Part shown: piece after piece, positions 1 through 64,000 of the stretch
Numbering within the stretch: position 1 is the stretch's first letter
How the letters are laid out: every line of letters begins with the position of its first letter
NCBI GenBank assembly: GCA_964434055.1
Contig: CAYSSY010000001.1
Location: forward strand, 5,094-69,093
Direction: 5' to 3'
Source of the DNA: an uncultured Gammaproteobacteria bacterium
GTDB taxonomy: Bacteria > Patescibacteriota > Patescibacteriia > UBA2196 > CAYSSY01
DNA length: 64,000 nucleotides
Notes under the pieces: generated by a model
What the model was told of the DNA's origin: nothing
The model's database searches: none
What the model saw: the letters and a program-made list of their open reading frames with translations, nothing else
Made by a program: the position numbers and the translations under genes

Positions 1-783
1 GCAGAACTGGAGAGTCAAAAAATAAACCAGATGGTGGAATATAATTCTGGTTATACTCAAACATATTCAAACCAGGTTTATCCATACTCTAACCAATATA
101 CTCTCGGCCCGGTTTACTTTGGGGTGGCTTCTCGATATCACAGCTCCTTAGATGGTAATCCAACATCAAATGGGGAGATATATAACGAACGAAAGTTAAC
201 GGCCGCTCACCGCACATTACCTTTTAACACTTGGGTGCGAGTCACCAATATTTTTAACGGGCGGAGTGTCCTAGTCAGAATTAATGACAGAGGGCCTTTT
301 GTTAAAGGTCGAGACATTGACCTTTCAAAAGCCGCTATGTCTGAGATCGCTGACCTAAGGCAGGGTTTAGTTAGAGTTAAGATGGAGGTGATTAACATGC
401 CTCCACAGTACCAAAACTGGCCGACGCCGGGCTACTACCGGATTGTCAGCAGGTTTGGTGCTTCGCGTAGTGGGGGATTAAGAAGGCATAAGGGGATAGA
501 TATTGGCACACCAGACTATGTCCCAGTACGGTCAAGTGCGCTTGGCATTGTCGCGTGGGCAGGCCATCGTGGAAAATATGGCAACGTCGTTTATGTTCGC
601 CATCTTAACGGGTATGAAACCCGTTATGCCCACTTGAGTCGCATTCACGTGCGCTATGGCCAAATTGTAAACCAGTCTACTGTTCTTGGTTTAACTGGTC
701 AAACTGGGAATTCTACCAGCCCACACCTGCATTATGAGGTGCGCCGCTACGGCCGCGCCCTCAATCCAGTTACAATGAAGTAA
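1..783 (+). CDS. RlpA-like double-psi beta-barrel + M23 (LytM) peptidase fusion, peptidoglycan hydrolase. The reading frame is open to the window edge, so the gene is probably 5'-truncated.
   Basis: The translation has an RlpA/DPBB-like block (VRVTNIFNGRSVLVRINDRGPFV). It ends with an M23 core: GIDIGTP...GNVVYVRH...LTGQTGNSTSPHLHYEV (the HxH zinc motif). There is no stop upstream of the ATG at 31 in frame and no signal peptide after Met31. GC is about 45%, clearly above the local background. Confidence 0.7.
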   Translation, partial: AELESQKINQMVEYNSGYTQTYSNQVYPYSNQYTLGPVYFGVASRYHSSLDGNPTSNGEIYNERKLTAAHRTLPFNTWVRVTNIFNGRSVLVRINDRGPFVKGRDIDLSKAAMSEIADLRQGLVRVKMEVINMPPQYQNWPTPGYYRIVSRFGASRSGGLRRHKGIDIGTPDYVPVRSSALGIVAWAGHRGKYGNVVYVRHLNGYETRYAHLSRIHVRYGQIVNQSTVLGLTGQTGNSTSPHLHYEVRRYGRALNPVTMK

Positions 784-824
784 TTAATTCAAATAACTGT
801 TTTTCTTTAAAGAAGGAGTAAGCC

Positions 825-1430
825 ATGAAACGCAATCTGTTTTTCATCGCGATTTTGGTTCTGGTAATCGCCACTATTGTCTCTGCTCAGACCAAAATCG
901 AAGTCACCGACCCGCAGGGGTTGGTGGTTCCACAGCCGGCGTTCATCCAGTACCTTGCCTACCTGGCCGCTGACGATAGCGCCAGCCAGGCCAAGGCACG
1001 CATACTCGAAAATGTGATCGGCAAGGCACAGCTCGGGAAATTAATCACCACCTACTACACTGAGGTGGCAAAAAACCCGGGCAAGTTCGAGATTCGCGGC
1101 TCCAATGGATTCGGAGGGATCTTTGATCTCCTCTACAAAAAAAACCCGGACATCGTGAATTTGAATCAGACTCTTGCTCTGCTCCCTAACAATGTCATGG
1201 CCGGCGCCGCTGCTCGTGCCATCGACAAAAACGACGCCAACCTGCAAGTTCTCGAACATACCCGTTCGCCATGGGGCATGCCCGGCAGTACGGAAACGGT
1301 CTACAAAGGCAACTTCCAGGGCAACTATGGCGCTGGCGGGTATTCAACCGGCGGCCTGGATGCGCAGACCTTTGACGCCGCTTATCAAGCTTCGGCGGCA
1401 AGAGCGGCTGCCAAACGCCGCCTGCGCTAG
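825..1430 (+). CDS. Secreted hypothetical protein (Sec signal peptide, Ala/Gly-rich), GC-rich island gene
   Basis: AGGAG SD 8 nt upstream of the ATG. N-terminal signal peptide MKRNLFFIAILVLVIATIVSAQT. About 55% GC versus about 33% background. No recognisable domain. Confidence 0.5.
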   Translation: MKRNLFFIAILVLVIATIVSAQTKIEVTDPQGLVVPQPAFIQYLAYLAADDSASQAKARILENVIGKAQLGKLITTYYTEVAKNPGKFEIRGSNGFGGIFDLLYKKNPDIVNLNQTLALLPNNVMAGAAARAIDKNDANLQVLEHTRSPWGMPGSTETVYKGNFQGNYGAGGYSTGGLDAQTFDAAYQASAARAAAKRRLR

Positions 1431-1454
1431 GCAACACATTCGCAACATAAAAAA

Positions 1455-1497
1455 AGCGGATCGAACTCTTTAAGAGTGAGATCCGCTTCATTTTTTT
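1455..1497. terminator. Bidirectional rho-independent terminator (GCGGATC...GATCCGC stem, A-run and T-run)
   Basis: aaaaaGCGGATCgaactctttaagagtgaGATCCGCttcattttttt. Sits between convergent genes 825..1430(+) and 1507..1947(-). Confidence 0.6.
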
Positions 1498-1506
1498 ATA
1501 AGAACT

Positions 1507-1947
1507 TTAAGGATTAGTTCGAGTGGCATTTTCTAGAATCAAAAAGATAGTATAAGTCACTGAATAAGCGGCAAAAATTAACAGCAACCCGATGCCCGCA
1601 TTCTTAATGGTCTTTAAAGCGGTAGTAATTTGCTCTTCATTTCCCGCGGCAGTCATCCAGCGAACGCCAGCAATAACAATCAAGACTAAAAATATAATAC
1701 CCACTAAAGATAAAACAAAACGCACGCCCTGAGCGATCACTAATGGTAATGGTAAATTGGAAACCTGAAAACCCAAACGTCCCATAACTTCGCCAATCTT
1801 TGAAGTTATCTCGCCTCTCAAACTTGTATCAGGAGGCGGGGGAGGCGGCGTACTCTGAGCCAATGAAATCTGAGGCAACAAACAGAAACAAAAAATTATT
1901 AAAATAAAAACTTTTAAACTCAAAATGGCTTTGTTGTTATAATTCAT
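1507..1947 (-). CDS. T4SS-pilin-like (VirB2/TrbC-like) small secreted two-helix protein, paralog 1 of tandem array
   Basis: Sec signal peptide (ISLAQS cleavage region), a poly-Pro linker, then two hydrophobic helices flanking the conserved motif VRWMTAAGNEEQ. Shares its core with the next three ORFs. Confidence 0.55.
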   Translation of the reverse strand: MNYNNKAILSLKVFILIIFCFCLLPQISLAQSTPPPPPPDTSLRGEITSKIGEVMGRLGFQVSNLPLPLVIAQGVRFVLSLVGIIFLVLIVIAGVRWMTAAGNEEQITTALKTIKNAGIGLLLIFAAYSVTYTIFLILENATRTNP

Positions 1948-1952
1948 AAATT

Positions 1953-2393
1953 TTAAGGAGTTGGGGTTGTTACTGGCGTAGTCGCTTTAAAAAGGATGTC
2001 AATCACAAACCAGGTAATGATCCCTGATAAGAAGATAACTACCAAACCGCCAGCGGCATTTACAATAATCTTATGAGCTTTTTCAATATGTTGCTCATTA
2101 CCGCCAGCCGTCATCCAAATGACGCCACCATAAATAATCAAAACAAAAAATATTACTCCGAGCAATCCTAAAAGATAAAAAATAACATCGCCAATGACTT
2201 CAGCCAGCCTAATATCCTCTCCGGAAGCGGTGGAATAGCCAGCCTGACCAGCAGTTTGATTTAACATATCACCGGCCTGATCAACACTGGGCACAGGTTC
2301 CTCTGCTGTTTGTGCTAAGAGCTCGGGTATAAAAATACTTGAAGTAAAAATTATAATCAAAGCTAGAACTAAATAGGAAATTATATTTTTCAT
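1953..2393 (-). CDS. T4SS-pilin-like small secreted two-helix protein, paralog 2
   Basis: Signal peptide, variable N-terminal region, and the core GGVIWMTAGGNEQHIEKAHKIIVNAAGGLVVIF. Confidence 0.55.
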   Translation of the reverse strand: MKNIISYLVLALIIIFTSSIFIPELLAQTAEEPVPSVDQAGDMLNQTAGQAGYSTASGEDIRLAEVIGDVIFYLLGLLGVIFFVLIIYGGVIWMTAGGNEQHIEKAHKIIVNAAGGLVVIFLSGIITWFVIDILFKATTPVTTPTP

Positions 2394-2408
2394 ATTATAA
2401 CATTTAAT

Positions 2409-2846
2409 TTAAGTGGCGGGGGTAGAAATCTTGGAAAGATTAACTATTCGGTCTAAAACATAAGCGGTAATCACATAAGCTAAAACTATGATCACTAAAC
2501 CAATCGTTGCATTAATTACAATCTTTTTACCTTTGCCAACTTGTTCCTCGTTGCCCGCCGCCGTCATCCAGGTAAACCCACCAAAAATAATTAAAATAAA
2601 AAAAATTACACCCAGAAAACCTAAAACAACGCGGATCATGTTACCAATAAAAATCGCTAAACTTGGATCAGAACCCTTTTCAATTAAACCACCTTTTTCT
2701 GCAGTATTTTTTAAAGTATTAATCGGGTTAACTTGCTGAGCGGAAACGAATAATGGCTGGACTAAAAAAACAAAACAAACAGAAATGACCAAAGCTGATA
2801 AAAAGTATTTTTTAAAATAAGGCATAGGGACTTTGATAATTTTCAA
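2409..2846 (-). CDS. T4SS-pilin-like small secreted two-helix protein, paralog 3. The track start is TTG; an alternative ATG start is at 2825.
   Basis: Core GGFTWMTAAGNEEQVGKGKKIVINATIGLVIIV. The upstream region carries the AATTTTCAATT repeats. Confidence 0.5.
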   Translation of the reverse strand: MKIIKVPMPYFKKYFLSALVISVCFVFLVQPLFVSAQQVNPINTLKNTAEKGGLIEKGSDPSLAIFIGNMIRVVLGFLGVIFFILIIFGGFTWMTAAGNEEQVGKGKKIVINATIGLVIIVLAYVITAYVLDRIVNLSKISTPAT

Positions 2847-2935
2847 TTCTTAATTTTCAATTTTCATTGAATTTTCAATGAGTCAGTTTTTAAACACCTT
2901 CGTCATTGTAAATTGGAAATTAAAAATTGAAAATT
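2838..2935. promoter_or_regulatory. Cluster of 11-mer AATTTTCAATT repeats (3 direct copies, 1 perfect inverted copy, variants) upstream of pilin-like paralog 3
   Basis: aattttcaatt at 2838, 2852, about 2870. The inverted copy aattgaaaatt is at 2925-2935. A variant aattggaaatt is at 2911. Confidence 0.4.
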
Positions 2936-3004
2936 GTACTTAAAAGAGCCGATACCGGCTTTAGGTTTCCCGGTACCGGCCCCAAACAAATTTCAATTTA
3001 ATCT

Positions 3005-3379
3005 TTAGGTCGCAGATGTTAAAACTCTGAAGATGAAGACAGTAACTGCATAAGCGACGAAGATAATAATCAAACCAATAACGCCAGCACCAATTGTTTT
3101 TTTGGCTGAACCAATTGCTTCTTCGTTACCAGCAGCAGTCATCCAGCGAAAACCGCCAATTAAGATAATAACCAATGCCACTATACCCAAAATACCCAAA
3201 GCGACGTTAATAATTGCGGCCACAGTATCTCTAACATCTTTAGTACCTAGACCGGCATTTTGGCCGTAGCCAACGCCCCATTTTGAATCAACACCAGTTT
3301 GAGCAGAAACAACCACTGGCAAAACAAGCAAAGAAACTAAGAATAAACTTAATGCGTATTTCTTAATATTTTTAGTCAT
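3005..3379 (-). CDS. T4SS-pilin-like small secreted two-helix protein, paralog 4
   Basis: Signal peptide VSAQTG. Core GGFRWMTAAGNEEAIGSAKKTIGAGVIGLIIIF. Hairpins GCCGatacCGGC and CCGGTACCGG follow the stop. Confidence 0.55.
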   Translation of the reverse strand: MTKNIKKYALSLFLVSLLVLPVVVSAQTGVDSKWGVGYGQNAGLGTKDVRDTVAAIINVALGILGIVALVIILIGGFRWMTAAGNEEAIGSAKKTIGAGVIGLIIIFVAYAVTVFIFRVLTSAT

Positions 3380-3618
3380 AAATTTTATCTATACTTAAAT
3401 TTTATTATTCTGGCTGGGAAAATGAGGATATCAGGAAATATTAAATTATTTATGTGTCTTAGATAAATAATTACTAAAATAAAACGTTTAACGTGCGACC
3501 TTTTGTTTTATTATATAAGAATTATTAAAAAATGTCAAATTTTATCTGGATTAATTTTATTATAACAAAAAAGATAGAAAAATTATAGGAAACAGCAATA
3601 AAAAATAAAAGAATTAAC

Positions 3619-4119
3619 TTACTTCTGACACTCGATTTTTGACCACGGGGACTTAACGGCTTTGGCTAATCGATCGTTAAATTTAGTGGTACCAGCACTC
3701 CAGTCAGTGGTAAACATTCCAATAATCATGCCAATTAATTGCCAGGCGGCCAAAACAAAAATTATTCCGAGAAAAGTATGCAGAATTAATTTTTTATTCT
3801 TATTTATGCTTTCCGCATTCCCCCAATTCATTACTAATCCTACACCAGCCCAAATCAACATTACCATGGCGACACCACTGACACTCATTAAAATTAAACG
3901 AGCTGCCTGAAAAAAAATCGCTACAAAATCGCAGACATTACAATTGCCGTTGCAATAACAGTCATCGCTGACTTCGTGCATTAAATTCCAAATATTATCA
4001 TTTAGCGAAGGATCACAGGTTTGCTGCGCCCGAACCGGTAAAGCAAACATTAACAAGCTGCTGATTAAAATTCCGGCCAGCCCGAGAAAAAATATTTTTT
4101 TTGTAAAAAAATTAAACAT
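3619..4119 (-). CDS. Divergent Cys-rich member of the same two-helix pilin-like family
   Basis: N-terminal Cys cluster (CDPS...CYCNGNCNVCDF), then two helices flanking VMNWGNAESINKNKK. This mirrors the WMTAAGNEE architecture. The closest paralog is 36439..37347. Confidence 0.5.
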   Translation of the reverse strand: MFNFFTKKIFFLGLAGILISSLLMFALPVRAQQTCDPSLNDNIWNLMHEVSDDCYCNGNCNVCDFVAIFFQAARLILMSVSGVAMVMLIWAGVGLVMNWGNAESINKNKKLILHTFLGIIFVLAAWQLIGMIIGMFTTDWSAGTTKFNDRLAKAVKSPWSKIECQK

Positions 4120-4137
4120 AAAAATAATAAATATTCT

Positions 4138-5532
4138 CTACCTTAAAGTTTGAGTAACTTGTTGAGCAGTAAAATTAATAACCTCATTAGCTGGTTTTTG
4201 ATTAACAACGACATCCTTAATCATATTTTTAAAAGCATCTCTGGCATAACCGACATTCATGCCCTTATACCAACTCTTGGCAGTCAATGCCTGGTTAGCA
4301 AAAACAGTTATTTCTGGATCAGCAAACTGTTTTTCTAAAACGCTTCTTAAAGCGGCCGGTTTCTTAGCTAAACTCAGGTATCGTTCGGCATTCTGGGTTG
4401 AAGTTAAATAGGAAACAAAACCCCATGCTTCGTCTGGATATTTAGTTTTTTTAGAAACCGTCTGCAACCAGTAGCTGGCATAATTGGTTTCATAACCAGA
4501 GGTATCCATACCGTTTGAATTTATGTGCGGCACTTTCACTACTCCCCAGTTTAAACGTGAACCTTGGGCTTTAATAAAAGGAATTTGATAGGCATAACCA
4601 AGCATCATACCCAAATTGCCGCGGACAAAAGCTTCTTGAGCTTCGGGCATTGTTTCATTCCAGGTATAGGCCTCCCGTGAGGGCATAGCAAAATCTGAAT
4701 AAAAACGCACAGCCTCAGCTCCGGGATAATAACTACTGTTCTGCGCATAGCTAGTCGGCTGATTAAAAGTAACTGATCCATTTGCAGCATCAAACATTTG
4801 AGTGCCGTTTTGCAACATCAATAATGAAATAATGTCAAAAATATTATTAACATTATCGATGCCCCCAAAAGCTAAGCCTGACCGGATGATATTACCTTCA
4901 TTATCTTGAAGAGTAATTTTTTTTGATGCTTCCAAAACTTCAGCCCAAGTCTGTGGTGGGTTAAAAACTTTTGCCTGATCAAGCAGGTCGCGGTTATAAA
5001 AAAGGGCCAGGGTATCAACTGATAAAGGTAAACCTAAAATTTCTCCTTTATCATTAATAACATCGCCAGCCACTACATCAACAAAATCACGTTTTATAGT
5101 TTGTGGAGTATAAGTCGGAGTTTCCCGAAAAAAAGCTTTTTCTACCTGACCGGTTCTAGAATAACTTTCGGCATAAGGCAGTTTAATCTTAGCTGGTAAT
5201 GGTAAAATTTTATTGTTATATTTTTTAACCCAATTATTATGAATAGTAAAGATATCAGGGCCCTCATCGGCTGCCCAGCCTTCAAGCAAAGCTTGCTCGT
5301 ATTCCTCATAACGCAACAAGCGATAATTAATGGTTATGTTGGGGTGCGATTTTTTAAAATCAGCTAATATCGCCTGAAAATTTTCTTGACCTTCATATAC
5401 CTGCCACCAATTTAAAGTAATTGGGGTTTTTAAAGATTTAACTGCAGCCAGGTCACCACTTTTAGTACAGCTTAACCCGGTAGTAGAAAAAACGATTAGT
5501 ATTAAAAATAAAATATAAACCCTTTTTTTCAT
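4138..5532 (-). CDS. Extracellular solute-binding lipoprotein (ABC transporter family-1 substrate-binding protein, sugar-type), orphan
   Basis: Lipobox LSC after the signal peptide. Length 464 aa, with a composition typical of SBP_bac_1. No permease or ATPase gene is adjacent. Confidence 0.6.
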   Translation of the reverse strand: MKKRVYILFLILIVFSTTGLSCTKSGDLAAVKSLKTPITLNWWQVYEGQENFQAILADFKKSHPNITINYRLLRYEEYEQALLEGWAADEGPDIFTIHNNWVKKYNNKILPLPAKIKLPYAESYSRTGQVEKAFFRETPTYTPQTIKRDFVDVVAGDVINDKGEILGLPLSVDTLALFYNRDLLDQAKVFNPPQTWAEVLEASKKITLQDNEGNIIRSGLAFGGIDNVNNIFDIISLLMLQNGTQMFDAANGSVTFNQPTSYAQNSSYYPGAEAVRFYSDFAMPSREAYTWNETMPEAQEAFVRGNLGMMLGYAYQIPFIKAQGSRLNWGVVKVPHINSNGMDTSGYETNYASYWLQTVSKKTKYPDEAWGFVSYLTSTQNAERYLSLAKKPAALRSVLEKQFADPEITVFANQALTAKSWYKGMNVGYARDAFKNMIKDVVVNQKPANEVINFTAQQVTQTLR

Positions 5533-5536
5533 AAAT

Positions 5537-6430
5537 TTATTTAAAATTATGAGTCTTTATTGTCTCTTTCATATACTCCTTGAGCGGTTCACTCAATTCC
5601 TTATTCTTTAAGGCAAAACGAATAATTGTTTTTATATACTCCAATTTATTGCCGGTATCGCACCAAGTGGTGTTAGTCAACCGACAAGCGTAAACTGGCC
5701 TTTTTTTAGCTAACTGTTTGATAGCATCAACCAACCAAACCTCACCACCTCTACCAGCTTTTAATTTTTCCAAAATTGGAAAAATATCTGGTGTTAAAAC
5801 ATAACCTGATGGTGCGGTCAAAAAAGGTATTTTTACTTTATCAGCACCGGGTTTTTCCACAATTTCTTTTACAAGCCAAATATTTTTTTCCACTTCTTTA
5901 CCATAAATTATGCCGTAGTGATTGGCATCTTCTTTGCCCCGTGGCTCCATGCCAGTAATAATTGGACTCTGGTATTTCTCCCAGCATTTCATAAGTTGTT
6001 CGGCTCTCGACGGCTTGGCATCAAATAATTCATCTCCCCAGACAACAAAAAACGGCTCATTGCCAATAATATGTCGAGTATTGAGAATCGGCGTGCCGTT
6101 GCCATATAACCCCTTCTGACGAATATAAATAAAATTAGCTAATTCAGCTATCCGCCTTATCTCTTTTAGTTGTTCAATTTTCCCAGCTTCTTCCAATCTT
6201 TTTTCAAGCTCAAAAGGATAATCAAAATGATCTTCAATAATACGCTTATGCCAACCAGTTACTAAAACAATGTCCTTGATACCAGCTTCAACTGCTTCCT
6301 CAACAATAAACTGAATGGTTGGTTTATCGACGACCGGTAACATTTCTTTAGGCATCGCCTTTGTCGCTGGCAAAAATCTAGTTCCAAAACCAGCCACAGG
6401 AATAACGGCCTTTTTTATTTTTTGGACCAT
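5537..6430 (-). CDS. galU: UTP--glucose-1-phosphate uridylyltransferase
   Basis: N-terminus KAVIPVAGFGTRFLPATKAMPKEMLPVVDKP, which is the GalU signature. Confidence 0.85.
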   Translation of the reverse strand: MVQKIKKAVIPVAGFGTRFLPATKAMPKEMLPVVDKPTIQFIVEEAVEAGIKDIVLVTGWHKRIIEDHFDYPFELEKRLEEAGKIEQLKEIRRIAELANFIYIRQKGLYGNGTPILNTRHIIGNEPFFVVWGDELFDAKPSRAEQLMKCWEKYQSPIITGMEPRGKEDANHYGIIYGKEVEKNIWLVKEIVEKPGADKVKIPFLTAPSGYVLTPDIFPILEKLKAGRGGEVWLVDAIKQLAKKRPVYACRLTNTTWCDTGNKLEYIKTIIRFALKNKELSEPLKEYMKETIKTHNFK

Positions 6431-6507
6431 AGGGTTTAAAAAAGTTATGCTAGCTGAGGAAAATTTACTATAGTCAGTATATCATTTTTACTAATTCGAA
6501 GAAAATA

Positions 6508-6903
6508 TCATTTCTTGAGAAGATCTCTAATCTCGGTTAAAAGTTTTTCCTGAAGTGAGGGTTCAGGTGTCGCTGGTTGTGTTTGTTCTTTTTTCTTTAA
6601 AGAATTGAGTACTTTAATAGCTAAAAAAATAACTGCCGCAATAATCACAAAATCAACGGCTGCTTGAATAAACGAACCATAATTTAAAGTAACTGCTGCC
6701 TGGTTGTTGGTGGCACTCTTTAAAATTATCTTAAGCTCAGTAAAATTAATGCCGCCCAGAAGAACCCCAAAAGGAGGCATTAAAACGTCGGCAACAAAGG
6801 AAGACACGATCTTGCCAAAAGCCCCACCAATAATCACGCCGACTGCTAAATCAATGACACTTCCGCGCATGGCAAAATGTTTAAATTCTTCAAAAATTTT
6901 CAT
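6508..6903 (-). CDS. mscL: Large-conductance mechanosensitive channel
   Basis: FKHFAMRGSVIDLAVGVIIGGAFGKIVSSFVADVLMPPFG, the classic MscL N-terminus. Length 131 aa. Confidence 0.9.
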   Translation of the reverse strand: MKIFEEFKHFAMRGSVIDLAVGVIIGGAFGKIVSSFVADVLMPPFGVLLGGINFTELKIILKSATNNQAAVTLNYGSFIQAAVDFVIIAAVIFLAIKVLNSLKKKEQTQPATPEPSLQEKLLTEIRDLLKK

Positions 6904-6934
6904 AACTTCTCTTATTAATAATCAATTCTTAAAA

Positions 6935-7492
6935 TTAACGTACAGCTTTTAATTCCATATACCAACCTTGGGGTTTTTGGCACAACGGACATTTCCCTGG
7001 AGCACTTGTGCCTTTGTGGACATAACCGCAATTCAAACACTTCCATTCGGTTTCTGTCTCGCTTTTAAAAAGTTTGCCCTGCTCTAAACGATCAGCCAAA
7101 ATTGTATAGCGTTCGGCGTGTTTCTCTTCGACTTCAGATATTTCCTGAAACAAATGGGCAATTTCCGTTTCTCCTTCATCCTCAGCAACTTTTTTAAAAT
7201 CGGGGTACATTGTACCAAATTCATATTCCTCACCTTCAGCTGCATGTCTTAAATTTTCCAAAGTGGTGCCTAAGGGATGAATATCATAGGTATTGGTCAT
7301 CTCTGTCTTCTCTGTTAATTTTTCCAACTCTTCTTGAGCATGCGCCCGTTCATTATCAGCGGTTTCCAAAAAAACTTGAGCAACCCACATCAACCCTTCT
7401 TTTTGAGCAATCTCAGCAAAATAAGTATATTTGTTGCGAGCCATTGACTCTCCGGCAATAGCTTTTAATAAATTGGCTTGTGTTTGTTTCAT
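6935..7492 (-). CDS. Rubrerythrin (ferritin-like diiron domain + C-terminal rubredoxin-like CxxC...CxxC)
   Basis: C-terminus CLNCGYVHKGTSAPGKCPLCQ. The N-terminal region carries ExxH-type diiron motifs. Confidence 0.8.
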   Translation of the reverse strand: MKQTQANLLKAIAGESMARNKYTYFAEIAQKEGLMWVAQVFLETADNERAHAQEELEKLTEKTEMTNTYDIHPLGTTLENLRHAAEGEEYEFGTMYPDFKKVAEDEGETEIAHLFQEISEVEEKHAERYTILADRLEQGKLFKSETETEWKCLNCGYVHKGTSAPGKCPLCQKPQGWYMELKAVR

Positions 7493-7643
7493 ATTAATGT
7501 CCTTATTAATATTTAACCTAAATGGTTAAATAAATGACTGATTAATGCTTTCTATACTATAAATAATATACTATTTAAATAATAAAGAAAATATTGTTAT
7601 ATTTTAAATTTCAACTTTTATTCTTGTTTGGTGGCTTAAGATA

Positions 7644-8021
7644 TTAAAAATAATTTAATCCTTGGGGTGATTCATGACTAGTTACTATCTTTTGATATTC
7701 TGGCTCATAAATTTCCGTAATTTGATATTTGCCGGAAGTTGTTTGATTTTCTCGACTATCACCTTGTATGGTTTGCTCGAGTATAATAATTTTACCCCAA
7801 TAAAGCCACTTATCTTGAATGTTCTGCACTAAAAAACAGCGGTTAGGTGCCGGATGGTAAAGCCGGGCACCTTTTTTATTATGAAATTCAAAGACTTTAC
7901 CCTGAACAACTTCTAATTTAATTCGATTAAGTTGGTGTTTATTAACATCTAAAATATCGGCGGGAAAGCCCTGTTCAGCTGTAATTCTTAAAGTATCATT
8001 TAATTCCACGAAACTACCCAT
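7644..8021 (-). CDS. Hypothetical protein
   Basis: 125-aa ORF with an ATG start and no recognised motif. Confidence 0.35.
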   Translation of the reverse strand: MGSFVELNDTLRITAEQGFPADILDVNKHQLNRIKLEVVQGKVFEFHNKKGARLYHPAPNRCFLVQNIQDKWLYWGKIIILEQTIQGDSRENQTTSGKYQITEIYEPEYQKIVTSHESPQGLNYF

Positions 8022-8054
8022 ATAAAATAAGTTTATTATTTATCAAAATAAATT

Positions 8055-8139
8055 CGGAGAGGCAGGGATTTGAACCCTGGAGGGCTTGCGCCCAAACGGT
8101 GTTCGAGACCGTCGCCTTAAACCGCTCGGCCACCTCTCC
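8055..8139 (-). tRNA. tRNA-Ser (anticodon CGA), long variable arm
   Basis: The reverse complement folds as a cloverleaf: acceptor GGAGAGG/CCTCTCC, anticodon loop CTCGAAC, T-loop TTCAAAT. The track ORF 8014..8217 overlaps it and is spurious. Confidence 0.85.
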
Positions 8140-8158
8140 ATAAACAAAACTCAAAAAA

Positions 8159-9559
8159 TTAATTTCTGTTGCCCAGACATTGTTTAAGATTATGACTATT
8201 TTGTGTTTTGCTGACAACTATCATCATACCAATCAGCAACCAAAACAAAACCGCTAAGTCATTTTTAAAATATGGCACATCGACTAAACCGTGAACAAGC
8301 AAGGCTATCATAGATGCCATCAATACGGTTGAAAATTTACAATCAATGACTGTTGTCTGTCGTTTGTTGTCTGTCGTTTGTTGTCTGTCGTTTGTTGTCT
8401 TTCTAAAACCAGCGACATAAAACCACCCGACTATTATTATAAAAGCAGTTAATCCTAACAAACCAGTTTCAGACCAAAAAGTCAAAAAAATGTTATGAGG
8501 ATATAAAAATATTTCAATATACTGCTTCTGGTGAAATGACGCCAGCGCGCTTTGATAACCATTAATACCCGAACCGAGTAATGGTCGTGTCTTTAGCATT
8601 TTAACAGTTTCACTCCACATTTCAAGACGAGTGGAAATTGAATCACCTCCAACAACTGTGGTGTCGCCTTTAAAATTCGGCAAGCCATTCATTAATATAT
8701 AAAAAAATAAAAATAAAAAAACAATAATTATGAATCCTAAAAAATATTTTCTAAACGGCTTATAAAAAAAGGCATAGAAAATAATACCCACTAAAACTGC
8801 CAATAATCCGCCTTTTGATTTAGTAAAATAAATAACGGTAAACCCCAAGATACAAGATAAAATTAACAATAAATTTTCAATTCTTAATTTCCAATTTTTA
8901 CTCAATTCCTTGACTCTCAATTTTTGCTTCTCAATCCCAGCTACAAAAAAACCCAACAACATTATAACTACTGGTGCCAGATAAAGCGCTAAGGCATTCG
9001 GATACGTAAAAATTGATGTTACTCGCCTGGTTGCCTCAGCTGCCCAAAAAGGATTAGTAATAAATTCACCGGTAAATTTTTGATACAAAGCAAACAATGA
9101 CAAGATTAAAACATTTAAACCTAAAACTGCGATTACTTTTCTAAAATCCTCTTTGTTCATGATCGAAATAAAAACAATAAAAAATAAAAATGGCTCTAAA
9201 AAATACGCGCGCCACAAACCGACGGCCGAATATAAGTTAGGCGACATAAAAATAGAAATAATTGATGCAATCAATAACAATGAACAGCCAACTAACAGTA
9301 ACTTAAAATTTATAATTTTAGATTTAAAATTGCTAATTATTTCTTTAGCGTCTCCGTATTTTAATGCTCTAATGAAAAAAACCACAAATAAAATCAAAAT
9401 TTCAAACTCCAATATGGTTGTTGGTAAACCAAAAACTTTAAAACGCACTAAATATAAAGGCAATGTCAAAATAACTAAATAAACACTATTCTTCAGATTT
9501 TTAAAAGAAAGAATTAAAAAAATTATCAAATAAATGGTAATAAAAAAAAGTTTAAGCAT
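8159..9559 (-). CDS. O-antigen ligase / Wzy-like polytopic membrane protein
   Basis: 466 aa, more than 10 predicted TM helices. Overlaps the downstream flippase gene by 8 bp, so the two form an operon. Confidence 0.5.
   Translation of the reverse strand: MLKLFFITIYLIIFLILSFKNLKNSVYLVILTLPLYLVRFKVFGLPTTILEFEILILFVVFFIRALKYGDAKEIISNFKSKIINFKLLLVGCSLLLIASIISIFMSPNLYSAVGLWRAYFLEPFLFFIVFISIMNKEDFRKVIAVLGLNVLILSLFALYQKFTGEFITNPFWAAEATRRVTSIFTYPNALALYLAPVVIMLLGFFVAGIEKQKLRVKELSKNWKLRIENLLLILSCILGFTVIYFTKSKGGLLAVLVGIIFYAFFYKPFRKYFLGFIIIVFLFLFFYILMNGLPNFKGDTTVVGGDSISTRLEMWSETVKMLKTRPLLGSGINGYQSALASFHQKQYIEIFLYPHNIFLTFWSETGLLGLTAFIIIVGWFYVAGFRKTTNDRQQTTDNKRQTTVIDCKFSTVLMASMIALLVHGLVDVPYFKNDLAVLFWLLIGMMIVVSKTQNSHNLKQCLGNRN
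8351..8400. repeat. 14-bp tandem repeat (tgttgtctgtcgtt x3.5) inside the coding sequence of 8159..9559
   Basis: Three full copies at 8351, 8365 and 8379, plus a partial copy. It encodes the repeated TTDNKRQ motif near the C-terminus. Confidence 0.8.
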
Positions 9560-10988
9560 GATTGCCGTTCTTACCTTTAATGAAATCTACTGGATTGAAA
9601 GTTCCTTTTTTAAAAACACCAAAAAAATATAAACTACTAAAATAAACAACGCCACCTAAAACGATAGACAGCAACAGACCTCTTTGACTAAAAAATATGA
9701 TCGTCGCCATTACTAAACTGGCTAAAAAACTTAAAAAACTATTCTTAAATTTAATTTTTATTTTTGTTTCCTGTCGGACATTCGCCCAAGAAGCCACAAG
9801 AATGAAAGCTTCAACAAAAACAGTTATCAGCGCTGCTGCCCAATATGAATAACGAGGAATAAAAATAAAATATAAACTAAGCGCACTCAAAGCAGCTACA
9901 ACATAATATTTCATCATTGTCTTCTGACGATTAACGGCAACAACGGCAAAAGTCGAAAGGTGTGCCCAAAAAATTATTCCAGTCGCGACAATTAATATTC
10001 TTAATATCCCAGCTGAGGCTATAAATTTGTCGCCAGCAATTAACATTATTAAAGGATTTGCTAAAATAATAGTTCCTAAAACCATAGGGCAAACAATCAG
10101 TGACAAAAAATCAAAAGCTTTCTGAAAAAAATTCTGGAATTCTATTTGGTTTTTCAAGGACCAAGCGCGAGAAAGATAAGGTGAAACCAAACCCATAAAA
10201 ATCGCTGGAAATGCAATAAGAACTTCTAAAATTTTGTATGGCGCGCCATAAATTCCTACTTCTGACTGTGGACGATAAAGTGAGAGAATAATAGTATCAG
10301 CTTTAAAATAAATCATTGAAAAAACCATATAAGTCGCCACTGGCCATACTTTTTTAAAAGTATCACGCCAAATATTTTTATCAAAAGCAAAAGAAAAAGA
10401 TAAAATTTTTCTGGCAAAATAAAAATTAATTAGAAAATGGACAGCCGTACCAGCCACAACAGTTAGAAGTACGGTCAAAAAACCAGCCTGACTCCTAATC
10501 ACTATCAAAGTCAGTGCTAAAATAATAATCTTGCCACAAATTTCTGCCAGAGCTGGATATTTTGTTTTTAACTGTTGTTGAAAAAGTGCCACCAGGATCT
10601 GATCAAGCATCATTAAAAATACCGGAATGGCAATAATTAACGTACCATTTTTTATTTCTTGATCATAAGGAAAAAGAAAAATAAGTACACCGGCTAAAAA
10701 CATAAAAAAAAGACTGGAAAAAAATCGCATGGTAAAAATATTGCTATAAAATCTTTTCTGATCTAAATTATCACGCCCTAATTCATTAACTGACACTAGA
10801 TAAAGTCCTAGATCACCAATGGTTGAAAAGAAAAAAAGATAGGAAAAAACGGTGGTATAATAGCCATAACCTTCCGGACCTAAATAGCGAGTCAATAACC
10901 CGATAATGAACAAACCTAAAGCCGAACCGGAAAATTTTCCCAGTGTATGAATAAGTGTATTTTTAGCAATGGAAAGCTTTAAACTCAT
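9552..10988 (-). CDS. Polysaccharide biosynthesis protein / oligosaccharide flippase (Wzx, MOP superfamily)
   Basis: The N-terminus LKLSIAKNTLIHTLGKFSGSALGLFIIGLLTRYLGPEGYGYY is typical of Wzx. The track start 11024 is TTG; the start was moved to ATG 10988. Confidence 0.7.
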   Translation of the reverse strand: MSLKLSIAKNTLIHTLGKFSGSALGLFIIGLLTRYLGPEGYGYYTTVFSYLFFFSTIGDLGLYLVSVNELGRDNLDQKRFYSNIFTMRFFSSLFFMFLAGVLIFLFPYDQEIKNGTLIIAIPVFLMMLDQILVALFQQQLKTKYPALAEICGKIIILALTLIVIRSQAGFLTVLLTVVAGTAVHFLINFYFARKILSFSFAFDKNIWRDTFKKVWPVATYMVFSMIYFKADTIILSLYRPQSEVGIYGAPYKILEVLIAFPAIFMGLVSPYLSRAWSLKNQIEFQNFFQKAFDFLSLIVCPMVLGTIILANPLIMLIAGDKFIASAGILRILIVATGIIFWAHLSTFAVVAVNRQKTMMKYYVVAALSALSLYFIFIPRYSYWAAALITVFVEAFILVASWANVRQETKIKIKFKNSFLSFLASLVMATIIFFSQRGLLLSIVLGGVVYFSSLYFFGVFKKGTFNPVDFIKGKNGNHA

Positions 10989-11136
10989 AGGTTGATTGTA
11001 GCACCTGACACGCCTTTTTGACAAAAATCTATATAGATATTTTGATTTTTTTATCCACAGTTGACGCTTTAGTAATTATCCTTTATTCTTAATAATGAAA
11101 ATGCCTATCAGACAAAAAAAATTAAACACTTACTGA

Positions 11137-11172
11137 CAGCTCCCTTAAGGATCATAAGGGAGCTGTTTTTTT
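11137..11172 (+). terminator. Strong intrinsic terminator hairpin with T7 tail and no upstream plus-strand gene. It may end a short sRNA.
   Basis: CAGCTCCCTTAaggatcaTAAGGGAGCTGttttttt. A perfect DnaA box TTATCCACA lies at 11046-11054. A possible -35 TTGACG is at 11061. Confidence 0.45.
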
Positions 11173-11200
11173 ATAACTCAAGACTAGGAGGGTAATTCAA

Positions 11201-11689
11201 ATGACCCAAAGAATTCAAGACACATATTTAACCAATCTCTTGCAAAGGCAAATTAATCAAGAGGCAAAACCAAACTGCCCATTTACCGAGTCATGTCTGT
11301 TGCATAAAAAAAACATGTGCCCAACTCCTCAGTTAAATTCTTGTGGTGAGTTTACCAGCCTAATTATCGGTCGCTGTCTAATCTGTCAATATCAAAACAG
11401 ATTGAAAGTTCGTACAATTGATGGCACTGATCTAGAAATAAGCCGGGATTGGTTAAAAGTCACTGTTCTAAAACCTTTCTTTCAAGAATTGCCGCCAATT
11501 ATCTGTAATCACTGCCGTCAACAAATATACAACCGTTGCCCGCGCTGTGATAATAAAGGCATCTTAAAAATTGGTTTAAAGACTGGCTGGCTGACCTTGC
11601 CAAAGGAGTTAAAAAAAATAGATCCATTCAAGAAGCTATTTGAGGAACTTGGTTGGGTGCCATGCGATCAATGCTGCCAAGCACAATAA
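11201..11689 (+). CDS. Cys-rich zinc-ribbon-like hypothetical protein (multiple CxxC pairs)
   Basis: AGGAGGG SD. 20 Cys in 162 aa, including CNHCRQQIYNRCPRCDN and CDQCCQ. Confidence 0.5.
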   Translation: MTQRIQDTYLTNLLQRQINQEAKPNCPFTESCLLHKKNMCPTPQLNSCGEFTSLIIGRCLICQYQNRLKVRTIDGTDLEISRDWLKVTVLKPFFQELPPIICNHCRQQIYNRCPRCDNKGILKIGLKTGWLTLPKELKKIDPFKKLFEELGWVPCDQCCQAQ

Positions 11690-11692
11690 AAA

Positions 11693-11720
11693 AGGACCTA
11701 ATTTTCTGGGTCCTTATTAA
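11693..11720 (+). terminator. Rho-independent terminator after 11201..11689
   Basis: AGGACCtaattttctGGGTCCTtatt. Confidence 0.5.
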
Positions 11721-12000
11721 TTTTGACTTGTGTATCTGTTGTATTCTAGAGATAAAAATTATTTACTCGGGGGCAGTTCTTTTATTGGCGGCGGTGCGAC
11801 CTGTGAATTGTTATTCTGACGTATAAAAGATTTGTCTTGCTGAATCACCAGCTAGCAGACAAAACCAAATATAATTGTTAACATTAAAACAACAAACCAT
11901 CTCCTGTGTTTCATTTTGGATCATCCTATCAAAAAATTTTAAGGTTTAAGGCTTTACAATTTTAAATCATTTCAGATAAAACGGCAAATATTTTAAATGA

Positions 12001-12029
12001 TTGACAAGACGTTATTTTTAAAGTATAAT
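12001..12029 (+). promoter_or_regulatory. Consensus sigma-70-type promoter (TTGACA-N17-TATAAT) for nusA
   Basis: ttgaca at 12001-06 and tataat at 12024-29, with a 17-nt spacer. Confidence 0.65.
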
Positions 12030-12088
12030 TATATTAATCGCTAGTTTAATTAAATAAACTAGCTTTTTTTAATAGCTAAATTAATCAT

Positions 12089-13324
12089 ATGCCCAGCGAA
12101 CTTAATATCGCCATACAACAAATTTGCGACGAAAAAGGCTTATCAGCCGATACTATCAGAGAAACAATTGAGGCAGCACTCGCTGCTGCCTACCGCAAAG
12201 ACTTCGGATCCAAACAACAAAATATTAAAGTTGAATTTAATTTAGAAAAGGGTGGTTTTAAGGTTTTTGATGTTAAAGAAGTAACAACTGATGAATTAAA
12301 GGAAGAGACTGAAAAAATGAGAGCAGAGATGATGGAACAAAAAGACAAAGAACCAACCAGAGAAACAGAAGAAATTAAAACTGACGGACAAGAAGAAGTA
12401 AAACATTTTAATCCGAAAACGATGTTGGCTCTTTCTGAAGCGCGCTTAATTAAAAAAACGGCGGCGGTTGGAGATATTATAAAACAAGAATTGACAGTGC
12501 CGGCTGATTTTGGTCGCATGGCTGCACAAACAGCCAAGCAAGTTATTATCCAAAAACTTAGGGAAGCCGAAAGAGAAACTGTTTACAATGAATTTAAAAA
12601 TAAACAGGGTGAACTTATTACCGGAGTTGTCCAAAGAGTAGAAGGTAAGTTGGTTCTAATTGATATGGGTAATATTACTGCTGTCATGCCTACAACTGAA
12701 CAAATAAGAGGCGAGGCTTACCGTCCCGGGATGCGTCTCAAATTATATATCAAATCGGTTGAACAGGGTTCAAAGGGACCGGAGGTTGTGGTGTCCCGTT
12801 CACATGCCGAAATGGTTAAAAAAATCTTCCGATTAGAAGTCCCGGAAATAAATTCTGGTGCCGTTCAGATCAAAGCTGTTGCCCGTGAGGCTGGCTCACG
12901 GACAAAAATTGCTGTCTTTGCCAAAGATGAAAATATCGACCCAATTGGTTCCTGTGTTGGCCAACGCGGAACACGTGTCCAAACTATTATCAACGAACTG
13001 GGTGGAGAAAAAATTGATATTATCGAATGGCATGAAAACGTTGAAAAATTTATCACGAATGCTTTGGCGCCAGCCAAAATAATTAGAGTTGATTTAAACG
13101 ATAAGGACAAAGAAGCTAAAGCCTATGTCAAGGGTGATCAATATTCTTTAGCAATTGGTAAAGAAGGTCAAAATGTCAGACTGGCTGCTAAGTTAGTCGG
13201 TTGGCGGATTGATATTGTCAGTGAAACTGGTGATCAGACCACAATAACAGAATCTAATGATACTGAAATAAATGAAGAACAGACAGAAAATAACACTGAA
13301 GAAGAACAAAAAACTACAGAATAA
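12089..13324 (+). CDS. nusA: Transcription termination/antitermination factor NusA (with an acidic insertion and acidic C-terminal tail)
   Basis: MPSELNIAIQQICDEKGLSADTIRETIEAALAAAYRK, then S1/KH-like regions (GELITGVVQRVEGKLVLIDMG; GSCVGQRGTRVQTIINELGGEKIDII). Confidence 0.85.
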   Translation: MPSELNIAIQQICDEKGLSADTIRETIEAALAAAYRKDFGSKQQNIKVEFNLEKGGFKVFDVKEVTTDELKEETEKMRAEMMEQKDKEPTRETEEIKTDGQEEVKHFNPKTMLALSEARLIKKTAAVGDIIKQELTVPADFGRMAAQTAKQVIIQKLREAERETVYNEFKNKQGELITGVVQRVEGKLVLIDMGNITAVMPTTEQIRGEAYRPGMRLKLYIKSVEQGSKGPEVVVSRSHAEMVKKIFRLEVPEINSGAVQIKAVAREAGSRTKIAVFAKDENIDPIGSCVGQRGTRVQTIINELGGEKIDIIEWHENVEKFITNALAPAKIIRVDLNDKDKEAKAYVKGDQYSLAIGKEGQNVRLAAKLVGWRIDIVSETGDQTTITESNDTEINEEQTENNTEEEQKTTE

Positions 13325-13358
13325 AAAATTTCAACCTTTAATATAGGAGGAACACATC

Positions 13359-14144
13359 ATGGTTCCTTATCCAGCTGTCTACCCACTGATTCATTTATGG
13401 TTTCTCAAGTGGATCAAAGGTATCAGGGGCATTGAAAACCTACAGCTCTTAGAAAAAGACAAACCATTTTTAGTGATTGCTAATCACCCAACTTGGTTTG
13501 ACTATATTTTTCAGATTTCAGCCCTGGCGATTATTCTAAAAAAAGAATTCATGGTTTTAGTTGACTGGCATGTTGGTTTAGCTGTTCGTTGTTTCCCCAT
13601 CTTAAGACCACTTTCTAAACATCTTAAGATGATCTTTATCAACACCAAAGTTGACTGCCGGCTAAAAAATGTCGCCTACCTAATTGACCAGATGAAAACG
13701 CGCAATTGGTCAGTCTGGATTTATCCGCGTGGTAAGGAAGACCGGCCTAAAAAAGCGCGCTATGGCGCTAGCCTCCTAGCACTGCTCACTGACTGCCAAA
13801 TATTACCAGTGAATATTTGGTACGACCAAGTATCACTGGAAAGACCTAAAGGTAATTGGATAAATTTTGTCTTTCAAGGTCTCAGACAATTAATGGCCAC
13901 CAGAAACAAAATTTATCTGACTATTGGCCAACCATACCGCCTAAGCGAGCAGAGTCAAGAAATTGAAAAATTACTTAGCATTAATTATAAGCAGTTACTG
14001 CTCGGTTTGCAGAAACTAATGACTGCTCAAGGCAGTGAACGCGTCCTAATAGGCTTAAGACAAATATGTCAAAAGATAATGGTTGAATCCTATCTCAAAT
14101 TAACCCCAACCCCCAATAACATCTCTGAATTTGCGCCTCTCTAA
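13359..14144 (+). CDS. Lysophospholipid acyltransferase (PlsC-family, HxxxxD motif)
   Basis: VIANHPTWFDYIF (NHxxxxD), N-terminal membrane anchor, GGAGG SD. Confidence 0.55.
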   Translation: MVPYPAVYPLIHLWFLKWIKGIRGIENLQLLEKDKPFLVIANHPTWFDYIFQISALAIILKKEFMVLVDWHVGLAVRCFPILRPLSKHLKMIFINTKVDCRLKNVAYLIDQMKTRNWSVWIYPRGKEDRPKKARYGASLLALLTDCQILPVNIWYDQVSLERPKGNWINFVFQGLRQLMATRNKIYLTIGQPYRLSEQSQEIEKLLSINYKQLLLGLQKLMTAQGSERVLIGLRQICQKIMVESYLKLTPTPNNISEFAPL

Positions 14145-14222
14145 ACATAGGGGGGTATTTTTTTGCTCAATTATAGAAGGCATGCTAAAATAACGTCATT
14201 ATAAAAATTAATAAATTTATTT

Positions 14223-15527
14223 ATGAATCATAAAATAAAAAATCTTCCCTCAGGACGTCTAGAAATTGAAATCTCAGTGGAACCAAGTGAATACCAAAAT
14301 AATTTGGAAAAAGCCGCCCGTAATCTGAAAGATATTAAAATTGATGGTTTCCGGCCCGGCCAAGCGCCTTACGAGTTAGTTAAAAATAAATTGGGAGAAA
14401 CTAAATTATTAGAAGTAGCTTTGGAAGATATCGTCAGCCACACATTTTTTCAAATAGTCAAAGATAATGATTTAAATGTCATTGGTGCTCCTGAAATTAA
14501 AATTATCAAAATGGCCCCGCAGAATCCGCTGGTCTATCAGGCTGTGGTTGACTTATTGCCGGAGCTGACATTGCCTGATTTGGAAAAAATAAAAATAGAA
14601 AAAAAAGAAATAATTGTTTCTGAAGAGGACATCAATCAGGCGTTGACAGAACTACAAACTATGCGGTCTAAAGAATCTCTGATTAATCGGCCTGCTCAAA
14701 AAGGTGACAAGGTGGAAATTGACTACAACATCAGTCTTAATAACGTACCAATTGAAGGCGGGCAACAGAAAAAATTTCCTATCTATTTAGGGGAACAAAA
14801 AATGATTCCTGGTCTTGATGAACAAATTTACGGTCTGAAAACTGGTGAAGAAAAAGAATTCCCGCTGCAATTACCTGAAAACTTTTTTAATAAGAATCTG
14901 GCGGGCAAAACTGGCGAATTCAAAATTAAAGTTCATGGTGTCTTTCAAATCGATAAAGAGGAAATTAACGATGACTTCGCCGGTCGGGTTGGCACCTTTA
15001 AAAACTTAGCTGAACTAAAAAAACAGTTGTCCGATAACATCAAGATAGAAAAAGATCGTGAGGAAGAAAAAAAAGTGGAAACAACTTTAATTGACAATTT
15101 AATCGATAAAACTAAGTTTGGCGATATTCCAGAAAATTTAATTAAACGCGAAACGCAAATTATGATTGAAGAGTTAAAAAATAACCTAGCCAATTATCAA
15201 ATTAATTTTCAAACTTGGCTCAATAATCTTAATAAGAAAGAAGACGACTTAATTGCAGATTTTCAGCCCCAAGCTTTGAGGCGTGTTCAAGCGGCGCTAA
15301 TCATGCGAGAAATTATAAAACAGAATAATTTGCAAGTAACTGCTGAAGAAATTGAAGCTGAGATTGAACATCTACAGGAACATTATATTGAACATCTACA
15401 GGAACATTATCAAGACAACAATGAAGTAAAAGAAAAAATTAATTCTCGGGCTTATCGTGATTACTTAAAACAAAATTTGCTTAGTCAAAAAGCTATGAGC
15501 TGGCTTAAAGAAAAAGTGGTTAAATAA
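14223..15527 (+). CDS. tig: Trigger factor
   Basis: GFRPGQAPYELVKNKLG motif and a length of 434 aa. Contains an internal 24-nt duplication (EHLQEHYIEHLQEHY) at 15366-15410. Confidence 0.8.
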   Translation: MNHKIKNLPSGRLEIEISVEPSEYQNNLEKAARNLKDIKIDGFRPGQAPYELVKNKLGETKLLEVALEDIVSHTFFQIVKDNDLNVIGAPEIKIIKMAPQNPLVYQAVVDLLPELTLPDLEKIKIEKKEIIVSEEDINQALTELQTMRSKESLINRPAQKGDKVEIDYNISLNNVPIEGGQQKKFPIYLGEQKMIPGLDEQIYGLKTGEEKEFPLQLPENFFNKNLAGKTGEFKIKVHGVFQIDKEEINDDFAGRVGTFKNLAELKKQLSDNIKIEKDREEEKKVETTLIDNLIDKTKFGDIPENLIKRETQIMIEELKNNLANYQINFQTWLNNLNKKEDDLIADFQPQALRRVQAALIMREIIKQNNLQVTAEEIEAEIEHLQEHYIEHLQEHYQDNNEVKEKINSRAYRDYLKQNLLSQKAMSWLKEKVVK

Positions 15528-15580
15528 AAACCACTTTTTTTGTTTTACCTTACATCACTAAATTGCTACAATATAATCAT

Positions 15581-16426
15581 ATGTTAATCGGCACTCATAT
15601 TTCAGCGGCTGGCGGGCTGGTAAACGCACCAAAAAATTCTCACGCGGTCGGTGGTGAAATTTTTCAGTTTTTTTCGCGCTCCCCAAGAGGTGGCAAAGCG
15701 CCAGTTATTACCAAGGCGGTTGTCACTGACTTCAAAACAGCAATGAAAAAATATCAACAACAAGAATGTTACATTCACGCCCCTTATTACATCAATCTTG
15801 CCTCAACTAATAACCGTATTTATTATGGTTCAATTTCTGTATTAAGAGAAGAATTAGAACGTGGTTCGCTCTTAGGTGTAAAATATCTTATGACTCATCT
15901 TGGTTCGGCCAAAGAATTGGGTGAAAAAGAAGCTTTGAAAAAAGTAGTAGCTGGTATTAAAAAAATTCTTGAAGATTATACTGGCTCCACACAATTTTTA
16001 ATTGAAATGTCAGCCGGCGCTGGCATGATTATCGGTGACTCTTTTGAGGAGATATCTTTAATAATTAAAAATTTAAAATTAAAAAATAAAAATTCTGTTG
16101 GTGTTTGTTTCGATACGGCTCATGGTTTTGCTTCTGGCTATGATTTGCGTGATCAAAAGGCAGTTAAAAAAACCTTTGATGATTTTGATAAGCTGATTGG
16201 CTTAAAAAGATTAAAACTGATGCACGTCAACGACTCCATGGTTGAGCTTGGCTCGCACCGCGATCGCCATCAAAATATCGGTGAGGGTAAAATCGGCCAC
16301 CAGGGTTTTGAAGCTTTGGTTAAAGAACCGCGTTTAGAAAACATTAATTTAATTCTGGAAACGCCAGACAAAGACAAAGATCAACTCAATATAAAAATCT
16401 TAAAAGATTTCAGGAATAAAAAATAA
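15581..16426 (+). CDS. nfo: Endonuclease IV (AP endonuclease family 2)
   Basis: MLIGTHISAAGGL...FFSRSPRGG...HAPYYINLAS. The track start 15563 is TTG; ATG 15581 was used. Confidence 0.8.
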   Translation: MLIGTHISAAGGLVNAPKNSHAVGGEIFQFFSRSPRGGKAPVITKAVVTDFKTAMKKYQQQECYIHAPYYINLASTNNRIYYGSISVLREELERGSLLGVKYLMTHLGSAKELGEKEALKKVVAGIKKILEDYTGSTQFLIEMSAGAGMIIGDSFEEISLIIKNLKLKNKNSVGVCFDTAHGFASGYDLRDQKAVKKTFDDFDKLIGLKRLKLMHVNDSMVELGSHRDRHQNIGEGKIGHQGFEALVKEPRLENINLILETPDKDKDQLNIKILKDFRNKK

Positions 16427-16430
16427 ACTT

Positions 16431-17196
16431 ATGCAACTCACTATTTTAGGATCCGGTACGGGTATTGCCACAAAAAATCGTAACGCACCCGGCTATCTTA
16501 TAAACGTCGGTAATAAATTAATATTACTTGACGCCGGAGAAGGAACAAAAAGACAAATTATTAAAGCAGGGTTTGATTTATTTTCATTAACACATATCTT
16601 TATTACTCACACCCATGTTGATCATGTGGCTGAAATTCCGGCAATAGTATGGCCTTTTCATTTTACACGGGTAAAAAGTGTTCTAAATTTTTTTGGTCCA
16701 CCACGGTTTAAAAAATTTTTTGGAACCGCTTTCAAGGCATTCATACCGAATATAAATCAAAGAAAGAAACTAAAAATTAAAATCAGAGAATTAAAAAATA
16801 ATAAAATAAAGCTAGATGACATAACTATTGAAACCAGACTGATGACTGAAAAAATGGGAAGCACTTTTTTGTGAACAAGAAATCGGCTATAGCATCACTT
16901 CAAAAAACAAATCAGTAGTTTTTTGTGGAGATAATACTGAAGAAAGTCTGCCAGACATAATGTGCTTAGCAAAAAACTGTGATCTGTTAATTTTAGATTG
17001 TGGACAGATTAAACCAGGTAATGGTCACTTAACACCAACTCTCGCTGGTCAAATAGCACAAGCCGCACAGGTAAAAAAACTGCTACTCACTCACTTTTAT
17101 CCTGAAATGGAAAAAATTGATATAAAAAAAATAGTCAAAAAATATTATTCCGGCCCAATTATATTGGCCAAAGATTTAATGAAAATTAAAATATAA
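16431..17196 (+). pseudogene. MBL-fold metallo-hydrolase (RNase Z/ElaC-like). It is split by a +1/-1 frameshift in a T6 homopolymer at 16865-16870.
   Basis: ORF 16431..16874 carries HTHVDH (the HxHxDH motif). ORF 16960..17196 in another frame carries the C-terminal part (LLLTHFYP). Removing one T from the tttttt run joins them into a roughly 255-aa protein. Confidence 0.6.
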
Positions 17197-17200
17197 ATTT

Positions 17201-17638
17201 ATGAAAGATAACAAAAATAAAAGACTTATGGTGGGGGTTGTTGTTGGTGTAGTTATTAAAAAAAACAACCACTATCTTCTGGTCCAGGAAAAGAAAAAAG
17301 AAGTTTATGGTTTATGGAATTTACCGGCCGGTCATGTTGATGTCGGCGAAACATTAGAAGCCGCTGCCAAGAGAGAAGCTAGGGAAGAAACTGGTTTCAA
17401 AGTTAAAATTTTAAAGCACATTTTAATGCGCATTAAAGTTCATCATGATGGAAATGAATCAAATATTAAATATGTTTATCAAGGGAAAATTGTCAGTGGA
17501 AAAATAAATTTTCCAAAGGATGAAATTCTTGATGTAAAATGGTTTACTTTTAATGAAATAATGAAAATGAAAAACAAACTTAGAAACATTTGGGTTATTG
17601 ATTCCATTAAACTAGCAAAAAAATATGAACTTAAATAG
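17201..17638 (+). CDS. NUDIX hydrolase
   Basis: Nudix box GHVDVGETLEAAAKREAREETGF. Confidence 0.8.
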   Translation: MKDNKNKRLMVGVVVGVVIKKNNHYLLVQEKKKEVYGLWNLPAGHVDVGETLEAAAKREAREETGFKVKILKHILMRIKVHHDGNESNIKYVYQGKIVSGKINFPKDEILDVKWFTFNEIMKMKNKLRNIWVIDSIKLAKKYELK

Positions 17639-18401
17639 AGAAAAACAAGTTGCTCTTTTGGCAGCTAAAAAAGCCGGGGCAGAACTTTTAAAACATTTTA
17701 CTAAAATCAGCCGCGCAGTTATCAAAACTAAAAGCAAGCATGAAATTATTACGCCGGCTGATTTGGCTTCGGAAAAAATCATCCTAAATTTAATCAAAAA
17801 AAAATTCCCTAGCCATGCTATTCTTTCAGAAGAAGCCGGACAGAATAAAAAACATTCTGATTATCTGTGGGTAATTGATCCTTTAGATGGCACAACAAAT
17901 TTTGCTATGGGCAATCCTCTTTTTTCCATATCTATAGCTCTTGCTTATAAAAACGAAGTGGTAATGGGACTTGTGACAGCGCCTTACTTAAAAGAAATTT
18001 ATTTGGCAACAAAAAATCATGGCGCTTTTTTAAACGGAAAAAAAATTAGTGTTTCTCAAGAAAGAGAAATTACAAATTCGCTTCTAACATACTGCCATGG
18101 TAACAATAACCAAAGTATCAAGCGTGCCATCAAAATTCATAGTCGTTTAAAATTTCTAGCTCGAGACATCAGACAGATTGGTTCAGCAGCCATTGAGATG
18201 ACCTGGGTCGCACGAGGCAGAACTGATGCTATTATTATTCCAGGTGTCAGACCTTGGGACATTGCCGCTGGCGTTCTTATAGTGCTTGAAGCTAATGGCC
18301 AAGTTACAGACTTAAAAGGCGAGACGTGGCATTTAAAAACCAACGATGTTTACGCCAGTAATGGATTGGTGCACGACAAATTACTAAAATTAATCCAATA
18401 A
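17625..18401 (+). CDS. Inositol monophosphatase family protein (SuhB-like)
   Basis: WVIDPLDGTTNFAMG and LSEEAG motifs. Overlaps the NUDIX gene by 14 nt. Confidence 0.8.
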   Translation: MNLNREKQVALLAAKKAGAELLKHFTKISRAVIKTKSKHEIITPADLASEKIILNLIKKKFPSHAILSEEAGQNKKHSDYLWVIDPLDGTTNFAMGNPLFSISIALAYKNEVVMGLVTAPYLKEIYLATKNHGAFLNGKKISVSQEREITNSLLTYCHGNNNQSIKRAIKIHSRLKFLARDIRQIGSAAIEMTWVARGRTDAIIIPGVRPWDIAAGVLIVLEANGQVTDLKGETWHLKTNDVYASNGLVHDKLLKLIQ

Positions 18402-18443
18402 AAATATCCTACATTCGATATTCTACATTCTATATTCTTAATT

Positions 18444-18674
18444 ATGTTTCTCAACATTAAACTCATACCGCGCGCCAAACACAATAAAATCGAAAGAATC
18501 AATGAAAACAACTATAAAATTCACCTAACTGCCCCGCCGGTCGACAATAAAGCCAATGAAGCTCTGCTTGACATTTTGGCTAAAAACCTTAGAATAAGAA
18601 AAAGCAATCTTAGAATTGTCAAAGGAGAAAAAACAAGAAACAAAGTAATTGAAATTATTCAATTTAGAAATTAG
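18444..18674 (+). CDS. DUF167/YggU-family small protein
   Basis: KIHLTAPPVDNKANEALLDILAKNL...VKGEKTRNKVIEI. Confidence 0.6.
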   Translation: MFLNIKLIPRAKHNKIERINENNYKIHLTAPPVDNKANEALLDILAKNLRIRKSNLRIVKGEKTRNKVIEIIQFRN

Positions 18675-18686
18675 AAATTTTCGTCT

Positions 18687-18761
18687 GGTCCCTTCGTCTA
18701 ACGGTTAGGACATCAGGTTTTCATCCTGAAAATAGGGGTTCGATTCCCCTAGGGACTACCA
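18687..18761 (+). tRNA. tRNA-Glu (anticodon TTC), CCA encoded
   Basis: Acceptor GGTCCCT/AGGGACT, anticodon loop TTTTCAT, T-loop TTCGATT. A terminator hairpin follows at 18767-18796. Confidence 0.85.
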
Positions 18762-18868
18762 AAAGATACTCATTCGTGATAATGAGTGTTTTTTGTTTTA
18801 GAGGTTTTTTCTTTTGTTAAAAAATTAAAAAAAGTCTGATCAATACTGATCAGACTTTAAGAGTCTTG

Positions 18869-20635
18869 TTATTTTTTCTCCTCCAACTTGAGTCTGAATA
18901 ATAACTGCCAAAGATATGTTTGTAATTTGCCATAACTCCAAGTCTGGTTATCAATCCACGTATCGCCCCCTGCCAACACCTTTTCCAGATGATTAACAAC
19001 CGCTTGCCAACCACCAACTTCTCTGCTCACCTCTTCATTGATCACAAAAGGGTCAAAATCTGCAACTGTCTCTGCTATGGGAAGAATGTGGCAAGCACAA
19101 TAGAAAGATTCAGCTAAACCAGCTTCTTCATCTCCGATCGCACCAGCTGCTTCATACAATGAGTCAGCAAAGTCTTGGATTTCAGTGACTGAATACTCCG
19201 GTACCACAGTTGGGCCGCAAATATAGATTGTACCTTGACCAGTAGTGGCATCGTTGACCACTTCAATTGGTACCTGCCAAACCTTGATACAGCGATCAAA
19301 TTTGGCACAGCACTCAAGCTGATGTAAAAACGCCAAGTCAGTCTCAGTACCAATAAATAAGATATCCTCTCGGCTGCAGATCTGCTGAAAATGTTGTCCA
19401 CCGCGACCGCTAGTGTGGTTAAGAGAAGGGAGACCGGCGGAAATATGACCCACAGTATTATACTGAAGTTCCACTAACGCAGCAGCGTTATTGAAATGGG
19501 TATAACTTAACGTTGGAACACGTTCAAAGGATAATCCGGCCACTAAAGGACCAAAGCCAGAAAAACCTGTCTGGGGTACTATCAGCAGATAATTTTTGAG
19601 GATACCGTTAAGATATTCTAGCCAAGAAACATTTTCGTGCGTCCAACCATGTAAACCAGCCCGAACTACAACCTGACAAAACTTCTTGCCATGATTCACG
19701 ATGTCGGTCCCTTGGCACAAAATTACTTTACCTGTGGCTTCATGTGAAATCGGGTCAGGAATTTTATCCTCAAATGGTGCTGCTTGCACAACGGTGATCG
19801 CATCTGGATTAGTATCCGGTGTAGCCCATTCGAGATAATAATTTTTCTGGATTTTAAGTAAGCGCAACGCCTCCCAGAATTTTATCAGTGGCTCGGGTGA
19901 AAAACATCGCCGTAATTCATCAGGCACTGGAATTTCTTCACACTGTCCAGATTCAACATTTATTGCCTGTAAAGTACAAAGATGACTGAGGTTGTAACTG
20001 ATATCAAACATGGTTGGCAACTCTTTGCTAATAACCACCGCTTCAGAATCAACTGCTTTTGTCCCTAAACCCAGACAAACTCGGATTAAACGCTGACCTC
20101 CATAACTCGTGTAAGCACTGCCTGCCAGAAGCGGACAAAAGTACTTACCATAATGACGACCGACCACTGATTGAATCATGACTGCAATACCAAAAGGTGT
20201 ATAGTGTTTTTGGCGATAAGCTCTGGCGTCAGCGCTAAACTCACTGGCAAAAACTGTACATTCAGCCTGCCACAGGAGTTCAAGATTTGATTCCTGGTTT
20301 GCTTTGGGCACAATGAAAACTGTTTTATAAATACCAGTACCGCCCCGCTCACCTCTGGCTGAGGAACGGACAGCTACTGGATAACCTGTTTTGAACCCTG
20401 AAACTAATTCCTGATTAATTGTCAGAAGATCTGGCGGAATTCTGCCACTCAGAACCTGATCTTGATCAGTGTTTTGCTCAAAACCGTTTGTTGCCAAAAA
20501 AGATAAAAAATATTCAACCCCTACTATCTCACCGATAATCGCCTGTAAACCAGCCTGAGATACATCTTGAACAGCGTCTAACAAATCTTGAAATTTGAGA
20601 CCGCCGTCCTGACCGTGTAATTTGTAAAGAGCCAT
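18869..20635 (-). CDS. PEP synthase / pyruvate-phosphate-dikinase-like protein: N-terminal ATP-grasp (PPDK_N-type) domain plus a possible degenerate swivel-His segment. It lacks the C-terminal PEP-binding TIM barrel. GC-rich, likely foreign.
   Basis: PVAVRSSARGE...VFASEFSADARAYR...GIAVMIQSVV...CLGLGTKAV aligns block-wise to the PPDK_N consensus (VAVRSSA, VFASLF..R...YR, AWGLGE). Later, TSGRGGQHFQQICSRED resembles the GGxxSHAAIxARE phospho-His motif. About 47% GC. The track start is TTG; the start was moved to ATG 20635, which has an AAGGAG SD. Terminator hairpin at 18833-18856. Confidence 0.5.
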   Translation of the reverse strand: MALYKLHGQDGGLKFQDLLDAVQDVSQAGLQAIIGEIVGVEYFLSFLATNGFEQNTDQDQVLSGRIPPDLLTINQELVSGFKTGYPVAVRSSARGERGGTGIYKTVFIVPKANQESNLELLWQAECTVFASEFSADARAYRQKHYTPFGIAVMIQSVVGRHYGKYFCPLLAGSAYTSYGGQRLIRVCLGLGTKAVDSEAVVISKELPTMFDISYNLSHLCTLQAINVESGQCEEIPVPDELRRCFSPEPLIKFWEALRLLKIQKNYYLEWATPDTNPDAITVVQAAPFEDKIPDPISHEATGKVILCQGTDIVNHGKKFCQVVVRAGLHGWTHENVSWLEYLNGILKNYLLIVPQTGFSGFGPLVAGLSFERVPTLSYTHFNNAAALVELQYNTVGHISAGLPSLNHTSGRGGQHFQQICSREDILFIGTETDLAFLHQLECCAKFDRCIKVWQVPIEVVNDATTGQGTIYICGPTVVPEYSVTEIQDFADSLYEAAGAIGDEEAGLAESFYCACHILPIAETVADFDPFVINEEVSREVGGWQAVVNHLEKVLAGGDTWIDNQTWSYGKLQTYLWQLLFRLKLEEKK

Positions 20636-20897
20636 CTTAGTCTCCTTCAATTTTATTTTCCATAATCTCAACAGTCACATGTTACTTGAAGGTCAAAAAC
20701 TTGTCAATTTAAACTTTGATTATCATGACCCCAAACACAATTAAATAAAAGATCTAATTATTGGTTTTAATGCTAGTATTTTCAAGATTTTGACTAAATT
20801 GAAAAAACAAACCCTTGACAAGTAGCCAACTAACTCTACTATTAATATTAATAATTTTTCAATTCTAATAATTACCTATTAAAATCAGTATTAATTT

Positions 20898-22466
20898 ATG
20901 GAAACAGATACTAGGTCAAACGGTCAATTAGCAATCAAAAAAATAGGCACAAACGAAGTATTAAAAAAACTTAAAGAAAGTATCTTGATTCACAAACCAG
21001 TACTACGTCAGATTATCAATGATCACGGCGATAAATATATTAGCCAGTATGCTGAAAGTTATCATCAACTATCAATTAGTAAAAAAATAACCTCACGACA
21101 AATACAACTACTTAATACCTTTAATAAATATGTAGCAGACCGCCTTGATCAGTCGGTGGCAGATCAGGCTACGCAGCAGCTTAAAAAATCTTATTTTGTT
21201 TCTACTACTGATCATCATGGACCGTTAATTCATCCTTTTTTTGTTAATGGTAACCTAATCAGCGCCGCCTCACATCTCAGTCAAAATCCACAAGGACCAA
21301 ACAATGTCATTGTTTTTTCCTGTGCTAACGTATCTTTAAATAACTCATCTTTTCCGCGCGGCCTGCTTTTCCACCGGCTAGAAAAAAATAAAGCACACAT
21401 GGAACGACTGTCTTTCTATCCGGCCAGTGACCGACTGTGCCCTGTCTATGGTTTGCGACCTTATACCAGCAAAGATATCGATCGACTTGTCAAACAAATA
21501 AATAACTTGAATAAAAAAGGTAAACTCTCAAATAAAACCACGGCCGATATCCGCGAAATACTAACTGGTGTTATGGGAACAGAAAAAATACTCACAACCA
21601 AAAACTTTACTGATCAAGTTACAAAAATTAATTTTCAACTTTGGCAAATTTTCTTCCGCCGTAATAATCTTAATGCTATGAATCTGATCTATATTGATCA
21701 AGAGGGTTTAGTAAATGAGTTGTTACTTAACTACCACCTAGACAAAAATACACTGATCAATAAAATTCTATTCAATAATGAAGTCAGAAAACTCTGGTTG
21801 TTATATTTTGACGGTATCATCGGCTCGTTCAATACTGCTGATAAAATCGGCACTCATTTCTTTTGGGCAATACCACCGAATGAAAAATACCGTCAACAGC
21901 TCTGGTATAAAGACGGCCGTCTGCAAACAAGTGATGGTAGTTATTCTCTGGATTTAAATCCACAAACAATCAGACAGGCAATTCTCAATAAAGAAATTAT
22001 GCCCGGCATGGCATTAACCTTTACCATACTGGCTTTTTATTACGGTTTAAAATGTTTAGGTGGCTTTAGTCAGGTCAATTATCTAAGTGAGATGAAAGCT
22101 AGTTTCCTGAAACTAATCACTGACATCAACGACATAGAAAGCCGGGAAATAAGCCAAGGAGTAATTACCAATGAATTATGTGGAGAGGTAACTTTAGCCT
22201 TCATTCAAAGCCCAGGACAATTTATTCATCCCGCTACCTTTATAGATTTGTTGCTCTATGGCGACAGAAGCACCTGGCAAAAAATTACTCAACTAATGAA
22301 ACAAATAAAACTTGAAGAGGCTCTCGACCCTTTAATGCCTGAGCTTTACCGCATTGTCTATAGTGATCAAGAACGTTTAACGTTTTTAACCGATATTACC
22401 CCTGAACATATTATTCAAGAAACCAAACTAGGTAAAAAAATACATCCTTGCGCTTTTCTTGTTTAG
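20898..22466 (+). CDS. Hypothetical 522-aa protein, divergent from the PPDK_N-like gene
   Basis: Long ORF with an ATG start and no recognised motif. A candidate promoter TTGACA is at 20814. Confidence 0.4.
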   Translation: METDTRSNGQLAIKKIGTNEVLKKLKESILIHKPVLRQIINDHGDKYISQYAESYHQLSISKKITSRQIQLLNTFNKYVADRLDQSVADQATQQLKKSYFVSTTDHHGPLIHPFFVNGNLISAASHLSQNPQGPNNVIVFSCANVSLNNSSFPRGLLFHRLEKNKAHMERLSFYPASDRLCPVYGLRPYTSKDIDRLVKQINNLNKKGKLSNKTTADIREILTGVMGTEKILTTKNFTDQVTKINFQLWQIFFRRNNLNAMNLIYIDQEGLVNELLLNYHLDKNTLINKILFNNEVRKLWLLYFDGIIGSFNTADKIGTHFFWAIPPNEKYRQQLWYKDGRLQTSDGSYSLDLNPQTIRQAILNKEIMPGMALTFTILAFYYGLKCLGGFSQVNYLSEMKASFLKLITDINDIESREISQGVITNELCGEVTLAFIQSPGQFIHPATFIDLLLYGDRSTWQKITQLMKQIKLEEALDPLMPELYRIVYSDQERLTFLTDITPEHIIQETKLGKKIHPCAFLV

Positions 22467-22603
22467 AATTATCCAATAAACCAATAACTTAACTTGGCTA
22501 AACTATTGGTTTTTTGTCTATAAAATATTATTATTGTATAATATATCTATCCAATTATAACTAACCCACAGCTCCCAAGAGAGCTTGACGATAATATAAA
22601 AAT

Positions 22604-23080
22604 ATGGCCACAAAATTTTTCAACAAACTTATTGGCTTACAAGATAATAATGACGACGAAATAATAGATAAAAGCCAGGAAGAAAAAAAGACAGCAAATG
22701 AAGATTTGCCACTGGCTCCTAAAAATTCGGCTTGGCCAGCTACTGATGAAGAAGGTCAATTATCAGTTGATGTTTACCAAACTGAAAATTCTTTGATTAT
22801 CAAATCGACAATTGCTGGTGTTAAGCCTGAAGATCTAGATATTGCCATCAATAATGACATGGTCACCATAAAAGGCGAACGCAAACACGAAAAGGAAATC
22901 AAAGAGAGTGATTATTTCTATCAGGAATGCTACTGGGGCAGTTTTTCTAGATCGATTATTCTGCCAATGGAAGTTGTAGCAGATGAAGCTGATGCTTCCT
23001 TAAAAAATGGTGTTTTAACTATAACTTTACCTAAGGCAAGAAAAAGTCAGTCAGTTGCAATCAAGATAAAAACAGATTAA
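22604..23080 (+). CDS. Hsp20/alpha-crystallin family small heat-shock protein
   Basis: SVDVYQTENSLIIKSTIAGVKPEDLDIAINNDMVTIKGER...NGVLTITLPK. Promoter TTGTCT-N17-TATAAT at 22514-22542. Confidence 0.85.
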   Translation: MATKFFNKLIGLQDNNDDEIIDKSQEEKKTANEDLPLAPKNSAWPATDEEGQLSVDVYQTENSLIIKSTIAGVKPEDLDIAINNDMVTIKGERKHEKEIKESDYFYQECYWGSFSRSIILPMEVVADEADASLKNGVLTITLPKARKSQSVAIKIKTD

Positions 23081-23087
23081 TAAAATT

Positions 23088-23318
23088 ATGAATGAAGTTA
23101 TAAATTATCTTAAAGTTACCCTAGACCGTTTCGAGGGTAAAGATGCTATTCTGATTTCTGAATCAGGGCAACAATTTAATTGGCCTTTAAAAAATCTGCC
23201 AGATGACGCCAAAGAAGGCGATCAATTCCATCTAATACTGGCTAACTCGGAATCAGAAAAAGAAGAAAAGGAAAAAAAAGCTAAGGCTCTCCTTAATGAA
23301 ATTTTAAAAAATGAATAG
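23088..23318 (+). CDS. DUF3006-family small protein
   Basis: VTLDRFEGKDAILISESGQQFNWPLKNLPDDAKEGDQF pattern. Confidence 0.5.
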   Translation: MNEVINYLKVTLDRFEGKDAILISESGQQFNWPLKNLPDDAKEGDQFHLILANSESEKEEKEKKAKALLNEILKNE

Positions 23319-25196
23319 ATGCCAACTTTAAAAATTAAAACGGTCACCGAGCATAATAAAAAAAACAATGTTGCATTAGTGGCAACTGTTTTTTTGATAT
23401 TTTTTTTACTCACAACGGTCGGTTTTAATCTGGTCTATGATTTAATTTTTAAAAACAAAGTTTATTCACAGATTATGATAGGCGATTGGGATTTGGGTGG
23501 TCAATCAAGTCAGGTCGCTCTCGATATTTTAGAACAAAAAACAGGCACACTAAAAAATAATGGTTTTAGTTTACAAGTTAACAATGAAAAAAAAATCACT
23601 ATTTTACCGATTGTCTCTTCACTCTCAGACCCTGACTTAAGTTATGAATTAATTAGTTTCCAAAACAAAGAAACCATTGATCATGCCTACAATCAAGGCC
23701 GAAGCAATAATCTAATAACTAATTATCTTTTCAAAATCAAATCACTTTTTGTACCAACACCAATAACACTTATTTATCAAATAGATAGACAAAAATTATT
23801 AACTATAATTAGAAGCAGTCTTGAATCCCAAAAAAAACCAGCTCAAAATGCGACTATCAAATTCATTGGCGATGAAATAGTAATTTTGCCGGAGGAACAA
23901 GGCACAATTTTTGATTACGAACAAGTATTAAAAGAAATTGAACTACGCCTAAAAAACCTAACTAATCAACCAATAAATATATTGGCTCAGGTCGATTTAC
24001 CTAAAGTAAAACAACAAGAGGCTCAAAACTTAATTCCGGCTATTAAACAGATAATGAACACTTCAACACCAGTACTTTATTTTAATACTGCTGCAGACGG
24101 TCAAAAAGAAAAAAAGTTAACTTGGGCAATATCTTTAGCTGAAATAAAAAAATGGCTGGTTTTTGATAAATTAGATAGCAATGATGTTATTTTAAACTTT
24201 AATTCAGAATTGGCAATTGATTTTTTTACACCAATCAGTCAAGAAGTAAATCTACCAGTTCAAGAAGCAAAATTCGAAGTTAATAACGGCCGGGTAACAA
24301 AGTTCCAGACTTCGCGTGACGGACGAGAACTTGATCTGGAAAAAACATTAGAAAAATTACGCCATGATTATCTGATTAGTAATAAAAAAGAAGTTGAGTT
24401 GGTAATTAAAAGCACAAAATCAAAAATTACTACAGTTAGTGATATTAATGATTTGGGGATTAGCGAAATTATTGGTATCGGAAGATCAAATTTTGCCGGT
24501 TCACCAAAAAATAGGAGACACAATATAAAAACAGGGGCAGAGAGTATAAATGGGCTATTGATCAAACCAGAAGAAGAATTCTCGCTAAATAAAGCTTTGG
24601 GGAACATCGACGCTTCAACGGGTTATCTGCCGGAATTAGTTATAAAAGGAGATCGCACTATACCTGAGTACGGAGGTGGTTTGTGTCAAATCGGCACCAC
24701 CATGTTTCGAGCAGCTCTTGATAGTGGCTTACCAATAACTGAAAGAAAAAATCATTCTTATCGTGTCAGATATTACGAACCGGCTGGCACTGATGCTACT
24801 ATTTATTCACCTCATCCCGATTTGCGTTTTATGAATGACACAAAAAATTATTTACTTCTACAGACAAAAATCGAGGGCGATGATCTTATTTTTGAGCTCT
24901 GGGGACAAAACGATGGACGACATGCAACCACGACCCCTTCTAAAATATATAATTTCATTGCCCCGCCTCCGAGCAAAACAATCGAAACTGAAGATCTAAA
25001 ACCGGGTGAAAAAAAATGCACCGAACACGCGATTACTGGTGCCACCGCTGAATTTACCTACACCATTAACTATCCAGACGGAAGAAAGATAGAAAATATT
25101 TTTAAAAGCGTCTACCGACCGTGGCAAGAGGTTTGTCTAATCGGCATTGACCCAACAAAAAAAGTTGCCACCACTACTTCAGAAACTATCCCCTAA
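23319..25196 (+). CDS. VanW-family protein (N-terminal TM anchor, C-terminal VanW domain)
   Basis: GGGLCQIGTTMFRAALDSGLPITERKNHSYRVRYYEPAGTDATIY matches the VanW core. Confidence 0.75.
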   Translation: MPTLKIKTVTEHNKKNNVALVATVFLIFFLLTTVGFNLVYDLIFKNKVYSQIMIGDWDLGGQSSQVALDILEQKTGTLKNNGFSLQVNNEKKITILPIVSSLSDPDLSYELISFQNKETIDHAYNQGRSNNLITNYLFKIKSLFVPTPITLIYQIDRQKLLTIIRSSLESQKKPAQNATIKFIGDEIVILPEEQGTIFDYEQVLKEIELRLKNLTNQPINILAQVDLPKVKQQEAQNLIPAIKQIMNTSTPVLYFNTAADGQKEKKLTWAISLAEIKKWLVFDKLDSNDVILNFNSELAIDFFTPISQEVNLPVQEAKFEVNNGRVTKFQTSRDGRELDLEKTLEKLRHDYLISNKKEVELVIKSTKSKITTVSDINDLGISEIIGIGRSNFAGSPKNRRHNIKTGAESINGLLIKPEEEFSLNKALGNIDASTGYLPELVIKGDRTIPEYGGGLCQIGTTMFRAALDSGLPITERKNHSYRVRYYEPAGTDATIYSPHPDLRFMNDTKNYLLLQTKIEGDDLIFELWGQNDGRHATTTPSKIYNFIAPPPSKTIETEDLKPGEKKCTEHAITGATAEFTYTINYPDGRKIENIFKSVYRPWQEVCLIGIDPTKKVATTTSETIP

Positions 25197-25339
25197 AAAA
25201 ATAACCCCAGATTACTCTGGGGTTTAATTTTCTACTCTAACCTTTAGGCGATATTTTAAGTTTATAGGGAAACTTTTAGGGAATTGATGTTAGTTTTATT
25301 TCTAATAATTTAGAATTAAAAAGCTAACTTAATTTAAAA

Positions 25340-25490
25340 GGTCGAGTTTCTCGCCTAAAGGTTAGAACCGAAAATTATCCCGGTGAGTCTGCAGGCAAGA
25401 AAACCTTTATACAGGCATAATCGAGGTAAAACCCAGATAAGCCTAACAAAGGTCCCCATGCTCGTCGTGCCTGCAGACTAACCAGGATAA
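25340..25490. ncRNA. Candidate structured RNA / GC-rich element of unknown class in an AT-rich intergenic spacer
   Basis: A 12-bp inverted repeat GAGTCTGCAGGC (25385-96) / GCCTGCAGACT (25469-79) encloses nested helices ACCTTT/AAAGGT and CAGGC/GCCT. The local GC is about 50%. No ORF. Confidence 0.25.
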
Positions 25491-25650
25491 TGAACAAATC
25501 CATAAAAATTAAAAAAATAGCTTTAATTAGCTAAAATATTTCAATTTCAAAGTTTAACAAATAACTATAGCACTCTGGTTAATTCTTGTCAAGATTAGAT
25601 AAAAATATTAAAATAAAAAGATAAAAAATAATTAAAATAAATCTGACATT

Positions 25651-27048
25651 ATGGCAACAAAAGAATCAAGACTTCTCTTTAATAGACCGAATTTTTGGGA
25701 AGAAGCTAATCCAAAGACAATAAAAGAGGCCTTTAGTTTTTCTGAAAACTACAAAAATTTTCTTAATAATGCCAAAACAGAAAAACAGGTTATAAATGAA
25801 TGTATAAAAAGTGCTTTAAAAAAGGGGTTTAAAATATCTGAACTAAACATCCCATCAGCAAATGCTCGGGATAATAAAAAATTTATTTTTATTAATCGCA
25901 ATAAAAGTGCTATATTTGTTTCTCTCGGCAAGAAAAAACTCGTCAGCGGTGCTAATTTTATTATTGCTCACGTCGATGCGCCACATCTCGACCTAAAAGT
26001 TAGACCACTTTATGAAGATAGCGGTATTGCTTATTTTAAACCTCATTATTACGGTGGTATAAAAAAATATCATTGGCCAGCAATACCTCTTAGTCTTCAT
26101 GGCACTGTTATTTTAAAAAATGGCCAAGAGATAGAAATTAATATCGGTAACAAAGATAACGATCAAATATTTGTTATATCCGATTTACTTCCCCATTTGG
26201 ATAGTGACCGTCTTGATCGCCCTCTAAATAAAGCAGTCGAGGCAGAAGACCTAAATATCATTGTCGGCTCGATACCTGTTAAAAATAAAAAAATAAAGAC
26301 TCGTGTAAAACTAACGGTACTGGAATGGTTAAACAAGAATTATCAGATGGACGAGGAAGATCTATTTACGGCTGACTTAAGATTTGTACCAGCTTGGTCA
26401 GCTAAAGATGTTGGTTTTGATCGTAGTTTAGTAGCCAGTTATGGTCAAGACGACCGAGCATGTGTTTATACTGGTTTCCAAGCTTTTCTTGACGCAAAAA
26501 ACGAACAACAAACAAAAATATGTTATCTTGTTGATAAAGAAGAGATCGGCAGTGTTGGCACAACCAGTGCAGATTCTAATTTTTTAGAAAATTCGATTGA
26601 ACATTTAATTAGCCTGACAAATAGCTCCTTGAGTGTTAATGATTTTTTGCGACTTTCACAAGGTGTTTCCGCTGATACAACAGCAGCCTTTGATCCTGAT
26701 TATAAAAGTGTCTATGATCCTCACAATTCAATCCATTTAGGTAAAGGTGTGGCGATTGAAAAATATCTTGGTCGGGGCGGTAAATATTTTACCATTGAAG
26801 CAGAACCAATATTTATCAGAAAAATTCTAAATATTTTCAAAAAAAATAATATCATTTGGCAAACCGGCCATTTAGGGAAAGTTGACCAAGGTGGCGGTGG
26901 CTCTATCGCTGGTTATTTAGCAAGACGTAATATGGAAATAGTTGACATGGGACCACCACTTCTAAATCTACACTCACCTTGTGAATTGTCATCAAAAGCA
27001 GACATTTACTCAGCATATAGAGCTTATAAGGTTTTCATGGAAAATTAA
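25651..27048 (+). CDS. M18-family aminopeptidase
   Basis: IIAHVDAPHLDLKV (cf. the HTDSP motif) and a length of 465 aa. Terminator at 27058-27092. Confidence 0.65.
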   Translation: MATKESRLLFNRPNFWEEANPKTIKEAFSFSENYKNFLNNAKTEKQVINECIKSALKKGFKISELNIPSANARDNKKFIFINRNKSAIFVSLGKKKLVSGANFIIAHVDAPHLDLKVRPLYEDSGIAYFKPHYYGGIKKYHWPAIPLSLHGTVILKNGQEIEINIGNKDNDQIFVISDLLPHLDSDRLDRPLNKAVEAEDLNIIVGSIPVKNKKIKTRVKLTVLEWLNKNYQMDEEDLFTADLRFVPAWSAKDVGFDRSLVASYGQDDRACVYTGFQAFLDAKNEQQTKICYLVDKEEIGSVGTTSADSNFLENSIEHLISLTNSSLSVNDFLRLSQGVSADTTAAFDPDYKSVYDPHNSIHLGKGVAIEKYLGRGGKYFTIEAEPIFIRKILNIFKKNNIIWQTGHLGKVDQGGGGSIAGYLARRNMEIVDMGPPLLNLHSPCELSSKADIYSAYRAYKVFMEN

Positions 27049-27143
27049 TAATTATAAAACCGCTTCTACTTACAAGAAAAGCGGTTTTTTAATTGCCAAA
27101 AACTGTTTAATAATGGTAAAATTTACTTATAAAATTTGAATTT

Positions 27144-28166
27144 ATGACTAACAACCGCCTAATTACTTCCCGGGAAAAACCGGAAGATAAAGTACTTGAT
27201 CAAACTTTAAGACCGCACTCGCTCGATGACTTTATTGGACAGAATAAAATTAAACAAAATTTAGAGATTCTAATTCAAGCTGCTAAAAATCGCCGAGAGG
27301 CTTTAGATCATATTCTGATTTATGGCTCACCGGGTCTAGGAAAAACAAGTCTCGCTCATATTATTGCTCATGAAATCGGAAGTAATATAAAGATTACATC
27401 GGGCCCGGCCATTGAACGTGCTGGCGACCTGGCGGCTATTTTAACCAATATGGAACAAGGTGATGTTTTATTTATTGATGAATTACATCGCCTTAACCGC
27501 ACTATTGAAGAAATACTTTATCCAGCCATGGAAGATTATGCTCTAGATATAGTTATTGGTAAGGGTCCATCAGCCAGAACTCTAAGACTTGATTTGCCTC
27601 ACTTCACTTTGATTGGTGCGACAACTCGTTTAAGTCTTCTCTCTTCTCCACTACGTAATCGCTTTGGTTCAACTTACCGAGTTGATTATTACACTGAGGA
27701 AGAAATTAAAAATATTATTTTACGTTCAGCTAAAATTTTAGGAGTAAAATTCGACCATGATTCGGCTTTAGAAATTGCCAAAAGATCAAGAAAAACACCG
27801 CGTGTAGCCAACCGACTTTTAAAAAGAGTGCGTGATTATGCCCAGGTTAAAGCTGATGGTAATATTAATCAAAAAACATGTGTGCAAGCTCTGGAAATGC
27901 TTGAAGTTGATGAATTGGGTCTTGATGAAATTGATCGCCGTATATTAACAGCTATTATTGAAAAATTTTCTGGTGGTCCAGTAGGCTTAAACACCTTGGC
28001 GGCAGCGGTTTCTGAAGAGACATCAACTCTAGAAGATATCTATGAACCTTTTTTGATGCAACTCGGTTTTATGGCTAGAACTCCCCGAGGCCGAATCGCC
28101 ACGGAATCAGCCTATCAACACTTAAAATTAGCACTCCCTAGTGGCACAATAAAAAAGATGTTCTAA
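27144..28166 (+). CDS. ruvB: Holliday junction branch migration helicase RuvB
   Basis: [19 protein letters not shown]...[20 protein letters not shown]...DELHRL. Confidence 0.9.
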
Positions 28167-28176
28167 TTTAAAAAAT

Positions 28177-28437
28177 ATGGAAATATCTTTAACAATCTTT
28201 TTAATAATCTATTTCATCTTGGTCACTGTTTTTATTGTTTTTGCTTTTTTTAATATTTATCACGCTATTCGCTTTGGTTATGCCTCCTGGACCAATATTT
28301 TATCACTAATTATTTTCTTGGGTATGACTTTAGTGCTGCTTTTCTTGTCCTTCGCCTTTATCGTCAAGACTGACTGGAATCGCACTATTATTGTTTTTGA
28401 AAATTTTGATTTTATAGAAAAATTCTTTTTATTTTAA
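28177..28437 (+). CDS. Small 2-TM membrane protein
   Basis: Hydrophobic 86-aa ORF directly upstream of a membrane-PH-like gene. Confidence 0.4.
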   Translation: MEISLTIFLIIYFILVTVFIVFAFFNIYHAIRFGYASWTNILSLIIFLGMTLVLLFLSFAFIVKTDWNRTIIVFENFDFIEKFFLF

Positions 28438-28441
28438 ATTT

Positions 28442-29020
28442 ATGCTCCCAGCACAATACCTTCCCAATCCACAGCCTGATGAAGAAATTATCATTTTTTT
28501 GAGACGTAATATTTTTATTCTAATTAAACATATACTCACTTACCTGGTAATTTTTCTTGTTCCATTAGCTGTTTATTTGTTAGCAAACTTATATCTCCCA
28601 CAATTAATTGAAAAAGATGTTATCTCTGATTTATTAACTTTGCTAATGTTTCTTTATTTCTTATTTACCTGGCTTTTCTTTTACCGCGGTTTTTTGGATT
28701 ATTTCTTGGACGTCTGGATTGTTACCAACTACCGGATTTTAAGCATTGAACAAAGTGATTTATTCCACCGGACAGTAGCTGAACAAAAACTTTTTAGAAT
28801 TCAGGATGTTACTTCCCAACAAAAAGGCCTGTTACCAACTTTTATTAACTATGGTGATGTCTATATACAAACAGCCGCTGAACAGATGCGCTTTGTTTTT
28901 GAAGAAGTTTCAAACCCTCATAAAATTGCTCGAGAAATAACCCAACTTGTTGATTGGCAAAAAAAAGAACATGAAAAGGAACAACGCCGTTATAATAAAA
29001 ATATGGAATTAACCGATTAA
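28442..29020 (+). CDS. Membrane protein with bacterial PH-like (YdbT/DUF304-type) C-terminal domain
   Basis: Two TM helices, then INYGDVYIQTAAEQMRFVFEEVSNPHKIAREI. Confidence 0.45.
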   Translation: MLPAQYLPNPQPDEEIIIFLRRNIFILIKHILTYLVIFLVPLAVYLLANLYLPQLIEKDVISDLLTLLMFLYFLFTWLFFYRGFLDYFLDVWIVTNYRILSIEQSDLFHRTVAEQKLFRIQDVTSQQKGLLPTFINYGDVYIQTAAEQMRFVFEEVSNPHKIAREITQLVDWQKKEHEKEQRRYNKNMELTD

Positions 29021-29023
29021 CTA

Positions 29024-30061
29024 ATGAAGTCTAATCTATTTTTCTATCAATTACCCAAGGAATTAATTGCCCAGAAACCTGCCACACCTCGAGATCGCTC
29101 GAGGTTGCTGATTTTAAACAGAGAAGAAAAAAAAATTAAACATGATTTTTTCTATAACCTGCCAAAATATTTAACTGCTGATGACGTTCTAGTCTTTAAT
29201 GATACAAAAGTTTATCCGGCTCGCCTAATTATGAACAAGCCAACTGGAGGAAGAGTGGAAATTTTGTTACTAAAAAAAGATAAAGGCAATTACTGGCAGG
29301 CACTGGTGTCTGGTAAGAAAAGAAAGCCAGGATTAATGCTCTCACTAAAAAAAACATCTTTAAATTGCCGACTTTTAAAAAACGCGGGTGATTATTGGCT
29401 AATTAAATTCAATATCAATCAAAAAAAGTTATGGTCTTTAATAGAAAAATTTGGTCAGACGCCATTACCTCCTTATATAAAGCAAACAAAAAAATTTCTT
29501 TCTGAAAAACAGATTAAAGATGCTTATCAAACTATATACGCAAAAAATAACGGTTCGGTCGCAGCACCAACAGCTGGTCTGCACTTTACACCTGAGCTGT
29601 TAAAAAAAATAAAAAAACAAGGCACTGAATGCCTATTTGTAACGCTGCATGTCGGTTTGGGGACATTCGCGCCAGTTAAAGAAAAAAATATTGCTTACCA
29701 TAAAATGCATGCTGAACTCGCTGTTGTTGATCAACAAACGGCCAAAAAAATAAACAATTTGAAAAAACAAGGCAAGAGAATCATTGCTGTTGGCACAACG
29801 ACCACTAGAGTCCTTGAATCTTTCGCGAATCAAAATGGTTTCATAAAACCAGATAAAAAAATGACTAATATTTTTATTTATCCACCCTATAAATTTAAAA
29901 TAACTTCCGCGATGATCACCAATTTTCATTTGCCGCAGTCAACCTTATTAATGCTGGTGAGCGCTTTTGCAGGGCGGACTAAAATCTTAAATGCCTACCG
30001 CGATGCGATCAGAAAAAAATATCGTTTCTATTCGCTTGGCGATGCAATGCTTATCTTATAG
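29024..30061 (+). CDS. queA: S-adenosylmethionine:tRNA ribosyltransferase-isomerase
   Basis: FFYQLPKELIAQKPATPRDRSRLLIL...TAGLHFT...GTTTTRVLE. Confidence 0.85.
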   Translation: MKSNLFFYQLPKELIAQKPATPRDRSRLLILNREEKKIKHDFFYNLPKYLTADDVLVFNDTKVYPARLIMNKPTGGRVEILLLKKDKGNYWQALVSGKKRKPGLMLSLKKTSLNCRLLKNAGDYWLIKFNINQKKLWSLIEKFGQTPLPPYIKQTKKFLSEKQIKDAYQTIYAKNNGSVAAPTAGLHFTPELLKKIKKQGTECLFVTLHVGLGTFAPVKEKNIAYHKMHAELAVVDQQTAKKINNLKKQGKRIIAVGTTTTRVLESFANQNGFIKPDKKMTNIFIYPPYKFKITSAMITNFHLPQSTLLMLVSAFAGRTKILNAYRDAIRKKYRFYSLGDAMLIL

Positions 30062-30212
30062 TAAAGTCAGGTTGTAAAATTGGTATTATATAAATTTGAA
30101 TTTTAAAAAGATTTCTGATAAATTAAAGTAGACCATCGGATCTACATGGTGAGGCGACAAGTGTATTAACCAAGTAACTCAATAAATAGTCTATCTGCGT
30201 GTCATGGCCCTA

Positions 30213-30284
30213 GGCCTGGTAGCCAAGTGGTAAGGCGTGAGTCTGCAAAACTCTTATGCGGGGGTTCGATTCCCCCCCAGGCCT
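30213..30284 (+). tRNA. tRNA-Cys (anticodon GCA)
   Basis: Acceptor GGCCTGG/CCAGGCC, anticodon loop CTGCAAA, T-loop TTCGATT. Confidence 0.85.
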
Positions 30285-30414
30285 GAGGCGATGGTAGACA
30301 GAGAAAACTGTTATCCGACAATTTGATTCTGTTACAAAGAGCTTAATTAAAAAACCTTCCAAAAAGGAAAGGTTTTTTGATATAAAAATTTTTACCTTTA
30401 ACCTAAATCACAAA

Positions 30415-30993
30415 CTATCTTTTTTTCCGGTGTTTTCTTTTTTCCTTTTGTAAATCCTTTTTAATCAACTGCCAAAATTCTTTGATATCTTTATTACCAA
30501 GCTTTTTTATAATATTATTTGGCCAGTTTAATAATTGACTAAACTCTTCCGCACCCCAGTAACGTGAACCTGAATCTAAATGCTGCAGTTGTGACTCAAT
30601 TCTATCAACAGTATAGGCCAAACGTGCTTCAAGACTCTTAGCTTTTTCAAACTCAATAAACAGCTGGTAATATTCTTTATATAAGGGTTTTGGTAATAAA
30701 GAAAAAACCTTTTTAGCGTGCATGAGTTCCTGTTGATAATGTGCTTCTTTTTTAATAAACCCCGGTATATCTCCATCGATTAATTCCGGAATATCATGAA
30801 TTAAAAGCATTTTTACTGCTTTTAAAATATCAACTTTTATTTTAAATGTGTCTTGCAAAACCAAAAGTAACAAAGTCGCACGCCAGGTATGTTCTGCGGA
30901 ACTCTCTTGCCGACCAGTTCGCGTCCAATTATGCCTTAAGGTTGATTTGAGCTTTTCAATTTCTTGAAAAAAATTAAGGATTTTTCGTTCCAT
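30415..30993 (-). CDS. HD-domain phosphohydrolase (YfbR-like 5'-deoxynucleotidase family)
   Basis: H...HD motif (LLIHDIPELIDGDIP). Length 192 aa. Confidence 0.7.
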   Translation of the reverse strand: MERKILNFFQEIEKLKSTLRHNWTRTGRQESSAEHTWRATLLLLVLQDTFKIKVDILKAVKMLLIHDIPELIDGDIPGFIKKEAHYQQELMHAKKVFSLLPKPLYKEYYQLFIEFEKAKSLEARLAYTVDRIESQLQHLDSGSRYWGAEEFSQLLNWPNNIIKKLGNKDIKEFWQLIKKDLQKEKRKHRKKR

Positions 30994-31005
30994 AAAAAAT
31001 TAAAA

Positions 31006-31087
31006 TGCCGAGGAGAGGACTCGAACCTCCACGCCCTAAGGCACGTGGTCCTAAACCACGCGTGGCTACCAATTACACCACCTCGGC
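31006..31087 (-). tRNA. tRNA-Leu (anticodon TAG), long variable arm
   Basis: The reverse complement is GCCGAGG...TTTAGGA...GGTTCGAGTCC...CCTCGGC. Confidence 0.8.
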
Positions 31088-31188
31088 TTAATATAATTAA
31101 AGCTATTTAACTCGTTCTTGTCAAACAAATAATTGTCAGATTAATAAATATATTTTACAATAAAAAGGTAAAAAATGAATTAAAAGCT

Positions 31189-33534
31189 ATGGCTCCCAAG
31201 CTCGGCCAACTAGCACGTATAATTATTGTACCAGTGGTGCTATTTTTTAGCCCACTTTTTGTTTTTGCCCAAGATAGTCAAGTGCTGATCAATGAAGTTC
31301 AGATTGCCGGGCAAACAGCAACCGATGAATTTATAGAGCTTTATAATCTAACAAATCAAAAAATTAGCCTTACCGGTTGGCGACTAGCTAAAAAAACTGC
31401 CAGCGGTAATCTCTATAATCTGGTAACTTCTTTTATAGACGTTAGTATCGAACCAAAAAGTTATTTATTAATTGCTCATAAAGATTTCCAAGCTGATTTT
31501 AATGCCGATGTTTATTATTCAACTTCATCATCAATCGCCGATAATAATACACTGATTATTTACAGTGATGCCGGCAAAACAGTGGTCGACAAAGTTGGTT
31601 GGGGTGAAGCAATAGATTTTGAAGTTAAAGCCGCGCCCAGTCCTAAAAATAAACAAAGTCTCAGTAGAACTAACGGCCTTGACACGGGTGACAATGCGAC
31701 TGATTTTGTTGTTTCAACATCACCATCGCCGAAACAAGAAAACCAAATCACAAGTAACCAACCAACAACTAACAATCAACAAAATTTAGAAACAAATACC
31801 CAACCAAACAATCCAGACGTTTCTAACCAAATCCCAATATACCAAACCTATACCAAGCAAATTTTTTTTAATGAACTTTTGCCTAATCCCGCGGGTAGCG
31901 ACGAAGAAAATGAGTGGTTTGAGTTATTTAATCATTCAAATTTTGAAGTCAATCTTAACGGTTGGATAATTATTGATAATTCCGGCAAAAAATTTATCAT
32001 TAACCAAGAAAAATTGGCCAGTACCACTATCGCCCCCGATGGTTACTTTTTAGTTAAGAGGGGTGTTTCTAATATCAGCCTTAATAATGACAACGATCTC
32101 TTAAAACTCTATCAACCAAATGGCGAATTAATTGATTCTGTTAGTTATAAAGATGAGGCTGGAGAAAACATCGCTTATGCCAGAGATCAGAGAAATAACA
32201 CCTGGTCATGGACAACAACTATTACTCCAGCCGCTAGTAACATAATATCTTCTCCTTCAGAAAAAACTGAAGATGACGGTGAAATCACTCCGGTCGGGGA
32301 TGCAATAAAAACCACGGACAACAAAACATCTTTTACTGAAAAGGCTAATATAGAAAAATTAACTGATTATTCGCGACAAATAATAATTAATGAGGTTTTG
32401 CCGAACCCACAAGGTAATGATGAGGAACATGAATGGATTGAATTAAAAAATCTTACAAGTGAGGTTGTTGATTTGATTGACTGGTTTTTGGCCGATAGTT
32501 CGCGACAATATCAAATCTCTAAAAAAGATTTTAACAATTCAGTGATCCAAGCTAACGGCTATTTTTTGATACCAAGAAAAAATTCTCAACTCGCCCTTAA
32601 TAATTCAGGCACAGAAAAAATACAATTACTGCATCCTGATAAAAATCTTGTTGAAGAAGTTGAGTATTCGGGTCATATTAAAGAAAATGTCAGTTATGCC
32701 CGCGATGAAGATGATTTATGGTTTTGGACCACTGTACCAACACCAGCAGGACCTAATATTATTGTGCTACCAACTGATAAAGAGGTTGAGGAAACCGCTA
32801 CTGATGACAAGCAGGACAAGATACAAATTGATAAACAAACAATTGAGGGGATAGTTATTGCTAAACCGGGCTTATTTGGTGTCACTTACTTTTACATTAA
32901 TGGTTTGAGAATATATTGTGCTAAAAAAGATTTTCCTGAACTTAAAGTCGGTGATAAAATTAAAATGACTGGGGAAATGGATATAATGAATAATATCTCT
33001 GTTTTTAAAATTAAGAATCAGGATGATATTACCATCATCTCCTCAAATAATGCCGTCAACCCACTAATTAAAACCACGGAAAGCTTAACACGTGATGATC
33101 TTAGTAAATTGGTTAAGCTAACCGGACAGATCCTTGATGTTAAAAGTACTAAAATATACCTAGCCGATGATGACGGTGAAATTGTTCTGACAATAAAACC
33201 AAATACTAATATCAAAAAAGAAATCTTTGTGTCTGGTGACCAAATTGCGGCAACTGGCATTGTTTTTACTTCCAGTAATGAATTAACTATCGTGCCCAGA
33301 TCAGAAGCAGATATAGAATTTGTTAATCAAGTGCTGGGCGCGACTAAAAAAAAAGAAACTGTCTTTAACCGACAAAAAAATGATAACTTCAGAAATTATT
33401 TATTCCTAACCCTTGGAGCCATAATTATTATTTCTTTGATATTAATAATCAGAAATCTTCAGGTGATTGCCATCTGGTGGCATGAAAAAAAAGAGGTTTG
33501 GAAAAAAATTAAAGAAATTCTTAATAAACCTTGA
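31189..33534 (+). CDS. Surface protein with three lamin-tail-domain (LTD) repeats, OB-fold-like C-terminal modules and a C-terminal TM anchor
   Basis: Signal peptide. LTD-type repeats: VLINEVQIAGQTATDEFIELYNLTNQKISLTGWRL; IFFNELLPNPAGSDEENEWFELFNHSNFEVNLNGWII; IIINEVLPNPQGNDEEHEWIELKNLTSEVVDLIDWFL. The C-terminal hydrophobic helix is LFLTLGAIIIISLILII. Confidence 0.6.
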   Translation: MAPKLGQLARIIIVPVVLFFSPLFVFAQDSQVLINEVQIAGQTATDEFIELYNLTNQKISLTGWRLAKKTASGNLYNLVTSFIDVSIEPKSYLLIAHKDFQADFNADVYYSTSSSIADNNTLIIYSDAGKTVVDKVGWGEAIDFEVKAAPSPKNKQSLSRTNGLDTGDNATDFVVSTSPSPKQENQITSNQPTTNNQQNLETNTQPNNPDVSNQIPIYQTYTKQIFFNELLPNPAGSDEENEWFELFNHSNFEVNLNGWIIIDNSGKKFIINQEKLASTTIAPDGYFLVKRGVSNISLNNDNDLLKLYQPNGELIDSVSYKDEAGENIAYARDQRNNTWSWTTTITPAASNIISSPSEKTEDDGEITPVGDAIKTTDNKTSFTEKANIEKLTDYSRQIIINEVLPNPQGNDEEHEWIELKNLTSEVVDLIDWFLADSSRQYQISKKDFNNSVIQANGYFLIPRKNSQLALNNSGTEKIQLLHPDKNLVEEVEYSGHIKENVSYARDEDDLWFWTTVPTPAGPNIIVLPTDKEVEETATDDKQDKIQIDKQTIEGIVIAKPGLFGVTYFYINGLRIYCAKKDFPELKVGDKIKMTGEMDIMNNISVFKIKNQDDITIISSNNAVNPLIKTTESLTRDDLSKLVKLTGQILDVKSTKIYLADDDGEIVLTIKPNTNIKKEIFVSGDQIAATGIVFTSSNELTIVPRSEADIEFVNQVLGATKKKETVFNRQKNDNFRNYLFLTLGAIIIISLILIIRNLQVIAIWWHEKKEVWKKIKEILNKP

Positions 33535-33621
33535 CTGATTTATAATAAAGGGTATAATTATTTTAAAATAAAATATAAGCCTAAAAATATGGCGGGCCTG
33601 CCCGCCGAAGCTTAAGCGAAG

Positions 33622-33696
33622 GCGGGTATCGTATAATAGTTATTATGCCACCTTGCCAAGGTGGAGAAACGGGTGCGATTCCCGTTACCCGCTCCA
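33622..33696 (+). tRNA. tRNA-Gly (anticodon GCC), CCA encoded. Promoter TTGACT-N16-TATAAT at 33531-33558. GC hairpin GGCGGGcctgCCCGCC in the leader.
   Basis: Acceptor GCGGGTA/TACCCGC, anticodon stem CCACC/GGTGG with loop TTGCCAA. Confidence 0.8.
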
Positions 33697-33770
33697 GTCA
33701 AAAAAGTCCCATTTAAAAGAATGAGGCTTTTTTGATTTGACATTCTCAAAAAAATTATTATGATAAAAAA

Positions 33771-34235
33771 ATGACAACCAACAACATTAGCCTAGTTTTA
33801 TACAATATCCGTTCGCGTTTTAATGTCGGCGCGATTTTAAGGACAGCTGACGCAGCTGGAGTAAAAAAAGTCTATCTTTGTGGTATTACTCCTTTCCCGC
33901 CACACCCCAAAATCAATAAAGTTTCTTTGGGTGCTGAAAAAACCGTGGCTTGGAAATACTCTAAGCAAACTGTACCTTTGATTAAAAAGTTAAAAAAAGA
34001 TGGTTTAATAATTGTTGCTTTAGAGCAGACACCAGCTAGCCGTCCTTATTATCAATTTAAAAATAATAAGCCACTGGCTTTAATTCTAGGCAATGAAGTA
34101 AAAGGTTTGCCTAAAAAAATTCTTAATTTGACTGATGAAATAGTTGAAATCCCTATGCATGGCCACAAAGAATCTTTAAACGTCGCCGTCGCTGCTGGTA
34201 TCGTTTTATTTGATTTAATTAAGAAAGTTAGATAG
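33771..34235 (+). CDS. SpoU/TrmH-family RNA 2'-O-methyltransferase (TrmL-like size)
   Basis: 154 aa. VLYNIRSRFNVGAILRTADAAGV...LILGNEVKGLP...ESLNVAVAAGIVLFD. Confidence 0.75.
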   Translation: MTTNNISLVLYNIRSRFNVGAILRTADAAGVKKVYLCGITPFPPHPKINKVSLGAEKTVAWKYSKQTVPLIKKLKKDGLIIVALEQTPASRPYYQFKNNKPLALILGNEVKGLPKKILNLTDEIVEIPMHGHKESLNVAVAAGIVLFDLIKKVR

Positions 34236-34342
34236 AATGTAAATAATGCAAAATTTAAAAATTAAAAAATGCAGAATACCAAAATTAAAATATTAAATAG
34301 ATTAATTTTAATTTTTGACTTTTGAATTTTACATTTAATTTT

Positions 34343-34429
34343 GCCCAGGTGGTGGAACTGGTATACACGCAAGACTTAAAATCTTGTGGCCTTCAAGCCA
34401 TGCGGGTTCGATTCCCGCCCTGGGCACCA
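34343..34429 (+). tRNA. tRNA-Leu (anticodon TAA), CCA encoded
   Basis: GCCCAGG...CTTAAAA loop...long variable arm...GGTTCGATTCC...CCTGGGC ACCA. Confidence 0.85.
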
Positions 34430-34438
34430 GTATCATAA

Positions 34439-34512
34439 CGGGGTGTAGCGAAGTTGGCTATCGCGCCTGCTTTGGGAGCAGGAGATCCCGAGTTCGAGTC
34501 TCGGCACCCCGA
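34439..34512 (+). tRNA. tRNA-Pro (anticodon TGG), followed by a terminator at 34517-34544
   Basis: CGGGGTG...anticodon stem CCTGC/GCAGG with loop TTTGGGA...GAGTTCGAGTCTCGG CACCCCG. Confidence 0.8.
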
Positions 34513-34579
34513 AAAAACAAACTGTCATAGAGTTTGTTTTTTTATTTGAAAAAAAAATTAGTTTTGTTAAAATATCATT

Positions 34580-35563
34580 ATGACAAAAGTATATTTCCTA
34601 AAAAAAATAGAATTCAAAAAAATTAAAACCGTTCTGCCTAATTTTAAACAACCACTTGGTGTTAAGGTCCACTTTGGTGAACGAGGTAATGAAACTTTTA
34701 TTTCCGCTTCAGTCATTAAACAAATTACTGACTTACTTCAAGCACCAACATTGATTGAGTGTAATGTTTTATATAAAGGTTCACGGACCACTAAAATCGA
34801 TCATTTAGAAATTGCCAAACAGCACGGTTTTAATTTTGCTCCTATTGATATTCTTGATGGAGAATTAGGTGAAAAACATTTAGAATTATCTCTAAAAAAT
34901 TGTAGTCACTTTAACAAGGTGTATATTGGTAAAGGTTTAGAAAAATATAACTCACTTCTTGTAATCTCACATTTTAAGGGTCATATTTCTGCCGGCTTCG
35001 GTGGTGCTATTAAAAATCTGGGTATGGGCCTTGCCTCCAGACAAGGTAAACTGGCGCTCCATGCTTCAATTAAACACCAAATTAATTCCATTAAGTGTAT
35101 TGCCTGCGGTCAGTGCTTAGAGAACTGTCCAGTGAATGCTATTAATTGGAACAGTTATCATAAAGCCCAAATTAATCAAAACTTATGCGTTAGCTGTTCA
35201 AAGTGTATTGCCTTGTGTTCTGAAAAAGCCATTGAAATTCCCTGGCAAAGCACCAAACCGGAAACTTTACAGGAAAGAATCGCTGAATACACTTTAGCAA
35301 TAACTGACAGGCTGCCCTGTTTTTTTATTAATTTCTTAACTAACATAACGGAACACTGTGATTGTATTGGACAAAAGCTACCACTGCTAACGCCTGACAT
35401 CGGCCTGCTGCTATCTACTGACCCGGTTGCTATTGACCAGGCTTCTTATGATTTAATCACAAAACACCATCCCCCTTTTCAAAAATTTAAAGGTCTGGCA
35501 CAATTAGAATATGGAGAAAAAATCGGTTTGGGATCAAAAGATTATCAATTAATAAATCTATGA
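34580..35563 (+). CDS. DUF362-domain protein with two 4Fe-4S ferredoxin-type cluster motifs
   Basis: CIACGQCLENCP and CVSCSKCIALCS. The N-terminal region is DUF362-like. Confidence 0.55.
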   Translation: MTKVYFLKKIEFKKIKTVLPNFKQPLGVKVHFGERGNETFISASVIKQITDLLQAPTLIECNVLYKGSRTTKIDHLEIAKQHGFNFAPIDILDGELGEKHLELSLKNCSHFNKVYIGKGLEKYNSLLVISHFKGHISAGFGGAIKNLGMGLASRQGKLALHASIKHQINSIKCIACGQCLENCPVNAINWNSYHKAQINQNLCVSCSKCIALCSEKAIEIPWQSTKPETLQERIAEYTLAITDRLPCFFINFLTNITEHCDCIGQKLPLLTPDIGLLLSTDPVAIDQASYDLITKHHPPFQKFKGLAQLEYGEKIGLGSKDYQLINL

Positions 35564-35910
35564 AAAAAAATATTTTTTTTATCTTTATATTATCTTTGAT
35601 AATAATAACGAGTGGTTGCACAAAAAAAGAGCAAGTAAATACAAATTACAACTTGAATCTTAATCAAAATGTTTCGATAGAGATCAGAGATATGTCACAA
35701 GTACCTGCTGATTATTATTCTGGCAATTCACGATTCAGTCGTGGCATTTGCACTCAAGATAGTGAGTGCTTTAATATTGGTTGCTCTTTGGAAATGTGTT
35801 CTAATGACAAAGATATGATGACCTCGTGTGAAATTGGGGGAAATTTTCCTGATAAGAACAAATATGCTTGTGGTTGTATAAAGGATAGGTGTGGTTGGTA
35901 TAAAAAATAA
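35560..35910 (+). CDS. Small Cys-rich lipoprotein
   Basis: Signal peptide plus lipobox (ITSGC). 10 Cys in the mature part. Overlaps the upstream stop (ATGA). Confidence 0.45.
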   Translation: MKKNIFFIFILSLIIITSGCTKKEQVNTNYNLNLNQNVSIEIRDMSQVPADYYSGNSRFSRGICTQDSECFNIGCSLEMCSNDKDMMTSCEIGGNFPDKNKYACGCIKDRCGWYKK

Positions 35911-35928
35911 TTTTAAATTTTTAAAAAA

Positions 35929-36270
35929 ATGAAAAATTTTTTTCTGGCCGTTTATGATGTAGTCAAAAAAGTGCCACCAGGTAAAGTAACAACTTATGGT
36001 CAAGTGGCAACTCTGTTAGGTAATCCCAGGTCAGCTCGAATAGTTGGTTGGGCTTTACATCAACTAAGACTCGAGGACCAAGTCCCTTGGCAAAGAGTAG
36101 TTAATTCTCGCGGTTTAATCTCCACCACTTGCTTAGAACATAATGCGTGTCTGCAGGCAAAACTTTTACAAAAAGAAGGTGTTCATGTAGAATTTAAGGA
36201 AGGTGTTTACTTAATAGATTTAAAAAAATATTTGTGGATGCCAGGATTTGTGTTCTCTGCCTTCACTTGA
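35929..36270 (+). CDS. Alkyltransferase-like protein (MGMT/Ogt DNA-binding domain with Trp in place of the acceptor Cys)
   Basis: VPPGKVTTYGQVATLLGNPRSARIVGWAL...VPWQRVVNSRG: the PCHRV motif is replaced by PWQRV. Confidence 0.7.
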   Translation: MKNFFLAVYDVVKKVPPGKVTTYGQVATLLGNPRSARIVGWALHQLRLEDQVPWQRVVNSRGLISTTCLEHNACLQAKLLQKEGVHVEFKEGVYLIDLKKYLWMPGFVFSAFT

Positions 36271-36342
<72 letters not shown>

Positions 36343-36438
36343 GAGGCGAAGGCGGTTAATTAATCTACTTAACATCATAATAGTGTTTAAAAAACTCCTT
36401 TGTCAGGAGTTTTTTAAATTCTTAAACTATTAATAAAA

Positions 36439-37347
36439 TTAAATACCACCACATTCTTTAGCACTAACATGGAAATGACCAACGGTATAATAGTTACCGT
36501 CATTATCTTTGGCTTTATATTCTTCATAACGAAAGTTGCCACCACAAATATTCATAACTAAATCCTTCATGGCTATTTGATCTCCATTATCAAAACCTCG
36601 ACTTCTAAAATCAACAGCATAAGATCCGTCGAGTTTTTTGAATGGCCCACCGTAATGACAAGAACCATAACTATGAGCACAGACCGCGTCAGACCAGTTA
36701 TCACGACAAGTTGCTAATCCGGCGTTATCGCTCACAGAAGTAATAACTAATGTCTTACTAGATAATCTAGTATAATTATTCTTTTTTGTATTAATACAAT
36801 TTAACAACTTATAAAGCGAAGGTGAAACATCACCGCACTGACTAGTTTTAATTGAAGTAGCGGTTGCAATACTGGCACAGTTACCGCTGACAATATCTTC
36901 TTCGGTTGGTCTGACAATTTCAATGGTTTCACATTTTGGCACCTGCCACCAACCACGAGAAACAACTAAGCCCTTATTAAGGGTCAACATATTAATAATA
37001 ATGCTAATTAAACTCCATGAAACCATAACTAAACAGACAGCTAAAAGGGTATTAAAAATTAGTTTTTTATTAGCGGCGATCGACTCTTTGTTACCCCAAT
37101 TCATAACTAAACCTATACCACCCCAGATTAATAAAACCAATGCTGCACCGGACATAAAATAAAGAATTAAACGGGCAGCTGATGAAAAAACTGATAAAAA
37201 ATCACATACTGAGCAATCTCCATTATTAACACACTGGAGAGATAGCTCATCAAAAAGACTATAAGCTCTAACTTCAGTCCTAAGCGAAAAAATAAAAATT
37301 AACAATAAGCTAAATATAAAAAATCTGACTTTTATGGTTTTTCTCAT
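36439..37347 (-). CDS. Extended Cys-rich paralog of the two-helix pilin-like family (N-terminal family core + roughly 180-aa Cys-containing C-terminal extension)
   Basis: CSVCDFLSVFSSAARLILYFMSGAALVLLIWGGIGLVMNWGNKESIAANKKLIFNTLLAV closely parallels 3619..4119. Confidence 0.5.
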   Translation of the reverse strand: MRKTIKVRFFIFSLLLIFIFSLRTEVRAYSLFDELSLQCVNNGDCSVCDFLSVFSSAARLILYFMSGAALVLLIWGGIGLVMNWGNKESIAANKKLIFNTLLAVCLVMVSWSLISIIINMLTLNKGLVVSRGWWQVPKCETIEIVRPTEEDIVSGNCASIATATSIKTSQCGDVSPSLYKLLNCINTKKNNYTRLSSKTLVITSVSDNAGLATCRDNWSDAVCAHSYGSCHYGGPFKKLDGSYAVDFRSRGFDNGDQIAMKDLVMNICGGNFRYEEYKAKDNDGNYYTVGHFHVSAKECGGI

Positions 37348-37919
37348 AAAATAATTATACTTTTATTTTAATCTTTTTTCAATAAATATTTATTAATCAA
37401 CTAAAGAAAAGAACCACCTAATCGTTATGGTGATTCTTTTCACTTATCAGGCGACATATGGATTATGCCCCTAATATAAAAGTTTAGGAACTGAAAAACA
37501 CTTACTGCCAAGTGCTAACAGTCCCCACATAGCTTAAGCAGATTGTTCTTCAGTCGGCGTTGACTGTTCCTCGGGAGTCGCAACACTTTCATCAGCTTGT
37601 GGTTCTTGAGTGATTGGTTCGTCTTGCATATTTTTTTTGTTAATTATTAAACAATTTCGCATCAGCTTAGATCTTTTATATCAGAAAAACTTTTATAAAA
37701 ATAAAAAAGCTCATAAATGACCTTTATGCAATTTAAAAATTGCACTCTTATTATAACATTAAACGATTTATTGTCAATGTGTAAAATTAAAAAAACTCGA
37801 CATTTTTTTTATTAGAGATATAATATTATAAGAAATTATTAATAACCGACGCCCAGGAAAAACGTACTGGCTAACCAAAAAATATCAATCGGTTCAATTA
37901 TCAATAAAATTCAAAAAAT

Positions 37920-38504
37920 ATGCTTGATACAGAACTACCAAAATTAAATTACAATTTTGACGCCTTAGAACCATATATTGACGCCGAAACAATGGAAATT
38001 CACTATAGCAAGCATCATAAAGCTTATCTAGAAAAATTTTTAGCGGCTTTGGATAAATATTCTGATCTTAAAAAAAATAATCCTCAAGATATAATTAAAA
38101 AATTAAACTCTTTCAGTGTTGAGGAAAAAGATCGTTTAGCAATCAAAAATTTTGGCGGTGGTTATTTAAACCATAATCTATATTGGCAAATAATGGATCC
38201 GAATAACAAGCGCGATGAACGACTGATTGATGAATTAGAAAAAAATTATGGTTCATTAAATGAGTTTAAAAAACTCTTTAATAATCTAGCTATTAGCCAT
38301 TTTGGTAGTGGTTGGACTTGGTTAGTCAGGGATGAAAAAGGTGTTTTACAAATTTATTCATTACCAAATCAAGATTCTCCTTTAACACTCGGTCATGAAC
38401 CGATTTTGACTGTCGACTTGTGGGAACATGCTTATTATCTTAAATATCAAAATCGTCGTTCAGAATATATCGAAAATTGGTGGCAGACCATAAAAATTAT
38501 TTAA
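37920..38504 (+). CDS. sodA: Fe/Mn superoxide dismutase
   Basis: LPKLNYNFDALEPYIDAETMEIHYSKHHKAY...DLWEHAYYL. Confidence 0.9.
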   Translation: MLDTELPKLNYNFDALEPYIDAETMEIHYSKHHKAYLEKFLAALDKYSDLKKNNPQDIIKKLNSFSVEEKDRLAIKNFGGGYLNHNLYWQIMDPNNKRDERLIDELEKNYGSLNEFKKLFNNLAISHFGSGWTWLVRDEKGVLQIYSLPNQDSPLTLGHEPILTVDLWEHAYYLKYQNRRSEYIENWWQTIKII

Positions 38505-38647
38505 ATTTTAACTAATATAAATAGACAAAAAAGTTTAACCCAGTAAGATAATGCTAATCACTAATTTTTTGATTATGTTAAACTACCACTTGCCAAAAAA
38601 ATAAATTTATAATAACATTAAAATCAATAATAAATATAAAGAAAAAT

Positions 38648-38911
38648 ATGCCAACTATTTCCCGTTCAGCCGCTAAACGCCTAAGACAATCAGAAAAAAG
38701 AACTATTGTTAATAATAAGGCCAAAGGCAACATTGATTTTTTAATAAAAAAGGCTTATAAAGCCATAACTGCTAAGGATAATAATCAAATTACTGAAACA
38801 GTGAAAAAAGCAGTCAAAGCCATTGATAAAGCAGTGCAAAAAAAAATCATTAAAAAAAATACAGCGGCCAGAAAAAAGAAGCAACTGTTTTTTGCACTTA
38901 AAAAAAAATAA
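38648..38911 (+). CDS. rpsT: 30S ribosomal protein S20
   Basis: MPTISRSAAKRLRQSEKRTIVNNKAKG. Confidence 0.8.
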   Translation: MPTISRSAAKRLRQSEKRTIVNNKAKGNIDFLIKKAYKAITAKDNNQITETVKKAVKAIDKAVQKKIIKKNTAARKKKQLFFALKKK

Positions 38912-38915
38912 ATAC

Positions 38916-39866
38916 TCAGTAATTGTTAAAAACGAGCAGGTCTATCAATGTTTTAAAATTCTTGCTACCGGTTTTAAGTGCTCCATCAATAGCTAATAAC
39001 TGATTGTATATTGATTTTAAATTTTCCAAATTATACTTGGTACTTTGCGACCAAGTTTTTTTAATAACATAGGGATGATAATTTAATAAGGAATTTATTT
39101 GATTGAGGTTGTGCCCAAATTCACTAAGATTCTTGATTTGTAGCATGATTCTAAACTGCCGAATAAGCATTGCCAAAAGATAACTTTCATTAATACCAGA
39201 ACTTAAATGTTTATCAATAAGTTGAAGAGCTAGGGCCTGTTTTTTCTCAGTTACGGCATCAGTTAACTGAAAAATATTTTCATTAAAACTAGCTGTTAAA
39301 ATTAGTTCGAGACTTAAATCGTTGACTTCTTTTTCCAGCCAATTATGAGCTGTCAATTTGTCAATTTCTCGATCAAGCAACCACATATCATCACCAACAA
39401 AATTTATTATTTTTTCAACCTGTTTGTTTTCAATTCTTATCTTATTTGATAAAAATTTATTTTTTACCCACTTCATCAGCTCAACATTTTTTAATTTTTT
39501 AAATTCCTCAACCTGCTTCTGACTCTTAAGATATTTGAATATTTTTGAATCTTGTTCATAATCATCGGCTTCCCAAAAAACCAAAACACAACTGTTATCT
39601 AAATTATTTCTTTTTAAAAGCTCAATTATTTCTTCCTCATTGGTTATTTTCTTTGATAATATACCCTCAATAATCACCATTCTTTTTCGAGTCAAAAAAG
39701 AATTTGTATTTAATGCTTGCCGCAAATGGTTTAAATCAATTTCATTCTTATTGAGCTCTATCAGGCTTCTTCCCGAAACATCAACTTCTTTTAAAAACTT
39801 TTCTTTTATTAACCTAAGTTTTTCGCGCGATCGAAAAGTATCAGGTCCATATAAAAAAAATATCAT
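38916..39866 (-). CDS. holA: DNA polymerase III delta subunit
   Basis: MIFFLYGPDTFRSREKLRLIKEKF... 316 aa, lying next to polA. Confidence 0.6.
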   Translation of the reverse strand: MIFFLYGPDTFRSREKLRLIKEKFLKEVDVSGRSLIELNKNEIDLNHLRQALNTNSFLTRKRMVIIEGILSKKITNEEEIIELLKRNNLDNSCVLVFWEADDYEQDSKIFKYLKSQKQVEEFKKLKNVELMKWVKNKFLSNKIRIENKQVEKIINFVGDDMWLLDREIDKLTAHNWLEKEVNDLSLELILTASFNENIFQLTDAVTEKKQALALQLIDKHLSSGINESYLLAMLIRQFRIMLQIKNLSEFGHNLNQINSLLNYHPYVIKKTWSQSTKYNLENLKSIYNQLLAIDGALKTGSKNFKTLIDLLVFNNY

Positions 39867-39903
39867 ATTATTAAAACTTATTGTTATTTATCTAACTGAA
39901 TAA

Positions 39904-42669
39904 CTATTTACACTCACCCCAATTACTACCATGACTAATACTGATTTTTATTGGCGCTGCTAATCTATAAGCTTCTCTCATTTCTCTTTCAACAATTTCT
40001 TCGACTTGACTTAAAAATTTGTCTTTAACCTCCAGCACTAATTCGTCATGAACCTGCAATAACATTCTAGCGTCATCAACTGTGAATTTCCTTCTTAACT
40101 CAGAATGAATATTAATCATGGCGATCTTTATTAAATCCGCGGCTGTACCTTGGATTGGATGGTTAATAGCCATTCGCTCCGCTTGGGCTCGTAATTGTTG
40201 GTGGTGAGTATTAATATCCGGCAAATAGCGCCGTCTCTTAAAAATTGTCTCCGCGTAACCATTCTCCCTTGTTTTACTAATTGTTTCTTCTATATAACTC
40301 TTTATGCCGGCGTAAACTTCAAAATATTTTTCAATAAAAATTTGAGCTTCTTCAAGAGTGATCCCCGCCCCTTGAGCCAGCCCTCTTGGGCCCAAACCAT
40401 ATATTACACCAAAATTAACGGCTTTGGCTTGTCGTCTCTGGTTTGGGGTTACTTTTTTAACCGGCACGTCAAAAATACGACTAGCGGTCTCAGTATGAAT
40501 ATCTCTATTCTTATAAAATGCCTCGAGCATTTCTTCGTCTTGAGCTAGTGAGGCAATTATTCTAAGTTCGATTTGTGAATAATCAGCAGCTAAGATCCAA
40601 TAACCTTTCTCGGCTATAAAAGCCTGTCTAACCTTTTTCCCTAACTCAGTCCGAATTGGAATATTTTGCAGATTTGGATCTGATGAAGATAGTCGTCCGG
40701 TTGCTGTTATTGTTTGATTAAAAGAAGTGTGTACTCGTTGGTTCTCATCGACTAAATTTGGTAACGGATCAAGATAAGTATTCTTTAGTTTTGATAACTC
40801 ACGGAAATCAATTATCAGGTCTATAATTTTGTGGCGACCCCTGAGTTTCTCTAACTGCTCAGCCGCTGTCGATATGCCTGTCTTAATACGTGATAAACCC
40901 CGGGTTGAGATTTTTAATTTTTCAAACAAAACCTCTTTAAGTTGTAGAGGTGAAGCAACATTAAATTCATAACCGGCAATTTCATAAATTTTTGATTCCA
41001 GAGACTTTATGTTCAAAAATATTTCTGAACCCATTTTATTTAAAAATTTTATATCTAATTTAATTCCGCTGTGTTCCATGTCAGCCAATACCGGTATTAA
41101 CGGCATTTCAATTTTCTCCAAAACTTCTTCAATTAATACTTCATCAAGCTTCTCTGATAATTTTAAATAAAGTTGCCAAGTGACATCAGAATCTTCACAG
41201 GAATAATTTGCTACTTTTTCTAAGTCTATTAGTGAAAGGTCAATTTCTTTAGTTTTAGTCGTGCCTGATAACTCCTCGATTGTCTGCGTCCGATAACCCA
41301 ACTCGACAAAAGCTAAATTATCTAAACTATGCTGACGTGTACCTGGATTTAGCAAATAAGAAGCAATCATTGTATCAAAATATAAACCAGCAGTGTTAAT
41401 ACCAAAAGATGACAACACTTCATAATCAAACTTCAAATTATGACCAATTTTTTTAAAACTTTTGTCTTCAAAAATTTTATTAATTCTTAAATCCTGTTTC
41501 TTAATTCTCTGAACGGGTAAATACCATGCCTCATTTTTCTTCCAACTAAAACTAATACCTAATAATTTATTCTTAAACGGATTAAGACCATCGGTTTCAG
41601 TATCAAAAGCGAAGACTTTTTGTTTTAAAAGCTCTGACAAAAAAATTTCGAATTCATCATCACTATTAATTAAATGATAGCCCGCCTTTAAAACAAATTT
41701 GTTTTTGGCTTCATTATTATGAGTGTTGTTTAATTTTTTTTGAAAAAGAGTGCCTTGTTTCTCTAACATTATCTTCTCTGCTTGCGGTATTCTAGCAATT
41801 AACGAATTAAAATTAAAATTTTGAAACAATTTAACAACTTTTGGGGTGTTGAAAGACTTAATTTGGCAATCTTGCAACCTAAAATTAATCGGCACATCTT
41901 TAACAATAAGTGACAATTTTTGTGACAAATAGGCATCTTCTTTTGATACTTCTAGTTTATTTATAACCGCATCGTTTATTAGTTTCGATTTATTTCTAAT
42001 TGAATCGTTTTTATTATCTAAATATTGATATATTTTTTCCAGACTACCAAAATTTCTGATTAAGTCCTGTGCTGTTTTTTCTCCAATACCTCTAACACCA
42101 GGAATATTATCAGATTGGTCTCCTTTAAGCGCTCTAAAATCAACAATTTTTTCAGGACCAAAGCCGTAACGCTCTTCAACTGCATCTCTATTATAAATAA
42201 CCGTCTCGGAAATTCCTTTTTTTAAAGTATAAACCTCTGTGTTGTCATTAATAAGTTGCAAAGTATCTAAATCGCCAGTAACGATAATATTCTTTACTTG
42301 TTTATCATTATTTAAATTAACTAAAGTGCCAATAAGGTCATCAGCTTCAAAACCTTCTTTTTCATAAATCTGCACCTGAAAAGCATCCAGCACTTGTTTA
42401 ACTAAGGCAATCTGATCATATAACTCTTGCGGCTGTTTAACTCTTTTTGCCTTATAAGCCGAGTATTCTTTCTTACGAAACGTATCCTTCGATACGTCAA
42501 AACAACAAGTAATATAATCCGGCTTTAAATCCTTTAAAACTTTTAAAAATATAGTAATAAAACCATAAACAGCATTAACCAACAATCCGTCTCTGTTAGT
42601 TAAAGGCGGTAAGGCATGAAAAGCTCGATGGATTAAAGCATTGGCATCAATAATAATAAATTTTTTCAT
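39904..42669 (-). CDS. polA: DNA polymerase I (5'-3' exo, 3'-5' exo-like and polymerase domains)
   Basis: MKKFIIIDANALIHRAFHALPPLTN... Polymerase motifs: RRQAKAVNFGVIYG, LLQVHDELVLE. Confidence 0.9.
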   Translation of the reverse strand: MKKFIIIDANALIHRAFHALPPLTNRDGLLVNAVYGFITIFLKVLKDLKPDYITCCFDVSKDTFRKKEYSAYKAKRVKQPQELYDQIALVKQVLDAFQVQIYEKEGFEADDLIGTLVNLNNDKQVKNIIVTGDLDTLQLINDNTEVYTLKKGISETVIYNRDAVEERYGFGPEKIVDFRALKGDQSDNIPGVRGIGEKTAQDLIRNFGSLEKIYQYLDNKNDSIRNKSKLINDAVINKLEVSKEDAYLSQKLSLIVKDVPINFRLQDCQIKSFNTPKVVKLFQNFNFNSLIARIPQAEKIMLEKQGTLFQKKLNNTHNNEAKNKFVLKAGYHLINSDDEFEIFLSELLKQKVFAFDTETDGLNPFKNKLLGISFSWKKNEAWYLPVQRIKKQDLRINKIFEDKSFKKIGHNLKFDYEVLSSFGINTAGLYFDTMIASYLLNPGTRQHSLDNLAFVELGYRTQTIEELSGTTKTKEIDLSLIDLEKVANYSCEDSDVTWQLYLKLSEKLDEVLIEEVLEKIEMPLIPVLADMEHSGIKLDIKFLNKMGSEIFLNIKSLESKIYEIAGYEFNVASPLQLKEVLFEKLKISTRGLSRIKTGISTAAEQLEKLRGRHKIIDLIIDFRELSKLKNTYLDPLPNLVDENQRVHTSFNQTITATGRLSSSDPNLQNIPIRTELGKKVRQAFIAEKGYWILAADYSQIELRIIASLAQDEEMLEAFYKNRDIHTETASRIFDVPVKKVTPNQRRQAKAVNFGVIYGLGPRGLAQGAGITLEEAQIFIEKYFEVYAGIKSYIEETISKTRENGYAETIFKRRRYLPDINTHHQQLRAQAERMAINHPIQGTAADLIKIAMINIHSELRRKFTVDDARMLLQVHDELVLEVKDKFLSQVEEIVEREMREAYRLAAPIKISISHGSNWGECK

Positions 42670-42747
42670 AACCTAATTTTAACACTTGGACACTAAAAAA
42701 CCAAGGTATTTTTACCTTGGTTCTTTAAATAAAAAATATTCAAAATC

Positions 42748-42822
42748 TGGTGACCCCGCTAGGAATCGAACCTAGATCCGAAGCTTAGAAGGCTTCTATT
42801 CTATCCTTTGAACTACGGGGCC
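42748..42822 (-). tRNA. tRNA-Arg (anticodon TCT), CCA encoded
   Basis: The reverse complement is GGCCCCG TA GTTC...GAAGC CTTCTAA GCTTC...GGTTCGATTCC...CGGGGTC ACCA. Confidence 0.8.
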
Positions 42823-43032
42823 AAATGCAAGATAATTATCAAAAATTATCTAAAAAATAGCAAATTATAATGTTACTTTACATTATTTCATTGAGACTTG
42901 CAATATTAAAGGTTTTATGATAAACTTTCTTCAGTTATCCAATCACTGCCAATTTGGCAGACTAATAAACTTAAACGATTTTCTAGGTCATACTCAAAAA
43001 GTTGCACTTGGATCATCGTTGCCTAACAATTT

Positions 43033-43401
43033 ATGCTAGACAGAAAAAAGAAAGAGAGTATAATCAAAAAATTTAAGACTCATGAAAAAGATACTGGGTC
43101 ACCGGAAGTGCAAATTGCAATTTTATCTGAGGAAATAAGAGAATTGACTGACCACTTAAAAAAACACAAACATGATTTTTCATCAAGACGAGGGTTGTTG
43201 AGAAAAATAAGTTTACGCCGTAAATTACTGCGTTACTTAAAGAAGGAAAATGAGAAGAGATACGAGGAACTAACAAAAAAATTAAAAATAAAAAAAATTG
43301 AGGAGTTGGAAGAACCATCATTAAACGACGAAGATGCTGCACCGTTAATAAAGGAGGTTGAAGAAAACACAGAAGAAATAATAGAAACAGAAAAAGAATA
43401 A
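43033..43401 (+). CDS. rpsO: 30S ribosomal protein S15 with acidic C-terminal extension
   Basis: [52 protein letters not shown]. Confidence 0.8.
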
Positions 43402-43418
43402 CAATTTAAAGTTTATAT

Positions 43419-43922
43419 ATGGTCAAACTCCCTGATCAAAGAATTGCTGTTTTTGTAGACGTCCAAAATCTCTATCATTCTGCTAAAAACTTATTCAATG
43501 CCAGAGTAAATTTTGCTGAAGTCTTAAAAGAAGCTGTGGCAAAAAGAAAATTAATTCGTGCGGTCGCCTATGTCATTAAATCGCCTACCCAAGAAGAACA
43601 AAAATTTCTTGAAGCCTTGGATAAACAAGGTTTTGAACTAAAAATAAAGGATCTTCAAATTTTTGCCGGTGGCGCAAAAAAAGGAGATTGGGACGTTGGT
43701 TTGGTAATTGATGCCATTAAAATGGCCCCGCAATTAGATGTTGTAATCTTGGTCAGTGGTGATGGCGACTATGTCCCGGCGGTGGAATATCTCCAGTATC
43801 ATGGCAAAAAGGTAGAAGTTATCGCATTTGGAGAGACTTCCTCAGTCAAATTAAAAGAAGTGGCTGATGACTTTATTGATCTATCGTGGGATCCAAAAAA
43901 ATTCCTATTAAAATTAAAATAA
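43419..43922 (+). CDS. NYN-domain (LabA-like) protein inserted between rpsO and pnp
   Basis: RIAVFVDVQNLYHSAKNL...VILVSGDGDYVPAVEYL, typical of NYN/LabA. Confidence 0.7.
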   Translation: MVKLPDQRIAVFVDVQNLYHSAKNLFNARVNFAEVLKEAVAKRKLIRAVAYVIKSPTQEEQKFLEALDKQGFELKIKDLQIFAGGAKKGDWDVGLVIDAIKMAPQLDVVILVSGDGDYVPAVEYLQYHGKKVEVIAFGETSSVKLKEVADDFIDLSWDPKKFLLKLK

Positions 43923-44018
43923 TTAACTAACTTGATCTTAAGTCGGTAGATAGAATAGACTAAAAATTCTCTTTCTCAATAATTATGAGAATTAGAGTCT
44001 ATGTACCTGCCGGTTTAA

Positions 44019-46280
44019 ATGATCCAAGCAATTTTAGATATTATGGAAAACAAAAAAGAAACTTTTGAAAGTGAGATCGGTGGAAAAAAATTCATTATTA
44101 CTACAGGAGAATTAGCTAGTCAGGCCAACTCTTCCTGTACTGTACAATATGGTGATACCGTGGTTTTAGCCACGGTTTGTGTTTCTCCAGTTCCAAGAGA
44201 AAACGCTGACTTTTTTCCTTTAATGGTAGACTTCGATGAAAAACTATATGCCGCTGGAAAAATTAAAGGCTCACGTTTTATTAAACGTGAAGGTCGGCCA
44301 ACTGATGAAGCTATTTTAACTGGGCGTTTAATCGACCGGGCCATAAGACCCCTTTTTCCTGAAGCTATAAAAAATGACGTACAAGTAGTCGTCACTGTCC
44401 TGTCATTTGATCAAGAAAATGATCCTGATATCCTTGGACTTAACGCTGCTTCTGTTGCCTTGGCTAAATCAAACATACCCTGGAATGGACCAATTGCTGC
44501 TGTTAGAGTTGGTCAAATTAATGGCGAGTGGGTTTTAAATCCATCTTACGAAGCACGTACTAAATCAAGTATTGATTTAGTAATTGCTGCCACAGAAAAT
44601 GAAATAGTGATGATGGAAGCAGGTGCAAATGAAGTTGAGGAAAACGTCGTTTCAATGGCAATCGAATTTGGCTTAAAACACCTAAGAAAAAATTTAACTC
44701 TTATAAAAGATGTTCAAAATAAACTCGGCCAGGAAAAATTAACATTCAACAAAATATTAACAGATGAGGAAAAAGATAACCAAGAAAAAATTAAAGTTAA
44801 AGTTAAAGATATTGCTCTAAAAGAACTTGAACTGATTTTTGGTACCAAAGAAAAGAAAATTTATGCTCAAAGAATAGAGAGCATAAAAATTAAAATTGAT
44901 GAATCCTTAAAAGCAGACAATGAAGTTTCCAAAGATGATCGTGTTTGGGGTATTAAATATTTTGATCTTCTAATAGAAGAACAAGCTCGAATTTTGACTT
45001 TAAACAAAGGCACCCGAGCCGATGGCCGTAAATATAATGAAATCAGAACAATTAATTGTCGAGCTGGAATTCTGCCACGTACACATGGTTCAGGCCTATT
45101 CACTAGAGGTGAGACTCAAGTGCTGTCTGTTGTTACTTTAGGTTCACCGTCTGACGAACAAGTTCTAGATACTATGGAAGAGTCAGGGAAAAAACATTAT
45201 ATGCATCATTACAACTTCCCTGGCTTCTCGGTTGGTGAAATCGCGCCTTTGCGTGGCCCCGGGAGACGTGAAGTTGGTCATGGTGCTCTTGCAGAACGTG
45301 CGTTACTACCGGTCTTACCTGAAAAGCTTCAATTTCCTTACACAATCCGAGTCGTCTCAGAAGTACTCTCAAGTAATGGTTCGTCATCAATGGCTTCAGT
45401 TTGTGGTTCAACGCTAGCGCTGATGGATGCAGGTGTACCAATAAAAAAGCCAGTGGCTGGTATTTCTGTTGGTATGTTTTCTAATCCTGAAAACAAAGAA
45501 GAATATCAGATTGTAACTGATATTCAAGGTGTTGAAGATCATGCTGGAGATATGGATTTTAAAGTTGCGGGAACACGTGACGGTATTACTGCGATTCAAC
45601 TCGATATCAAGCTTGATGGCATTTCTTTAAAGGTTGTCTCTGAAGCTTTAGAAAAAGCAAAAGTCGCACGCCTCCTTATTCTTGATAAAATAAAGGAAAC
45701 TATCCCGGAACCACGACCGGAACTTTCTCAATATGCACCAAGGATTTATACCTTGCAAATAAACCCTGAGAAAATTCGTAATGTCATCGGACCTGGCGGT
45801 AAAATGATAAATGAAATTATAGACGCAACTGGTGTGACAATTGATATCGATGACTCGGGTCTTGTAATCGTCACAGCTGTTAAAGAAGAAGCGGCTTCTA
45901 AAGCGCTTAATTGGATCAAAAACTTAACTCGTGAGGTTGTTATTGGTGAAATTTTTGAAGGAAAGGTCACAAAAATATTTGATTTCGGAGCAATGGTAGA
46001 AATCTTACCACACACTGAAGGTTTAATTCACGTTTCGGAAATAGCACCTTTCAGGGTTCCGGCAGTTAAAGATGTCCTAAAAACTGGGGATATTATCAAG
46101 GCTAAAGTTATTTCCATTGACGAACTGGGTAGAGTTAACCTATCATCAAAACAAACCGATTTTGACTTTTCTGAAATGCGTCAAAAAGTCTTAATGCGGG
46201 GAAATACTGAAAATAATTCTGAAAATCATCAACGTCATAACCGATACCAGCAACGAAATCCCTCGCGAAAAAATTATTAA
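44019..46280 (+). CDS. pnp: Polynucleotide phosphorylase
   Basis: 753 aa. RNase PH repeats, KH (IRNVIGPGGKMINEI) and S1 (GEIFEGKVTKIFDFGAMVEI) domains. An alternative ATG is at 44043. Confidence 0.9.
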   Translation: MIQAILDIMENKKETFESEIGGKKFIITTGELASQANSSCTVQYGDTVVLATVCVSPVPRENADFFPLMVDFDEKLYAAGKIKGSRFIKREGRPTDEAILTGRLIDRAIRPLFPEAIKNDVQVVVTVLSFDQENDPDILGLNAASVALAKSNIPWNGPIAAVRVGQINGEWVLNPSYEARTKSSIDLVIAATENEIVMMEAGANEVEENVVSMAIEFGLKHLRKNLTLIKDVQNKLGQEKLTFNKILTDEEKDNQEKIKVKVKDIALKELELIFGTKEKKIYAQRIESIKIKIDESLKADNEVSKDDRVWGIKYFDLLIEEQARILTLNKGTRADGRKYNEIRTINCRAGILPRTHGSGLFTRGETQVLSVVTLGSPSDEQVLDTMEESGKKHYMHHYNFPGFSVGEIAPLRGPGRREVGHGALAERALLPVLPEKLQFPYTIRVVSEVLSSNGSSSMASVCGSTLALMDAGVPIKKPVAGISVGMFSNPENKEEYQIVTDIQGVEDHAGDMDFKVAGTRDGITAIQLDIKLDGISLKVVSEALEKAKVARLLILDKIKETIPEPRPELSQYAPRIYTLQINPEKIRNVIGPGGKMINEIIDATGVTIDIDDSGLVIVTAVKEEAASKALNWIKNLTREVVIGEIFEGKVTKIFDFGAMVEILPHTEGLIHVSEIAPFRVPAVKDVLKTGDIIKAKVISIDELGRVNLSSKQTDFDFSEMRQKVLMRGNTENNSENHQRHNRYQQRNPSRKNY

Positions 46281-46357
46281 TTAAAAGTCGGGGTGTGAAC
46301 CCTGATTTTTTATTTGCATAATTTTGTTATAATTAATAGGTAAATCATATTAAAAAA

Positions 46358-47935
46358 ATGAACCAAAATAAAACAAATAATAAATTGTTTAATATTAAAT
46401 CTGATTTATCTGATAAAAGGAAATCACGTGTTTTTTATTTAATTTCTGTGATTTTACTTATTTTGGCTATTACTGGAATTTTAATTTATTCACAAAGTTT
46501 TTTAAAAAAAGTAAAAACAAATAGATTAATAGATGCTGTTGTTACAGACACTCTCTTATTTGCACAGATACCGGTAAACTATCTTCTAATTAGTGACTTA
46601 GATAAAAATAAACAGCAAGATGCTTGGTGGCTAGCACTCAAAAATAAATACCAATCCGATTACCTTGGGCGACTAAACCTGAATATTAACGACTTTGAAT
46701 CTCTCTTAAAAAAGGGGGTCAAAAAAATTGGAATAATAAACACTAAGAACAATGACTTAGCTTTAATTCTTGAATTTGTTAATCAAAATCAAATTGCCAA
46801 AATTATTGCTAGTGACTTAACAAAGTTTCCGCACTTAATAACTAATAAAAATATTGCGGTCATAACCTCCTCTAATAATTTACTTAATGAAATCTCATTT
46901 CAACTCAAAAACCCAAACGCCGTCTCACCAAAAAACTTAGCGCTTCAAAACCAAATAAAAGAAAATCAGCTTTCCGACGAACACGTCTTTATGTATTTAG
47001 ATTATTTTTTGTGGCAACAGATATTGGCAAACCAAAAATTATCAAATTTAGTTGACATAAAATCTTTAGTCAACAATAAACCAGCCTTTGTTAATATAAT
47101 AAAAAAAAATCAAGGTCTTGAATTAAATATATCTCTCTCTCATGTACTAGAATCAGCAATAGTATTTGATAACCAAGACAGCGACCAAAAACAAAATACG
47201 ATTATAGAAAAAATTAATAATCCTGATTTAATTTTTTTTACAAATTTCAAGCCGATATTATACATGCAACAAATCGAAAAAAAAATAAGCAATGAATATT
47301 TGGAAAAAAAATGGAATGGCCTAATTGATATTTGGAAAGAAAAATATATTTTAAACTCTGATGAAATAAATATTTTTTTGAATCAAAATTTAACTCTGGC
47401 TGTTCCGGTTGATCAAATTGATAATTTTTTTTCTGGCAATTACGATATCCTATCTAATCCATATCTGTTAGTATTCAAAAAAAACAACGAGAGTGTTTTT
47501 TTTCTTGAAATGGTCAAAAAAATAATTGCTGTTAGAAATCCCGAGGAAAAAATAACGATATTAACAGATAATAGTGAGGCAATTGAATTAATTGCTGAGC
47601 CACAGAATATAAATTTTTTAAAAACAGATGACGGGAAAAAAAATTATTATTGGCTACAAAACGGACCTGAAAAAGTTGGTTATTTCATTATGGATGACTA
47701 TTTATTTTTTAGCTCATCCATTGATATGTTAAATAAAATTTACATTGATCTGAATAAATCAAATAACTTAAATGAGGAAAGTAAGCAAACTTGCCTAAAA
47801 ACACCAAAAACCTTAATTCACTTTAACCAACCCGGTACAATTCATAAGAATCTCTCTCTTTTTAAAAAAGCTACTTTAATGGGTTTGGAACATAAAAAAA
47901 ATTATCTTAGTATCAATTTATGCCTTGAATATTAA
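46358..47935 (+). CDS. Hypothetical membrane-anchored Asn/Lys-rich protein
   Basis: A single N-terminal TM helix (VFYLISVILLILAITGILIYS), then a 480-aa low-complexity soluble part. Confidence 0.4.
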   Translation: MNQNKTNNKLFNIKSDLSDKRKSRVFYLISVILLILAITGILIYSQSFLKKVKTNRLIDAVVTDTLLFAQIPVNYLLISDLDKNKQQDAWWLALKNKYQSDYLGRLNLNINDFESLLKKGVKKIGIINTKNNDLALILEFVNQNQIAKIIASDLTKFPHLITNKNIAVITSSNNLLNEISFQLKNPNAVSPKNLALQNQIKENQLSDEHVFMYLDYFLWQQILANQKLSNLVDIKSLVNNKPAFVNIIKKNQGLELNISLSHVLESAIVFDNQDSDQKQNTIIEKINNPDLIFFTNFKPILYMQQIEKKISNEYLEKKWNGLIDIWKEKYILNSDEINIFLNQNLTLAVPVDQIDNFFSGNYDILSNPYLLVFKKNNESVFFLEMVKKIIAVRNPEEKITILTDNSEAIELIAEPQNINFLKTDDGKKNYYWLQNGPEKVGYFIMDDYLFFSSSIDMLNKIYIDLNKSNNLNEESKQTCLKTPKTLIHFNQPGTIHKNLSLFKKATLMGLEHKKNYLSINLCLEY

Positions 47936-48083
47936 TAATACAAACCAATTATTGGCTGTGCATAACATGTTAATTATTTCATTTACTTATTTAGTTACGG
48001 CTTAAACAAAATTCAACTTTTATAAATTTCACAAACTAGTAAATTATGGTATTTTGTTTTATATTAGCTAAATATTATTAACG

Positions 48084-48112
48084 TTGACAGAAAACAAAAA
48101 ACTTGCTATACT
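48084..48112 (+). promoter_or_regulatory. Strong sigma-70-type promoter TTGACA-N17-TATACT in a 680-bp intergenic region
   Basis: ttgaca at 48084-89 and tatact at 48107-12. No ORF follows for about 500 nt. Confidence 0.5.
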
Positions 48113-48399
48113 AAAAGCAGAACTAAAATAAAAACAAAAACAGCTAAGATAAACTTCTTCTTAAAAAATAGGTCCTTGAGAAATCAATTATAGATTCTTG
48201 AAGATTCTTAATAAAAATGAATTTAAGAAGAATTTTTTCTTTACTGTTCGTTTAGGGTTTCAATGCCGAAAAACCCCAAAAAACTAAAGTAAAAAACAAA
48301 AATAAAAAGGTAAACTTTTATTATTTATATATAGAGGTCTTACCATAAGAACGGTAATAGAAAATACGCTTGCTTTTTGACATCACTCGGCACAAAAAG

Positions 48400-48565
48400 C
48401 ACCAGATTTGTGGATAAGAAACACAATCTGGGAAGCGGACACATATTTCGAACACTTTCAATCAAGGGTTTGAGATATGTGTCCGTGCCCAGTGGCCTTA
48501 TCCACTTGGGCGCGTTACGTCCTTAAAATAACTTTTAATTGGGGCGCTAACTGCGCCCTTTTTTG
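48400..48565 (+). ncRNA. Candidate stand-alone structured ncRNA: a long nested hairpin followed by a strong intrinsic terminator
   Basis: Nested inverted repeats GTGGATAAG/CTTATCCAC, CTGGG/CCCAG and GGACACATAT/ATATGTGTCC. Then GGGGCGCtaactGCGCCC plus T6 (48541-48565). A new promoter TTGATT-N17-TATAAT (48583-48611) follows for the next gene. Confidence 0.4.
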
Positions 48566-48627
48566 TTTATCAAATTTATATATTGATTTATTAAAGTAAT
48601 CTTGCTATAATTTCTGTGTCAAAAAAT

Positions 48628-48990
48628 ATGAACAATGAATTTATCCAAGAACAAAAAAAATTATTGACCGAGCAGTTAGAAGAGTTTTCGTTGCGTTTAA
48701 AAAATAATACGATAAAGACTGACCATGGCGAAGAAGTAAAATTTCCTGATATTGGAGATGCTTCTGATGAAAATGCTGCTGAAGTTGATCAATATCAAAA
48801 TTCTTTAGCCTTAGCAGAAACTCTTGAAAAAGAAATATCTGATATAAAAAAATCACTTGAGCGTATTGAAAAAGGCACTTATGGTGTCTGTAAATATTGT
48901 GGCAAAGAAATAAGTGAGGGTCGTTTAAAAATACGTCCGACATCTTCTTCGTGTGTGGATTGCAAAAAAAAATTATCCGGTGAAGAATAA
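48628..48990 (+). CDS. DksA/TraR-family C4 zinc-finger protein
   Basis: C-terminal CKYCGKEISEGRLKIRPTSSSCVDC, plus a coiled-coil N-terminus. The track start is GTG 48616; ATG 48628 was used. Confidence 0.7.
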   Translation: MNNEFIQEQKKLLTEQLEEFSLRLKNNTIKTDHGEEVKFPDIGDASDENAAEVDQYQNSLALAETLEKEISDIKKSLERIEKGTYGVCKYCGKEISEGRLKIRPTSSSCVDCKKKLSGEE

Positions 48991-48999
48991 CTTTAAAGC

Positions 49000-49437
49000 A
49001 TGGCTAAAATACCTAAAAAATTTTTGGGGATCAGTCTAATTTGTCTGGTCCTTTTTGTTTTAGACAGATTTTCAAAAAACTTCTTCCTAAATAATCACAA
49101 TATTAATCTGTGGGGGTTAACTAGTTTTCAAAAGAATTGTGGTTTTATTTTTGGCGCGCAGTTTCCCGGTTGGGAAAATATTTTTTATACTTTTATTTTT
49201 TGTGCTTTTATTATTTTATTTTATTTATTAATTGTTTTTTTAAAAGAAGGAAGAATAACAGAACTACTAGCGACAGAACTTATAATCATCGGGGCTTTGA
49301 GTAATGTTCTTGACCGTATATTTTATGGTTGTGTTACTGACTTTATTAGCTTTTGGATTCTGGGGGTATTTAACATGAGCGATGTTTACATTTTTATCGG
49401 TGCTTTATTTTTATTTTTAAATTACTTAAAAAAATAG
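49000..49437 (+). CDS. lspA: Lipoprotein signal peptidase II
   Basis: Four TM helices with LSNVLDRIFYGCVTDFISF and FNMSDVYI motifs. Confidence 0.7.
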   Translation: MAKIPKKFLGISLICLVLFVLDRFSKNFFLNNHNINLWGLTSFQKNCGFIFGAQFPGWENIFYTFIFCAFIILFYLLIVFLKEGRITELLATELIIIGALSNVLDRIFYGCVTDFISFWILGVFNMSDVYIFIGALFLFLNYLKK

Positions 49438-49442
49438 AATTG

Positions 49443-50966
49443 TTAGATGACTTCTTTCGGCCGATACTGCAAAGCTTCGGCAACATGAATTGTTTCTATT
49501 TTTTCACTATCTGCCAAATCAGCGATGGTGCGACTCAGTTTTAGAATTCGATAATAAGAACGGGCAGACAACCTGAATTGACTAACAGCGCTGCGCATTA
49601 ACTCTTGTGATGCAAAATCAATTTGGCAATATGTCTTAATCTCATTTATACCCATCTCGCTGTTAGCTTTTATTTTAAGTGTTTCGAACCTTTTTGCTTG
49701 AATATTGCGAGCTTGTTCAACCCGCAAACGTACATGATTAGAGCTCTCACTGCTTTCTATAGACGTTAATTTATCAAAATCAACTCTCGGAACCTCGATA
49801 TGCAAATCAATGCGGTCAAGAAGCGGACCGGAAATTCTCTTATGGTATTTCAATATCTGAGTTGGAGTACACATACAATGTTTTACAGAATCATTGTAAT
49901 AGCCACAAGGGCACGGATTTTGAGCAGCAACAAGAGTAAAGCGTGAAGGAAAGGTCACACTACCTTGTGCCCGAGATACTGTTACCTGACCATCCTCCAG
50001 TGGTTGACGCAAATTTTCAAGCACTGACCTAGAAAATTCTGGAAATTCATCCAAAAATAAAATGCCGCGGTGTGCAAGACTAATTTCCCCTGGTTTGGGA
50101 TAAGTTCCACCACCAACTAAAGCCACACCCGATGAGGTGTGGTGAGGTTGGCGAAATGGCCGATCTCTAATTATTGGCTGACTTACTGGCAAACTACCGG
50201 CAACACTATAAATTTTCGTGACTTCCAAAATCTCACTTTTGGTCATAGTGGGCAGAATACCTACCAATGCCTTAGCTAACAATGTTTTACCAGAACCTGG
50301 CGGTCCAAACATTAATAGATTATGGGCTCCAGCAGCGGCAATCTCAAGTGCTCTTTTGGCTTGTTCTTGACCTTTAATGAAGGCTAAATCAACTTCAAAA
50401 TTTCTGTCTTTAGAAGGTAGCTCTATAAATAATTCATGTGGCTTTGGTAAAATTACTTTATCTCCCTTAAGATGGAGGATGAGTTCAATTAAATTATTAA
50501 CTGGAATTATTTTTATTCCTTCAACTAAAGAAGCTTCCTGAGCGTTAGCAACAGGCACAAATATATATTTTACCCCATGTTCTTGGGCAAAAATGGTTAT
50601 AGGCAAAACACCTTGAATTGGACGCAGTGTTCCATCCAAAGATAACTCGCCAATAAATAAACTGTCTTTTAGGTTGAAGTTAAAGTTATTCTCTGCTTCA
50701 ATAATACCCAGAGCAATTGGTAAATCGAAGGCTGGACCTTCTTTTTTTATATCAGCTGGCGCTAAATTAACAGTTAATTTATGTCGTGGAAAATTAAAAC
50801 CAGAATTTTTAATAGCACTTCTTACACGTTCTTTGGCTTCATCCACCGCTTTATCAGGTAAGCCAACAATAATAAATGAGGAAAGTCCTTGCGAGACGTC
50901 AATTTCAACTTCTACTTGAGTTGTATCTAAACCCAATACTGTTCCTGAATACACTTTAATTATCAT
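49443..50966 (-). CDS. YifB/ComM-family Mg-chelatase-like AAA+ ATPase
   Basis: 507 aa. Walker A LLMFGPPGSGKT. ChlI-type core: GQVTVSRAQGSVTFPSRFTLVAAQNPCPCGY. Confidence 0.85.
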   Translation of the reverse strand: MIIKVYSGTVLGLDTTQVEVEIDVSQGLSSFIIVGLPDKAVDEAKERVRSAIKNSGFNFPRHKLTVNLAPADIKKEGPAFDLPIALGIIEAENNFNFNLKDSLFIGELSLDGTLRPIQGVLPITIFAQEHGVKYIFVPVANAQEASLVEGIKIIPVNNLIELILHLKGDKVILPKPHELFIELPSKDRNFEVDLAFIKGQEQAKRALEIAAAGAHNLLMFGPPGSGKTLLAKALVGILPTMTKSEILEVTKIYSVAGSLPVSQPIIRDRPFRQPHHTSSGVALVGGGTYPKPGEISLAHRGILFLDEFPEFSRSVLENLRQPLEDGQVTVSRAQGSVTFPSRFTLVAAQNPCPCGYYNDSVKHCMCTPTQILKYHKRISGPLLDRIDLHIEVPRVDFDKLTSIESSESSNHVRLRVEQARNIQAKRFETLKIKANSEMGINEIKTYCQIDFASQELMRSAVSQFRLSARSYYRILKLSRTIADLADSEKIETIHVAEALQYRPKEVI

Positions 50967-51106
50967 ATAAATAGAATAAATAATCTATTTTAAGAATAAC
51001 TCAAACAGTAATAATCTGTAAATGAGGTAAGAATTTGCCATTTAAAAACCTTCTCTGTTATAATGATAAATACGATAAACTTTTATTAACTAAATAAGAA
51101 AAAAAT

Positions 51107-51433
51107 ATGCCAGAATTATTAATTACTGATCAAAATTTTGTTGAACAAATTATAAAATCGAAAGACATTGCCTTGGTTGATTTTTGGGCTCCGTGGTGTG
51201 GTCCTTGTCGGTTGCAAGGCCCAATTATCGAAGAATTGAATAAAGAGTTTGAAGGTAAACCTGTAAAAATCGGTAAGCTCAATGTTGATGAAAACCCAGA
51301 AACCGCGCAACATTATAATGTTATGAGTATTCCTACACTAGTTATTTTCAAAAACGGCCAAGTTGTTGAAATGATGACCGGCCTAAGATCAAAAGAAGAT
51401 TTATCTGAAAAGTTGAATAATCTATTAAAATAA
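51107..51433 (+). CDS. trxA: Thioredoxin
   Basis: WAPWCGPCR active site. Length 108 aa. Confidence 0.9.
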   Translation: MPELLITDQNFVEQIIKSKDIALVDFWAPWCGPCRLQGPIIEELNKEFEGKPVKIGKLNVDENPETAQHYNVMSIPTLVIFKNGQVVEMMTGLRSKEDLSEKLNNLLK

Positions 51434-51446
51434 TCTTTTGTTAAAA

Positions 51447-52379
51447 ATGACGGAAATTACAAGCAAAAATTACGATATTATCATAGTCGGTGGTGGAGCT
51501 GCTGGTTTGACAGCTGCAATTTATACATCACGAAAAATGCTATCAACATTATTGGTCACACCTGAAGTTGGCGGACAAGCAGCTTTGACTAATTGGGTTG
51601 AAAATTATCCTGGCGTAACTGAGACTGACGGTTTCTTGATTATGCAAAATTTTAAAAAACAAGCTGAAAAGTTTGGAACACAATTCTATACTTCAAAAAT
51701 TACAAAAATAAACAAAATTAATTCCGGTTTTGAATTGGTTTGTGAAAACGCCGTCTCATTAACAAGTCGAGCTGTGATTCTGGCTTTTGGTTTACAACAC
51801 CGTCTTCTAAATATAGGTGGCGAAAAAAAATATACTGGCCGGGGTGTTGCTTATTGCGCCACGTGCGATGGTCCTCTTTATAAAAACAAGACCGTCGCTG
51901 TTGTTGGTGGCGGCAACTCTGCTTTGGGGGCGGCGGAATATCTATCAAGTCTAACCAATAAAGTTTATCTGTTAAATAGAAATGCCAATTTCTCTGGTGA
52001 TGATTTTATTGTCAACAGAATAAAAAAAATTAGTAATATTGAAATAATGCACAATACTGCAGTGATGGAAATAAAGGGCGATATAATAGTAAAATCACTT
52101 CTCATAAAAATAAAGGACGATGAACAAGAAATTCCCATTGATGGAATTTTTATTGAAATCGGCTATCAAGCTAAGACTGATTGGCTAAAAGGCTTAATTG
52201 AGTTGAATGATCGTGGGGAAATATTAATTAATCAAAATAACCAAACAAATGTTGAAGGAATTTTTGCTGCTGGTGATGCTACCTCAGTCAGTCATAAACA
52301 GATAGTAATAGCCGCTGGTGAAGGAGCAAAAGCGGCACTCTCTGCTTACTATTATCTAAAAAATAATAATAATTATTAA
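51447..52379 (+). CDS. trxB: Thioredoxin-disulfide reductase
   Basis: DIIIVGGGAAGLTAAIY, CATCDG redox motif, GGGNSA. The track start is TTG 51438; ATG 51447 was used. Confidence 0.85.
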   Translation: MTEITSKNYDIIIVGGGAAGLTAAIYTSRKMLSTLLVTPEVGGQAALTNWVENYPGVTETDGFLIMQNFKKQAEKFGTQFYTSKITKINKINSGFELVCENAVSLTSRAVILAFGLQHRLLNIGGEKKYTGRGVAYCATCDGPLYKNKTVAVVGGGNSALGAAEYLSSLTNKVYLLNRNANFSGDDFIVNRIKKISNIEIMHNTAVMEIKGDIIVKSLLIKIKDDEQEIPIDGIFIEIGYQAKTDWLKGLIELNDRGEILINQNNQTNVEGIFAAGDATSVSHKQIVIAAGEGAKAALSAYYYLKNNNNY

Positions 52380-52409
52380 AAACTACCTTTATCGGTGGTT
52401 CTGCGCAAT

Positions 52410-53678
52410 ATGGTCAATCTATTTACTCAAACTTTAACACAGTTAAAAAAGGCTCACGTTTTGGGTAGTTTTAGTGATTCGTTTTGGCAAGCTTTAAAAA
52501 ATCCACAAACAGTCTTGGAGTTTAACTTCCCTGTTAAAATGGATAACAATTCAGTAAAATACTTTAATGGTTATCGTGTTCAGTACAATAATGCTCTTGG
52601 GCCTTTCAAGGGCGGCTTGCGCTATTCTTTAGGGGTTAATCTTAATGAAATTAAAGCCTTGGCGCTTTTAATGGCCTTAAAATGCGCGGTGGTTAACATA
52701 CCTTTTGGTGGTGGCAAAGGTGGAGTAGAAGTTGATGCAAAAAATTTAAGTCCACGGGAACTAGAAAATTTAACACGCTCTTTTACTCAAATCTTAGCCA
52801 CCCATATTGGTCCAGACAAAGACATACCAGCACCAGATATGTATACTAACTCACAGGTTATGGCATGGATCGTTGATGAATTCAGTAAATTATCTGGTTA
52901 CCTTGCGCCTGCAGTAGTTACTGGTAAACCGTTAGAACTCGGTGGATCATTGGGACGAAATGAAGCAACTGGTCAAGGCGGTTATTATGTCTTTGAAGAA
53001 TTAATTAAAAAATCAAAACTAAAAAAGGATTTAACCATTGCTGTTCAAGGTTTTGGTAATGTTGGTTATCATATTACAAAATTTCTTCATAATGCTGGTT
53101 ATAAAATTATTTTGGTGTCTGATTCTCAGGGTGGTATCTACGATCTAAGAAAACACGGTATGGACCCAGAAAGACTTCAGGAAATGAAACATAAAGATAA
53201 CGGCATTAATGGCTGTTATTGTAAAGGCACTGTTTGTGATTGTGATAATTATAAAAAAATTTCTAATGACCGACTACTAGAATCGCAAGTTGATGTCTTG
53301 ATTCCTGCGGCGCTAGAAAATGTTATTACGGAAAAAAATGCTAGCCGAATTAAAGCTAAATACATTTTAGAAATGGCAAATGGAGCAATCAATTTAAATG
53401 CCGAGAATAAACTCTTAAAGAAAAAAATTGTTGTTGTTCCAGATATTTTAGCGAATGCTGGCGGGGTCACGGTCTCCTATTTTGAATGGCTACAAAACAA
53501 ACAAGGTGAAAGTTGGACACTGACCGAAGTGAATGCAAAACTTAAGGAAATCATGGTCAGAGCAACTCGTGACATCTGGTCAATGGCTCAAGAAAAAAAT
53601 CTCGATTTAAGAACCGCAGCTCATCTTGTCGCTTTACAAAGAATGGAACGTGCTATGAAATTAAAGGGGTTAATTTAA
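52410..53678 (+). CDS. gdh: Glu/Leu/Phe/Val-family amino-acid dehydrogenase (glutamate dehydrogenase-like)
   Basis: PFGGGKGG motif and an NAD(P)-binding GFGNVG. The track start is GTG 52395; ATG 52410 was used. Terminator at 53706-53732. Confidence 0.8.
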   Translation: MVNLFTQTLTQLKKAHVLGSFSDSFWQALKNPQTVLEFNFPVKMDNNSVKYFNGYRVQYNNALGPFKGGLRYSLGVNLNEIKALALLMALKCAVVNIPFGGGKGGVEVDAKNLSPRELENLTRSFTQILATHIGPDKDIPAPDMYTNSQVMAWIVDEFSKLSGYLAPAVVTGKPLELGGSLGRNEATGQGGYYVFEELIKKSKLKKDLTIAVQGFGNVGYHITKFLHNAGYKIILVSDSQGGIYDLRKHGMDPERLQEMKHKDNGINGCYCKGTVCDCDNYKKISNDRLLESQVDVLIPAALENVITEKNASRIKAKYILEMANGAINLNAENKLLKKKIVVVPDILANAGGVTVSYFEWLQNKQGESWTLTEVNAKLKEIMVRATRDIWSMAQEKNLDLRTAAHLVALQRMERAMKLKGLI

Positions 53679-53730
53679 TCTCTCTTTTCCAAATTTCCAA
53701 TTAAAAACAGCGGGGAAGCTCCACTGTTTT

Positions 53731-54768
53731 TTAGTCCAATTTTCTTACAGATCCACTCGAAGTATCAACTTCGACCAAATCACCGTCATTAAAAATTTGT
53801 GTAGCACATCGTGTTCCAACAACACAAGGAATTCCTAGCTCACGGGAAATGATGGCAGCATGACACATCAAACCGCCCTCATCAGTCACTATCGCTTTAA
53901 CATATTTCAATACTGGCACCAACTGCGGGTTGGTCATGCCAGTAATTAAGATACAATCTTGAGGTAAATCAGGAACGTGACTAAACGACAAATGCAGTTT
54001 AGCACGACCAACTACTTTTTCATTGACCTGATAGGAAACCCGTCCGGTAACTTTTTTTTCAGTCTTATTAACAGACAATTTATCCCTTAAACCCAAATAT
54101 TCATGATCAGTGTGTATGACCCAGTTTTTTCTAAAAACATAACCGCTTTTTCTTTGTAAGAGTGCTGGGGCATTAACAAATTTTTTATTAAAAATCAAAT
54201 TACTAAATTCATCAAAAGTCATAATCTCGATGTCGTCTAGCGCAATTTGAAACTCTTTGCCGGCTTTGATAATCACCTTTTCAAAAAGCAGATGCAAGAC
54301 ACTTAGATAATGGTGAGCCTTTAATCTAAACTGGCCGATAAACTCCAAACGTTTATAGATTCCGGTATTATCTTTTTGTTCTTCCAATGATAAGAGTGAC
54401 GATTCCTCACATAAAACATAGACATCGCATATGTCTTTTATATATGCCAAAAGCATCTGCCACCATTCATTAAAGTACTTACTATCAAATTTGGGAATTT
54501 GTGTTTGGTTAATTTTATCTATCACGACAAACTTTTGTTTCAGTTCATTAAATATTTCCTGCCACTGATCATTGTCTAGTAGATACCGCTTACCCATTAA
54601 ATAAGCTTGCTCCATGCCCGCTTTTGTCAAATAAACAGAGAAAGCTTTCTGTTCACCATCATAAAGGCAAACATAGTCATTATTACCATAATCAGTCTTT
54701 TCGAATAGATAGCTGACCAACGGTAATGGAAACTGTTCTTTAAAATTTAAATAATATTCTTGATTCAT
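53731..54768 (-). CDS. Protein with C-terminal PEP-utilising-enzyme mobile (swivel phospho-His) domain. The N-terminal 250 aa are uncharacterised.
   Basis: ITGMTNPQLVPVLKYVKAIVTDEGGLMCHAAIISRELGIPCVVG matches the GGxxSHAAIxARExGIPxVVG consensus. Confidence 0.6.
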   Translation of the reverse strand: MNQEYYLNFKEQFPLPLVSYLFEKTDYGNNDYVCLYDGEQKAFSVYLTKAGMEQAYLMGKRYLLDNDQWQEIFNELKQKFVVIDKINQTQIPKFDSKYFNEWWQMLLAYIKDICDVYVLCEESSLLSLEEQKDNTGIYKRLEFIGQFRLKAHHYLSVLHLLFEKVIIKAGKEFQIALDDIEIMTFDEFSNLIFNKKFVNAPALLQRKSGYVFRKNWVIHTDHEYLGLRDKLSVNKTEKKVTGRVSYQVNEKVVGRAKLHLSFSHVPDLPQDCILITGMTNPQLVPVLKYVKAIVTDEGGLMCHAAIISRELGIPCVVGTRCATQIFNDGDLVEVDTSSGSVRKLD

Positions 54769-54876
54769 ATTTTTATTATCTTGCGCCGGTCAAACATTAA
54801 TAATAAACTTAACCGGTCCAGTTTAACAAAAATTATTGGAGCAGACAGACAAAGTGCATCTGTCTGCTCCTGTGTG

Positions 54877-55464
54877 CTAACTGCTTTTAACCTCCTCTAA
54901 GGAAATCGTTGACAATTTACCTGTTTCCAGATCGTAACGGAAGCAGTGAATGGATCCCGGCTTTGGTGCAAACACCTCATAAACACGTAGATAATGATCT
55001 TCATCTACTGGAATAATCCCGTTTGCTAGTGTATATAATGGTACGATGTATGCGCCACTTCCCACCAGCAACGCCCGACCACCTTCTGATAATCGCTCAG
55101 CCAAATTTCGGATAATCACCTTCGCTATCGGCTCGTACTCATCAATGAGTCGGTCACCGGCGCCTTCAGGATACAACTTGCCACATTTACTGTTTGTACG
55201 AGGATCAAGACGAGTGTCACACACTCGTTTTCTATAATTTACTCTGGTTTCAATGTGTGACCATGTCTCCCGCATCCGCTGTAAAGCACCATGAGCCACG
55301 AGATCGAACTCCATTCCCTCCACTTGTTCTGCAGCGCCGTCTCCTTGAGCGTGTCCGTCTGATGAAAGACCGGCATCACCCGATTCTAACCTTTCAATGT
55401 CATCCGCCGACGTATCGCCGTGGCGTACGAAGACGATGTCTATAAACTTTTTGGTCGTTTCCAT
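54877..55464 (-). CDS. Histidine-phosphatase-superfamily (PGAM-like, RHG motif) protein, GC-rich gene
   Basis: IVFVRHGDT (RHG), SSDGHAQG. About 52% GC. AAGGAG SD. Lies immediately upstream of the swivel-His gene in the same orientation. Confidence 0.55.
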   Translation of the reverse strand: METTKKFIDIVFVRHGDTSADDIERLESGDAGLSSDGHAQGDGAAEQVEGMEFDLVAHGALQRMRETWSHIETRVNYRKRVCDTRLDPRTNSKCGKLYPEGAGDRLIDEYEPIAKVIIRNLAERLSEGGRALLVGSGAYIVPLYTLANGIIPVDEDHYLRVYEVFAPKPGSIHCFRYDLETGKLSTISLEEVKSS

Positions 55465-55645
55465 TTTAATTCTCCTTATAAAAGGTTGTTTGGTATTTTT
55501 GTTGGCAAAGAACTATTTTTAATTTAACCGTCCATTATACTGCCAATTGTTGTTTGTGTCAATAATTATGGCAAAAGTAAATATTACATTAATCGCTAAA
55601 ATTAGATAAAAATTAATAAATTTATTATTGGTGTTGTCAGAAATA

Positions 55646-55674
55646 TTGACATAATGAAGCTTGGGTTTTATATT
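55646..55674 (+). promoter_or_regulatory. Promoter TTGACA-N17-TATATT. The -10 ends 6 nt before the ATG at 55681, implying a leaderless transcript.
   Basis: ttgaca at 55646-51 and tatatt at 55669-74. The ATG is at 55681 with no SD. Confidence 0.45.
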
Positions 55675-55680
55675 ATCTAT

Positions 55681-56427
55681 ATGGCAGTTGAAGAAAAAAT
55701 TTTAATTGACTTGGGTCTGTCACCCACCGAAGCCCAGGTTTATTTAGCCGCCTTAGAATTAGTCAGCGACACTGTTTTAAATATCGCAAAAAGGGCAGGT
55801 GTAAAACGGCCAACTTGCTATATAACTCTGGATAATCTTTTTCAAAAAGGTTATGTCAGTAAAATTGAAAAAGAAAACACCACACTATATAGTGCAGAAA
55901 AGCCCTCATTTATTTTAAACAAGTTCAAAGAAAAAATTGATAATTTTAAAGACTTATTACCTTTCTTTGAAGCCAAGTTCAACAATGGGCCCAAACCTAA
56001 GATAAGATATTACGAAGGACGGGAAGAACTGTGGAATGTATACACAAAAATTTTATTTCCGGCCAAAGAGATTTATTTTTTTGGTACCAATGTTGAAAAA
56101 ATTATGCAACATTTTTCAAATCTCTTTGATTACTGGATTAAGAATTATGTCAGTAAATACGATAAAGTGTTGGAGATTGTATCCTATAATGAAGCGGGTC
56201 TAAAATACCAAAAAGATTATGGTGATAAATGGCAAATAAAAATTATGCCCAAAAACCTCCCAGTCTTTGCTGACTCAGTGATCACTGAGGATAAACTATT
56301 TATTGTCTCAATTGATAATTTATTTGGTGTTCTAATTGAATCAGAGGATTTGGCAAAGACATACAAAAATTTTTTTATGCTAGCCTGGCAAGCAAATGAT
56401 AATAAACATAAAATTATCAACAACTAA
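55681..56427 (+). CDS. TrmB-family HTH transcriptional regulator
   Basis: LGLSPTEAQVYLAALELVSDTVLNIAKRAGVKRPTCYITLDNLFQKGYV, an N-terminal wHTH of TrmB type. Terminator at 56447-56474. Confidence 0.6.
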   Translation: MAVEEKILIDLGLSPTEAQVYLAALELVSDTVLNIAKRAGVKRPTCYITLDNLFQKGYVSKIEKENTTLYSAEKPSFILNKFKEKIDNFKDLLPFFEAKFNNGPKPKIRYYEGREELWNVYTKILFPAKEIYFFGTNVEKIMQHFSNLFDYWIKNYVSKYDKVLEIVSYNEAGLKYQKDYGDKWQIKIMPKNLPVFADSVITEDKLFIVSIDNLFGVLIESEDLAKTYKNFFMLAWQANDNKHKIINN

Positions 56428-56535
56428 TTATTTTTAAATTAATTTTAAAAAGACCATCCTTTGGATGGTCTTTAGTGTTGATTTTTGGTGATGTGCGGAC
56501 CGGTGCCGCCAAAAGAACGATGAAACGGGTTCATT

Positions 56536-57330
56536 TCATTCTCCTAAACGCCAAAAGTTCGGCGTTAATAAACAAACTAACAGTTCTTTGAACCATGGCA
56601 CCAGAATTCTAAAAAAATCATATCTTTCTGGTTCTTCACTAGGAATTAAAATCAATCCTTCTGGAAATAATGATTCGGTAATAACTTTAGCCTCCTCGGC
56701 CATCTGTGCAATACGGTATTTTGTTTCCCATATTAAATTATCTTGATCTGCTTTATCTAATTCATTCAATTCAATAATCTCTCGCCTTAAACGTCTCTCA
56801 TATTCAAACCTAAATGCGTCTTTTTTAACCAAATTAGTGAAATTTAAAAGAACGTCTTGATTAGGATTTATTTTGTTTATACCAAAACTGTTTAAAAAAT
56901 CTAACCAATCATAAAACAAAATATCACCAACACCGCCTGCCAGGTTCTGATACAAATTCATTATTTCTTTTTTTACAGTCAAGCTTGCTTGTCGTCTAGT
57001 GTTTTCTGAATCAACAAAAATAAAAAACCAATTAATGCTAAATCCATAACTTTTAAAAAGTGCTACAATTTTCGGTATTTCTCTATAAAAAACCCTTAAT
57101 TCACTCTTAAGCGGTTTAAGTCTGTTGTTTTGTAGAATCTTTCTCTCGTCTAATGACTTGGTCACACAACACTGTGTTAAAATATTAACCGCCATTCTTT
57201 TGTTCCAACAATCAAATAAATAATCCTTGGCCCTATTACCGACTCTTAATACACCTTTTGGTCGTAGTTTTAAACTACTATTAACCTCTTGTAGTTTTTT
57301 AACAAAAGCTTCAATTAAACTGGCTGCCAT
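56536..57330 (-). CDS. Hypothetical protein
   Basis: The track start is TTG 57345; ATG 57330 has a GGAGGAG SD. No recognised motif. Confidence 0.4.
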   Translation of the reverse strand: MAASLIEAFVKKLQEVNSSLKLRPKGVLRVGNRAKDYLFDCWNKRMAVNILTQCCVTKSLDERKILQNNRLKPLKSELRVFYREIPKIVALFKSYGFSINWFFIFVDSENTRRQASLTVKKEIMNLYQNLAGGVGDILFYDWLDFLNSFGINKINPNQDVLLNFTNLVKKDAFRFEYERRLRREIIELNELDKADQDNLIWETKYRIAQMAEEAKVITESLFPEGLILIPSEEPERYDFFRILVPWFKELLVCLLTPNFWRLGE

Positions 57331-57411
57331 GATTCTCTCCTCCAATTATAATTAAAAAAGAAAAATTCCTTCTCTTTTTGGGAAGGAATACAAAATTGAA
57401 CTTCATAATAC

Positions 57412-57729
57412 TCAAATACTTCCCAAATAGTTAAGTTTTGGGTGATGTTTGCTGTGTGCCCTATTTAAAATTAACTGATACCCGCCTGTACCTTTTTTTA
57501 GCCATTTAGCAATTCTTGCTACGGTGGTGGAACTTAAACCAGTTTCTTTTTCGATGGTAGAATAGGGAATTTTATTATTAAGTAATTGTGCTGTTGCCCA
57601 GCGTTTGCTAAATTCTATTATCTCTTTCTCGGTCAATAGATCACGTAAAAAAGCTTTTGCTTCATCGTAATTAGCAAGTAATAGTATTGCGTTATATAAA
57701 TTGTCTATTCTAATGTTTTCTTCTAACAT
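57412..57729 (-). CDS. YerC/YecD (TrpR-related) small DNA-binding protein
   Basis: LLANYDEAKAFLRDLLTEKEIIEFSKRWATAQLL...STIEKETGLSSTTVARIAKWLKKG. Confidence 0.65.
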   Translation of the reverse strand: MLEENIRIDNLYNAILLLANYDEAKAFLRDLLTEKEIIEFSKRWATAQLLNNKIPYSTIEKETGLSSTTVARIAKWLKKGTGGYQLILNRAHSKHHPKLNYLGSI

Positions 57730-57841
57730 AACTATACTTTATTTGACTAAAGTACTTTACCTAAATAAAGTATATATTATAGCTAATAGGTTGTCAAGTA
57801 TATAGAGGAATATCCCCATAAATAATAACTTATCCTCAATT

Positions 57842-57861
57842 TGTCTACATTGGTGTAGACA
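57842..57861. repeat. Perfect palindrome TGTCTACA-ttgg-TGTAGACA followed by a T-run (copy 1 of 2)
   Basis: Seen directly in the sequence. Copy 2 is at 58195-58214. Confidence 0.8.
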
Positions 57862-58194
57862 TTTTTATCAACAAAAGGCATCTATTGTCAGTTTCCACAT
57901 GGAAACTCACAAAAAGCTTAGTACAATCAAACCTATCTTTTCCAAAAAAACAAAAGGAACAAGAATAAACCTTTTGATAAAAAAACTTTTCAAATGATTA
58001 AAACAAATAAATGTATAATTTTTTTAAATTATAACTAAAATTAGCTATAAAGCTTAAATTAACTAAAATCAATAAATAATTATATGATATATAAACTTTT
58101 TGGCTAATACAAAATTTTTTTAGCAAAAAAATTTATTTTAGCATTTTTAATAATTATTTGACTTAATATAAAATTTGTGTTTTAAAAATATTAA

Positions 58195-58214
58195 TGTCTA
58201 CACTAGTGTAGACA
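58195..58214. repeat. Perfect palindrome TGTCTACA-ctag-TGTAGACA flanked by an A-run and a T-run (copy 2). It doubles as the likely terminator of the minus-strand tRNA pair.
   Basis: Seen directly. It lies immediately 3' of tRNA-Ala on the minus strand. Confidence 0.8.
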
Positions 58215-58236
58215 AATTTTTTTAAATAATTTAACT

Positions 58237-58309
58237 TGGACCCGAGGGGAATCGAACCCCTTACCTTCGCAATGCGAATGCGACGCTCTACCAGATGAGC
58301 TACGGGCCC
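58237..58309 (-). tRNA. tRNA-Ala (anticodon CGC)
   Basis: The reverse complement is GGGCCCG TA GCTC...TCGCA TTCGCAT TGCGA...GGGGTTCGATTCCCC...CGGGTCC A. Confidence 0.8.
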
Positions 58310-58316
58310 AAAAAAA

Positions 58317-58388
58317 TCTCCTCAAAGGGAATCGAACCCCTATCTTACCCTTAGGACGGGTCTGCTCTATCCTTTGAGCTATGAGGAG
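58317..58388 (-). tRNA. tRNA-Arg (anticodon CCT)
   Basis: The reverse complement is CTCCTCA TA GCTC...loop GTCCTAA...AGGGGTTCGATTCCCTT TGAGGAG A. Confidence 0.7.
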
Positions 58389-58510
58389 TTTTTAATTAAA
58401 TCTATTTTATTAAGTTCAGTCTATCATTTTAGCTTTCTTAAAACAAATTTTTGACACTAATACTAAAAAATATTAAGCTTAAAATGAAATATAATAATTA
58501 AAAAAAAAGT

Positions 58511-58951
58511 ATGTTTAACAGTAATCTCAAAAATAATTCTGAAAGTGATTCCAAAAAGATTGAAACCTATGTTGGGTTATCAGTAAAAATTGAAGGTCAT
58601 CTTAAGTCTGAAGGTGATATTTTTATAAACGGAGATGTTAAGGGTGGAGTAACAACAAAGAAAAATATAACAATTGGAAATCAAGCCAAGATTAATGGAA
58701 ACATAAGTGGTCAAAAAATAATCATCAATGGCACTGTTTTAGGTAATATAAAATGTCAAGATCGGTTAGAGTTGGGTGAAACCTCGAAAATTATTGGTGA
58801 TATAGAGACTAAGGCGCTCTCTGTTACTGAGGGAGCGTTAATACAGGGTCAATTAAAAATGGATATTTCAGAAAATAAAGTTTCAAAACAGGATATTTTA
58901 TCAGTTCCTGGAAATTCTGATAAATTAATTGAAAAAAAAAGTAAAATTTAA
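58511..58951 (+). CDS. Bactofilin-family cytoskeletal protein
   Basis: Repetitive beta-helical core: VKIEGHLKSEGDIFINGDVKGGVTTKKNITIGNQAKINGNISGQKIIINGTVLGNIKCQDRLELGETSKIIGDIETKAL. Confidence 0.75.
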   Translation: MFNSNLKNNSESDSKKIETYVGLSVKIEGHLKSEGDIFINGDVKGGVTTKKNITIGNQAKINGNISGQKIIINGTVLGNIKCQDRLELGETSKIIGDIETKALSVTEGALIQGQLKMDISENKVSKQDILSVPGNSDKLIEKKSKI

Positions 58952-58957
58952 CTTACC

Positions 58958-59716
58958 ATGTATAGTTTTTTTTATAGTGCAAATTTGGATAAAAAAAATT
59001 CAAAAAAATTACGGTTGGTGGAAAATGCTTTGTCGAATTTAGGTATTAAAGATCGAATTAATAAGATTACACCGCTTACCAAAATAGGTGACTTAGTTAA
59101 TAAAGAAGCAAGGTTGGGAGTAAAAACGTTTGTTGTGATTGGATCAAATAATCTATTATATAATTTTTTAGACTTGTTGGCAGAGAAAAATTTATGCCTT
59201 GGTTATATACCCTTTGATTCTGATAGCGTTCTATGTAAAGTTTTCAGTATCTCCAGTACTCAATCTGCTTGTGAATTATTAGCAGCGCGAAGAATTGTTA
59301 AAATAGATCTTGGTTTAATAAATAACAAAAATTATTTTTTTGATAATATAACTTTTAACGGTAGTGAATTGTTGTTAAAATACGATAAGTTTGACCTATA
59401 TATTAAAAAAAAATGTCAATTAATAATTACGAATTCTCTTTGGAAAGTTAAAAAAAATATCTATTTTGAAGCAGGTTCAAGGGAAGGAATATTGGAAACG
59501 TATGTATTTAACAAAGAAAATAAGTTTTATAATCTTCACAACAATTCTCTAAAAAATTTATTAGTAAAAATAACTACTAAAAAAGTGGCTATTGCGGGCC
59601 ACTCAAGTAATTTTTCTTTTTTGATTGATAATAAAAAAGTGTCGGGCGGTATATCAGATATTAGGATTATAGAAAAAGCAATAAATATTGTCGTTGGAAA
59701 AGGGCGTGCTGATTAG
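58958..59716 (+). CDS. Hypothetical protein, possibly a degenerate DAGK-catalytic-like (YegS/lipid-kinase) fold
   Basis: VKTFVVIGSNNLLYNFLDLL sits where GGDGT(L/V)NEV would be. The match is weak. Confidence 0.3.
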   Translation: MYSFFYSANLDKKNSKKLRLVENALSNLGIKDRINKITPLTKIGDLVNKEARLGVKTFVVIGSNNLLYNFLDLLAEKNLCLGYIPFDSDSVLCKVFSISSTQSACELLAARRIVKIDLGLINNKNYFFDNITFNGSELLLKYDKFDLYIKKKCQLIITNSLWKVKKNIYFEAGSREGILETYVFNKENKFYNLHNNSLKNLLVKITTKKVAIAGHSSNFSFLIDNKKVSGGISDIRIIEKAINIVVGKGRAD

Positions 59717-59940
59717 TTCAAACTCAGCCATTCAGTTTTTTCTTTTTAAAAAAACCTTTTTTTATTTTTTTAAAATTACTTCTTTTTTATACCTACTCTG
59801 GGTAAATTTTTTTAGATTCTGTTGACCCAATTATATTTGCTAGCGCTTTATGGTTCACAATATTTCTTAGGGTCGTTACGATGTTTAATTTAATTTACTC
59901 TTAATTAAAATGTGTGCTAATCGTTTTTAAAAAACAACTA

Positions 59941-60651
59941 CTATTTCTCGTGTTTATTTAAAAAATAAATCTGTTGAGCAATGGTTATAATTGTTGTCAT
60001 AAACCAATACAACGCTAGACCGCTGGGAAATTTAAGACCAAAATAAAAAGTTAAAAGCGGCATTAAAAAAATCATCTGTTTATTCATTATTGCAGCCATG
60101 TTTTCATCTTTAGCTGTTTCAATTTTTGGTGATTTTTTTGTCATCAACATTTTTGCTGACCACCATTGTGCAATAGCGGCTAAACCAGCCAATATAACAT
60201 TCGGCTGACTTAAATCGATAATATTTAAGGAAATGGTATTAATTTGACCGGGGTTACCAATAAAATTATATATTAAATTAAAATTAGCAGATTTAAGCCC
60301 GCTTTGAAAGGATTGATATATGGCAATAAAAAATGGCAACTGAATTAGTAATTGCAAGCAAGAAGAAAATGGATTAATTTTTTGTTGTCTATAAAGCTCC
60401 ATTGTTGCCCGAGATAAATCCTCTTTGTTGTGAGCATGTTTCTTTTTTAATTCTTCAAGTTTTGGTTGAAGTTCTTGTAAAATTTTTTGCGATTTTATTC
60501 TCTTCAAAGATAGAGGAAATAGAATCAAATTAATAATAAGAGTTAAAACAACAATAGCCACCCCTATATCTTTCCCTGGTATAATATTATATAAAAAAAT
60601 TAATAAATTAAAAATCGGTTGATATAAAAAAGTATTATAAAAATTGATCAT
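59941..60651 (-). CDS. yidC: Membrane protein insertase YidC (short YidC/Oxa1 type)
   Basis: 236 aa. 5 TM helices. Gene order is rpmH-rnpA-yidD-yidC. Confidence 0.8.
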   Translation of the reverse strand: MINFYNTFLYQPIFNLLIFLYNIIPGKDIGVAIVVLTLIINLILFPLSLKRIKSQKILQELQPKLEELKKKHAHNKEDLSRATMELYRQQKINPFSSCLQLLIQLPFFIAIYQSFQSGLKSANFNLIYNFIGNPGQINTISLNIIDLSQPNVILAGLAAIAQWWSAKMLMTKKSPKIETAKDENMAAIMNKQMIFLMPLLTFYFGLKFPSGLALYWFMTTIITIAQQIYFLNKHEK

Positions 60652-60941
60652 TTTGTTATATAATTATTTTTTTTGCTAATATTAGCCATTTTTTTTAACA
60701 AAGGGTCATACCCGCCACTGTTAAAGGGATTACATTTTAATAATCTTTTAATTGTCAAAAAAATACCTAATATTAGCCCTTTTTTAGTTATGGCTTGGTA
60801 GCTATAATCTGAACAGCTTGGATAAAAGCGACAGCCATAAAAAGGAAAAATGTGTTTAAGTGGACCATGATCAAATGATAAAGTTTTTTGATAAAATACA
60901 ATAAGCATTAAAAAAAAACTTCTAACGGGATTCTTTTTCAT
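60648..60941 (-). CDS. yidD: Membrane protein insertion efficiency factor YidD
   Basis: FYQKTLSFDHGPLKHIFPFYGCRFYPSCSDYSYQAI. Confidence 0.85.
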   Translation of the reverse strand: MKKNPVRSFFLMLIVFYQKTLSFDHGPLKHIFPFYGCRFYPSCSDYSYQAITKKGLILGIFLTIKRLLKCNPFNSGGYDPLLKKMANISKKNNYITK

Positions 60942-61266
60942 TTTTTATAATTTTATTCAATAATTCGTTCAGTTTTTGTGTTTGCTCTTTTTGTGAATAA
61001 TTTAAACATTTTTTTCTTGCAATCACTAGATACAACCCTTCACCAATGTGAGACAAATTGGCTTTTATGTTTTTTTTAATTTGTCTTCTAATTTTGTTGC
61101 GCACTGTTGAAAGACCGCTAATTTTGTTAGAAATTATAATGCCAAATTTTTTTTTCTTATCTGCTTGTCGGAATTTTACAAAAAAAGCTTCATTTTTATA
61201 AACTTTGCTTGATGTAAATTTTAAAAAATCACTTTTGGAAATTAAGCGACTTTCTTTTTTAAGCAT
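60922..61266 (-). CDS. rnpA: Ribonuclease P protein component
   Basis: KKKFGIIISNKISGLSTVRNKIRRQIK, in the rpmH-rnpA context. The track start is TTG 61275; ATG 61266 was used. Confidence 0.75.
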   Translation of the reverse strand: MLKKESRLISKSDFLKFTSSKVYKNEAFFVKFRQADKKKKFGIIISNKISGLSTVRNKIRRQIKKNIKANLSHIGEGLYLVIARKKCLNYSQKEQTQKLNELLNKIIKNEKESR

Positions 61267-61288
61267 AGTAGACAAAAATTCTATTAAT

Positions 61289-61426
61289 CTATACCGCTAA
61301 TTTAACCCTCTTCTTGAAGCGCCTCCCTTTAATAACCTTGGCTCCGTTTTTTGTACTCATGCGAACTAAAAAACCGTGTGTTTTTTGTCTTTTTCTCTTG
61401 TTTGGTTGGTATGTTCTTTTTGGCAT
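61289..61426 (-). CDS. rpmH: 50S ribosomal protein L34 (45 aa; below the ORF-track threshold)
   Basis: Hand-translated as [45 protein letters not shown], the canonical L34. Confidence 0.9.
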
Positions 61427-61624
61427 CTTTTGTATTATTAATTAAATTATTTATTTAATTGTAACAATTTACACCTTTTTGGTCAATTAACTTATTAATA
61501 AACATTCTATCAACATATTATTAACATAATTTGCTATTTTAATGATTTTGTGATAATTTTTTTTGTGTTATTATTAAAGAAATACAAAATAATACTTCAT
61601 TTTAAATTATAAAATAATAAACCC

Positions 61625-62992
61625 ATGAATCCAGAACAACTTTGGCAAACAACCCTTGGTGAGCTTGAGTTAATGATTTCTAAAGCTAATTTTACTACAT
61701 GGTTTAAAAATACTTATGTCGCCTCTTGGGAAAAATCAAAAATTATTATTGGCGTTCCCAATACATTTACCAAAGCGTGGCTTGAGAAAAAATATCATGG
61801 CTATATTTATAAGGCTTTACAAAATTCTTCAAAAGGTGAGATAAAAGAGATTATTTATAAGGTTGAGATAAAAAAACCGCAAAATAATATTCTTGTTAAT
61901 AACTCAAGTGTTGTTACAAATAGCGTTTCGGTGTCTGAGTCTGGTGTTCAATTAAATAATTTTGGCTTAAATAATTACTATACTTTTAATAAATTTATAG
62001 TTGGTAAGGGTAATGAATTGGCCCATGCAGCGGCTCAGGCTGTGGCCCGCCAACCGGGCTCTCTATATAACCCTTTTTTTATTTATGGTGGGGTTGGGTT
62101 AGGTAAGACTCATTTGCTTCAAGCGATTGGTCATCAAATTACTGAAAATTATAAAGATAAAAAAATTCTTTACATTACTTGTGAGAGGTTTACTAATGAC
62201 TTTGTACAATCAATAAGAAATGGAACATCTTTGGAGTTTCAGGGTAAGTATCGGGGAGTTGATGTGTTGTTGATTGATGATATTCAATTTATGGCTGGGA
62301 AAGAGCAGACTCAGGAACAATTTTTTCACACATTTAATGCTCTACACCAAAACGGAAAACAAATTATTATATCTTCCGACAGACCACCAAAAGCTATACC
62401 CTCTTTGGAAAACAGACTTTTGTCGCGTTTTGAGTGGGGCATGATTGCTGATATTGGACAGCCTGATTTTGAAACACGAATAGCTATTTTGGAGGCAAAA
62501 CTAGCCGAAAAGGGATTAGATATTGAACTTGGTCGTGATATTATTAATTATATTGCAACAAATGTTCAAAATAATATTCGTGAATTAGAAGGCTCTTTAA
62601 ATAGAATTCTTGCTATTTACGAATTAAATAAAAAAATACCTACGATTGATGAGGTAAAAATAATAATTAATTCACTAAACACAAGAGCAAAAAAAACCGC
62701 CATAACCTGCAAATATTTAATAAAAACAGTGGCTGATTTTTATGAACTAAACATTGATGATTTAATTGGTGAGAGTAGAAAAAAAGAATTGGTGTTTCCG
62801 CGACAAATTTCTATGTTTTTAATTAGAGAGGAAATTAAAAGTTCGTTTCCAAATATTGGACAAGAGATGGGTGGAAGAGATCACACAACGGCAATGCATG
62901 CTTATTCAAAAATATCAAAAGAGTTAGAATCAAACCAAAAATTACAACAAGATATAAATTTAATAAAAGAAAAGTTGTATAGTAATTGTTGA
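61625..62992 (+). CDS. dnaA: Chromosomal replication initiator protein DnaA
   Basis: Walker A GGVGLGKTHLLQAIG. LLIDDIQF. The C-terminal DnaA-box binding domain reads ISMFLIREEIKSSFPNIGQEMGGRDHTTAMHA. Confidence 0.95.
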   Translation: MNPEQLWQTTLGELELMISKANFTTWFKNTYVASWEKSKIIIGVPNTFTKAWLEKKYHGYIYKALQNSSKGEIKEIIYKVEIKKPQNNILVNNSSVVTNSVSVSESGVQLNNFGLNNYYTFNKFIVGKGNELAHAAAQAVARQPGSLYNPFFIYGGVGLGKTHLLQAIGHQITENYKDKKILYITCERFTNDFVQSIRNGTSLEFQGKYRGVDVLLIDDIQFMAGKEQTQEQFFHTFNALHQNGKQIIISSDRPPKAIPSLENRLLSRFEWGMIADIGQPDFETRIAILEAKLAEKGLDIELGRDIINYIATNVQNNIRELEGSLNRILAIYELNKKIPTIDEVKIIINSLNTRAKKTAITCKYLIKTVADFYELNIDDLIGESRKKELVFPRQISMFLIREEIKSSFPNIGQEMGGRDHTTAMHAYSKISKELESNQKLQQDINLIKEKLYSNC

Positions 62993-63200
62993 TAAAGGTT
63001 TAATAAATTTAATATTGTTTGTTTGGTTTCTTGTTTATTAACAGTTAAAATAATTTTTATAATGCTTTGTTTAACAAATTAACCACTGATTACTTAATAA
63101 TTTTAAGCTTAAGATTAGTAAAAAAAAAGAGTTATTAACAAAAAATTACATCTATATTAATTAATATAAAATAAAATTAATATAAACTAATTATAATAAT

Positions 63201-64000
63201 ATGAAATTTAGTTGCACTCAAGAGAATTTAAATAAAGGACTACAAACAGTTGTTCATCTTGCTGGCAAAAACTTAACCTTACCAATTTTGAATAATATTT
63301 TAATTGAAACCGAAGAAGGTTTGATTAATTTGTCGGCAACAAATTTAGAGATCGGTATAAAAATAAGTGTTAGAGGAAAAGTTTTAGAGCCGGGAAAAAT
63401 AACAATTCCCGCCAAAACAATTAGTGATTATGTTTCGCTGCTACCAAAAGAAAAAATTGATATTAGTTTAGAAAAAGATATTTTGTTTTTAGAGTGTTTG
63501 AATAATAAAACTAAAATTAAAGGGGTTTCAGCTGAGGATTTTCCATTAATTCCAGTTTTGAAACAAAATTATGGATATGTGTTAAATAAAGAAGATTTAA
63601 AGATCGCAATAAATAAAACATTAATTTCTTGTAGTGTTGATGACACCAGGCCAGAGATTAGTGGTGTTTTATTTGCCGCAACAGACGACACACTAAAATT
63701 AGTAGCCACAGACAGTTTTAGGTTGGCTGAAAAAAAAATAAAAATTAAAAATAAAATTGATAGTGAAAACAAAATTGTTGTGCCCTTAAAAACACTTAAT
63801 GAACTTCTAAGAATTATTGATAATAGTGAAACGAGCGAAATAAAAGTGTTTTTAGAGGAAAATCAAATTATGTTTAAACAGGAAGAAATATTATTAATTT
63901 CAAGATTAATTGACGGTCAGTTTCCTGATTATGAACCGATAATACCAACAACTTATAAAACAAAAATAGAAATAAACAAAGAAGAAATAATTAAAGCTGT
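63201..64000 (+). CDS. dnaN: DNA polymerase III beta sliding clamp, 3'-truncated by the window edge
   Basis: MKFSCTQENLNKGLQTVVHLAGKNLTLPILNNILIETEEGLINLSATNLEIGI... The ORF is open to the window end, so it is absent from the track. Confidence 0.85.
   Translation, partial: MKFSCTQENLNKGLQTVVHLAGKNLTLPILNNILIETEEGLINLSATNLEIGIKISVRGKVLEPGKITIPAKTISDYVSLLPKEKIDISLEKDILFLECLNNKTKIKGVSAEDFPLIPVLKQNYGYVLNKEDLKIAINKTLISCSVDDTRPEISGVLFAATDDTLKLVATDSFRLAEKKIKIKNKIDSENKIVVPLKTLNELLRIIDNSETSEIKVFLEENQIMFKQEEILLISRLIDGQFPDYEPIIPTTYKTKIEINKEEIIKA

Follow-up and report, generated by a model that had tools for sequence, protein, structure and literature searches.

The window, a 64,000-nucleotide stretch of DNA, encodes, in a genuine tandem array, small secreted membrane proteins with two helices that belong to the T4SS pilin family, a family characteristic of the ultra-small Patescibacteria. 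These are probably VirB2-like T4SS pilin (PF18895) subunits of an ABY1 Patescibacterium, differentiated from one another and assembled into a surface filament or conduit by a T4SS encoded elsewhere. All five minus-strand open reading frames reported in the earlier note were found again (Table 1). That count of five had missed a sixth member, which lies at 36439-37347 and is a paralog of gene 5, the Cys-rich one. The solute-binding-fold (SBP) lipoprotein gene next to gene 5 was previously called an orphan and treated as an unrelated flank. We found it instead to be a conserved partner of gene 5.

Table 1 Pilin-family genes and associated features of the window
Feature	Position	Strand	Description
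Candidate bidirectional terminator hairpin	1449..1493	.	inverted repeat I4, 22-nt arms, 82% complementary
Paralog 1, last array gene	1507..1947	-	146 aa, poly-Pro N-terminal segment; PF18895 40.5 bits
Paralog 2, array position 3	1953..2393	-	146 aa, acidic N-terminal segment, Thr/Pro-rich C-tail; PF18895 29.6 bits
Paralog 3, array position 2	2409..2846	-	145 aa; PF18895 32.0 bits
Structured spacer after first array gene	2847..3004	-	GC-rich hairpins and AT-rich inverted repeat
Paralog 4, array position 1	3005..3379	-	124 aa, shortest and best conserved; PF18895 34.7 bits
Putative sigma-70-type promoter	3510..3538	-	TTGACA-17-TATAAT, consensus match; about 130 nt upstream of first array gene
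Gene 5 (S-type, SBP-adjacent, pilin-like)	3619..4119	-	166 aa, Cys-rich; PF18895 21.1 bits
SBP_bac_1 solute-binding-fold lipoprotein	4138..5532	-	464 aa, signal end ...TGLSC; Pfam SBP_bac_1 113 bits
Sixth family member	36439..37347	-	302 aa, gene-5-type hairpin and Cys/His-rich domain; 19 bits against array HMM

Hydropathy analysis of the five proteins showed three hydrophobic segments in each, corresponding to the h-region of a signal and two TM helices. The leaders were of the Sec type, 26-36 residues long with Ala at the end, and an A|Q site was present in each of the five proteins, the residue at -1 being small in all of them and that at -3 in four; the mature part contained the two hydrophobic helices. 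In the AF2 model of paralog 1, the core formed a helix-turn-helix hairpin (helices 67-99 and 104-143, pLDDT ~90), which together with the hydropathy and the A|Q sites bears out the Sec-type signal and two-helix hairpin proposed before. The signature of a class III signal, as in type IV pilins and T2SS pseudopilins (short basic leader, cleavage after Gly, Glu5 and a single N-terminal helix), was not found in the array proteins. For paralog 3, the length of 145 aa applies if a TTG start is used; the version favoured by gene callers on identical contigs starts at the ATG at 2825 and has 138 aa.

The motif W-M-T-A-(A/G)-G-N-E shared by the paralogs is real. The core had been described as almost invariant, which is too strong: core identity was 38-55%, with only about 20 invariant columns among the four paralogs. 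The N-terminal segment was variable relative to the core, as had been noted, with a mean pairwise identity of 11% in the mature N-terminal part versus 46% in the core. Divergence was gauged by region-wise identity and cross-genome conservation in place of dN/dS between paralogs, because synonymous sites are saturated at the within-array protein identity of 35-43%.

The proposed T4SS_pilin assignment was upheld, as paralogs 1-4 all scored over the PF18895 gathering cut-off of 26.6 bits (Table 1). Gene 5 fell under it (21.1 bits, E 3e-4); phmmer and the array HMM tied both gene 5 and the sixth member to the family, and an S-type orthologue (L004:3592-4005) passed PF18895 at 36 bits. Gene 5 is clearly related to the pilin family despite its sub-cut-off score. 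Membership in TrbC/VirB2 (PF04956), also suggested earlier, did not hold, with a best score of 16.1 bits (E 0.014, paralog 1) and 21.1 bits for a relative (L070:1572-2057) against a cut-off of 27.9. When 154 family members were aligned with seven annotated VirB2/TrbC proteins by hhalign, the probability was only 11% (P 0.0027), and the alignment was in register. Its score of 23.1 was higher than any obtained in 30 local-shuffle controls (maximum 19.6) or in the reversed control (14.0). The link between the two families is at most a weak remote similarity. Within NCBIfam, all five proteins matched NF045849 best, over nearly the whole 80-position model, with 29.8, 24.4, 25.7, 35.9 and 16.4 bits for paralogs 1-4 and gene 5, all below the 40-bit cut-off. 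A PDB sequence search with the family profile gave no match, and fold searches have no discrimination for a bare helical hairpin. Word-indexed homologue searches were insensitive for such short divergent proteins (13 matches with paralog 1, and none with gene 5 apart from gene 5 itself); a full phmmer scan with gene 5 found 1,520 cluster representatives at E<=1e-3.

Comparisons with 78 related loci showed that the SBP gene and the divergent pilin-like gene are a conserved pair. An SBP orthologue was present in 50 of these loci, and the next gene on the same strand, directly downstream, belonged to the pilin family in all 50. The spacing was usually <=10 nt; here 18 nt separate the SBP stop codon from the gene 5 start. 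This adjacency persisted at SBP identity down to 29%, with different genes upstream of SBP (GalU in 23 loci, ComM in 13, SMC-like in 6) and after the pair (the array in 26, HTH_25 in 24). In about half of the loci the main array was located ~4.5 kb from the pair, behind unrelated genes. The SBP protein had distant PDB matches to sugar-binding proteins, and a lipobox-like G-[FL]-[GS]-C was found in 39 of the 50 orthologues. No ABC permease or ATPase gene was among the neighbours of SBP in the window or in the relatives, in which a pilin-family gene always comes next; the combination that marks an ABC importer, the fold together with adjoining permease and ATPase genes, was thus not present. In gene 5, the signal peptide is followed by a Cys-rich module whose last residues, CNVCDF, come right before helix 1, then by the core LIWAGVGLVMNWGNAES and by the tail SPWSKIEC at the C-terminus; five of its cysteines are N-terminal and one is C-terminal. 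Its best match was the SBP-adjacent member in 40 related loci, out of the 49 loci besides this one that have such a member. Gene 5 belongs to a separate conserved subfamily, probably co-transcribed with the SBP lipoprotein. In the papers searched on Patescibacterial pilin arrays, we found no mention of the SBP gene or of its coupling to a pilin.

The sixth member carries the hairpin of the gene 5 type (CSVCDF, LIWGGIGLVMNWGNKES; 55% identity to gene 5 over the hairpin), to which a Cys/His-rich domain of ~170 aa, predicted to be extracellular, is fused (SCHYGGP...DGSYAVDF, GHFHVS). This domain was kept in P0019-P0023. The protein had no Pfam match, and the domain had no Pfam, NCBIfam or PDB sequence match; the AF2 model of the C-terminal domain (pLDDT 30-78) was too poor to interpret. 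Its H...D and HxH residues may be those of a LAS-type metallopeptidase, which we take as no more than a lead.

The array showed a consistent order across genomes. Paralog 4 had its best match at array position 1 in 49 of the 78 loci, over the full length and at ~50% identity, and position-1 genes were the most conserved class (0.78 bits per residue versus 0.57 for middle genes). The best matches of paralog 1 in the relatives were mostly the last array gene. The paralogs thus have orthologues at corresponding positions in ABY1 genomes that bear the labels of several candidate phyla. Judged from these comparisons, the array is ancient and ordered, and its members appear differentiated, not redundant, with paralog 4 the likely major subunit and the others presumably minor ones.

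The layout around paralog 4 is consistent with such a role. The putative promoter at 3510..3538 was the sole 12/12 match in the 6.4 kb scanned. The spacer after the first array gene contains a terminator-like hairpin, AGCCGGTATCGGCT, with CTTTT at 2960..2947 as a consensus match, and an AT-rich inverted repeat with 33-nt arms (2838-2870 and 2903-2935). It was strongly structured (MFE -47 kcal/mol, z = -8.1), and the layout was alike in the relatives, with a median gap of 92 nt after gene 1 versus 6.5 nt elsewhere and a median z of -5.6. The spacer is a candidate attenuator or mRNA-stabilising element. The hairpin at 1449..1493 lies between the convergent ends of paralog 1 and a gene for a 201-aa secreted protein, flanked by an A-run and a T-run. 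Four Logan contigs broke off inside the spacer inverted repeat: L001 and L002 ended at 2887, the centre of the repeat, and L090 and L091 at 2861 in the left arm. Because these breaks fall inside the 33-nt-arm repeat, they were regarded as assembly artefacts and rejected as population variation.

Neither VirB4, VirD4 nor VirB6 had been seen near the array, and this extends to the whole 64-kb window, ~9 kb beyond its left edge and ~4 kb beyond its right. Among the 78 related loci, none had VirB4 within 10 kb of the array. Arrays of 4-12 genes occurred in 72 of the 78; relatives typically had six or more genes, and the array in the window is reduced, with a 1+3 arrangement and not 1+5. All related loci that could be classified were ABY1, and the Falkowbacteria-like placement of the window rests on these relatives, the best match in the genome collection scanned being 56% identical. 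Six of their source genomes were found in Table S1 of PMC12102498, all of them ABY1 and all six with VirB4 elsewhere in the genome. Whether the neighbouring DPBB+M23 hydrolase (31-783) and the secreted protein of 201 aa might act like VirB1 was considered, and both were rejected as parts of the system: transcription is convergent with a terminator-like hairpin between, and neither is a recurrent neighbour in the 78 loci.

We propose that each protein would be exported by Sec and cut by signal peptidase I after Ala at the A|Q site. The two-helix hairpin would then stay in the membrane, with the variable N-terminal segment and the short C-tail facing outward and the conserved WMTAAGNEE...K loop at the cytoplasmic face. 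From this membrane pool, a T4SS of the monoderm type (VirB4/TrsD/VirB3), with its genes in another part of the genome, may assemble the subunits into a surface filament or a wall-spanning conduit. Paralog 4, with its own consensus promoter and followed by the strongly structured spacer, would be the major subunit, and the three tightly packed downstream genes would supply accessory subunits with different exposed N-termini. Gene 5 probably anchors or couples the SBP lipoprotein to the assembly, for instance as a base or tip adaptor binding a host-derived glycan or sugar. Going further, we tentatively suggest, and hold it as a doubtful extension, that SBP and the Cys-rich, probably disulfide-stapled VirB2-like protein are an obligate pair in ABY1 that serves to nucleate, cap or anchor a VirB2-like filament made of several subunits. 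In this view, a surface organelle derived from a T4SS would have co-opted an ABC-type binding protein to recognise its ligand, be it for recognising host glycans or for capturing nutrients, and the product of 36439-37347 would present on the same anchor an unclassified domain that possibly binds metal.

The proteins could instead be T4SS components that form no pilus, either membrane-embedded or in a short stalk across the thin monoderm wall, acting as structural or channel-lining subunits like the small hairpin proteins of Gram-positive and Mollicutes conjugation systems. The NF045849 match points in this direction, as that family is the Mollicutes ICE 'pilin-like conjugal transfer protein'; so does Patescibacterial VirB4, which is of the monoderm MPF-FATA type, in which pili are generally absent (PMC12102498), and a review of the T4SS gives a pilus-like structure as a mere possibility (PMC12857230). 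We consider this reading rather unlikely, however, since a variable extracellular N-terminal segment of 30-45 residues and several differentiated paralogs would be expected rather of filament subunits exposed at the surface, and a member with a strong promoter of its own is suggestive of a structural protein made in many copies. In this clade the constant partner is an SBP-fold lipoprotein, and not the T4SS genes, which leaves room for a T4SS-independent role, in which the hairpin proteins would be the membrane partner of the lipoprotein in a complex that captures, senses or imports a host-derived sugar or glycan. Such a role would agree with the 50/50 adjacency, with the distance of all 78 arrays from VirB4 and with an SBP that has no cognate ABC permease nearby. 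It nevertheless seems improbable: two-TM hairpins with cleaved signals are not known as transporter permeases, the SBP tie is limited to the divergent S-type member while the main array is 4.5 kb off in about half of the loci, and Saccharimonadia homologues are located within the T4SS cluster (PMC10633639).

Antigenic variation or recent diversification, raised in the earlier note, found the least support. The genes would then be diversity-generating or antigenic-variation cassettes, that is, recent duplicates with fast-evolving exposed N-termini, whose swapping or differential expression would serve to evade or match hosts. The far greater divergence of the N-terminal segments than of the cores would fit this, as would the Bartonella/Anaplasma analogy raised in the survey (PMC12102498). 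It is very improbable, since the paralogs are old, with positional orthologues throughout ABY1, and other samples of the population have an identical array: an independent ENA contig had zero differences over the array, and 35 of its 37 variant positions were in the neighbouring Wzy/Wzx. The strain itself recurs in the Logan samples SRR27676563/5 and in ENA ERZ27257500. There were also no long DNA repeats between array copies able to drive recombination, the longest being 38 nt at 79%. The T4SS-assembled, differentiated pilin set is the reading that we prefer.

Patescibacteria make up a large share of uncultivated bacteria, and only a few of their systems have been shown to be required for epibiotic growth, the T4SS with its unusual pilin array being one of them. 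The window and its relatives offer three points of entry: the conserved gene order, in which one gene probably encodes the major subunit, the invariant partnership of the S-type member with SBP, and members with extra extracellular domains. If SBP is indeed a part of the organelle, this would point to the host feature that is recognised and allow more direct tests of what the Patescibacterial T4SS does.

In chaperone-usher and type IV pilus operons, the major-subunit gene is followed by a stem-loop and then by minor-subunit genes. The array resembles them in operon logic only (a strong promoter on the first structural gene, a stable hairpin and packed accessory genes), the proteins and assembly pathways being unrelated. 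Compared with VirB2 of A. tumefaciens, TrbC of RP4 and the archaeal Ced-type pilins (A. pernix, PDB 8dfu), the proteins here are under the PF04956 cut-off with weak profile-profile similarity. In contrast to classical VirB2/TrbC, their polar loop is longer (~20 residues) with a conserved GNEE motif, and there are multiple paralogs in place of one major pilin and no adjoining virB1, virB3 or virB4. Pilins of the VirB2/TrbC family polymerise with phospholipid to give an extracellular pilus, and some of them are cyclised head to tail. The Mollicutes ICE family Mbov_0395/MMCAP2_0565 (NF045849) is the closest NCBIfam relative and is part of T4SSs of the monoderm type, in agreement with the descent of the Patescibacterial VirB4 from MPF-FATA; its proteins are, however, encoded by single genes inside ICE conjugation modules, and the scores here are only 16-36 bits.

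The closest likeness is to the Patescibacterial arrays themselves, and 'poorly described', as the system was called before, does not apply: pilin arrays are essential in Southlakia epibionticum (PMC10633639) and were surveyed in 2025 (PMC12102498). In S. epibionticum, the T4SS cluster is essential and encodes six divergent pilins (PMC10633639, PMC12857230); a pilus figures there as a prediction or possibility, and neither paper reports an observed one. The survey listed 441 VirB2-like arrays of 2-11 genes in 383 Patescibacteria assemblies, with a pilin gene near virB4 in only 1,135 of 1,948 assemblies (PMC12102498). In ABY1, the class of the window's relatives, the arrays are located far from virB4. 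The array of S. epibionticum ML1 and the surveyed arrays share with the one described here PF18895, tandem divergent paralogs and a signal peptide with a two-helix hairpin; six or more genes are typical of the window's relatives as well, and the identity here of 35-43% is inside the reported range (mean 25%, maximum 54%). Unlike in S. epibionticum, the array is outside the T4SS cluster here and in 78 of the 78 related loci, is headed by the SBP-fold lipoprotein gene and a Cys-rich member, and is reduced (1+3). The kind of system is therefore already known, and the SBP linkage, the conserved order and the domain-bearing sixth member are the additions made here.

The five minus-strand open reading frames described in the earlier note were confirmed at exactly the coordinates collected in the table. 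Alignment of the five proteins showed a common architecture, in which a hydrophobic leader with an Ala-Gln end is followed by a stretch that is not conserved (about 20-45 residues) and then by two hydrophobic helices and a short tail; between the helices lie a polar turn and a short amphipathic stretch with conserved Lys. The polar turn between the helices carries the motif W-M-T-A-(A/G)-G-N-E, and the same architecture is built around MNWGNAES in the gene 5 product, whose mature part contains six Cys. Mean identity among the four close paralogs was 11% in the mature N-terminal segment and 46% in the core, so the contrast between the two parts holds, while the description of the core as almost invariant was overstated. 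In the AlphaFold2 model of paralog 1, residues 67-143 form a helix-turn-helix (pLDDT ~90), and the leader and variable segment are of low confidence.

Coordinates of the array, its partner genes and other features of the window
Feature	Position	Strand	Description
Paralog 4	3005-3379	minus	first array gene
Paralog 3	2409-2846	minus	
Paralog 2	1953-2393	minus	
Paralog 1	1507-1947	minus	last array gene
AT-rich inverted repeat	2838-2935		between first and second array genes; 33-nt arms, 88% complementary
Gene 5	3619-4119	minus	166 aa, Cys-rich, SBP-adjacent
SBP gene	4138-5532		solute-binding fold
Wzy-like gene	8159-9559		surface polysaccharide
Wzx-like gene	9552-11024		surface polysaccharide
Sixth family member	36439-37347	minus	302 aa; gene 5 paralog, 55% identical over hairpin
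dnaA	61625-62992		
Left of window			DPBB+M23 hydrolase, 392-aa unknown protein, DUF2079, H+-PPase, TruB, UvrB
Right of window			dnaN, phosphoribosyltransferase, nucleoside phosphorylase, penicillin-binding protein

Paralogs 1-4 scored 40.5, 29.6, 32.0 and 34.7 bits against PF18895 (T4SS_pilin), above the gathering score of 26.6, and gene 5 scored 21.1 bits, under that cut-off. The best score in the array against TrbC/VirB2 (PF04956) was only 16 bits, and all five proteins gave a consistent sub-threshold match to NF045849, the NCBIfam "pilin-like conjugal transfer protein" of Mollicutes ICEs. By profile score, membership of the array in PF18895 is established, as the earlier note had proposed. 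An independent comparison of the family profile with seven annotated plasmid virB2/trbC genes using hhalign gave a score of 23.1 (P 0.0027, probability 11%), with the two hairpins in register and the W-M of the family opposite VirB2 ISWMFG; the controls all scored lower, both the 30/30 locally shuffled ones (maximum 19.6) and the reversed one (14.0). Kinship of the family with classical VirB2 is thus plausible, if weakly supported.

The absence of T4SS machinery nearby also proved correct, since a Pfam scan of every window ORF of at least 110 aa found no VirB4, VirD4, VirB6, VirB3, VirB8 or TrsD homologue. The genes of the window, among them those for NusA, trigger factor, PolA, PNPase, RuvB and 11 tRNAs, are those of an ordinary chromosome. 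The replication-origin region (yidC, yidD, rnpA, rpmH, then dnaA and dnaN) was found at its right edge, at 59941-62992 and beyond (L094). The survey by Quinonero-Coronel et al. (2025, PMC12102498) places T4SS clusters close to dnaA in many Patescibacteria; none was found within 4 kb here. The region at 300-1500, with genes for a DPBB+M23 hydrolase and a 201-aa secreted protein, has a GC content of 0.44-0.56 vs ~0.35 elsewhere in the window. Either a foreign origin or a composition rich in Gly, Ala and Arg could account for this; in relatives, the two genes do not recur beside arrays. Pieces of a PEP-utilising enzyme occur in two separate minus-strand genes (18869-20671, PPDK_N only; 53731-54768, mobile domain only), and an intact 803-aa PEP synthase/PPDK adjoins the array in relatives. 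At 31189-33534 the plus strand encodes a 781-aa protein with three lamin-tail domains (LTD, 166 bits), a large product that is secreted or located at the surface.

A scan for WMTA[AG]GNE, with each species represented by a single genome, gave at least 589 loci, of which 78 were kept, all from Patescibacteria MAGs. These were labelled Falkowbacteria, Komeilibacteria, Kerfeldbacteria, Magasanikbacteria, Uhrbacteria or "Parcubacteria", and many were titled "uncultured Gammaproteobacteria". The latter titles, borne by MAGs from binchicken/SRP co-assemblies, look like mislabelling, because these loci agree in gene content and synteny with the remaining Patescibacteria loci, the checkable ones being class ABY1. 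Six source genomes were found in Table S1 of PMC12102498, all six of class ABY1 and VirB4-positive. With an HMM built from the four paralogs, 4-12 tandem family genes were detected in 72/78 loci. Within 10 kb of the arrays, none of the 78 loci had a protein resembling VirB4 or VirD4, and the few Walker-A proteins near them were FtsH, IF-2, ComM, SMC, DnaA and one PilB-type ATPase. One FtsH homologue beside a related array (L059:9-2864) carries an inserted intein, with an Intein_splicing domain inside the AAA module. Among the rows of Table S3 consulted (PMC12102498), VirB4/TrsD/VirB3 are CDS 794-796 in Magasanikbacteria GW2011_GWA2_37_8, and VirB2 matches are CDS 589-595 and VirB4 is CDS 789 in Falkowbacteria GW2011_GWF2_38_1205. 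The 78 loci, the VirB4-positive source genomes and these examples together indicate that in class ABY1 an array far from virB4 is the rule and that the ATPase module exists elsewhere in the genome.

Tandem pilin arrays are a feature type already described in several papers, Wang et al. among them. Applying PF18895, PF04956 and the CONJScan profiles to 3,035 Patescibacteria genomes, the 2025 survey detected VirB2-like pilins in 1,948 VirB4-containing assemblies, in 1,135 of which they lie near virB4. In 383 assemblies it identified a total of 441 arrays, each with 2-11 genes, whose members were on average 25% identical within an array (PMC12102498). A 2025 review highlighted the arrays and speculated on a pilus conduit (PMC12857230). 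With 441 arrays already surveyed, the claim of a poorly described system could not be sustained. In the Table S3 rows examined, PF18895 matches are given only where near virB4; for Magasanikbacteria GW2011_GWA2_37_8, in which 6/8 array ORFs pass PF18895 (locus L070), these rows hold one VirB2 (CDS 380), and ABY1 arrays may have been under-counted.

Clustering of all neighbour proteins showed that an SBP_bac_1 orthologue of the SBP gene was the commonest array neighbour (50/78 loci). In all 50, a gene of the pilin family came next on the same strand, usually at a distance below 10 nt, and was, like gene 5, of the divergent type with low scores. The gene upstream of the SBP varied (GalU in 23 loci, ComM in 13, SMC-like in 6), and the pair was followed by the array in 26 loci and by an HTH_25 gene in 24, where the array begins 4.5 kb later. 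The pair persists at SBP identities down to 29%. Judged from this synteny, the SBP gene is part of the pilin-array unit. Most SBP orthologues have G-[FL]-[GS]-C after the leader and are therefore probably lipoproteins; no ABC permease or ATPase accompanies them.

The sixth family member shares the CxVCDF and LVMNWGN motifs with gene 5, and its hairpin is fused to a Cys/His-rich domain of about 170 residues with invariant Cys, His and Asp (SCHYGGP..DGSYAxD, HFHVS; SCHYGGP..DGSYAVDF and GHFHVS in the window copy). This domain is conserved in five metagenomic homologues; it matched nothing in Pfam, NCBIfam or the PDB sequences and gave a poor structure model. At one locus (L092), a homologue comes after a MacB-type ABC exporter operon. 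Among other long members (L066, L076, P0030, P0047, P0057, P0060 and L060:3279-5366), the last, of 695 aa, joins the hairpin to a Big_5 Ig-like domain, and others carry 3-8 hairpin repeats in one polypeptide of up to 820 aa. From these fusions, it is evident that varied extracellular modules are anchored to a membrane or filament through this family.

Comparisons across relatives showed that the array is ordered. The first array gene best matched array position 1 in 49/78 loci (~50% identity, full length), the last mostly matched last genes, and gene 5 matched the SBP-adjacent gene. Position-1 genes are the best conserved class (0.78 bits per residue, 95% coverage; middle genes 0.57, 81%). Gene 1 is separated from the next gene by a median of 92 nt, vs 6.5 nt for other gaps, and this spacer is much more stable when folded than are shuffled controls (median z = -5.6); the window copy reaches -47 kcal/mol (z = -8.1) and contains GC-rich hairpins, one followed by a T-run, as well as the inverted repeat with 33-nt arms. 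A perfect TTGACA-17-TATAAT lies ~130 nt upstream of the first gene. Together, position-1 conservation, the structured spacer and the promoter match suggest a highly expressed first subunit, with accessory subunits attenuated or separately controlled.

That the genes are antigenic-variation cassettes is very improbable; the earlier note had raised antigenic variation as a possibility from the variable N-termini. Beside the positional orthology, no long DNA repeats were found between paralogs, and the independent ENA contig L088 of the same population, 99.7% identical over 12.5 kb, had zero differences in the array or SBP gene; two Logan contigs likewise showed no array difference. Strain variation is instead concentrated in the Wzy- and Wzx-like genes (35 of 37 L088 variant positions). 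Among these differences are a 14-nt deletion (8351-8364), which would shift the reading frame of the Wzy-like gene, and a substitution cluster (10492-10527). Four Logan contigs end inside the array, two at the centre of the inverted repeat (2887) and two in its left arm (2861); because of this coincidence the ends were rejected as real variation and attributed to assembly. By these comparisons the array is ordered and old.

We consider it probable that the genes encode VirB2-like subunits that would be Sec-exported, with the signal cleaved, held as membrane hairpins and assembled by a monoderm-type T4SS encoded elsewhere, the set comprising one major subunit, several accessory subunits and an SBP-linked Cys-rich adaptor. 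That they are membrane-resident T4SS components that form no pilus we regard as unlikely. A T4SS-independent, SBP-coupled complex would fit the constant SBP pair and is less likely still. The analysis shows gene content, family membership, architecture, synteny and conservation directly, whereas signal cleavage, topology, polymerisation, reliance on a T4SS and the part played by the SBP are inferences. Features that merit further work are the constant pairing of SBP and pilin-like genes, the order of the operon and the sixth member with its additional domain.

The gene 5 subgroup has CxxCDF directly before helix 1 and a "PW..C" tail, and 7/10 S-type (SBP-adjacent) proteins having any C-terminal Cys carry an odd Cys number in both the N- and C-terminal extracellular parts, from which we infer that a disulfide may join the two hairpin ends. 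VirB2/TrbC proteins undergo head-to-tail cyclisation, which this putative end-joining disulfide recalls.

Follow-up and report, generated by a model that had tools for sequence, protein, structure and literature searches.

The window, by which we mean the whole 64-kb stretch of DNA analysed here, carries on its reverse strand (8159..9559) a gene for a 466-aa polytopic membrane protein of the O-antigen-ligase family (Wzy_C, WaaL-fold), an assignment drawn from Pfam, an AF2 model and PDB matches. Residues 235-374 match Pfam Wzy_C PF04932 (E=2.3e-23, 83.1 bits against a gathering cut-off of 31.7). The AF2 model of the 466-aa protein has a pLDDT of 91.5 and a pTM of 0.92. Its best PDB match is the WaaL structure 7tpg_B (E=4.1e-7, TM 0.61/0.68), followed by FtsW (SEDS) at E ~1e-2, and a profile search of PDB sequences with the ligase again returned 7tpg (E=1.9e-4). 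The H355-N-x9-G366-xx-G369 motif (8453..8497, reverse strand) lies at the end of a large external loop, residues 291-358; H355-N356...G366-L-L-G369 fits H[NSQ]x9Gxx[GTY], which we take to be the O-antigen ligase signature. The alignment of 106 homologous sequences has 26 invariant columns, and Y353, P354, H355, E364 and G366 are among the invariant residues. The protein resembles WaaL of Cupriavidus metallidurans (7TPG/7TPJ) in its Wzy_C domain, its large external loop with a conserved His and its multi-helix GT-C-like fold, but the two are 14% identical and the CPR family's HGLVDVPYFKNDL motif is not conserved in 7TPG. A polymerase (Wzy-like) or protein O-oligosaccharyltransferase (PglL-like) activity would be just as possible as a WaaL-type one. 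Named homologues are annotated Patescibacteria, Kuenenbacteria and Falkowbacteria, and the window organism is CPR-like. LPS is generally thought to be absent from CPR bacteria, and a protein or a polymer other than lipid A-core is therefore the more probable acceptor.

The C-terminal end of the ligase, residues 404-466 (8162..8350, reverse strand), comprises the last two transmembrane helices, placed at 404-426 and 433-463 by the AF2 model, and a cytoplasmic tail. The outer-face turn between these helices holds H423-GLVDVPYFKNDL-435 (8255..8293, reverse strand), the family's most conserved block: G424, D427, F431, K432, N433, D434 and L435 are invariant in the 106 sequences, and H423, L425, V426, V428, P429 and Y430 are at least 90% conserved. 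In the model the HGLVDVPYFKNDL turn shares the outer face with the catalytic loop.

Upstream of the ligase, on the same strand, lies a Wzx-like flippase gene (Polysacc_synt, MOP superfamily; PF01943 E=1.4e-27, PF13440 E=7.4e-22). Its ORF extends in full over 9552..11024; read from the ATG at 10988 (9552..10988) it encodes 478 aa, the length also called on the sister contig. The flippase stop overlaps the ligase start by 8 nt, as the first-pass annotation had reported, and this overlap suggests that the two genes are co-transcribed. The same order of flippase and Wzy_C genes occurs in 34 of 80 related loci, and a BacA undecaprenyl-diphosphatase gene lies downstream in L086 and L087.

Inside the ligase ORF, immediately before its last 63 codons, a tandem array occupies 8351..8400 (reverse strand, residues K387-T403). 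Tandem Repeats Finder gives it the highest score in the window, 100, at 3.6 copies of period 14 with 100% matches and free of indels. Counted exactly it is 3.57 perfect copies of a 14-nt unit, and the 14-bp repeat that had been noticed in an O-antigen-ligase-like gene is thereby upheld. The coding strand reads AGACAACA and then three copies of AACGACAGACAACA. An exact-repeat scan of the 64 kb (at least three copies, at least 24 nt, periods 4-30) found this as the sole perfect array, whereas the chance expectation for such perfect runs, from base composition, is about 1e-14. The unit consists of two diverged heptamers, ACAGACA and ACAAACG, identical at 5 of 7 positions. The array has no T on its coding strand, which is made up of A, C and G; a hairpin is therefore impossible, and a hairpin-driven mechanism was ruled out. 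The array encodes K387-TTNDRQQTTDNKRQTT-403. Because the frame changes from one unit to the next, through all three frames, the encoded peptide is not reiterated: it is KTTNDRQQTTDNKRQTT and not the repeat peptide 'TTDNKRQTTDNKRQTT' of the first-pass annotation, which also placed 55 codons after the array where there are 63. In the AF2 model the array lies in a K/R-rich loop with low pLDDT, opposite the external catalytic loop, and the length of this loop varies widely between family members.

Because 14 is not divisible by 3, the frame is kept only at 0, 3 or 6 units (in addition to the 8-nt partial copy). In simulated products the in-frame forms have 452 aa (n=0), 466 aa (n=3, the ON frame present in the window) and 480 aa (n=6). 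All other unit numbers cause residues 404-466 to be lost or replaced, giving 403 aa at n=1, 400 aa at n=2, 417 aa at n=4 and 414 aa at n=5, with a stop two codons past the array at n=2 and ten codons past it at n=4. In these simulations one unit less or more thus puts translation out of frame, as had been proposed earlier, with products of 400 and 417 aa.

The n=2 product exists in nature. A 400-aa protein (P0121) in the same 90% cluster as the window ligase ends in '...TTDNSH*', as the simulated n=2 product does, and lacks both the invariant HGLVDVPYFKNDL motif and the two final helices. DNA alignment of the corresponding ENA contig, k141_50610 from run set ERZ27257500, shows a clean 14-nt gap of exactly one unit. 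This one-unit-fewer allele (2.57 copies; L001/L084 in ENA) has natural ON counterparts in otherwise identical DNA: L084 and the JGI contig L002, from data set 3300028622, have no mismatches over 3,081 nt apart from one 14-nt unit. L084 differs from the window by 30 SNPs over the 17,150 nt compared, and the 14-nt unit is the sole multi-base indel. The frame downstream of the array is intact and unmutated in the OFF contig, so the ENA allele is not a decaying pseudogene. Two independent assemblies of this species agree on 3.57 copies. The first-pass annotation had proposed a length-variation switch and had named an invariant copy number in related genomes as the evidence against it; copy number varies by one unit in otherwise identical DNA, and this, together with the enrichment of arrays in orthologues described below, supports its reading.

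These comparisons draw on the only three sequences of this species in the collections searched, which show two array states, each allele being an assembly consensus from a different sample. Exact look-up in a 15-billion-protein collection found none of nine predicted copy-number products (n=0, 1, 4 and 5 in the sequence context of either allele, plus n=2 in that of the window). An exact contig look-up of the window protein and P0122 gave no record, and an exact search of JGI metagenome contigs with 26-nt flanks gave just the contig already known. A scan of genome contigs with a single protein found zero relatives. A profile scan gave 80 loci, none of them more than 54% identical, so the window species is not among the GTDB representatives searched. 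A homologue search with the C-terminal 155 aa for fragments of the same species found nothing above 58% identity; it did return C-terminal fragments on long contigs of other species, which led to a case with an 8-nt array. An 81-aa downstream ORF was found on the ENA contig (L001) only, and the split halves of 400 and 81 aa might retain some function.

Arrays of this kind recur in the orthologues. We took a census of 80 species-representative loci other than that of the window, mostly CPR, with 3-kb flanks. Perfect arrays numbered 23, of which 21 were inside Wzy_C genes (115 kb) and 2 in the flanks (387 kb). This is an enrichment of about 35-fold over flanking genes and intergenic DNA (binomial p=5.6e-12), and about one in five of the 80 other species has an array in its Wzy_C gene. 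All but one of the 21 Wzy_C arrays have non-triplet periods (17 of 7 nt, 2 of 8 nt, 1 of 14 nt). The co-operonic flippase, also a polytopic membrane protein, had 0 perfect arrays in 45.6 kb. The Wzy_C arrays concentrate in three long cytoplasmic loops. The loop that carries the window's array hosts seven arrays of other species with unrelated unit sequences, and the loop at residues 208-237 hosts six perfect arrays from other species. Loci with perfect arrays include L014, L018, L024, L032, L053, L054, L077, L079 and L081; the last of these, labelled Saccharibacteria, has three. Many units start with AATT and 7-nt periods are strongly preferred, while unit sequences are completely different between species, even in one loop.

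The window ligase has a trace of an array at this second hot spot as well. A decayed, heptamer-derived array at 8872..8900 (reverse strand; 2.1 copies, 86% identity, Tandem Repeats Finder), with the reverse complement AAGAATTGGAAATT, encodes S220-KNWKLRIEN in the cytoplasmic loop 208-226; (AATTGGA)3 translates to NWKLEIG.

Copy number also differs between strains of two other species, in pairs that were picked for differing protein lengths and so carry an ascertainment bias. In a second species (AGTTACA)n has 4 or 5 copies, giving 425 or 481 aa, between strains that have 0 SNPs over 4,278 nt. In a third, (TTTATATC)n has 2.9 or 3.9 copies, giving a gene split into 288+170 aa or an intact one of 451 aa, with 1 SNP in 5,513 nt. 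All three of the confirmed ORF disruptions are array unit changes. In another pair, a perfect (AATTTTC)4.3 array was unchanged.

The locus therefore shows what marks a phase-variable simple-sequence repeat: identical units inside an ORF, a unit that is not a triplet, and tract polymorphism above background in near-identical genomes. We consider it likely that slipped-strand mispairing makes the 14-nt array hypermutable, so that the Wzy_C ligase/polymerase for surface glycan alternates between ON, as the full-length protein, and OFF, as truncated products. During replication, the nascent and template strands would re-pair one 14-nt unit out of register. The window, at 3 units, would be ON with 466 aa, and 0 or 6 units would also be in frame. 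OFF forms would lack the invariant HGLVDVPYFKNDL turn together with both of the final transmembrane helices. Since this turn lies on the face of the catalytic loop, the OFF enzyme is expected to be dead, as far as conservation and the model can tell. With the enzyme OFF, transfer or polymerisation of the undecaprenyl-linked glycan that the adjacent Wzx-like flippase flips would cease. The array is presumably tolerated because it sits in a poorly structured K/R-rich cytoplasmic loop whose length is variable across the family. Copy number is low (3.57, against tens of units in classical contingency loci), so the switching rate may be modest. Any adaptive value could come, for example, from heterogeneity of the population towards phage or host cells.

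The main alternative is that the array is a neutral mutational hot spot: a 42-nt in-frame loop expansion, with ordinary loss of function in a sometimes dispensable gene and no selected switch. Loop length is indeed very variable between homologues, and the array loops also host unrelated in-frame insertions, including peptides resembling translated palindromic elements. Since the loops accept such insertions, the enrichment could partly reflect loop permissiveness and not selection for switching. In-frame 9-nt arrays vary in the family too, with (DIK)2 against (DIK)3 and GILGIL, and low copy numbers and the two states in this species would also fit a neutral origin. Nevertheless, we regard this explanation as unlikely. 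The family is under strong purifying selection, as its 26 invariant columns indicate, and this should purge frameshift-prone arrays; instead, non-triplet arrays are enriched in Wzy_C and absent from the adjoining flippase. A neutral process would favour triplet periods, whereas 20 of 21 arrays are non-triplet. The perfection of the arrays implies ongoing turnover, and the OFF alleles are without secondary damage.

A second alternative gives the arrays some role other than switching, as sites for binding or as structural elements in the DNA or RNA, as a means of tuning the cytoplasmic loop of the protein, or with the OFF frame rescued by transcriptional or ribosomal slippage. The strong preference for 7-nt periods and the many units starting with AATT could be read this way. 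One species has, just past the stop, a second heptamer array that is roughly inverse-complementary to the first and changes by one unit in the same strain pair, which would also suit such a role. Abundant heptamer direct repeats elsewhere, for example in cyanobacteria and Beggiatoaceae, have proposed regulatory roles (PMC4679880). However, units are wholly different between species even within one loop, the window array cannot form a hairpin, no conserved motif or partner sequence for it was found in the window, and a unit change demonstrably and directly truncates the ORF. We judge a non-switch role to be very improbable. An Rfam scan of the window returned tRNAs only.

Least probable of all is that the one-unit differences are short tandem repeats mis-assembled in metagenomes: every sequence is indeed a metagenome assembly at consensus level, and the two other length variants that could be checked at the DNA level were both artefacts and not frameshift alleles (P0307, with DNA identical to its full-length sister over the aligned 5' 520 nt, is a start-codon call, and P0259 is due to an NN scaffold gap), but the arrays span 28-50 nt, less than a typical short read and less than the final k-mer of 141 implied by the k141_ contig names, each difference is exactly one unit between perfect flanks, in three species and in independent ENA, JGI and NCBI assemblies, and the 3.57 copies of the window species were assembled twice independently.

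Phase variation by frameshift has well-known precedents in surface-glycan genes. In E. coli K1, neuO, the capsule O-acetyltransferase gene of the CUS-3 prophage, is phase-variable via an in-ORF heptanucleotide, 5'-AAGACTC-3'; full-length protein is made only when the unit number is divisible by 3, and sequenced strains commonly show either genotype, ON or OFF (PMC13001214). The CPR ligase shares with neuO a non-triplet array inside the ORF of a surface-polysaccharide-modifying enzyme and full-length translation that depends on frame. In neuO there are 3-53 units at the 5' end and the repeat peptide contributes to activity, whereas the CPR ligase has 3-5 units (14 nt here; 7-8 nt in relatives) in internal cytoplasmic loops of a polytopic membrane protein. 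It is also a chromosomal core-like gene and not a prophage gene, and we infer its switching from sequence comparison. The window unit is built from ACARACR-type heptamers, which presumably resemble the CAAACAA-type unit of pglE. This glycosyltransferase gene of Neisseria meningitidis pilin glycosylation likewise contains a heptanucleotide repeat that turns a surface glycan ON and OFF (PMC7157529). PglE is a soluble glycosyltransferase encoded at a species-specific locus of a host-adapted pathogen; here the enzyme is a WaaL-fold membrane ligase/polymerase, and the arrays recur in orthologues across many candidate phyla, mostly in CPR genomes. Haemophilus influenzae has tetranucleotide repeats in lic1A, lic2A and lgtC and a 7-bp repeat in the hmw promoters. 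Slipped-strand mispairing at the simple repeats of its contingency loci generates stochastic ON/OFF heterogeneity of LPS or surface glycans (PMC2651432). Those arrays are long (often more than 15 units) with measured rates, whereas the CPR arrays are short, with longer units and comparative evidence. At the window locus the mechanism is probably of this classic type, slipped-strand phase variation by frameshift, as known from NeuO and pglE.

Much of bacterial diversity belongs to the CPR/Patescibacteria, which are mostly uncultivated and thought to be host-attached, with few regulators in very small genomes. We came across nothing in the literature searched on the ways in which their surface varies. 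Searches for phase variation or slipped-strand mispairing in CPR/Patescibacteria, and for repeats in CPR O-antigen ligases, gave one relevant case, a Gracilibacterium gene for a large extracellular protein with a hypervariable 9-mer (PTD) repeat (Sieber et al. 2019, PMC6851277). With its triplet period, the PTD repeat alters the protein sequence without leaving the frame, and it is not in a Wzy_C gene; the window array, by contrast, is of the frameshift type. We found no description of slipped-strand frameshift switching for CPR bacteria or for the Wzy_C family in the literature searched. The locus is direct comparative evidence that the contingency-locus strategy of host-adapted pathogens also occurs in CPR, and that in many lineages, most of them CPR, it repeatedly targets one gene, that of a WaaL-fold ligase/polymerase with a flippase as its partner.

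It is tempting to go further, although we do so tentatively. Non-triplet, mostly heptanucleotide, arrays in the cytoplasmic loops and 5' end of Wzy_C genes could be an evolvability trait of ancient origin that selection has maintained throughout the Patescibacteria/CPR radiation, with array sequence turning over while switchability is conserved at the same loops. If this is true, ultra-small episymbionts with minimal regulation would diversify their interactions with phage and host mainly by turning a surface glycan ON and OFF stochastically. The heptamer preference and the AATT-rich units could then indicate a lineage-specific slippage or array-seeding mechanism. When a Wzy_C gene is recorded as 'truncated' or 'split' in a CPR MAG, it may be neither a pseudogene nor an assembly error but a phase-OFF allele.

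The family has further short proteins. The N-terminal shortening of P0269, P0301 and P0302 looks like the result of start-codon calls. P0297, at 286 aa, has an odd GC-rich tail.

At 8351-8400 the plus strand consists of three copies of tgttgtctgtcgtt followed by tgttgtct, confirming the 14-bp tandem repeat claimed by the first-pass annotation (period 14, 3.6 copies, 100% matches, 0 indels, Tandem Repeats Finder score 100). That score is the highest among the 88 Tandem Repeats Finder rows for the window, and when the 64 kb were scanned for exact repeats of period 4-30 with ≥3 copies and ≥24 nt, no second array of this class came up; base composition gives a chance expectation of ~1e-14 for such runs. 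The 14-mer is itself two diverged heptamers joined as a dimer. Its host is a 466-aa ORF on the minus strand (8159..9559) that matches PF04932, Wzy_C/O-antigen ligase (Pfam, 83 bits, E=2.3e-23, residues 235-374). The annotation was thus also right about the host protein, and about the 8-nt overlap with an upstream Wzx-type flippase, a Polysacc_synt ORF (Wzx-like, MOP). A tRNA-Ser(CGA) starts 18 nt past the ligase stop codon. Two details needed correction. Because successive 14-nt units fall in three different frames, the encoded peptide, K387-TTNDRQQTTDNKRQTT-403, is not reiterated as had been stated, and translation places 63 codons 3′ of the array rather than 55.

The unit number differs within the species. 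The 90%-identity cluster of this protein comprises three sequences: the JGI and NCBI entries are both 466 aa long, and the third, encoded on a 24.4-kb ENA contig (ERZ27257500), is 400 aa. In the DNA alignment, the ENA contig lacks exactly 14 nt and matches perfectly on either side, so copy number varies by one unit in the comparison of related strains that the annotation had proposed. The 400-aa protein ends '...TTDNSH*', the exact product of deleting one unit in silico; the claimed frame shift is seen here in a natural allele. One unit is the sole difference between the ENA and JGI contigs, with 0 substitutions in 3,081 nt. The ENA contig is 99.73% identical to the window over 17,150 nt, differing by 30 substitutions, two single-base homopolymer indels and the 14-nt unit, and the downstream frame of this truncated (OFF) allele carries no further damage. 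Simulated products stay in frame at n=0, 3 and 6 alone; both OFF frames meet early stops (400 aa at n=2, 417 aa at n=4). An exact look-up of the protein collection returned no products of other unit numbers, and the collections searched contained no further contigs of this species.

An AlphaFold2 model of the 466-aa protein, built from 106 homologues, is of high confidence (mean pLDDT 91.5, pTM 0.92). Its top solved-structure match in Foldseek is the WaaL O-antigen ligase 7TPG (E=4.1e-7, TM 0.61/0.68), which a sequence profile also retrieves (E=1.9e-4). The array-encoded stretch is the sole low-confidence part near the C-terminus (pLDDT 67-68), a coil joining helix 357-395 to helix 404-426. 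Loops rich in K/R (64-86, 208-226 and 386-403) alternate with a large loop, 291-358, that bears the invariant YPH355N motif and is the counterpart of the external catalytic loop of WaaL; from this alternation, the positive-inside rule predicts that the repeat peptide is cytoplasmic. At the array position, loop length among homologues ranges from a few residues to >40. The family's most conserved block, H423-GLVDVPYFKNDL-435, with 7 residues invariant in 106 sequences, lies 3′ of the array.

Arrays of this kind recur across the family. A profile scan with one genome per species gave 80 orthologous loci, all with an intact Wzy_C gene; many of the records bear generic or placeholder names only, and the lineage names given are nearly always CPR (Kuenen-, Falkow-, Magasanik-, Uhr-, Komeili-, Buchanan- and Saccharibacteria). 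Scanned for exact repeats, the 115 kb of Wzy_C genes yielded 21 perfect arrays and the 387 kb of flanks 2 (~35-fold enrichment, binomial p=5.6e-12). Their periods are 7 nt (17 arrays), 8 nt (two), 14 nt and 9 nt (one each), with a preference for heptamers and AATT-rich units, and 15 species (19% of 80) have at least one non-triplet array. Mapped onto the residues of the window protein, seven arrays with unrelated units (AACTATC, AATTGGC, AATTACG, AATCAGA, AATTGGA twice, CAAATTC) fall at 383-412, the window's own loop, and six fall in loop 208-237, where the window gene has a decayed AATTGGA-like array encoding KNWKLRIEN (loop 208-226). Two more are within or adjoin loop 69-96, two are in the first helix immediately after the start codon, and four lie at 137-140, 279-291 (two) and 364-373. 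A neutral hot spot within a permissive loop would account for the arrays sitting in loops, but for this placement only. It leaves unexplained why a strongly conserved gene is enriched in arrays, why most of these have non-triplet units and why they are perfect. Nor does it explain the array-free flippase, likewise a polytopic membrane protein, which lies directly upstream of Wzy_C in 34 of 80 loci and has 0 arrays in 45.6 kb.

Unit changes also occur in other species. Ten multi-member clusters were inspected, and DNA was compared for some. Contigs L086 and L087 carry 4 vs 5 copies of (AGTTACA)n in the homologous loop, giving 425 vs 481 aa with 0 SNPs in 4,278 nt. In Kuenenbacteria, L085 and L006 have 2.9 vs 3.9 copies of (TTTATATC)n, with the gene split (288+170 aa) vs intact (451 aa) and 1 SNP in 5,513 nt. 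The pair L088 and L089 (5 SNPs in 3,630 nt) has (AATTTTC)4.3 unchanged and differs only in the start-codon call, and in a further species what looked like a truncation to 288 aa proved to be an NN scaffold gap. With these two cases set aside, single-unit array changes make up 3/3 confirmed ORF disruptions. As strain pairs were picked for differing protein lengths, the proportion of variable arrays among them is a biased estimate. Assembly artefact is an unlikely source of the one-unit differences, since the tracts are 28-50 nt and come from independent assemblies of three species. In-frame 9-nt arrays vary too, as (DIK)2 vs (DIK)3 and GILGIL. In L086/L087, a second array, (AGTAACT)n, begins at the Wzy_C stop codon (L086 2935, L087 ~2942-2980) and has 4 vs 5 copies, again a one-unit difference. 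It is approximately the reverse complement of the in-gene array, and the two bracket the last 56 codons.

The best-supported reading is that slipped-strand mispairing at the non-triplet array may change the unit number and thereby switch translation of a putative surface-glycan ligase/polymerase ON or OFF. Nothing in the window positively supports the alternative that the arrays serve as nucleic-acid or protein elements. Slipped-strand switching, here read from sequence comparison, would resemble that of neuO, whose AAGACTC heptamers keep the gene ON at unit numbers that are multiples of 3 (PMC13001214), and of pglE (PMC7157529). Reversibility, rate, heterogeneity within the population, loss of activity, the identity of glycan and acceptor, and adaptive value are what we infer. 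Mechanisms of this kind are already known; the novelty lies in the lineage, the target gene, a format that pairs a short array with a long unit, and the recurrence at homologous loops over many candidate phyla. In the library searched, no paper described loci with slipped-strand or phase variation in CPR/Patescibacteria or in their Wzy_C genes; the closest CPR case is a hypervariable gene of a Gracilibacterium (PMC6851277), whose 9-mer is in frame, whereas the 14-mer here shifts the frame.

Several homologues (P0002, P0005, P0006, P0010, P0016, P0281, P0107/P0283) carry loop peptides, among them CHPELVSES, CHSGPDPEF...RRDDN and VIPEKSGIQ...SGSPIKSRMT, at positions that align with window residues 386-403 and 208-232 (example DNA, L086 2650-2712). 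They resemble what would result if GC-rich palindromic interspersed elements, inserted into these same cytoplasmic loops, were translated in frame, a pattern reminiscent of the intragenic Rickettsia palindromic elements. A second Wzy_C paralogue, detected as a tblastn HSP in a different frame, lies at 548-1591 of locus L014, ~1.4 kb upstream of the orthologue. The 286-aa protein P0297 (8,435-nt ENA contig), which clusters with P0024, diverges from its 424-aa relatives past '...LIAAVA'; its GC-rich-looking tail (GLAHGCALERRLCGWLAAWHQDSRQ) could reflect a chimeric contig or a rearrangement.

Elsewhere, the window and the ENA contig (L084, 99.7% identical apart from this region) differ at 18807-22590, where ~3.8 kb of window sequence gives way to ~250 nt in L084, whose positions 1-504 align to window 23093-22591. 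This strain-specific island adjoins tRNA-Glu (18687-18761). It encodes a PPDK_N-domain protein of 600 aa on the minus strand (18869-20671) and, on the plus strand (20898-22466), one of 522 aa that matched nothing in Pfam. The two homopolymer indels between strains, at 16865 and 16901 (A5 vs A6, T6 vs T7; 37 nt apart), hit the 3′ end of a Lactamase_B or weak Apyc1-like gene (16431-16874; 147 aa in the window vs 167 aa in the ENA contig), and may either shift the frame of this end or compensate each other. Imperfect heptamer arrays at 2838-2866 (AATTTTC x4.1) and 2905-2936 (ATTGAAA x4.6), in roughly inverse orientation, lie in the spacer separating two T4SS_pilin-like genes (coordinates mapped from L084). 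A perfect in-frame 24-nt tandem duplication (ATTGAACATCTACAGGAACATTAT x2) is found at 15363-15410, inside a 434-aa ORF (14223-15527) that corresponds by position to a trigger factor annotation in the sister contig. The 18 A/T homopolymers reaching at least 9 nt are each exactly 9 nt, and runs of G and C reach at most 6 and 7 nt, the C7 lying inside tRNA-Cys.

What the first reader, a model, noticed from the sequence alone, without database searches (positions are those of the whole stretch)
18833..22466. GC-rich PEP-synthase-like ATP-grasp gene lacking the PEP-binding barrel, paired divergently with a 522-aa unknown protein
The 589-aa minus-strand protein aligns block by block to the N-terminal ATP-grasp (PPDK_N) domain of PEP synthase or pyruvate-phosphate dikinase (VAVRSSA.., VFAS.F...R.YR, G.AV..Q..V, .LGLG). 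Near residue 420 it carries TSGRGGQHFQQICSRED, reminiscent of the swivel phospho-His motif GGxxSHAAIxARE. It ends at 589 aa and has no room for the roughly 300-aa C-terminal PEP/pyruvate TIM barrel. So it is not a PEP synthase. It looks like a kinase of the rifampin-phosphotransferase logic (ATP-grasp, then His~P, then an unknown acceptor). Its GC (about 47%) is well above background, and it has its own SD and terminator. Taken together this suggests a horizontally acquired module. The divergently transcribed 522-aa ORF 20898..22466 has no recognisable domain. It could be the acceptor or substrate-binding partner.
Basis: partly seen in the sequence, partly recalled or inferred. Interest (0 to 1): 0.65.

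Follow-up and report, generated by a model that had tools for sequence, protein, structure and literature searches.

The report
Barrel-less PEP-synthase-like kinase, unrelated neighbour
This gene encodes a rare, horizontally moving enzyme of ultra-small (CPR) bacteria that keeps the ATP-binding and phosphate-carrying parts of PEP synthase but has no built-in target-binding part, and the unknown gene next to it is an unrelated housekeeping-type gene rather than its partner.

Summary

The family is rare: about 60 full-length 50%-identity clusters, found in 13 of 185,579 species genomes. It is confined to CPR bacteria, with a sister group in DPANN archaea. It has no conserved neighbours, and its GC often exceeds that of its flanks (+8.6 points here: 43.5%, not 47%).

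The partner idea fails. ORF B (522 aa) has more than 349 CPR homologs, never lies beside an ORF A homolog, and folds like BshC and class I lysyl-tRNA synthetase.

Best reading: ORF A is a self-phosphorylating, dikinase-type phosphotransferase whose acceptor is supplied in trans and remains unknown. It is a new variant of a known kind and of moderate interest.

The parts
18869..20635 (-). ORF A coding sequence: 588 aa from the ATG at 20635, stop codon at 18869-18871
   Evidence: ORF list. Translation and coordinates checked. Identical protein P0001 in the database.
19754..20635 (-). ATP-grasp (PPDK_N) domain, residues about 1-294. The ATP-site residues are Lys14, Arg90, Thr105, Glu269 and Gln284.
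19199..19753 (-). Highly diverged swivel (phosphohistidine-carrier) domain, residues about 295-479, enlarged by a low-confidence insertion before the His motif
19391..19393 (-). Codon of His415, the proposed phosphate-carrying histidine, in GRGGQ-H-FQQICSREDILFIG
   Evidence: Invariant in A1 (listed there as H416). The H-F...C...ILF.G motif is present in nearly all family members and in the DPANN subfamily. It sits at the start of a helix that is followed by a strand, as in canonical swivel domains. The canonical motif GGxT[S/C]HAA[IV][IV]A is quoted in PMC12167813.
18872..19198 (-). C-terminal helical region, residues about 480-588; poorly conserved and absent from some family members
   Evidence: Helices 484-518, 535-561 and 572-588 in the model. 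No invariant column lies after G469. Members of 471-510 aa end right after the swivel domain.
18831..18858 (-). Intrinsic-terminator-like hairpin (12-bp stem plus T-run) just after the ORF A stop codon
   Evidence: inverted repeat I10
20642..20707 (-). ORF A expression signals: GGAG Shine-Dalgarno (20642-20645) and a sigma-70-like promoter TTGACA-17-TAACAT (20707..20679)
   Evidence: Sequence read; consensus scan. These are consensus matches only.
18687..18761 (+). tRNA-Glu(UUC) gene, 107 nt from the ORF A stop codon; a possible insertion landmark
   Evidence: ARAGORN and Rfam. No att-like repeat of the tRNA 3' end was found on the far side of ORF A.
20898..22466 (+). ORF B, 522 aa. It is not part of the ORF A function. 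It belongs to a CPR-wide family with a BshC / class I aminoacyl-tRNA-synthetase-like fold.

Best explanation
ORF A encodes a stand-alone, three-part enzyme of the PEP-synthase / PPDK / rifampin-phosphotransferase superfamily that lacks any built-in acceptor-binding module.

Shown: (1) an intact PPDK_N-type ATP-grasp with the phosphate- and Mg-binding residues conserved; (2) a much-diverged but structurally recognisable swivel domain with an invariant histidine (His415); (3) a variable helical tail; (4) no TIM barrel and no RIF-binding-like domain.

Inferred mechanism, by analogy with PPDK, PpsA, RPH, HpeHI and VadK: the grasp domain binds Mg-ATP. His415 attacks the beta-phosphate, AMP leaves, and the gamma-phosphate is lost to water. 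The result is His415~P. The swivel domain then carries the phosphate away from the ATP site and hands it to an acceptor that is not part of this polypeptide. That acceptor could be a protein, a separately encoded module or a small molecule.

The gene is an accessory, horizontally exchanged single-gene unit in CPR bacteria, with a sister family in DPANN archaea. The divergent neighbour ORF B is functionally unrelated.
For: Architecture:
- Pfam PPDK_N, 46.8 bits.
- AF2 model, pLDDT 84.8.

Catalytic residues:
- Lys14, Arg90, Ser/Thr105, Glu269, Gln284 and His415 are invariant in 12 diverse members.
- They align to RPH Lys22, Arg117, Thr136 and Glu297, whose roles were tested by mutagenesis.
- The His-Phe motif is conserved across about 70 family clusters and the DPANN subfamily.

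Not a truncation:
- Homologs are 578-628 aa.
- About 60 full-length 50%-identity clusters exist.

Not a PpsA substitute:
- A Staskawiczbacteria genome has a canonical ppsA 5 kb from its ORF A homolog.

Stand-alone and mobile:
- No conserved neighbour in 13 loci.
- GC of the gene exceeds its flanks by 6-14 points in 5 of 12 loci.
- Found in 13 of 185,579 species genomes.
- Own promoter-like site, Shine-Dalgarno and terminator.

Precedent:
- VadK (Rv1127c), a PPDK relative with only the ATP and His domains, autophosphorylates on His422 (PMC13400623).
Against: - The swivel domain has no significant sequence similarity to PF00391. His415 is assigned by motif resemblance, invariance and secondary-structure order, not by a residue-level structural superposition, which I could not obtain.
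- A second invariant His (His407) lies 8 residues upstream in the CPR family.
- No acceptor site could be identified. The C-terminal helices are unconserved.
- No experiment exists for any family member; all are labelled 'hypothetical'.
- The AF2 alignment was shallow (12 sequences), and the loop before the His motif has low confidence.
Confidence: 0.55

Rival explanations
1. ORF A is a self-sufficient small-molecule (antibiotic or xenobiotic) phosphotransferase in the manner of RPH. The substrate would bind in a cleft formed by the enlarged swivel domain and/or the C-terminal helices, and the gene would spread horizontally as a resistance determinant.
Against: There is no counterpart of the roughly 430-aa RIF-binding domain or of its catalytic Arg666/Glu667. 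The C-terminal helices have no invariant residue and are missing in 471-510-aa members and in the DPANN subfamily. The ABC genes are generic and not orthologous neighbours. There are no PADLOC hits and no full-length relatives on plasmids or phages.
Confidence: 0.2
2. ORF A is a VadK-like protein kinase or phosphodonor. His415~P would be passed to one or more proteins, possibly including stand-alone canonical swivel-domain proteins such as the 345-aa protein at 53731..54768, to regulate metabolism.
For: ORF A has the same minimal architecture as VadK, which autophosphorylates and acts on methylcitrate-cycle enzymes. The core without the helical tail exists as a complete protein in some members. 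CPR and DPANN genomes hold many stand-alone PF00391 proteins (713 hits), one of them in this window.
Against: There is no conserved operon partner. The 345-aa family is far more widespread than ORF A and is not adjacent to PPDK_N genes in the two contexts seen. A horizontally mobile regulator needs a conserved target in every recipient genome. VadK is a close PPDK relative with a canonical His domain, and ORF A is not.
Confidence: 0.2
3. ORF A is one half of a split PEP synthase or PPDK whose PEP/pyruvate TIM barrel is encoded elsewhere in the genome.
For: Multi-subunit relatives exist, namely phenylphosphate synthase PpsAB, CreHI and HpeHI (PMC12167813). Only 64 kb of this genome was visible.
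Against: No PF02896-like sequence appears in the window or beside any of 13 homolog loci. One carrier genome has a complete canonical ppsA as well. The His motif departs strongly from the near-universal GGxT[S/C]HAA of PEP synthases. The family is far too rare to be central metabolism.
Confidence: 0.05
4. One reading: ORF A and the divergent 522-aa ORF B form a kinase plus acceptor/substrate-binding pair.
For: The two genes are transcribed divergently from a shared 262-bp intergenic region.
Against: ORF B has 349+ homologs throughout CPR, against 13 for ORF A in the same database. No ORF B homolog occurs in any of the 20 fetched loci (13 distinct) carrying ORF A relatives, and no ORF A homolog occurs in 3 ORF B loci. 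ORF B GC is at background (36.5%) while ORF A is at 43.5%. ORF B has an unrelated ligase-type fold.
Confidence: 0.03
5. ORF A is a decayed, non-catalytic remnant (a pseudoenzyme) of a dikinase.
For: The swivel domain has lost all detectable sequence similarity to PF00391. No acceptor domain is present.
Against: ATP-site residues and the His motif are strictly conserved across members that share only 31-40% identity. The ORF is intact, with expression signals. The model is confidently folded.
Confidence: 0.05

Closest known systems
Rifampin phosphotransferase (RPH; Listeria monocytogenes, PDB 5FBS/5HV1/5HV6)
   Different: RPH is about 865 aa, with a roughly 430-aa rifampin-binding domain between the grasp and a C-terminal, canonical swivel domain. 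ORF A goes straight from grasp to a diverged swivel, then has a short unconserved helical tail. There is no equivalent of Arg666/Glu667.
VadK (Rv1127c) of Mycobacterium tuberculosis, a truncated PPDK (PMC13400623)
   Same: It has the same minimal architecture: an ATP-binding domain plus a His domain, with no PEP/pyruvate domain and none elsewhere to complement it. The catalytic His lies at a similar position (His422 versus His415).
Two-component small-molecule dikinases HpeHI / CreHI / phenylphosphate synthase PpsAB (PMC12167813; HpeI PDB 9GOJ)
   Different: In those systems the grasp is a separate subunit, and the swivel is fused to a large substrate-binding domain encoded next door. In ORF A the grasp and swivel are fused, and no substrate-binding partner is adjacent.
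PEP synthase (PpsA) and pyruvate phosphate dikinase (PPDK)
   Same: They share the PPDK_N ATP-grasp (hhalign to E. coli PpsA 22-345) and the domain order grasp then swivel.
   Different: There is no C-terminal PEP/pyruvate TIM barrel (PF02896). The His motif GGxT[S/C]HAA is not conserved. ORF A coexists with a canonical ppsA in at least one genome.
BshC (bacillithiol cysteine-adding enzyme) and class I lysyl-tRNA synthetase, for ORF B only
   Different: Identity is 10-12%. No member hits the Pfam or NCBIfam BshC or tRNA-synthetase models. ORF B is found in CPR bacteria, where bacillithiol synthesis is not known (no paper links them).

Membership tests
PPDK_N ATP-grasp domain (PF01326) | Score above the Pfam gathering threshold | tested here: met
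   46.8 bits against a cutoff of 27. 12 of 12 family members hit the model.
PPDK_N ATP-grasp domain (PF01326) | ATP-grasp fold of the PPDK/RPH type with conserved phosphate- and Mg-binding residues | tested here: met
   [not shown]
PEP-utilizers mobile (swivel phosphohistidine) domain (PF00391) | Sequence match to the family model | tested here: not met
   No hit at E<=1 in any of 12 members. Profile-profile comparison against 120 canonical domains gives E 0.06, probability 0.9%.
PEP-utilizers mobile (swivel phosphohistidine) domain (PF00391) | Swivel-domain fold | tested here: met
   [not shown]
PEP-utilizers mobile (swivel phosphohistidine) domain (PF00391) | Catalytic His in GGxT[S/C]HAA[IV][IV]A at the start of a helix | tested here: inconclusive
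   An invariant His415 lies in G-R-G-G-Q-H-F-Q-Q-I-C-S-R-E at a helix start followed by a strand. The motif only partly matches. I had no residue-level superposition.
PEP synthase / pyruvate phosphate dikinase | C-terminal PEP/pyruvate-binding TIM barrel (PF02896) | tested here: not met
   The protein ends at residue 588 with helices. There is no Pfam hit. tblastn with the E. coli PpsA C-terminal domain finds nothing in the window or beside homologs.
Rifampin phosphotransferase | Large rifampin-binding domain between the ATP-grasp and a C-terminal swivel domain, with catalytic Arg666/Glu667 | tested here: not met
   The swivel domain follows the grasp directly. Only about 105 unconserved helical residues remain after it.
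Rifampin phosphotransferase | Phosphorylation of rifamycins, conferring resistance | not testable with these tools
   Needs MIC and enzyme assays.
VadK-like truncated PPDK kinases | ATP domain plus His domain only, with no PEP domain | tested here: met
   Domain map. The VadK description comes from PMC13400623.
VadK-like truncated PPDK kinases | Close descent from PPDK with a canonical His domain; Mg-ATP-dependent autophosphorylation | tested here: not met
   [not shown]
Two-component dikinases (HpeHI/CreHI/PpsAB) | Separate ATP-grasp subunit encoded next to a substrate-binding plus swivel subunit | tested here: not met
   The grasp and swivel are fused in one chain. No conserved neighbour appears in 13 loci.
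BshC (PF10079 / NCBIfam thiol_BshC), for ORF B | Sequence match to the family models | tested here: not met
   No hit at E<=1 in ORF B or in any of 48 homologs. The profile finds no PDB chain.
BshC (PF10079 / NCBIfam thiol_BshC), for ORF B | BshC fold (Rossmann core of class I aaRS type plus helical domains) | tested here: met
   [not shown]
BshC (PF10079 / NCBIfam thiol_BshC), for ORF B | Co-occurrence with bshA and bshB (bacillithiol pathway) | not tested
   Complete genomes were not available. The review PMC5790435 gives this as the way BshC was identified.
Class I aminoacyl-tRNA synthetases, for ORF B | HIGH and KMSKS signature motifs | tested here: inconclusive
   An invariant V-S-T-x-D-H-h-G-P follows the first Rossmann strand, and Y-Y-G-x-K-C-L-G-G-F-S-Q-x-N-Y-L-x-x-M-K sits at the last strand. 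These are the positions where HIGH and KMSKS lie, but neither motif is canonical, and I had no superposition.

The most novel reading that the evidence does not exclude
The ORF A family, together with its DPANN sister family, would be an ATP-driven phosphohistidine generator specific to ultra-small episymbionts. It would feed phosphate into a so far unrecognised relay of stand-alone swivel-domain proteins and histidine phosphatases, such as the His_Phos_1 plus 345-aa PF00391 gene pair at 53731..55464, or onto a host-derived molecule. That would be a new PTS-like signalling or scavenging circuit rather than a metabolic dikinase or a resistance enzyme.
Probability: 0.1. Interest if true: 0.75.

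Novelty: new variant of a known kind. Interest (0 to 1): 0.45.

Why it matters
Dikinases of the PpsA/PPDK/RPH superfamily are normally understood through their third, acceptor-binding domain. Only recently, with VadK in 2026, was a barrel-less relative shown to be an active kinase with a regulatory role.

This family is a second, independent and much more diverged case. It is confined to CPR bacteria and DPANN archaea, organisms whose accessory genes are almost entirely uncharacterised. It also appears to move between their genomes.

Identifying its acceptor would show what these reduced cells spend two ATP phosphoanhydride bonds on. It would also extend the known sequence space of phosphohistidine swivel domains, because current domain models miss this one completely.

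Separately, the neighbour ORF B shows that a near-ubiquitous CPR protein of unknown function has the fold of BshC, an enzyme whose own reaction has never been reconstituted.

Tried and rejected
- Sequence searches of PDB with ORF A, ORF B and their profiles gave only weak (RPH, E 0.07) or no hits.
- PADLOC found no defence-system match for ORF A and a negligible JetA hit for ORF B.
- NCBIfam gave only a far-sub-threshold RedH match for ORF A.
- I tried to prove the swivel domain by sequence. hhalign of the family against the E. coli PpsA swivel region and against a profile of 120 canonical domains was not significant in either case. The claim therefore rests on fold and motif.
- A search for att-like direct repeats of the tRNA-Glu 3' end flanking ORF A found nothing convincing.
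- A search for a phage, plasmid or IMG/VR vehicle found no full-length relatives.
- An all-against-all comparison of flanking ORFs in 13 loci found only generic ABC ATPases (4 loci) and an inositol monophosphatase (2 loci).
- I tested whether the 345-aa canonical swivel protein of this window occurs near ORF A homologs. It does not.
- I tested whether the 323-aa gene upstream of a 345-aa homolog is an ATP-grasp. It is not.
- The AFDB Foldseek library was unavailable, and the BshC structure paper is not held.
- A literature search found no paper on either family in CPR.
- I considered truncation by assembly error and rejected it, because homologs have the same length and ORF A has its own terminator.
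Full report
**1. What is at the coordinates**

The region holds two divergently transcribed genes.

ORF A runs on the minus strand from an ATG at 20635 to a stop at 18869-18871 and encodes 588 aa. The 589-aa translation (18869-20638) used in my tool calls has one extra N-terminal Lys. Residue numbers printed by the tools are therefore one higher than the Met-based numbers used here.
- A GGAG Shine-Dalgarno lies 6 nt upstream of the ATG.
- A sigma-70-like promoter match lies at 20707..20679, and a 12-bp hairpin with a T-run lies at 18858..18831 immediately after the stop.
- A tRNA-Glu(UUC) gene ends 107 nt from the ORF A stop.

ORF B (20898..22466, plus strand, 522 aa) starts 262 bp from ORF A on the other strand.

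The window looks like a CPR/Patescibacteria genome. It is 34% GC, and the closest relatives of both genes come from Patescibacteria MAGs.

**2. ORF A: domains**

Sequence models:
- Pfam finds PPDK_N (PF01326) at 46.8 bits against a cutoff of 27, E 3.3e-12, and nothing else of note.
- NCBIfam gives only a far-sub-threshold match to the prodigiosin ligase RedH, another PPDK_N protein.
- All 12 aligned family members hit PPDK_N, and none hits PEP-utilizers (PF00391) or the PEP barrel.

ATP-grasp domain:
- A profile of the family aligns residues 11-296 to E. coli PpsA 22-345 (hhalign E 9.5e-5).
- An AlphaFold2 model built on the 12-sequence alignment is confident (pLDDT 84.8, pTM 0.79).

Swivel domain:
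- Residues about 295-479 therefore have the swivel-domain fold, although no sequence method sees it.

C-terminal region:
- The last 105 or so residues form three long helices.

**3. ORF A: catalytic residues**

Twelve members share only 31-62% identity with the window protein. In that alignment the invariant residues include Lys14 (G-x-K, the GGK lysine of PpsA and RPH), Arg90-Ser-Ser, Glu269-Trp (the 'DIEW' glutamate) and Gln284.
- Through the alignments, these correspond to RPH Lys22, Arg117 and Glu297.
- The RPH paper identified those residues as contacting the ATP phosphates and Mg (PMC4844700).
- RPH Thr136 corresponds, by my manual register, to position 105, which is always Ser or Thr.

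In the second domain the invariant block is D-H-[TS]-x-G-x-G-[GA]-x-H-F-x-x-[IL]-C-x-R-x-[DN]-I-L-F-[IL]-G.
- The His-Phe pair is present in nearly every one of about 70 family clusters examined. It also appears in the archaeal sister group as H-P-x-x-H-F-x-G-x-L.
- His415 sits at the start of a helix that is followed by a beta-strand. That is the arrangement of the catalytic His in GGxT[S/C]HAA[IV][IV]A-R-E-x-G-I-P-x-V-x-G of PEP synthases (motif as quoted in PMC12167813).
- The order of the other strands and helices also matches the E. coli PpsA swivel region, apart from an insertion of about 18 residues with low confidence before the His motif.
- I take His415 as the phosphate carrier. This is an inference, because I could not obtain a residue-level superposition.

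**4. ORF A is not a truncated or split PEP synthase**

- Homologs are 578-628 aa.
- An exhaustive profile search of 1.84 billion representative proteins finds about 60 full-length clusters.
- A few members of 471-510 aa stop right after the swivel domain, so the helical tail is dispensable.
- A related group of about 500 aa matches the grasp and most of the swivel domain.
- That group belongs to Micrarchaeota and other DPANN archaea, and one locus has an archaeal RNA polymerase operon next door.
- No PEP/pyruvate barrel is encoded in the window or next to any homolog.
- One Staskawiczbacteria contig carries a canonical ppsA (46% identical to E. coli PpsA) 5 kb from its ORF A homolog. The two therefore coexist.

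**5. Genomic behaviour**

- In GTDB species representatives the family turned up in only 13 loci. These were from Staskawicz-, Falkow-, Uhr- and Saccharibacteria, Paceibacterota, unclassified Patescibacteria and two Micrarchaeota.
- Thirteen distinct neighbourhoods share no gene with each other, apart from generic ABC ATPases (4 loci) and an inositol monophosphatase (2 loci).
- The window gene is 43.5% GC, against 34.9% for its flanks and 35.4 +/- 5.0% for the other genes. GC3 is 36.3% against 29.7 +/- 6.9%.
- The same excess recurs in other genomes: +14.2, +12.9, +10.3 and +6.1 points. In those cases GC3 reaches up to 59% in contigs of 37-39% GC. Other loci show no excess.
- Together with the patchy distribution and the adjacent tRNA gene, this supports repeated horizontal transfer.
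- I found no att-like repeats and no relatives in IMG/VR, phage or plasmid collections, so the vehicle is unknown.

**6. ORF B is not the partner**

- ORF B has at least 349 homologs at 40-50% identity, all from CPR lineages. These include Peregrini-, Gracili- and Magasanikbacteria, Parcubacteria and 'Patescibacteria group'.
- Three of its neighbourhoods contain no PPDK_N gene.
- tblastn finds no ORF B homolog in any locus carrying an ORF A relative.
- Its GC is at background.
- It has no Pfam or NCBIfam match in any of 48 members, and its profile finds no PDB sequence match.
- Its AlphaFold2 model is very confident (pLDDT 89.9, pTM 0.90).
- An invariant V-S-T-x-D-H-h-G-P follows the first Rossmann strand, where class I synthetases carry HIGH.
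- ORF B is thus a conserved CPR protein with an adenylate-forming-ligase type of fold. It is unrelated to ORF A, and the adjacency is coincidental.

**7. How ORF A most likely works**

What is shown is an intact ATP site, a swivel-fold domain with an invariant His, and no acceptor domain.

By analogy with PPDK, PpsA, RPH, HpeHI and the truncated PPDK VadK, I infer the following steps:
- Mg-ATP binds in the grasp domain.
- His415 attacks the beta-phosphate and AMP is released.
- The gamma-phosphate is lost to water, leaving His415~P.
- The domain swings away and donates the phosphate.

The acceptor must come from outside the polypeptide or bind to a site I cannot recognise. The helical tail is unconserved and optional. 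My confidence in the chemistry is about 0.55.

For the acceptor I hold two sub-hypotheses at about 0.2 each:
- A small molecule or xenobiotic, RPH-like. This fits the single-gene mobility and the RPH-like grasp domain.
- A protein, VadK-like. This fits the minimal architecture.

A split PEP synthase, a pairing with ORF B and a dead enzyme are all unlikely.

**8. Comparison with known families and novelty**

ORF A is a member of the PPDK_N ATP-grasp family by sequence and by fold. It fails the defining tests for the other candidates:
- PEP synthase/PPDK: it has no barrel.
- RPH: it has no rifampin-binding domain, and the domain order differs.
- Two-component dikinases: its grasp and swivel are fused, and there is no adjacent partner.
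- VadK: it shares only the architecture, not close descent.

No paper in the searched library deals with this family, and all database names are 'hypothetical protein'. I rate it a new variant of a known kind: a barrel-less, CPR/DPANN-restricted dikinase-like family with a cryptic swivel domain.

Interest is moderate (0.45). The chemistry is unsurprising. The lineage restriction, the mobility, the missing acceptor and the invisibility of its His domain to current models are worth a specialist's attention.

Noticed in passing
[not shown]
   Followed up: partly
window 53731..54768 (-) and 54877..55464 (-): A 345-aa protein has an unknown 250-aa N-terminal part and a canonical swivel phosphohistidine domain at its very C-terminus (PF00391, 82.5 bits; [24 protein letters not shown]). 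It is preceded by a His_Phos_1 histidine-phosphatase-family gene of unusually high GC (47%). The family (713 hits) is again CPR plus DPANN (Nanoarchaeota, Woesearchaeota). In another genome (L028) it is also preceded by a protein with a weak His_Phos_1 match. No ATP-grasp partner is adjacent.
   Followed up: partly
L026 1578-3182; proteins P0199, P0210, P0230, P0251; loci L022, L023: A sister subfamily of about 500 aa (grasp plus swivel with H-P-x-x-H-F, no helical tail) occurs in Micrarchaeota and other DPANN archaea. One copy sits next to an archaeal RNA polymerase operon. This implies exchange of the family between CPR bacteria and DPANN archaea.
   Followed up: partly
L011 12726-13727: A Staskawiczbacteria contig carries a canonical ppsA (46% identity to E. 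coli PpsA residues 10-343) about 5 kb from its ORF A homolog. That homolog is 12.9 GC points above its flanks.
   Followed up: partly
window 17201..18401 (+); L001 13791-14576; L008 4573-6520: Phosphohydrolase genes recur near family members. A Nudix and an inositol monophosphatase lie just beyond the tRNA in the window. An inositol monophosphatase lies 4 kb away in L001. His_Phos_1 and HD genes lie directly upstream in L008. This could be chance or a hint at a phospho-metabolite context.
   Followed up: no
window 31..1430 (+): Two further genes have GC well above background. One is an M23 peptidase with a DPBB lytic-transglycosylase-like domain (47% GC). The other is a 201-aa ORF with no Pfam match (55% GC, GC3 66%). 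They may be other acquired genes. Rfam shows this is not rRNA.
   Followed up: partly
window 16431..16874 (+): A 147-aa ORF matches only the N-terminal half of metallo-beta-lactamase / tRNase Z-type models and is followed by a 326-nt gap. It may be a truncated or frameshifted gene.
   Followed up: no
L014 6001-7785: The Saccharibacteria homolog of ORF A appears split into two ORFs (6094-7473 and 7546-7785). It may be a frameshift or a pseudogene.
   Followed up: no
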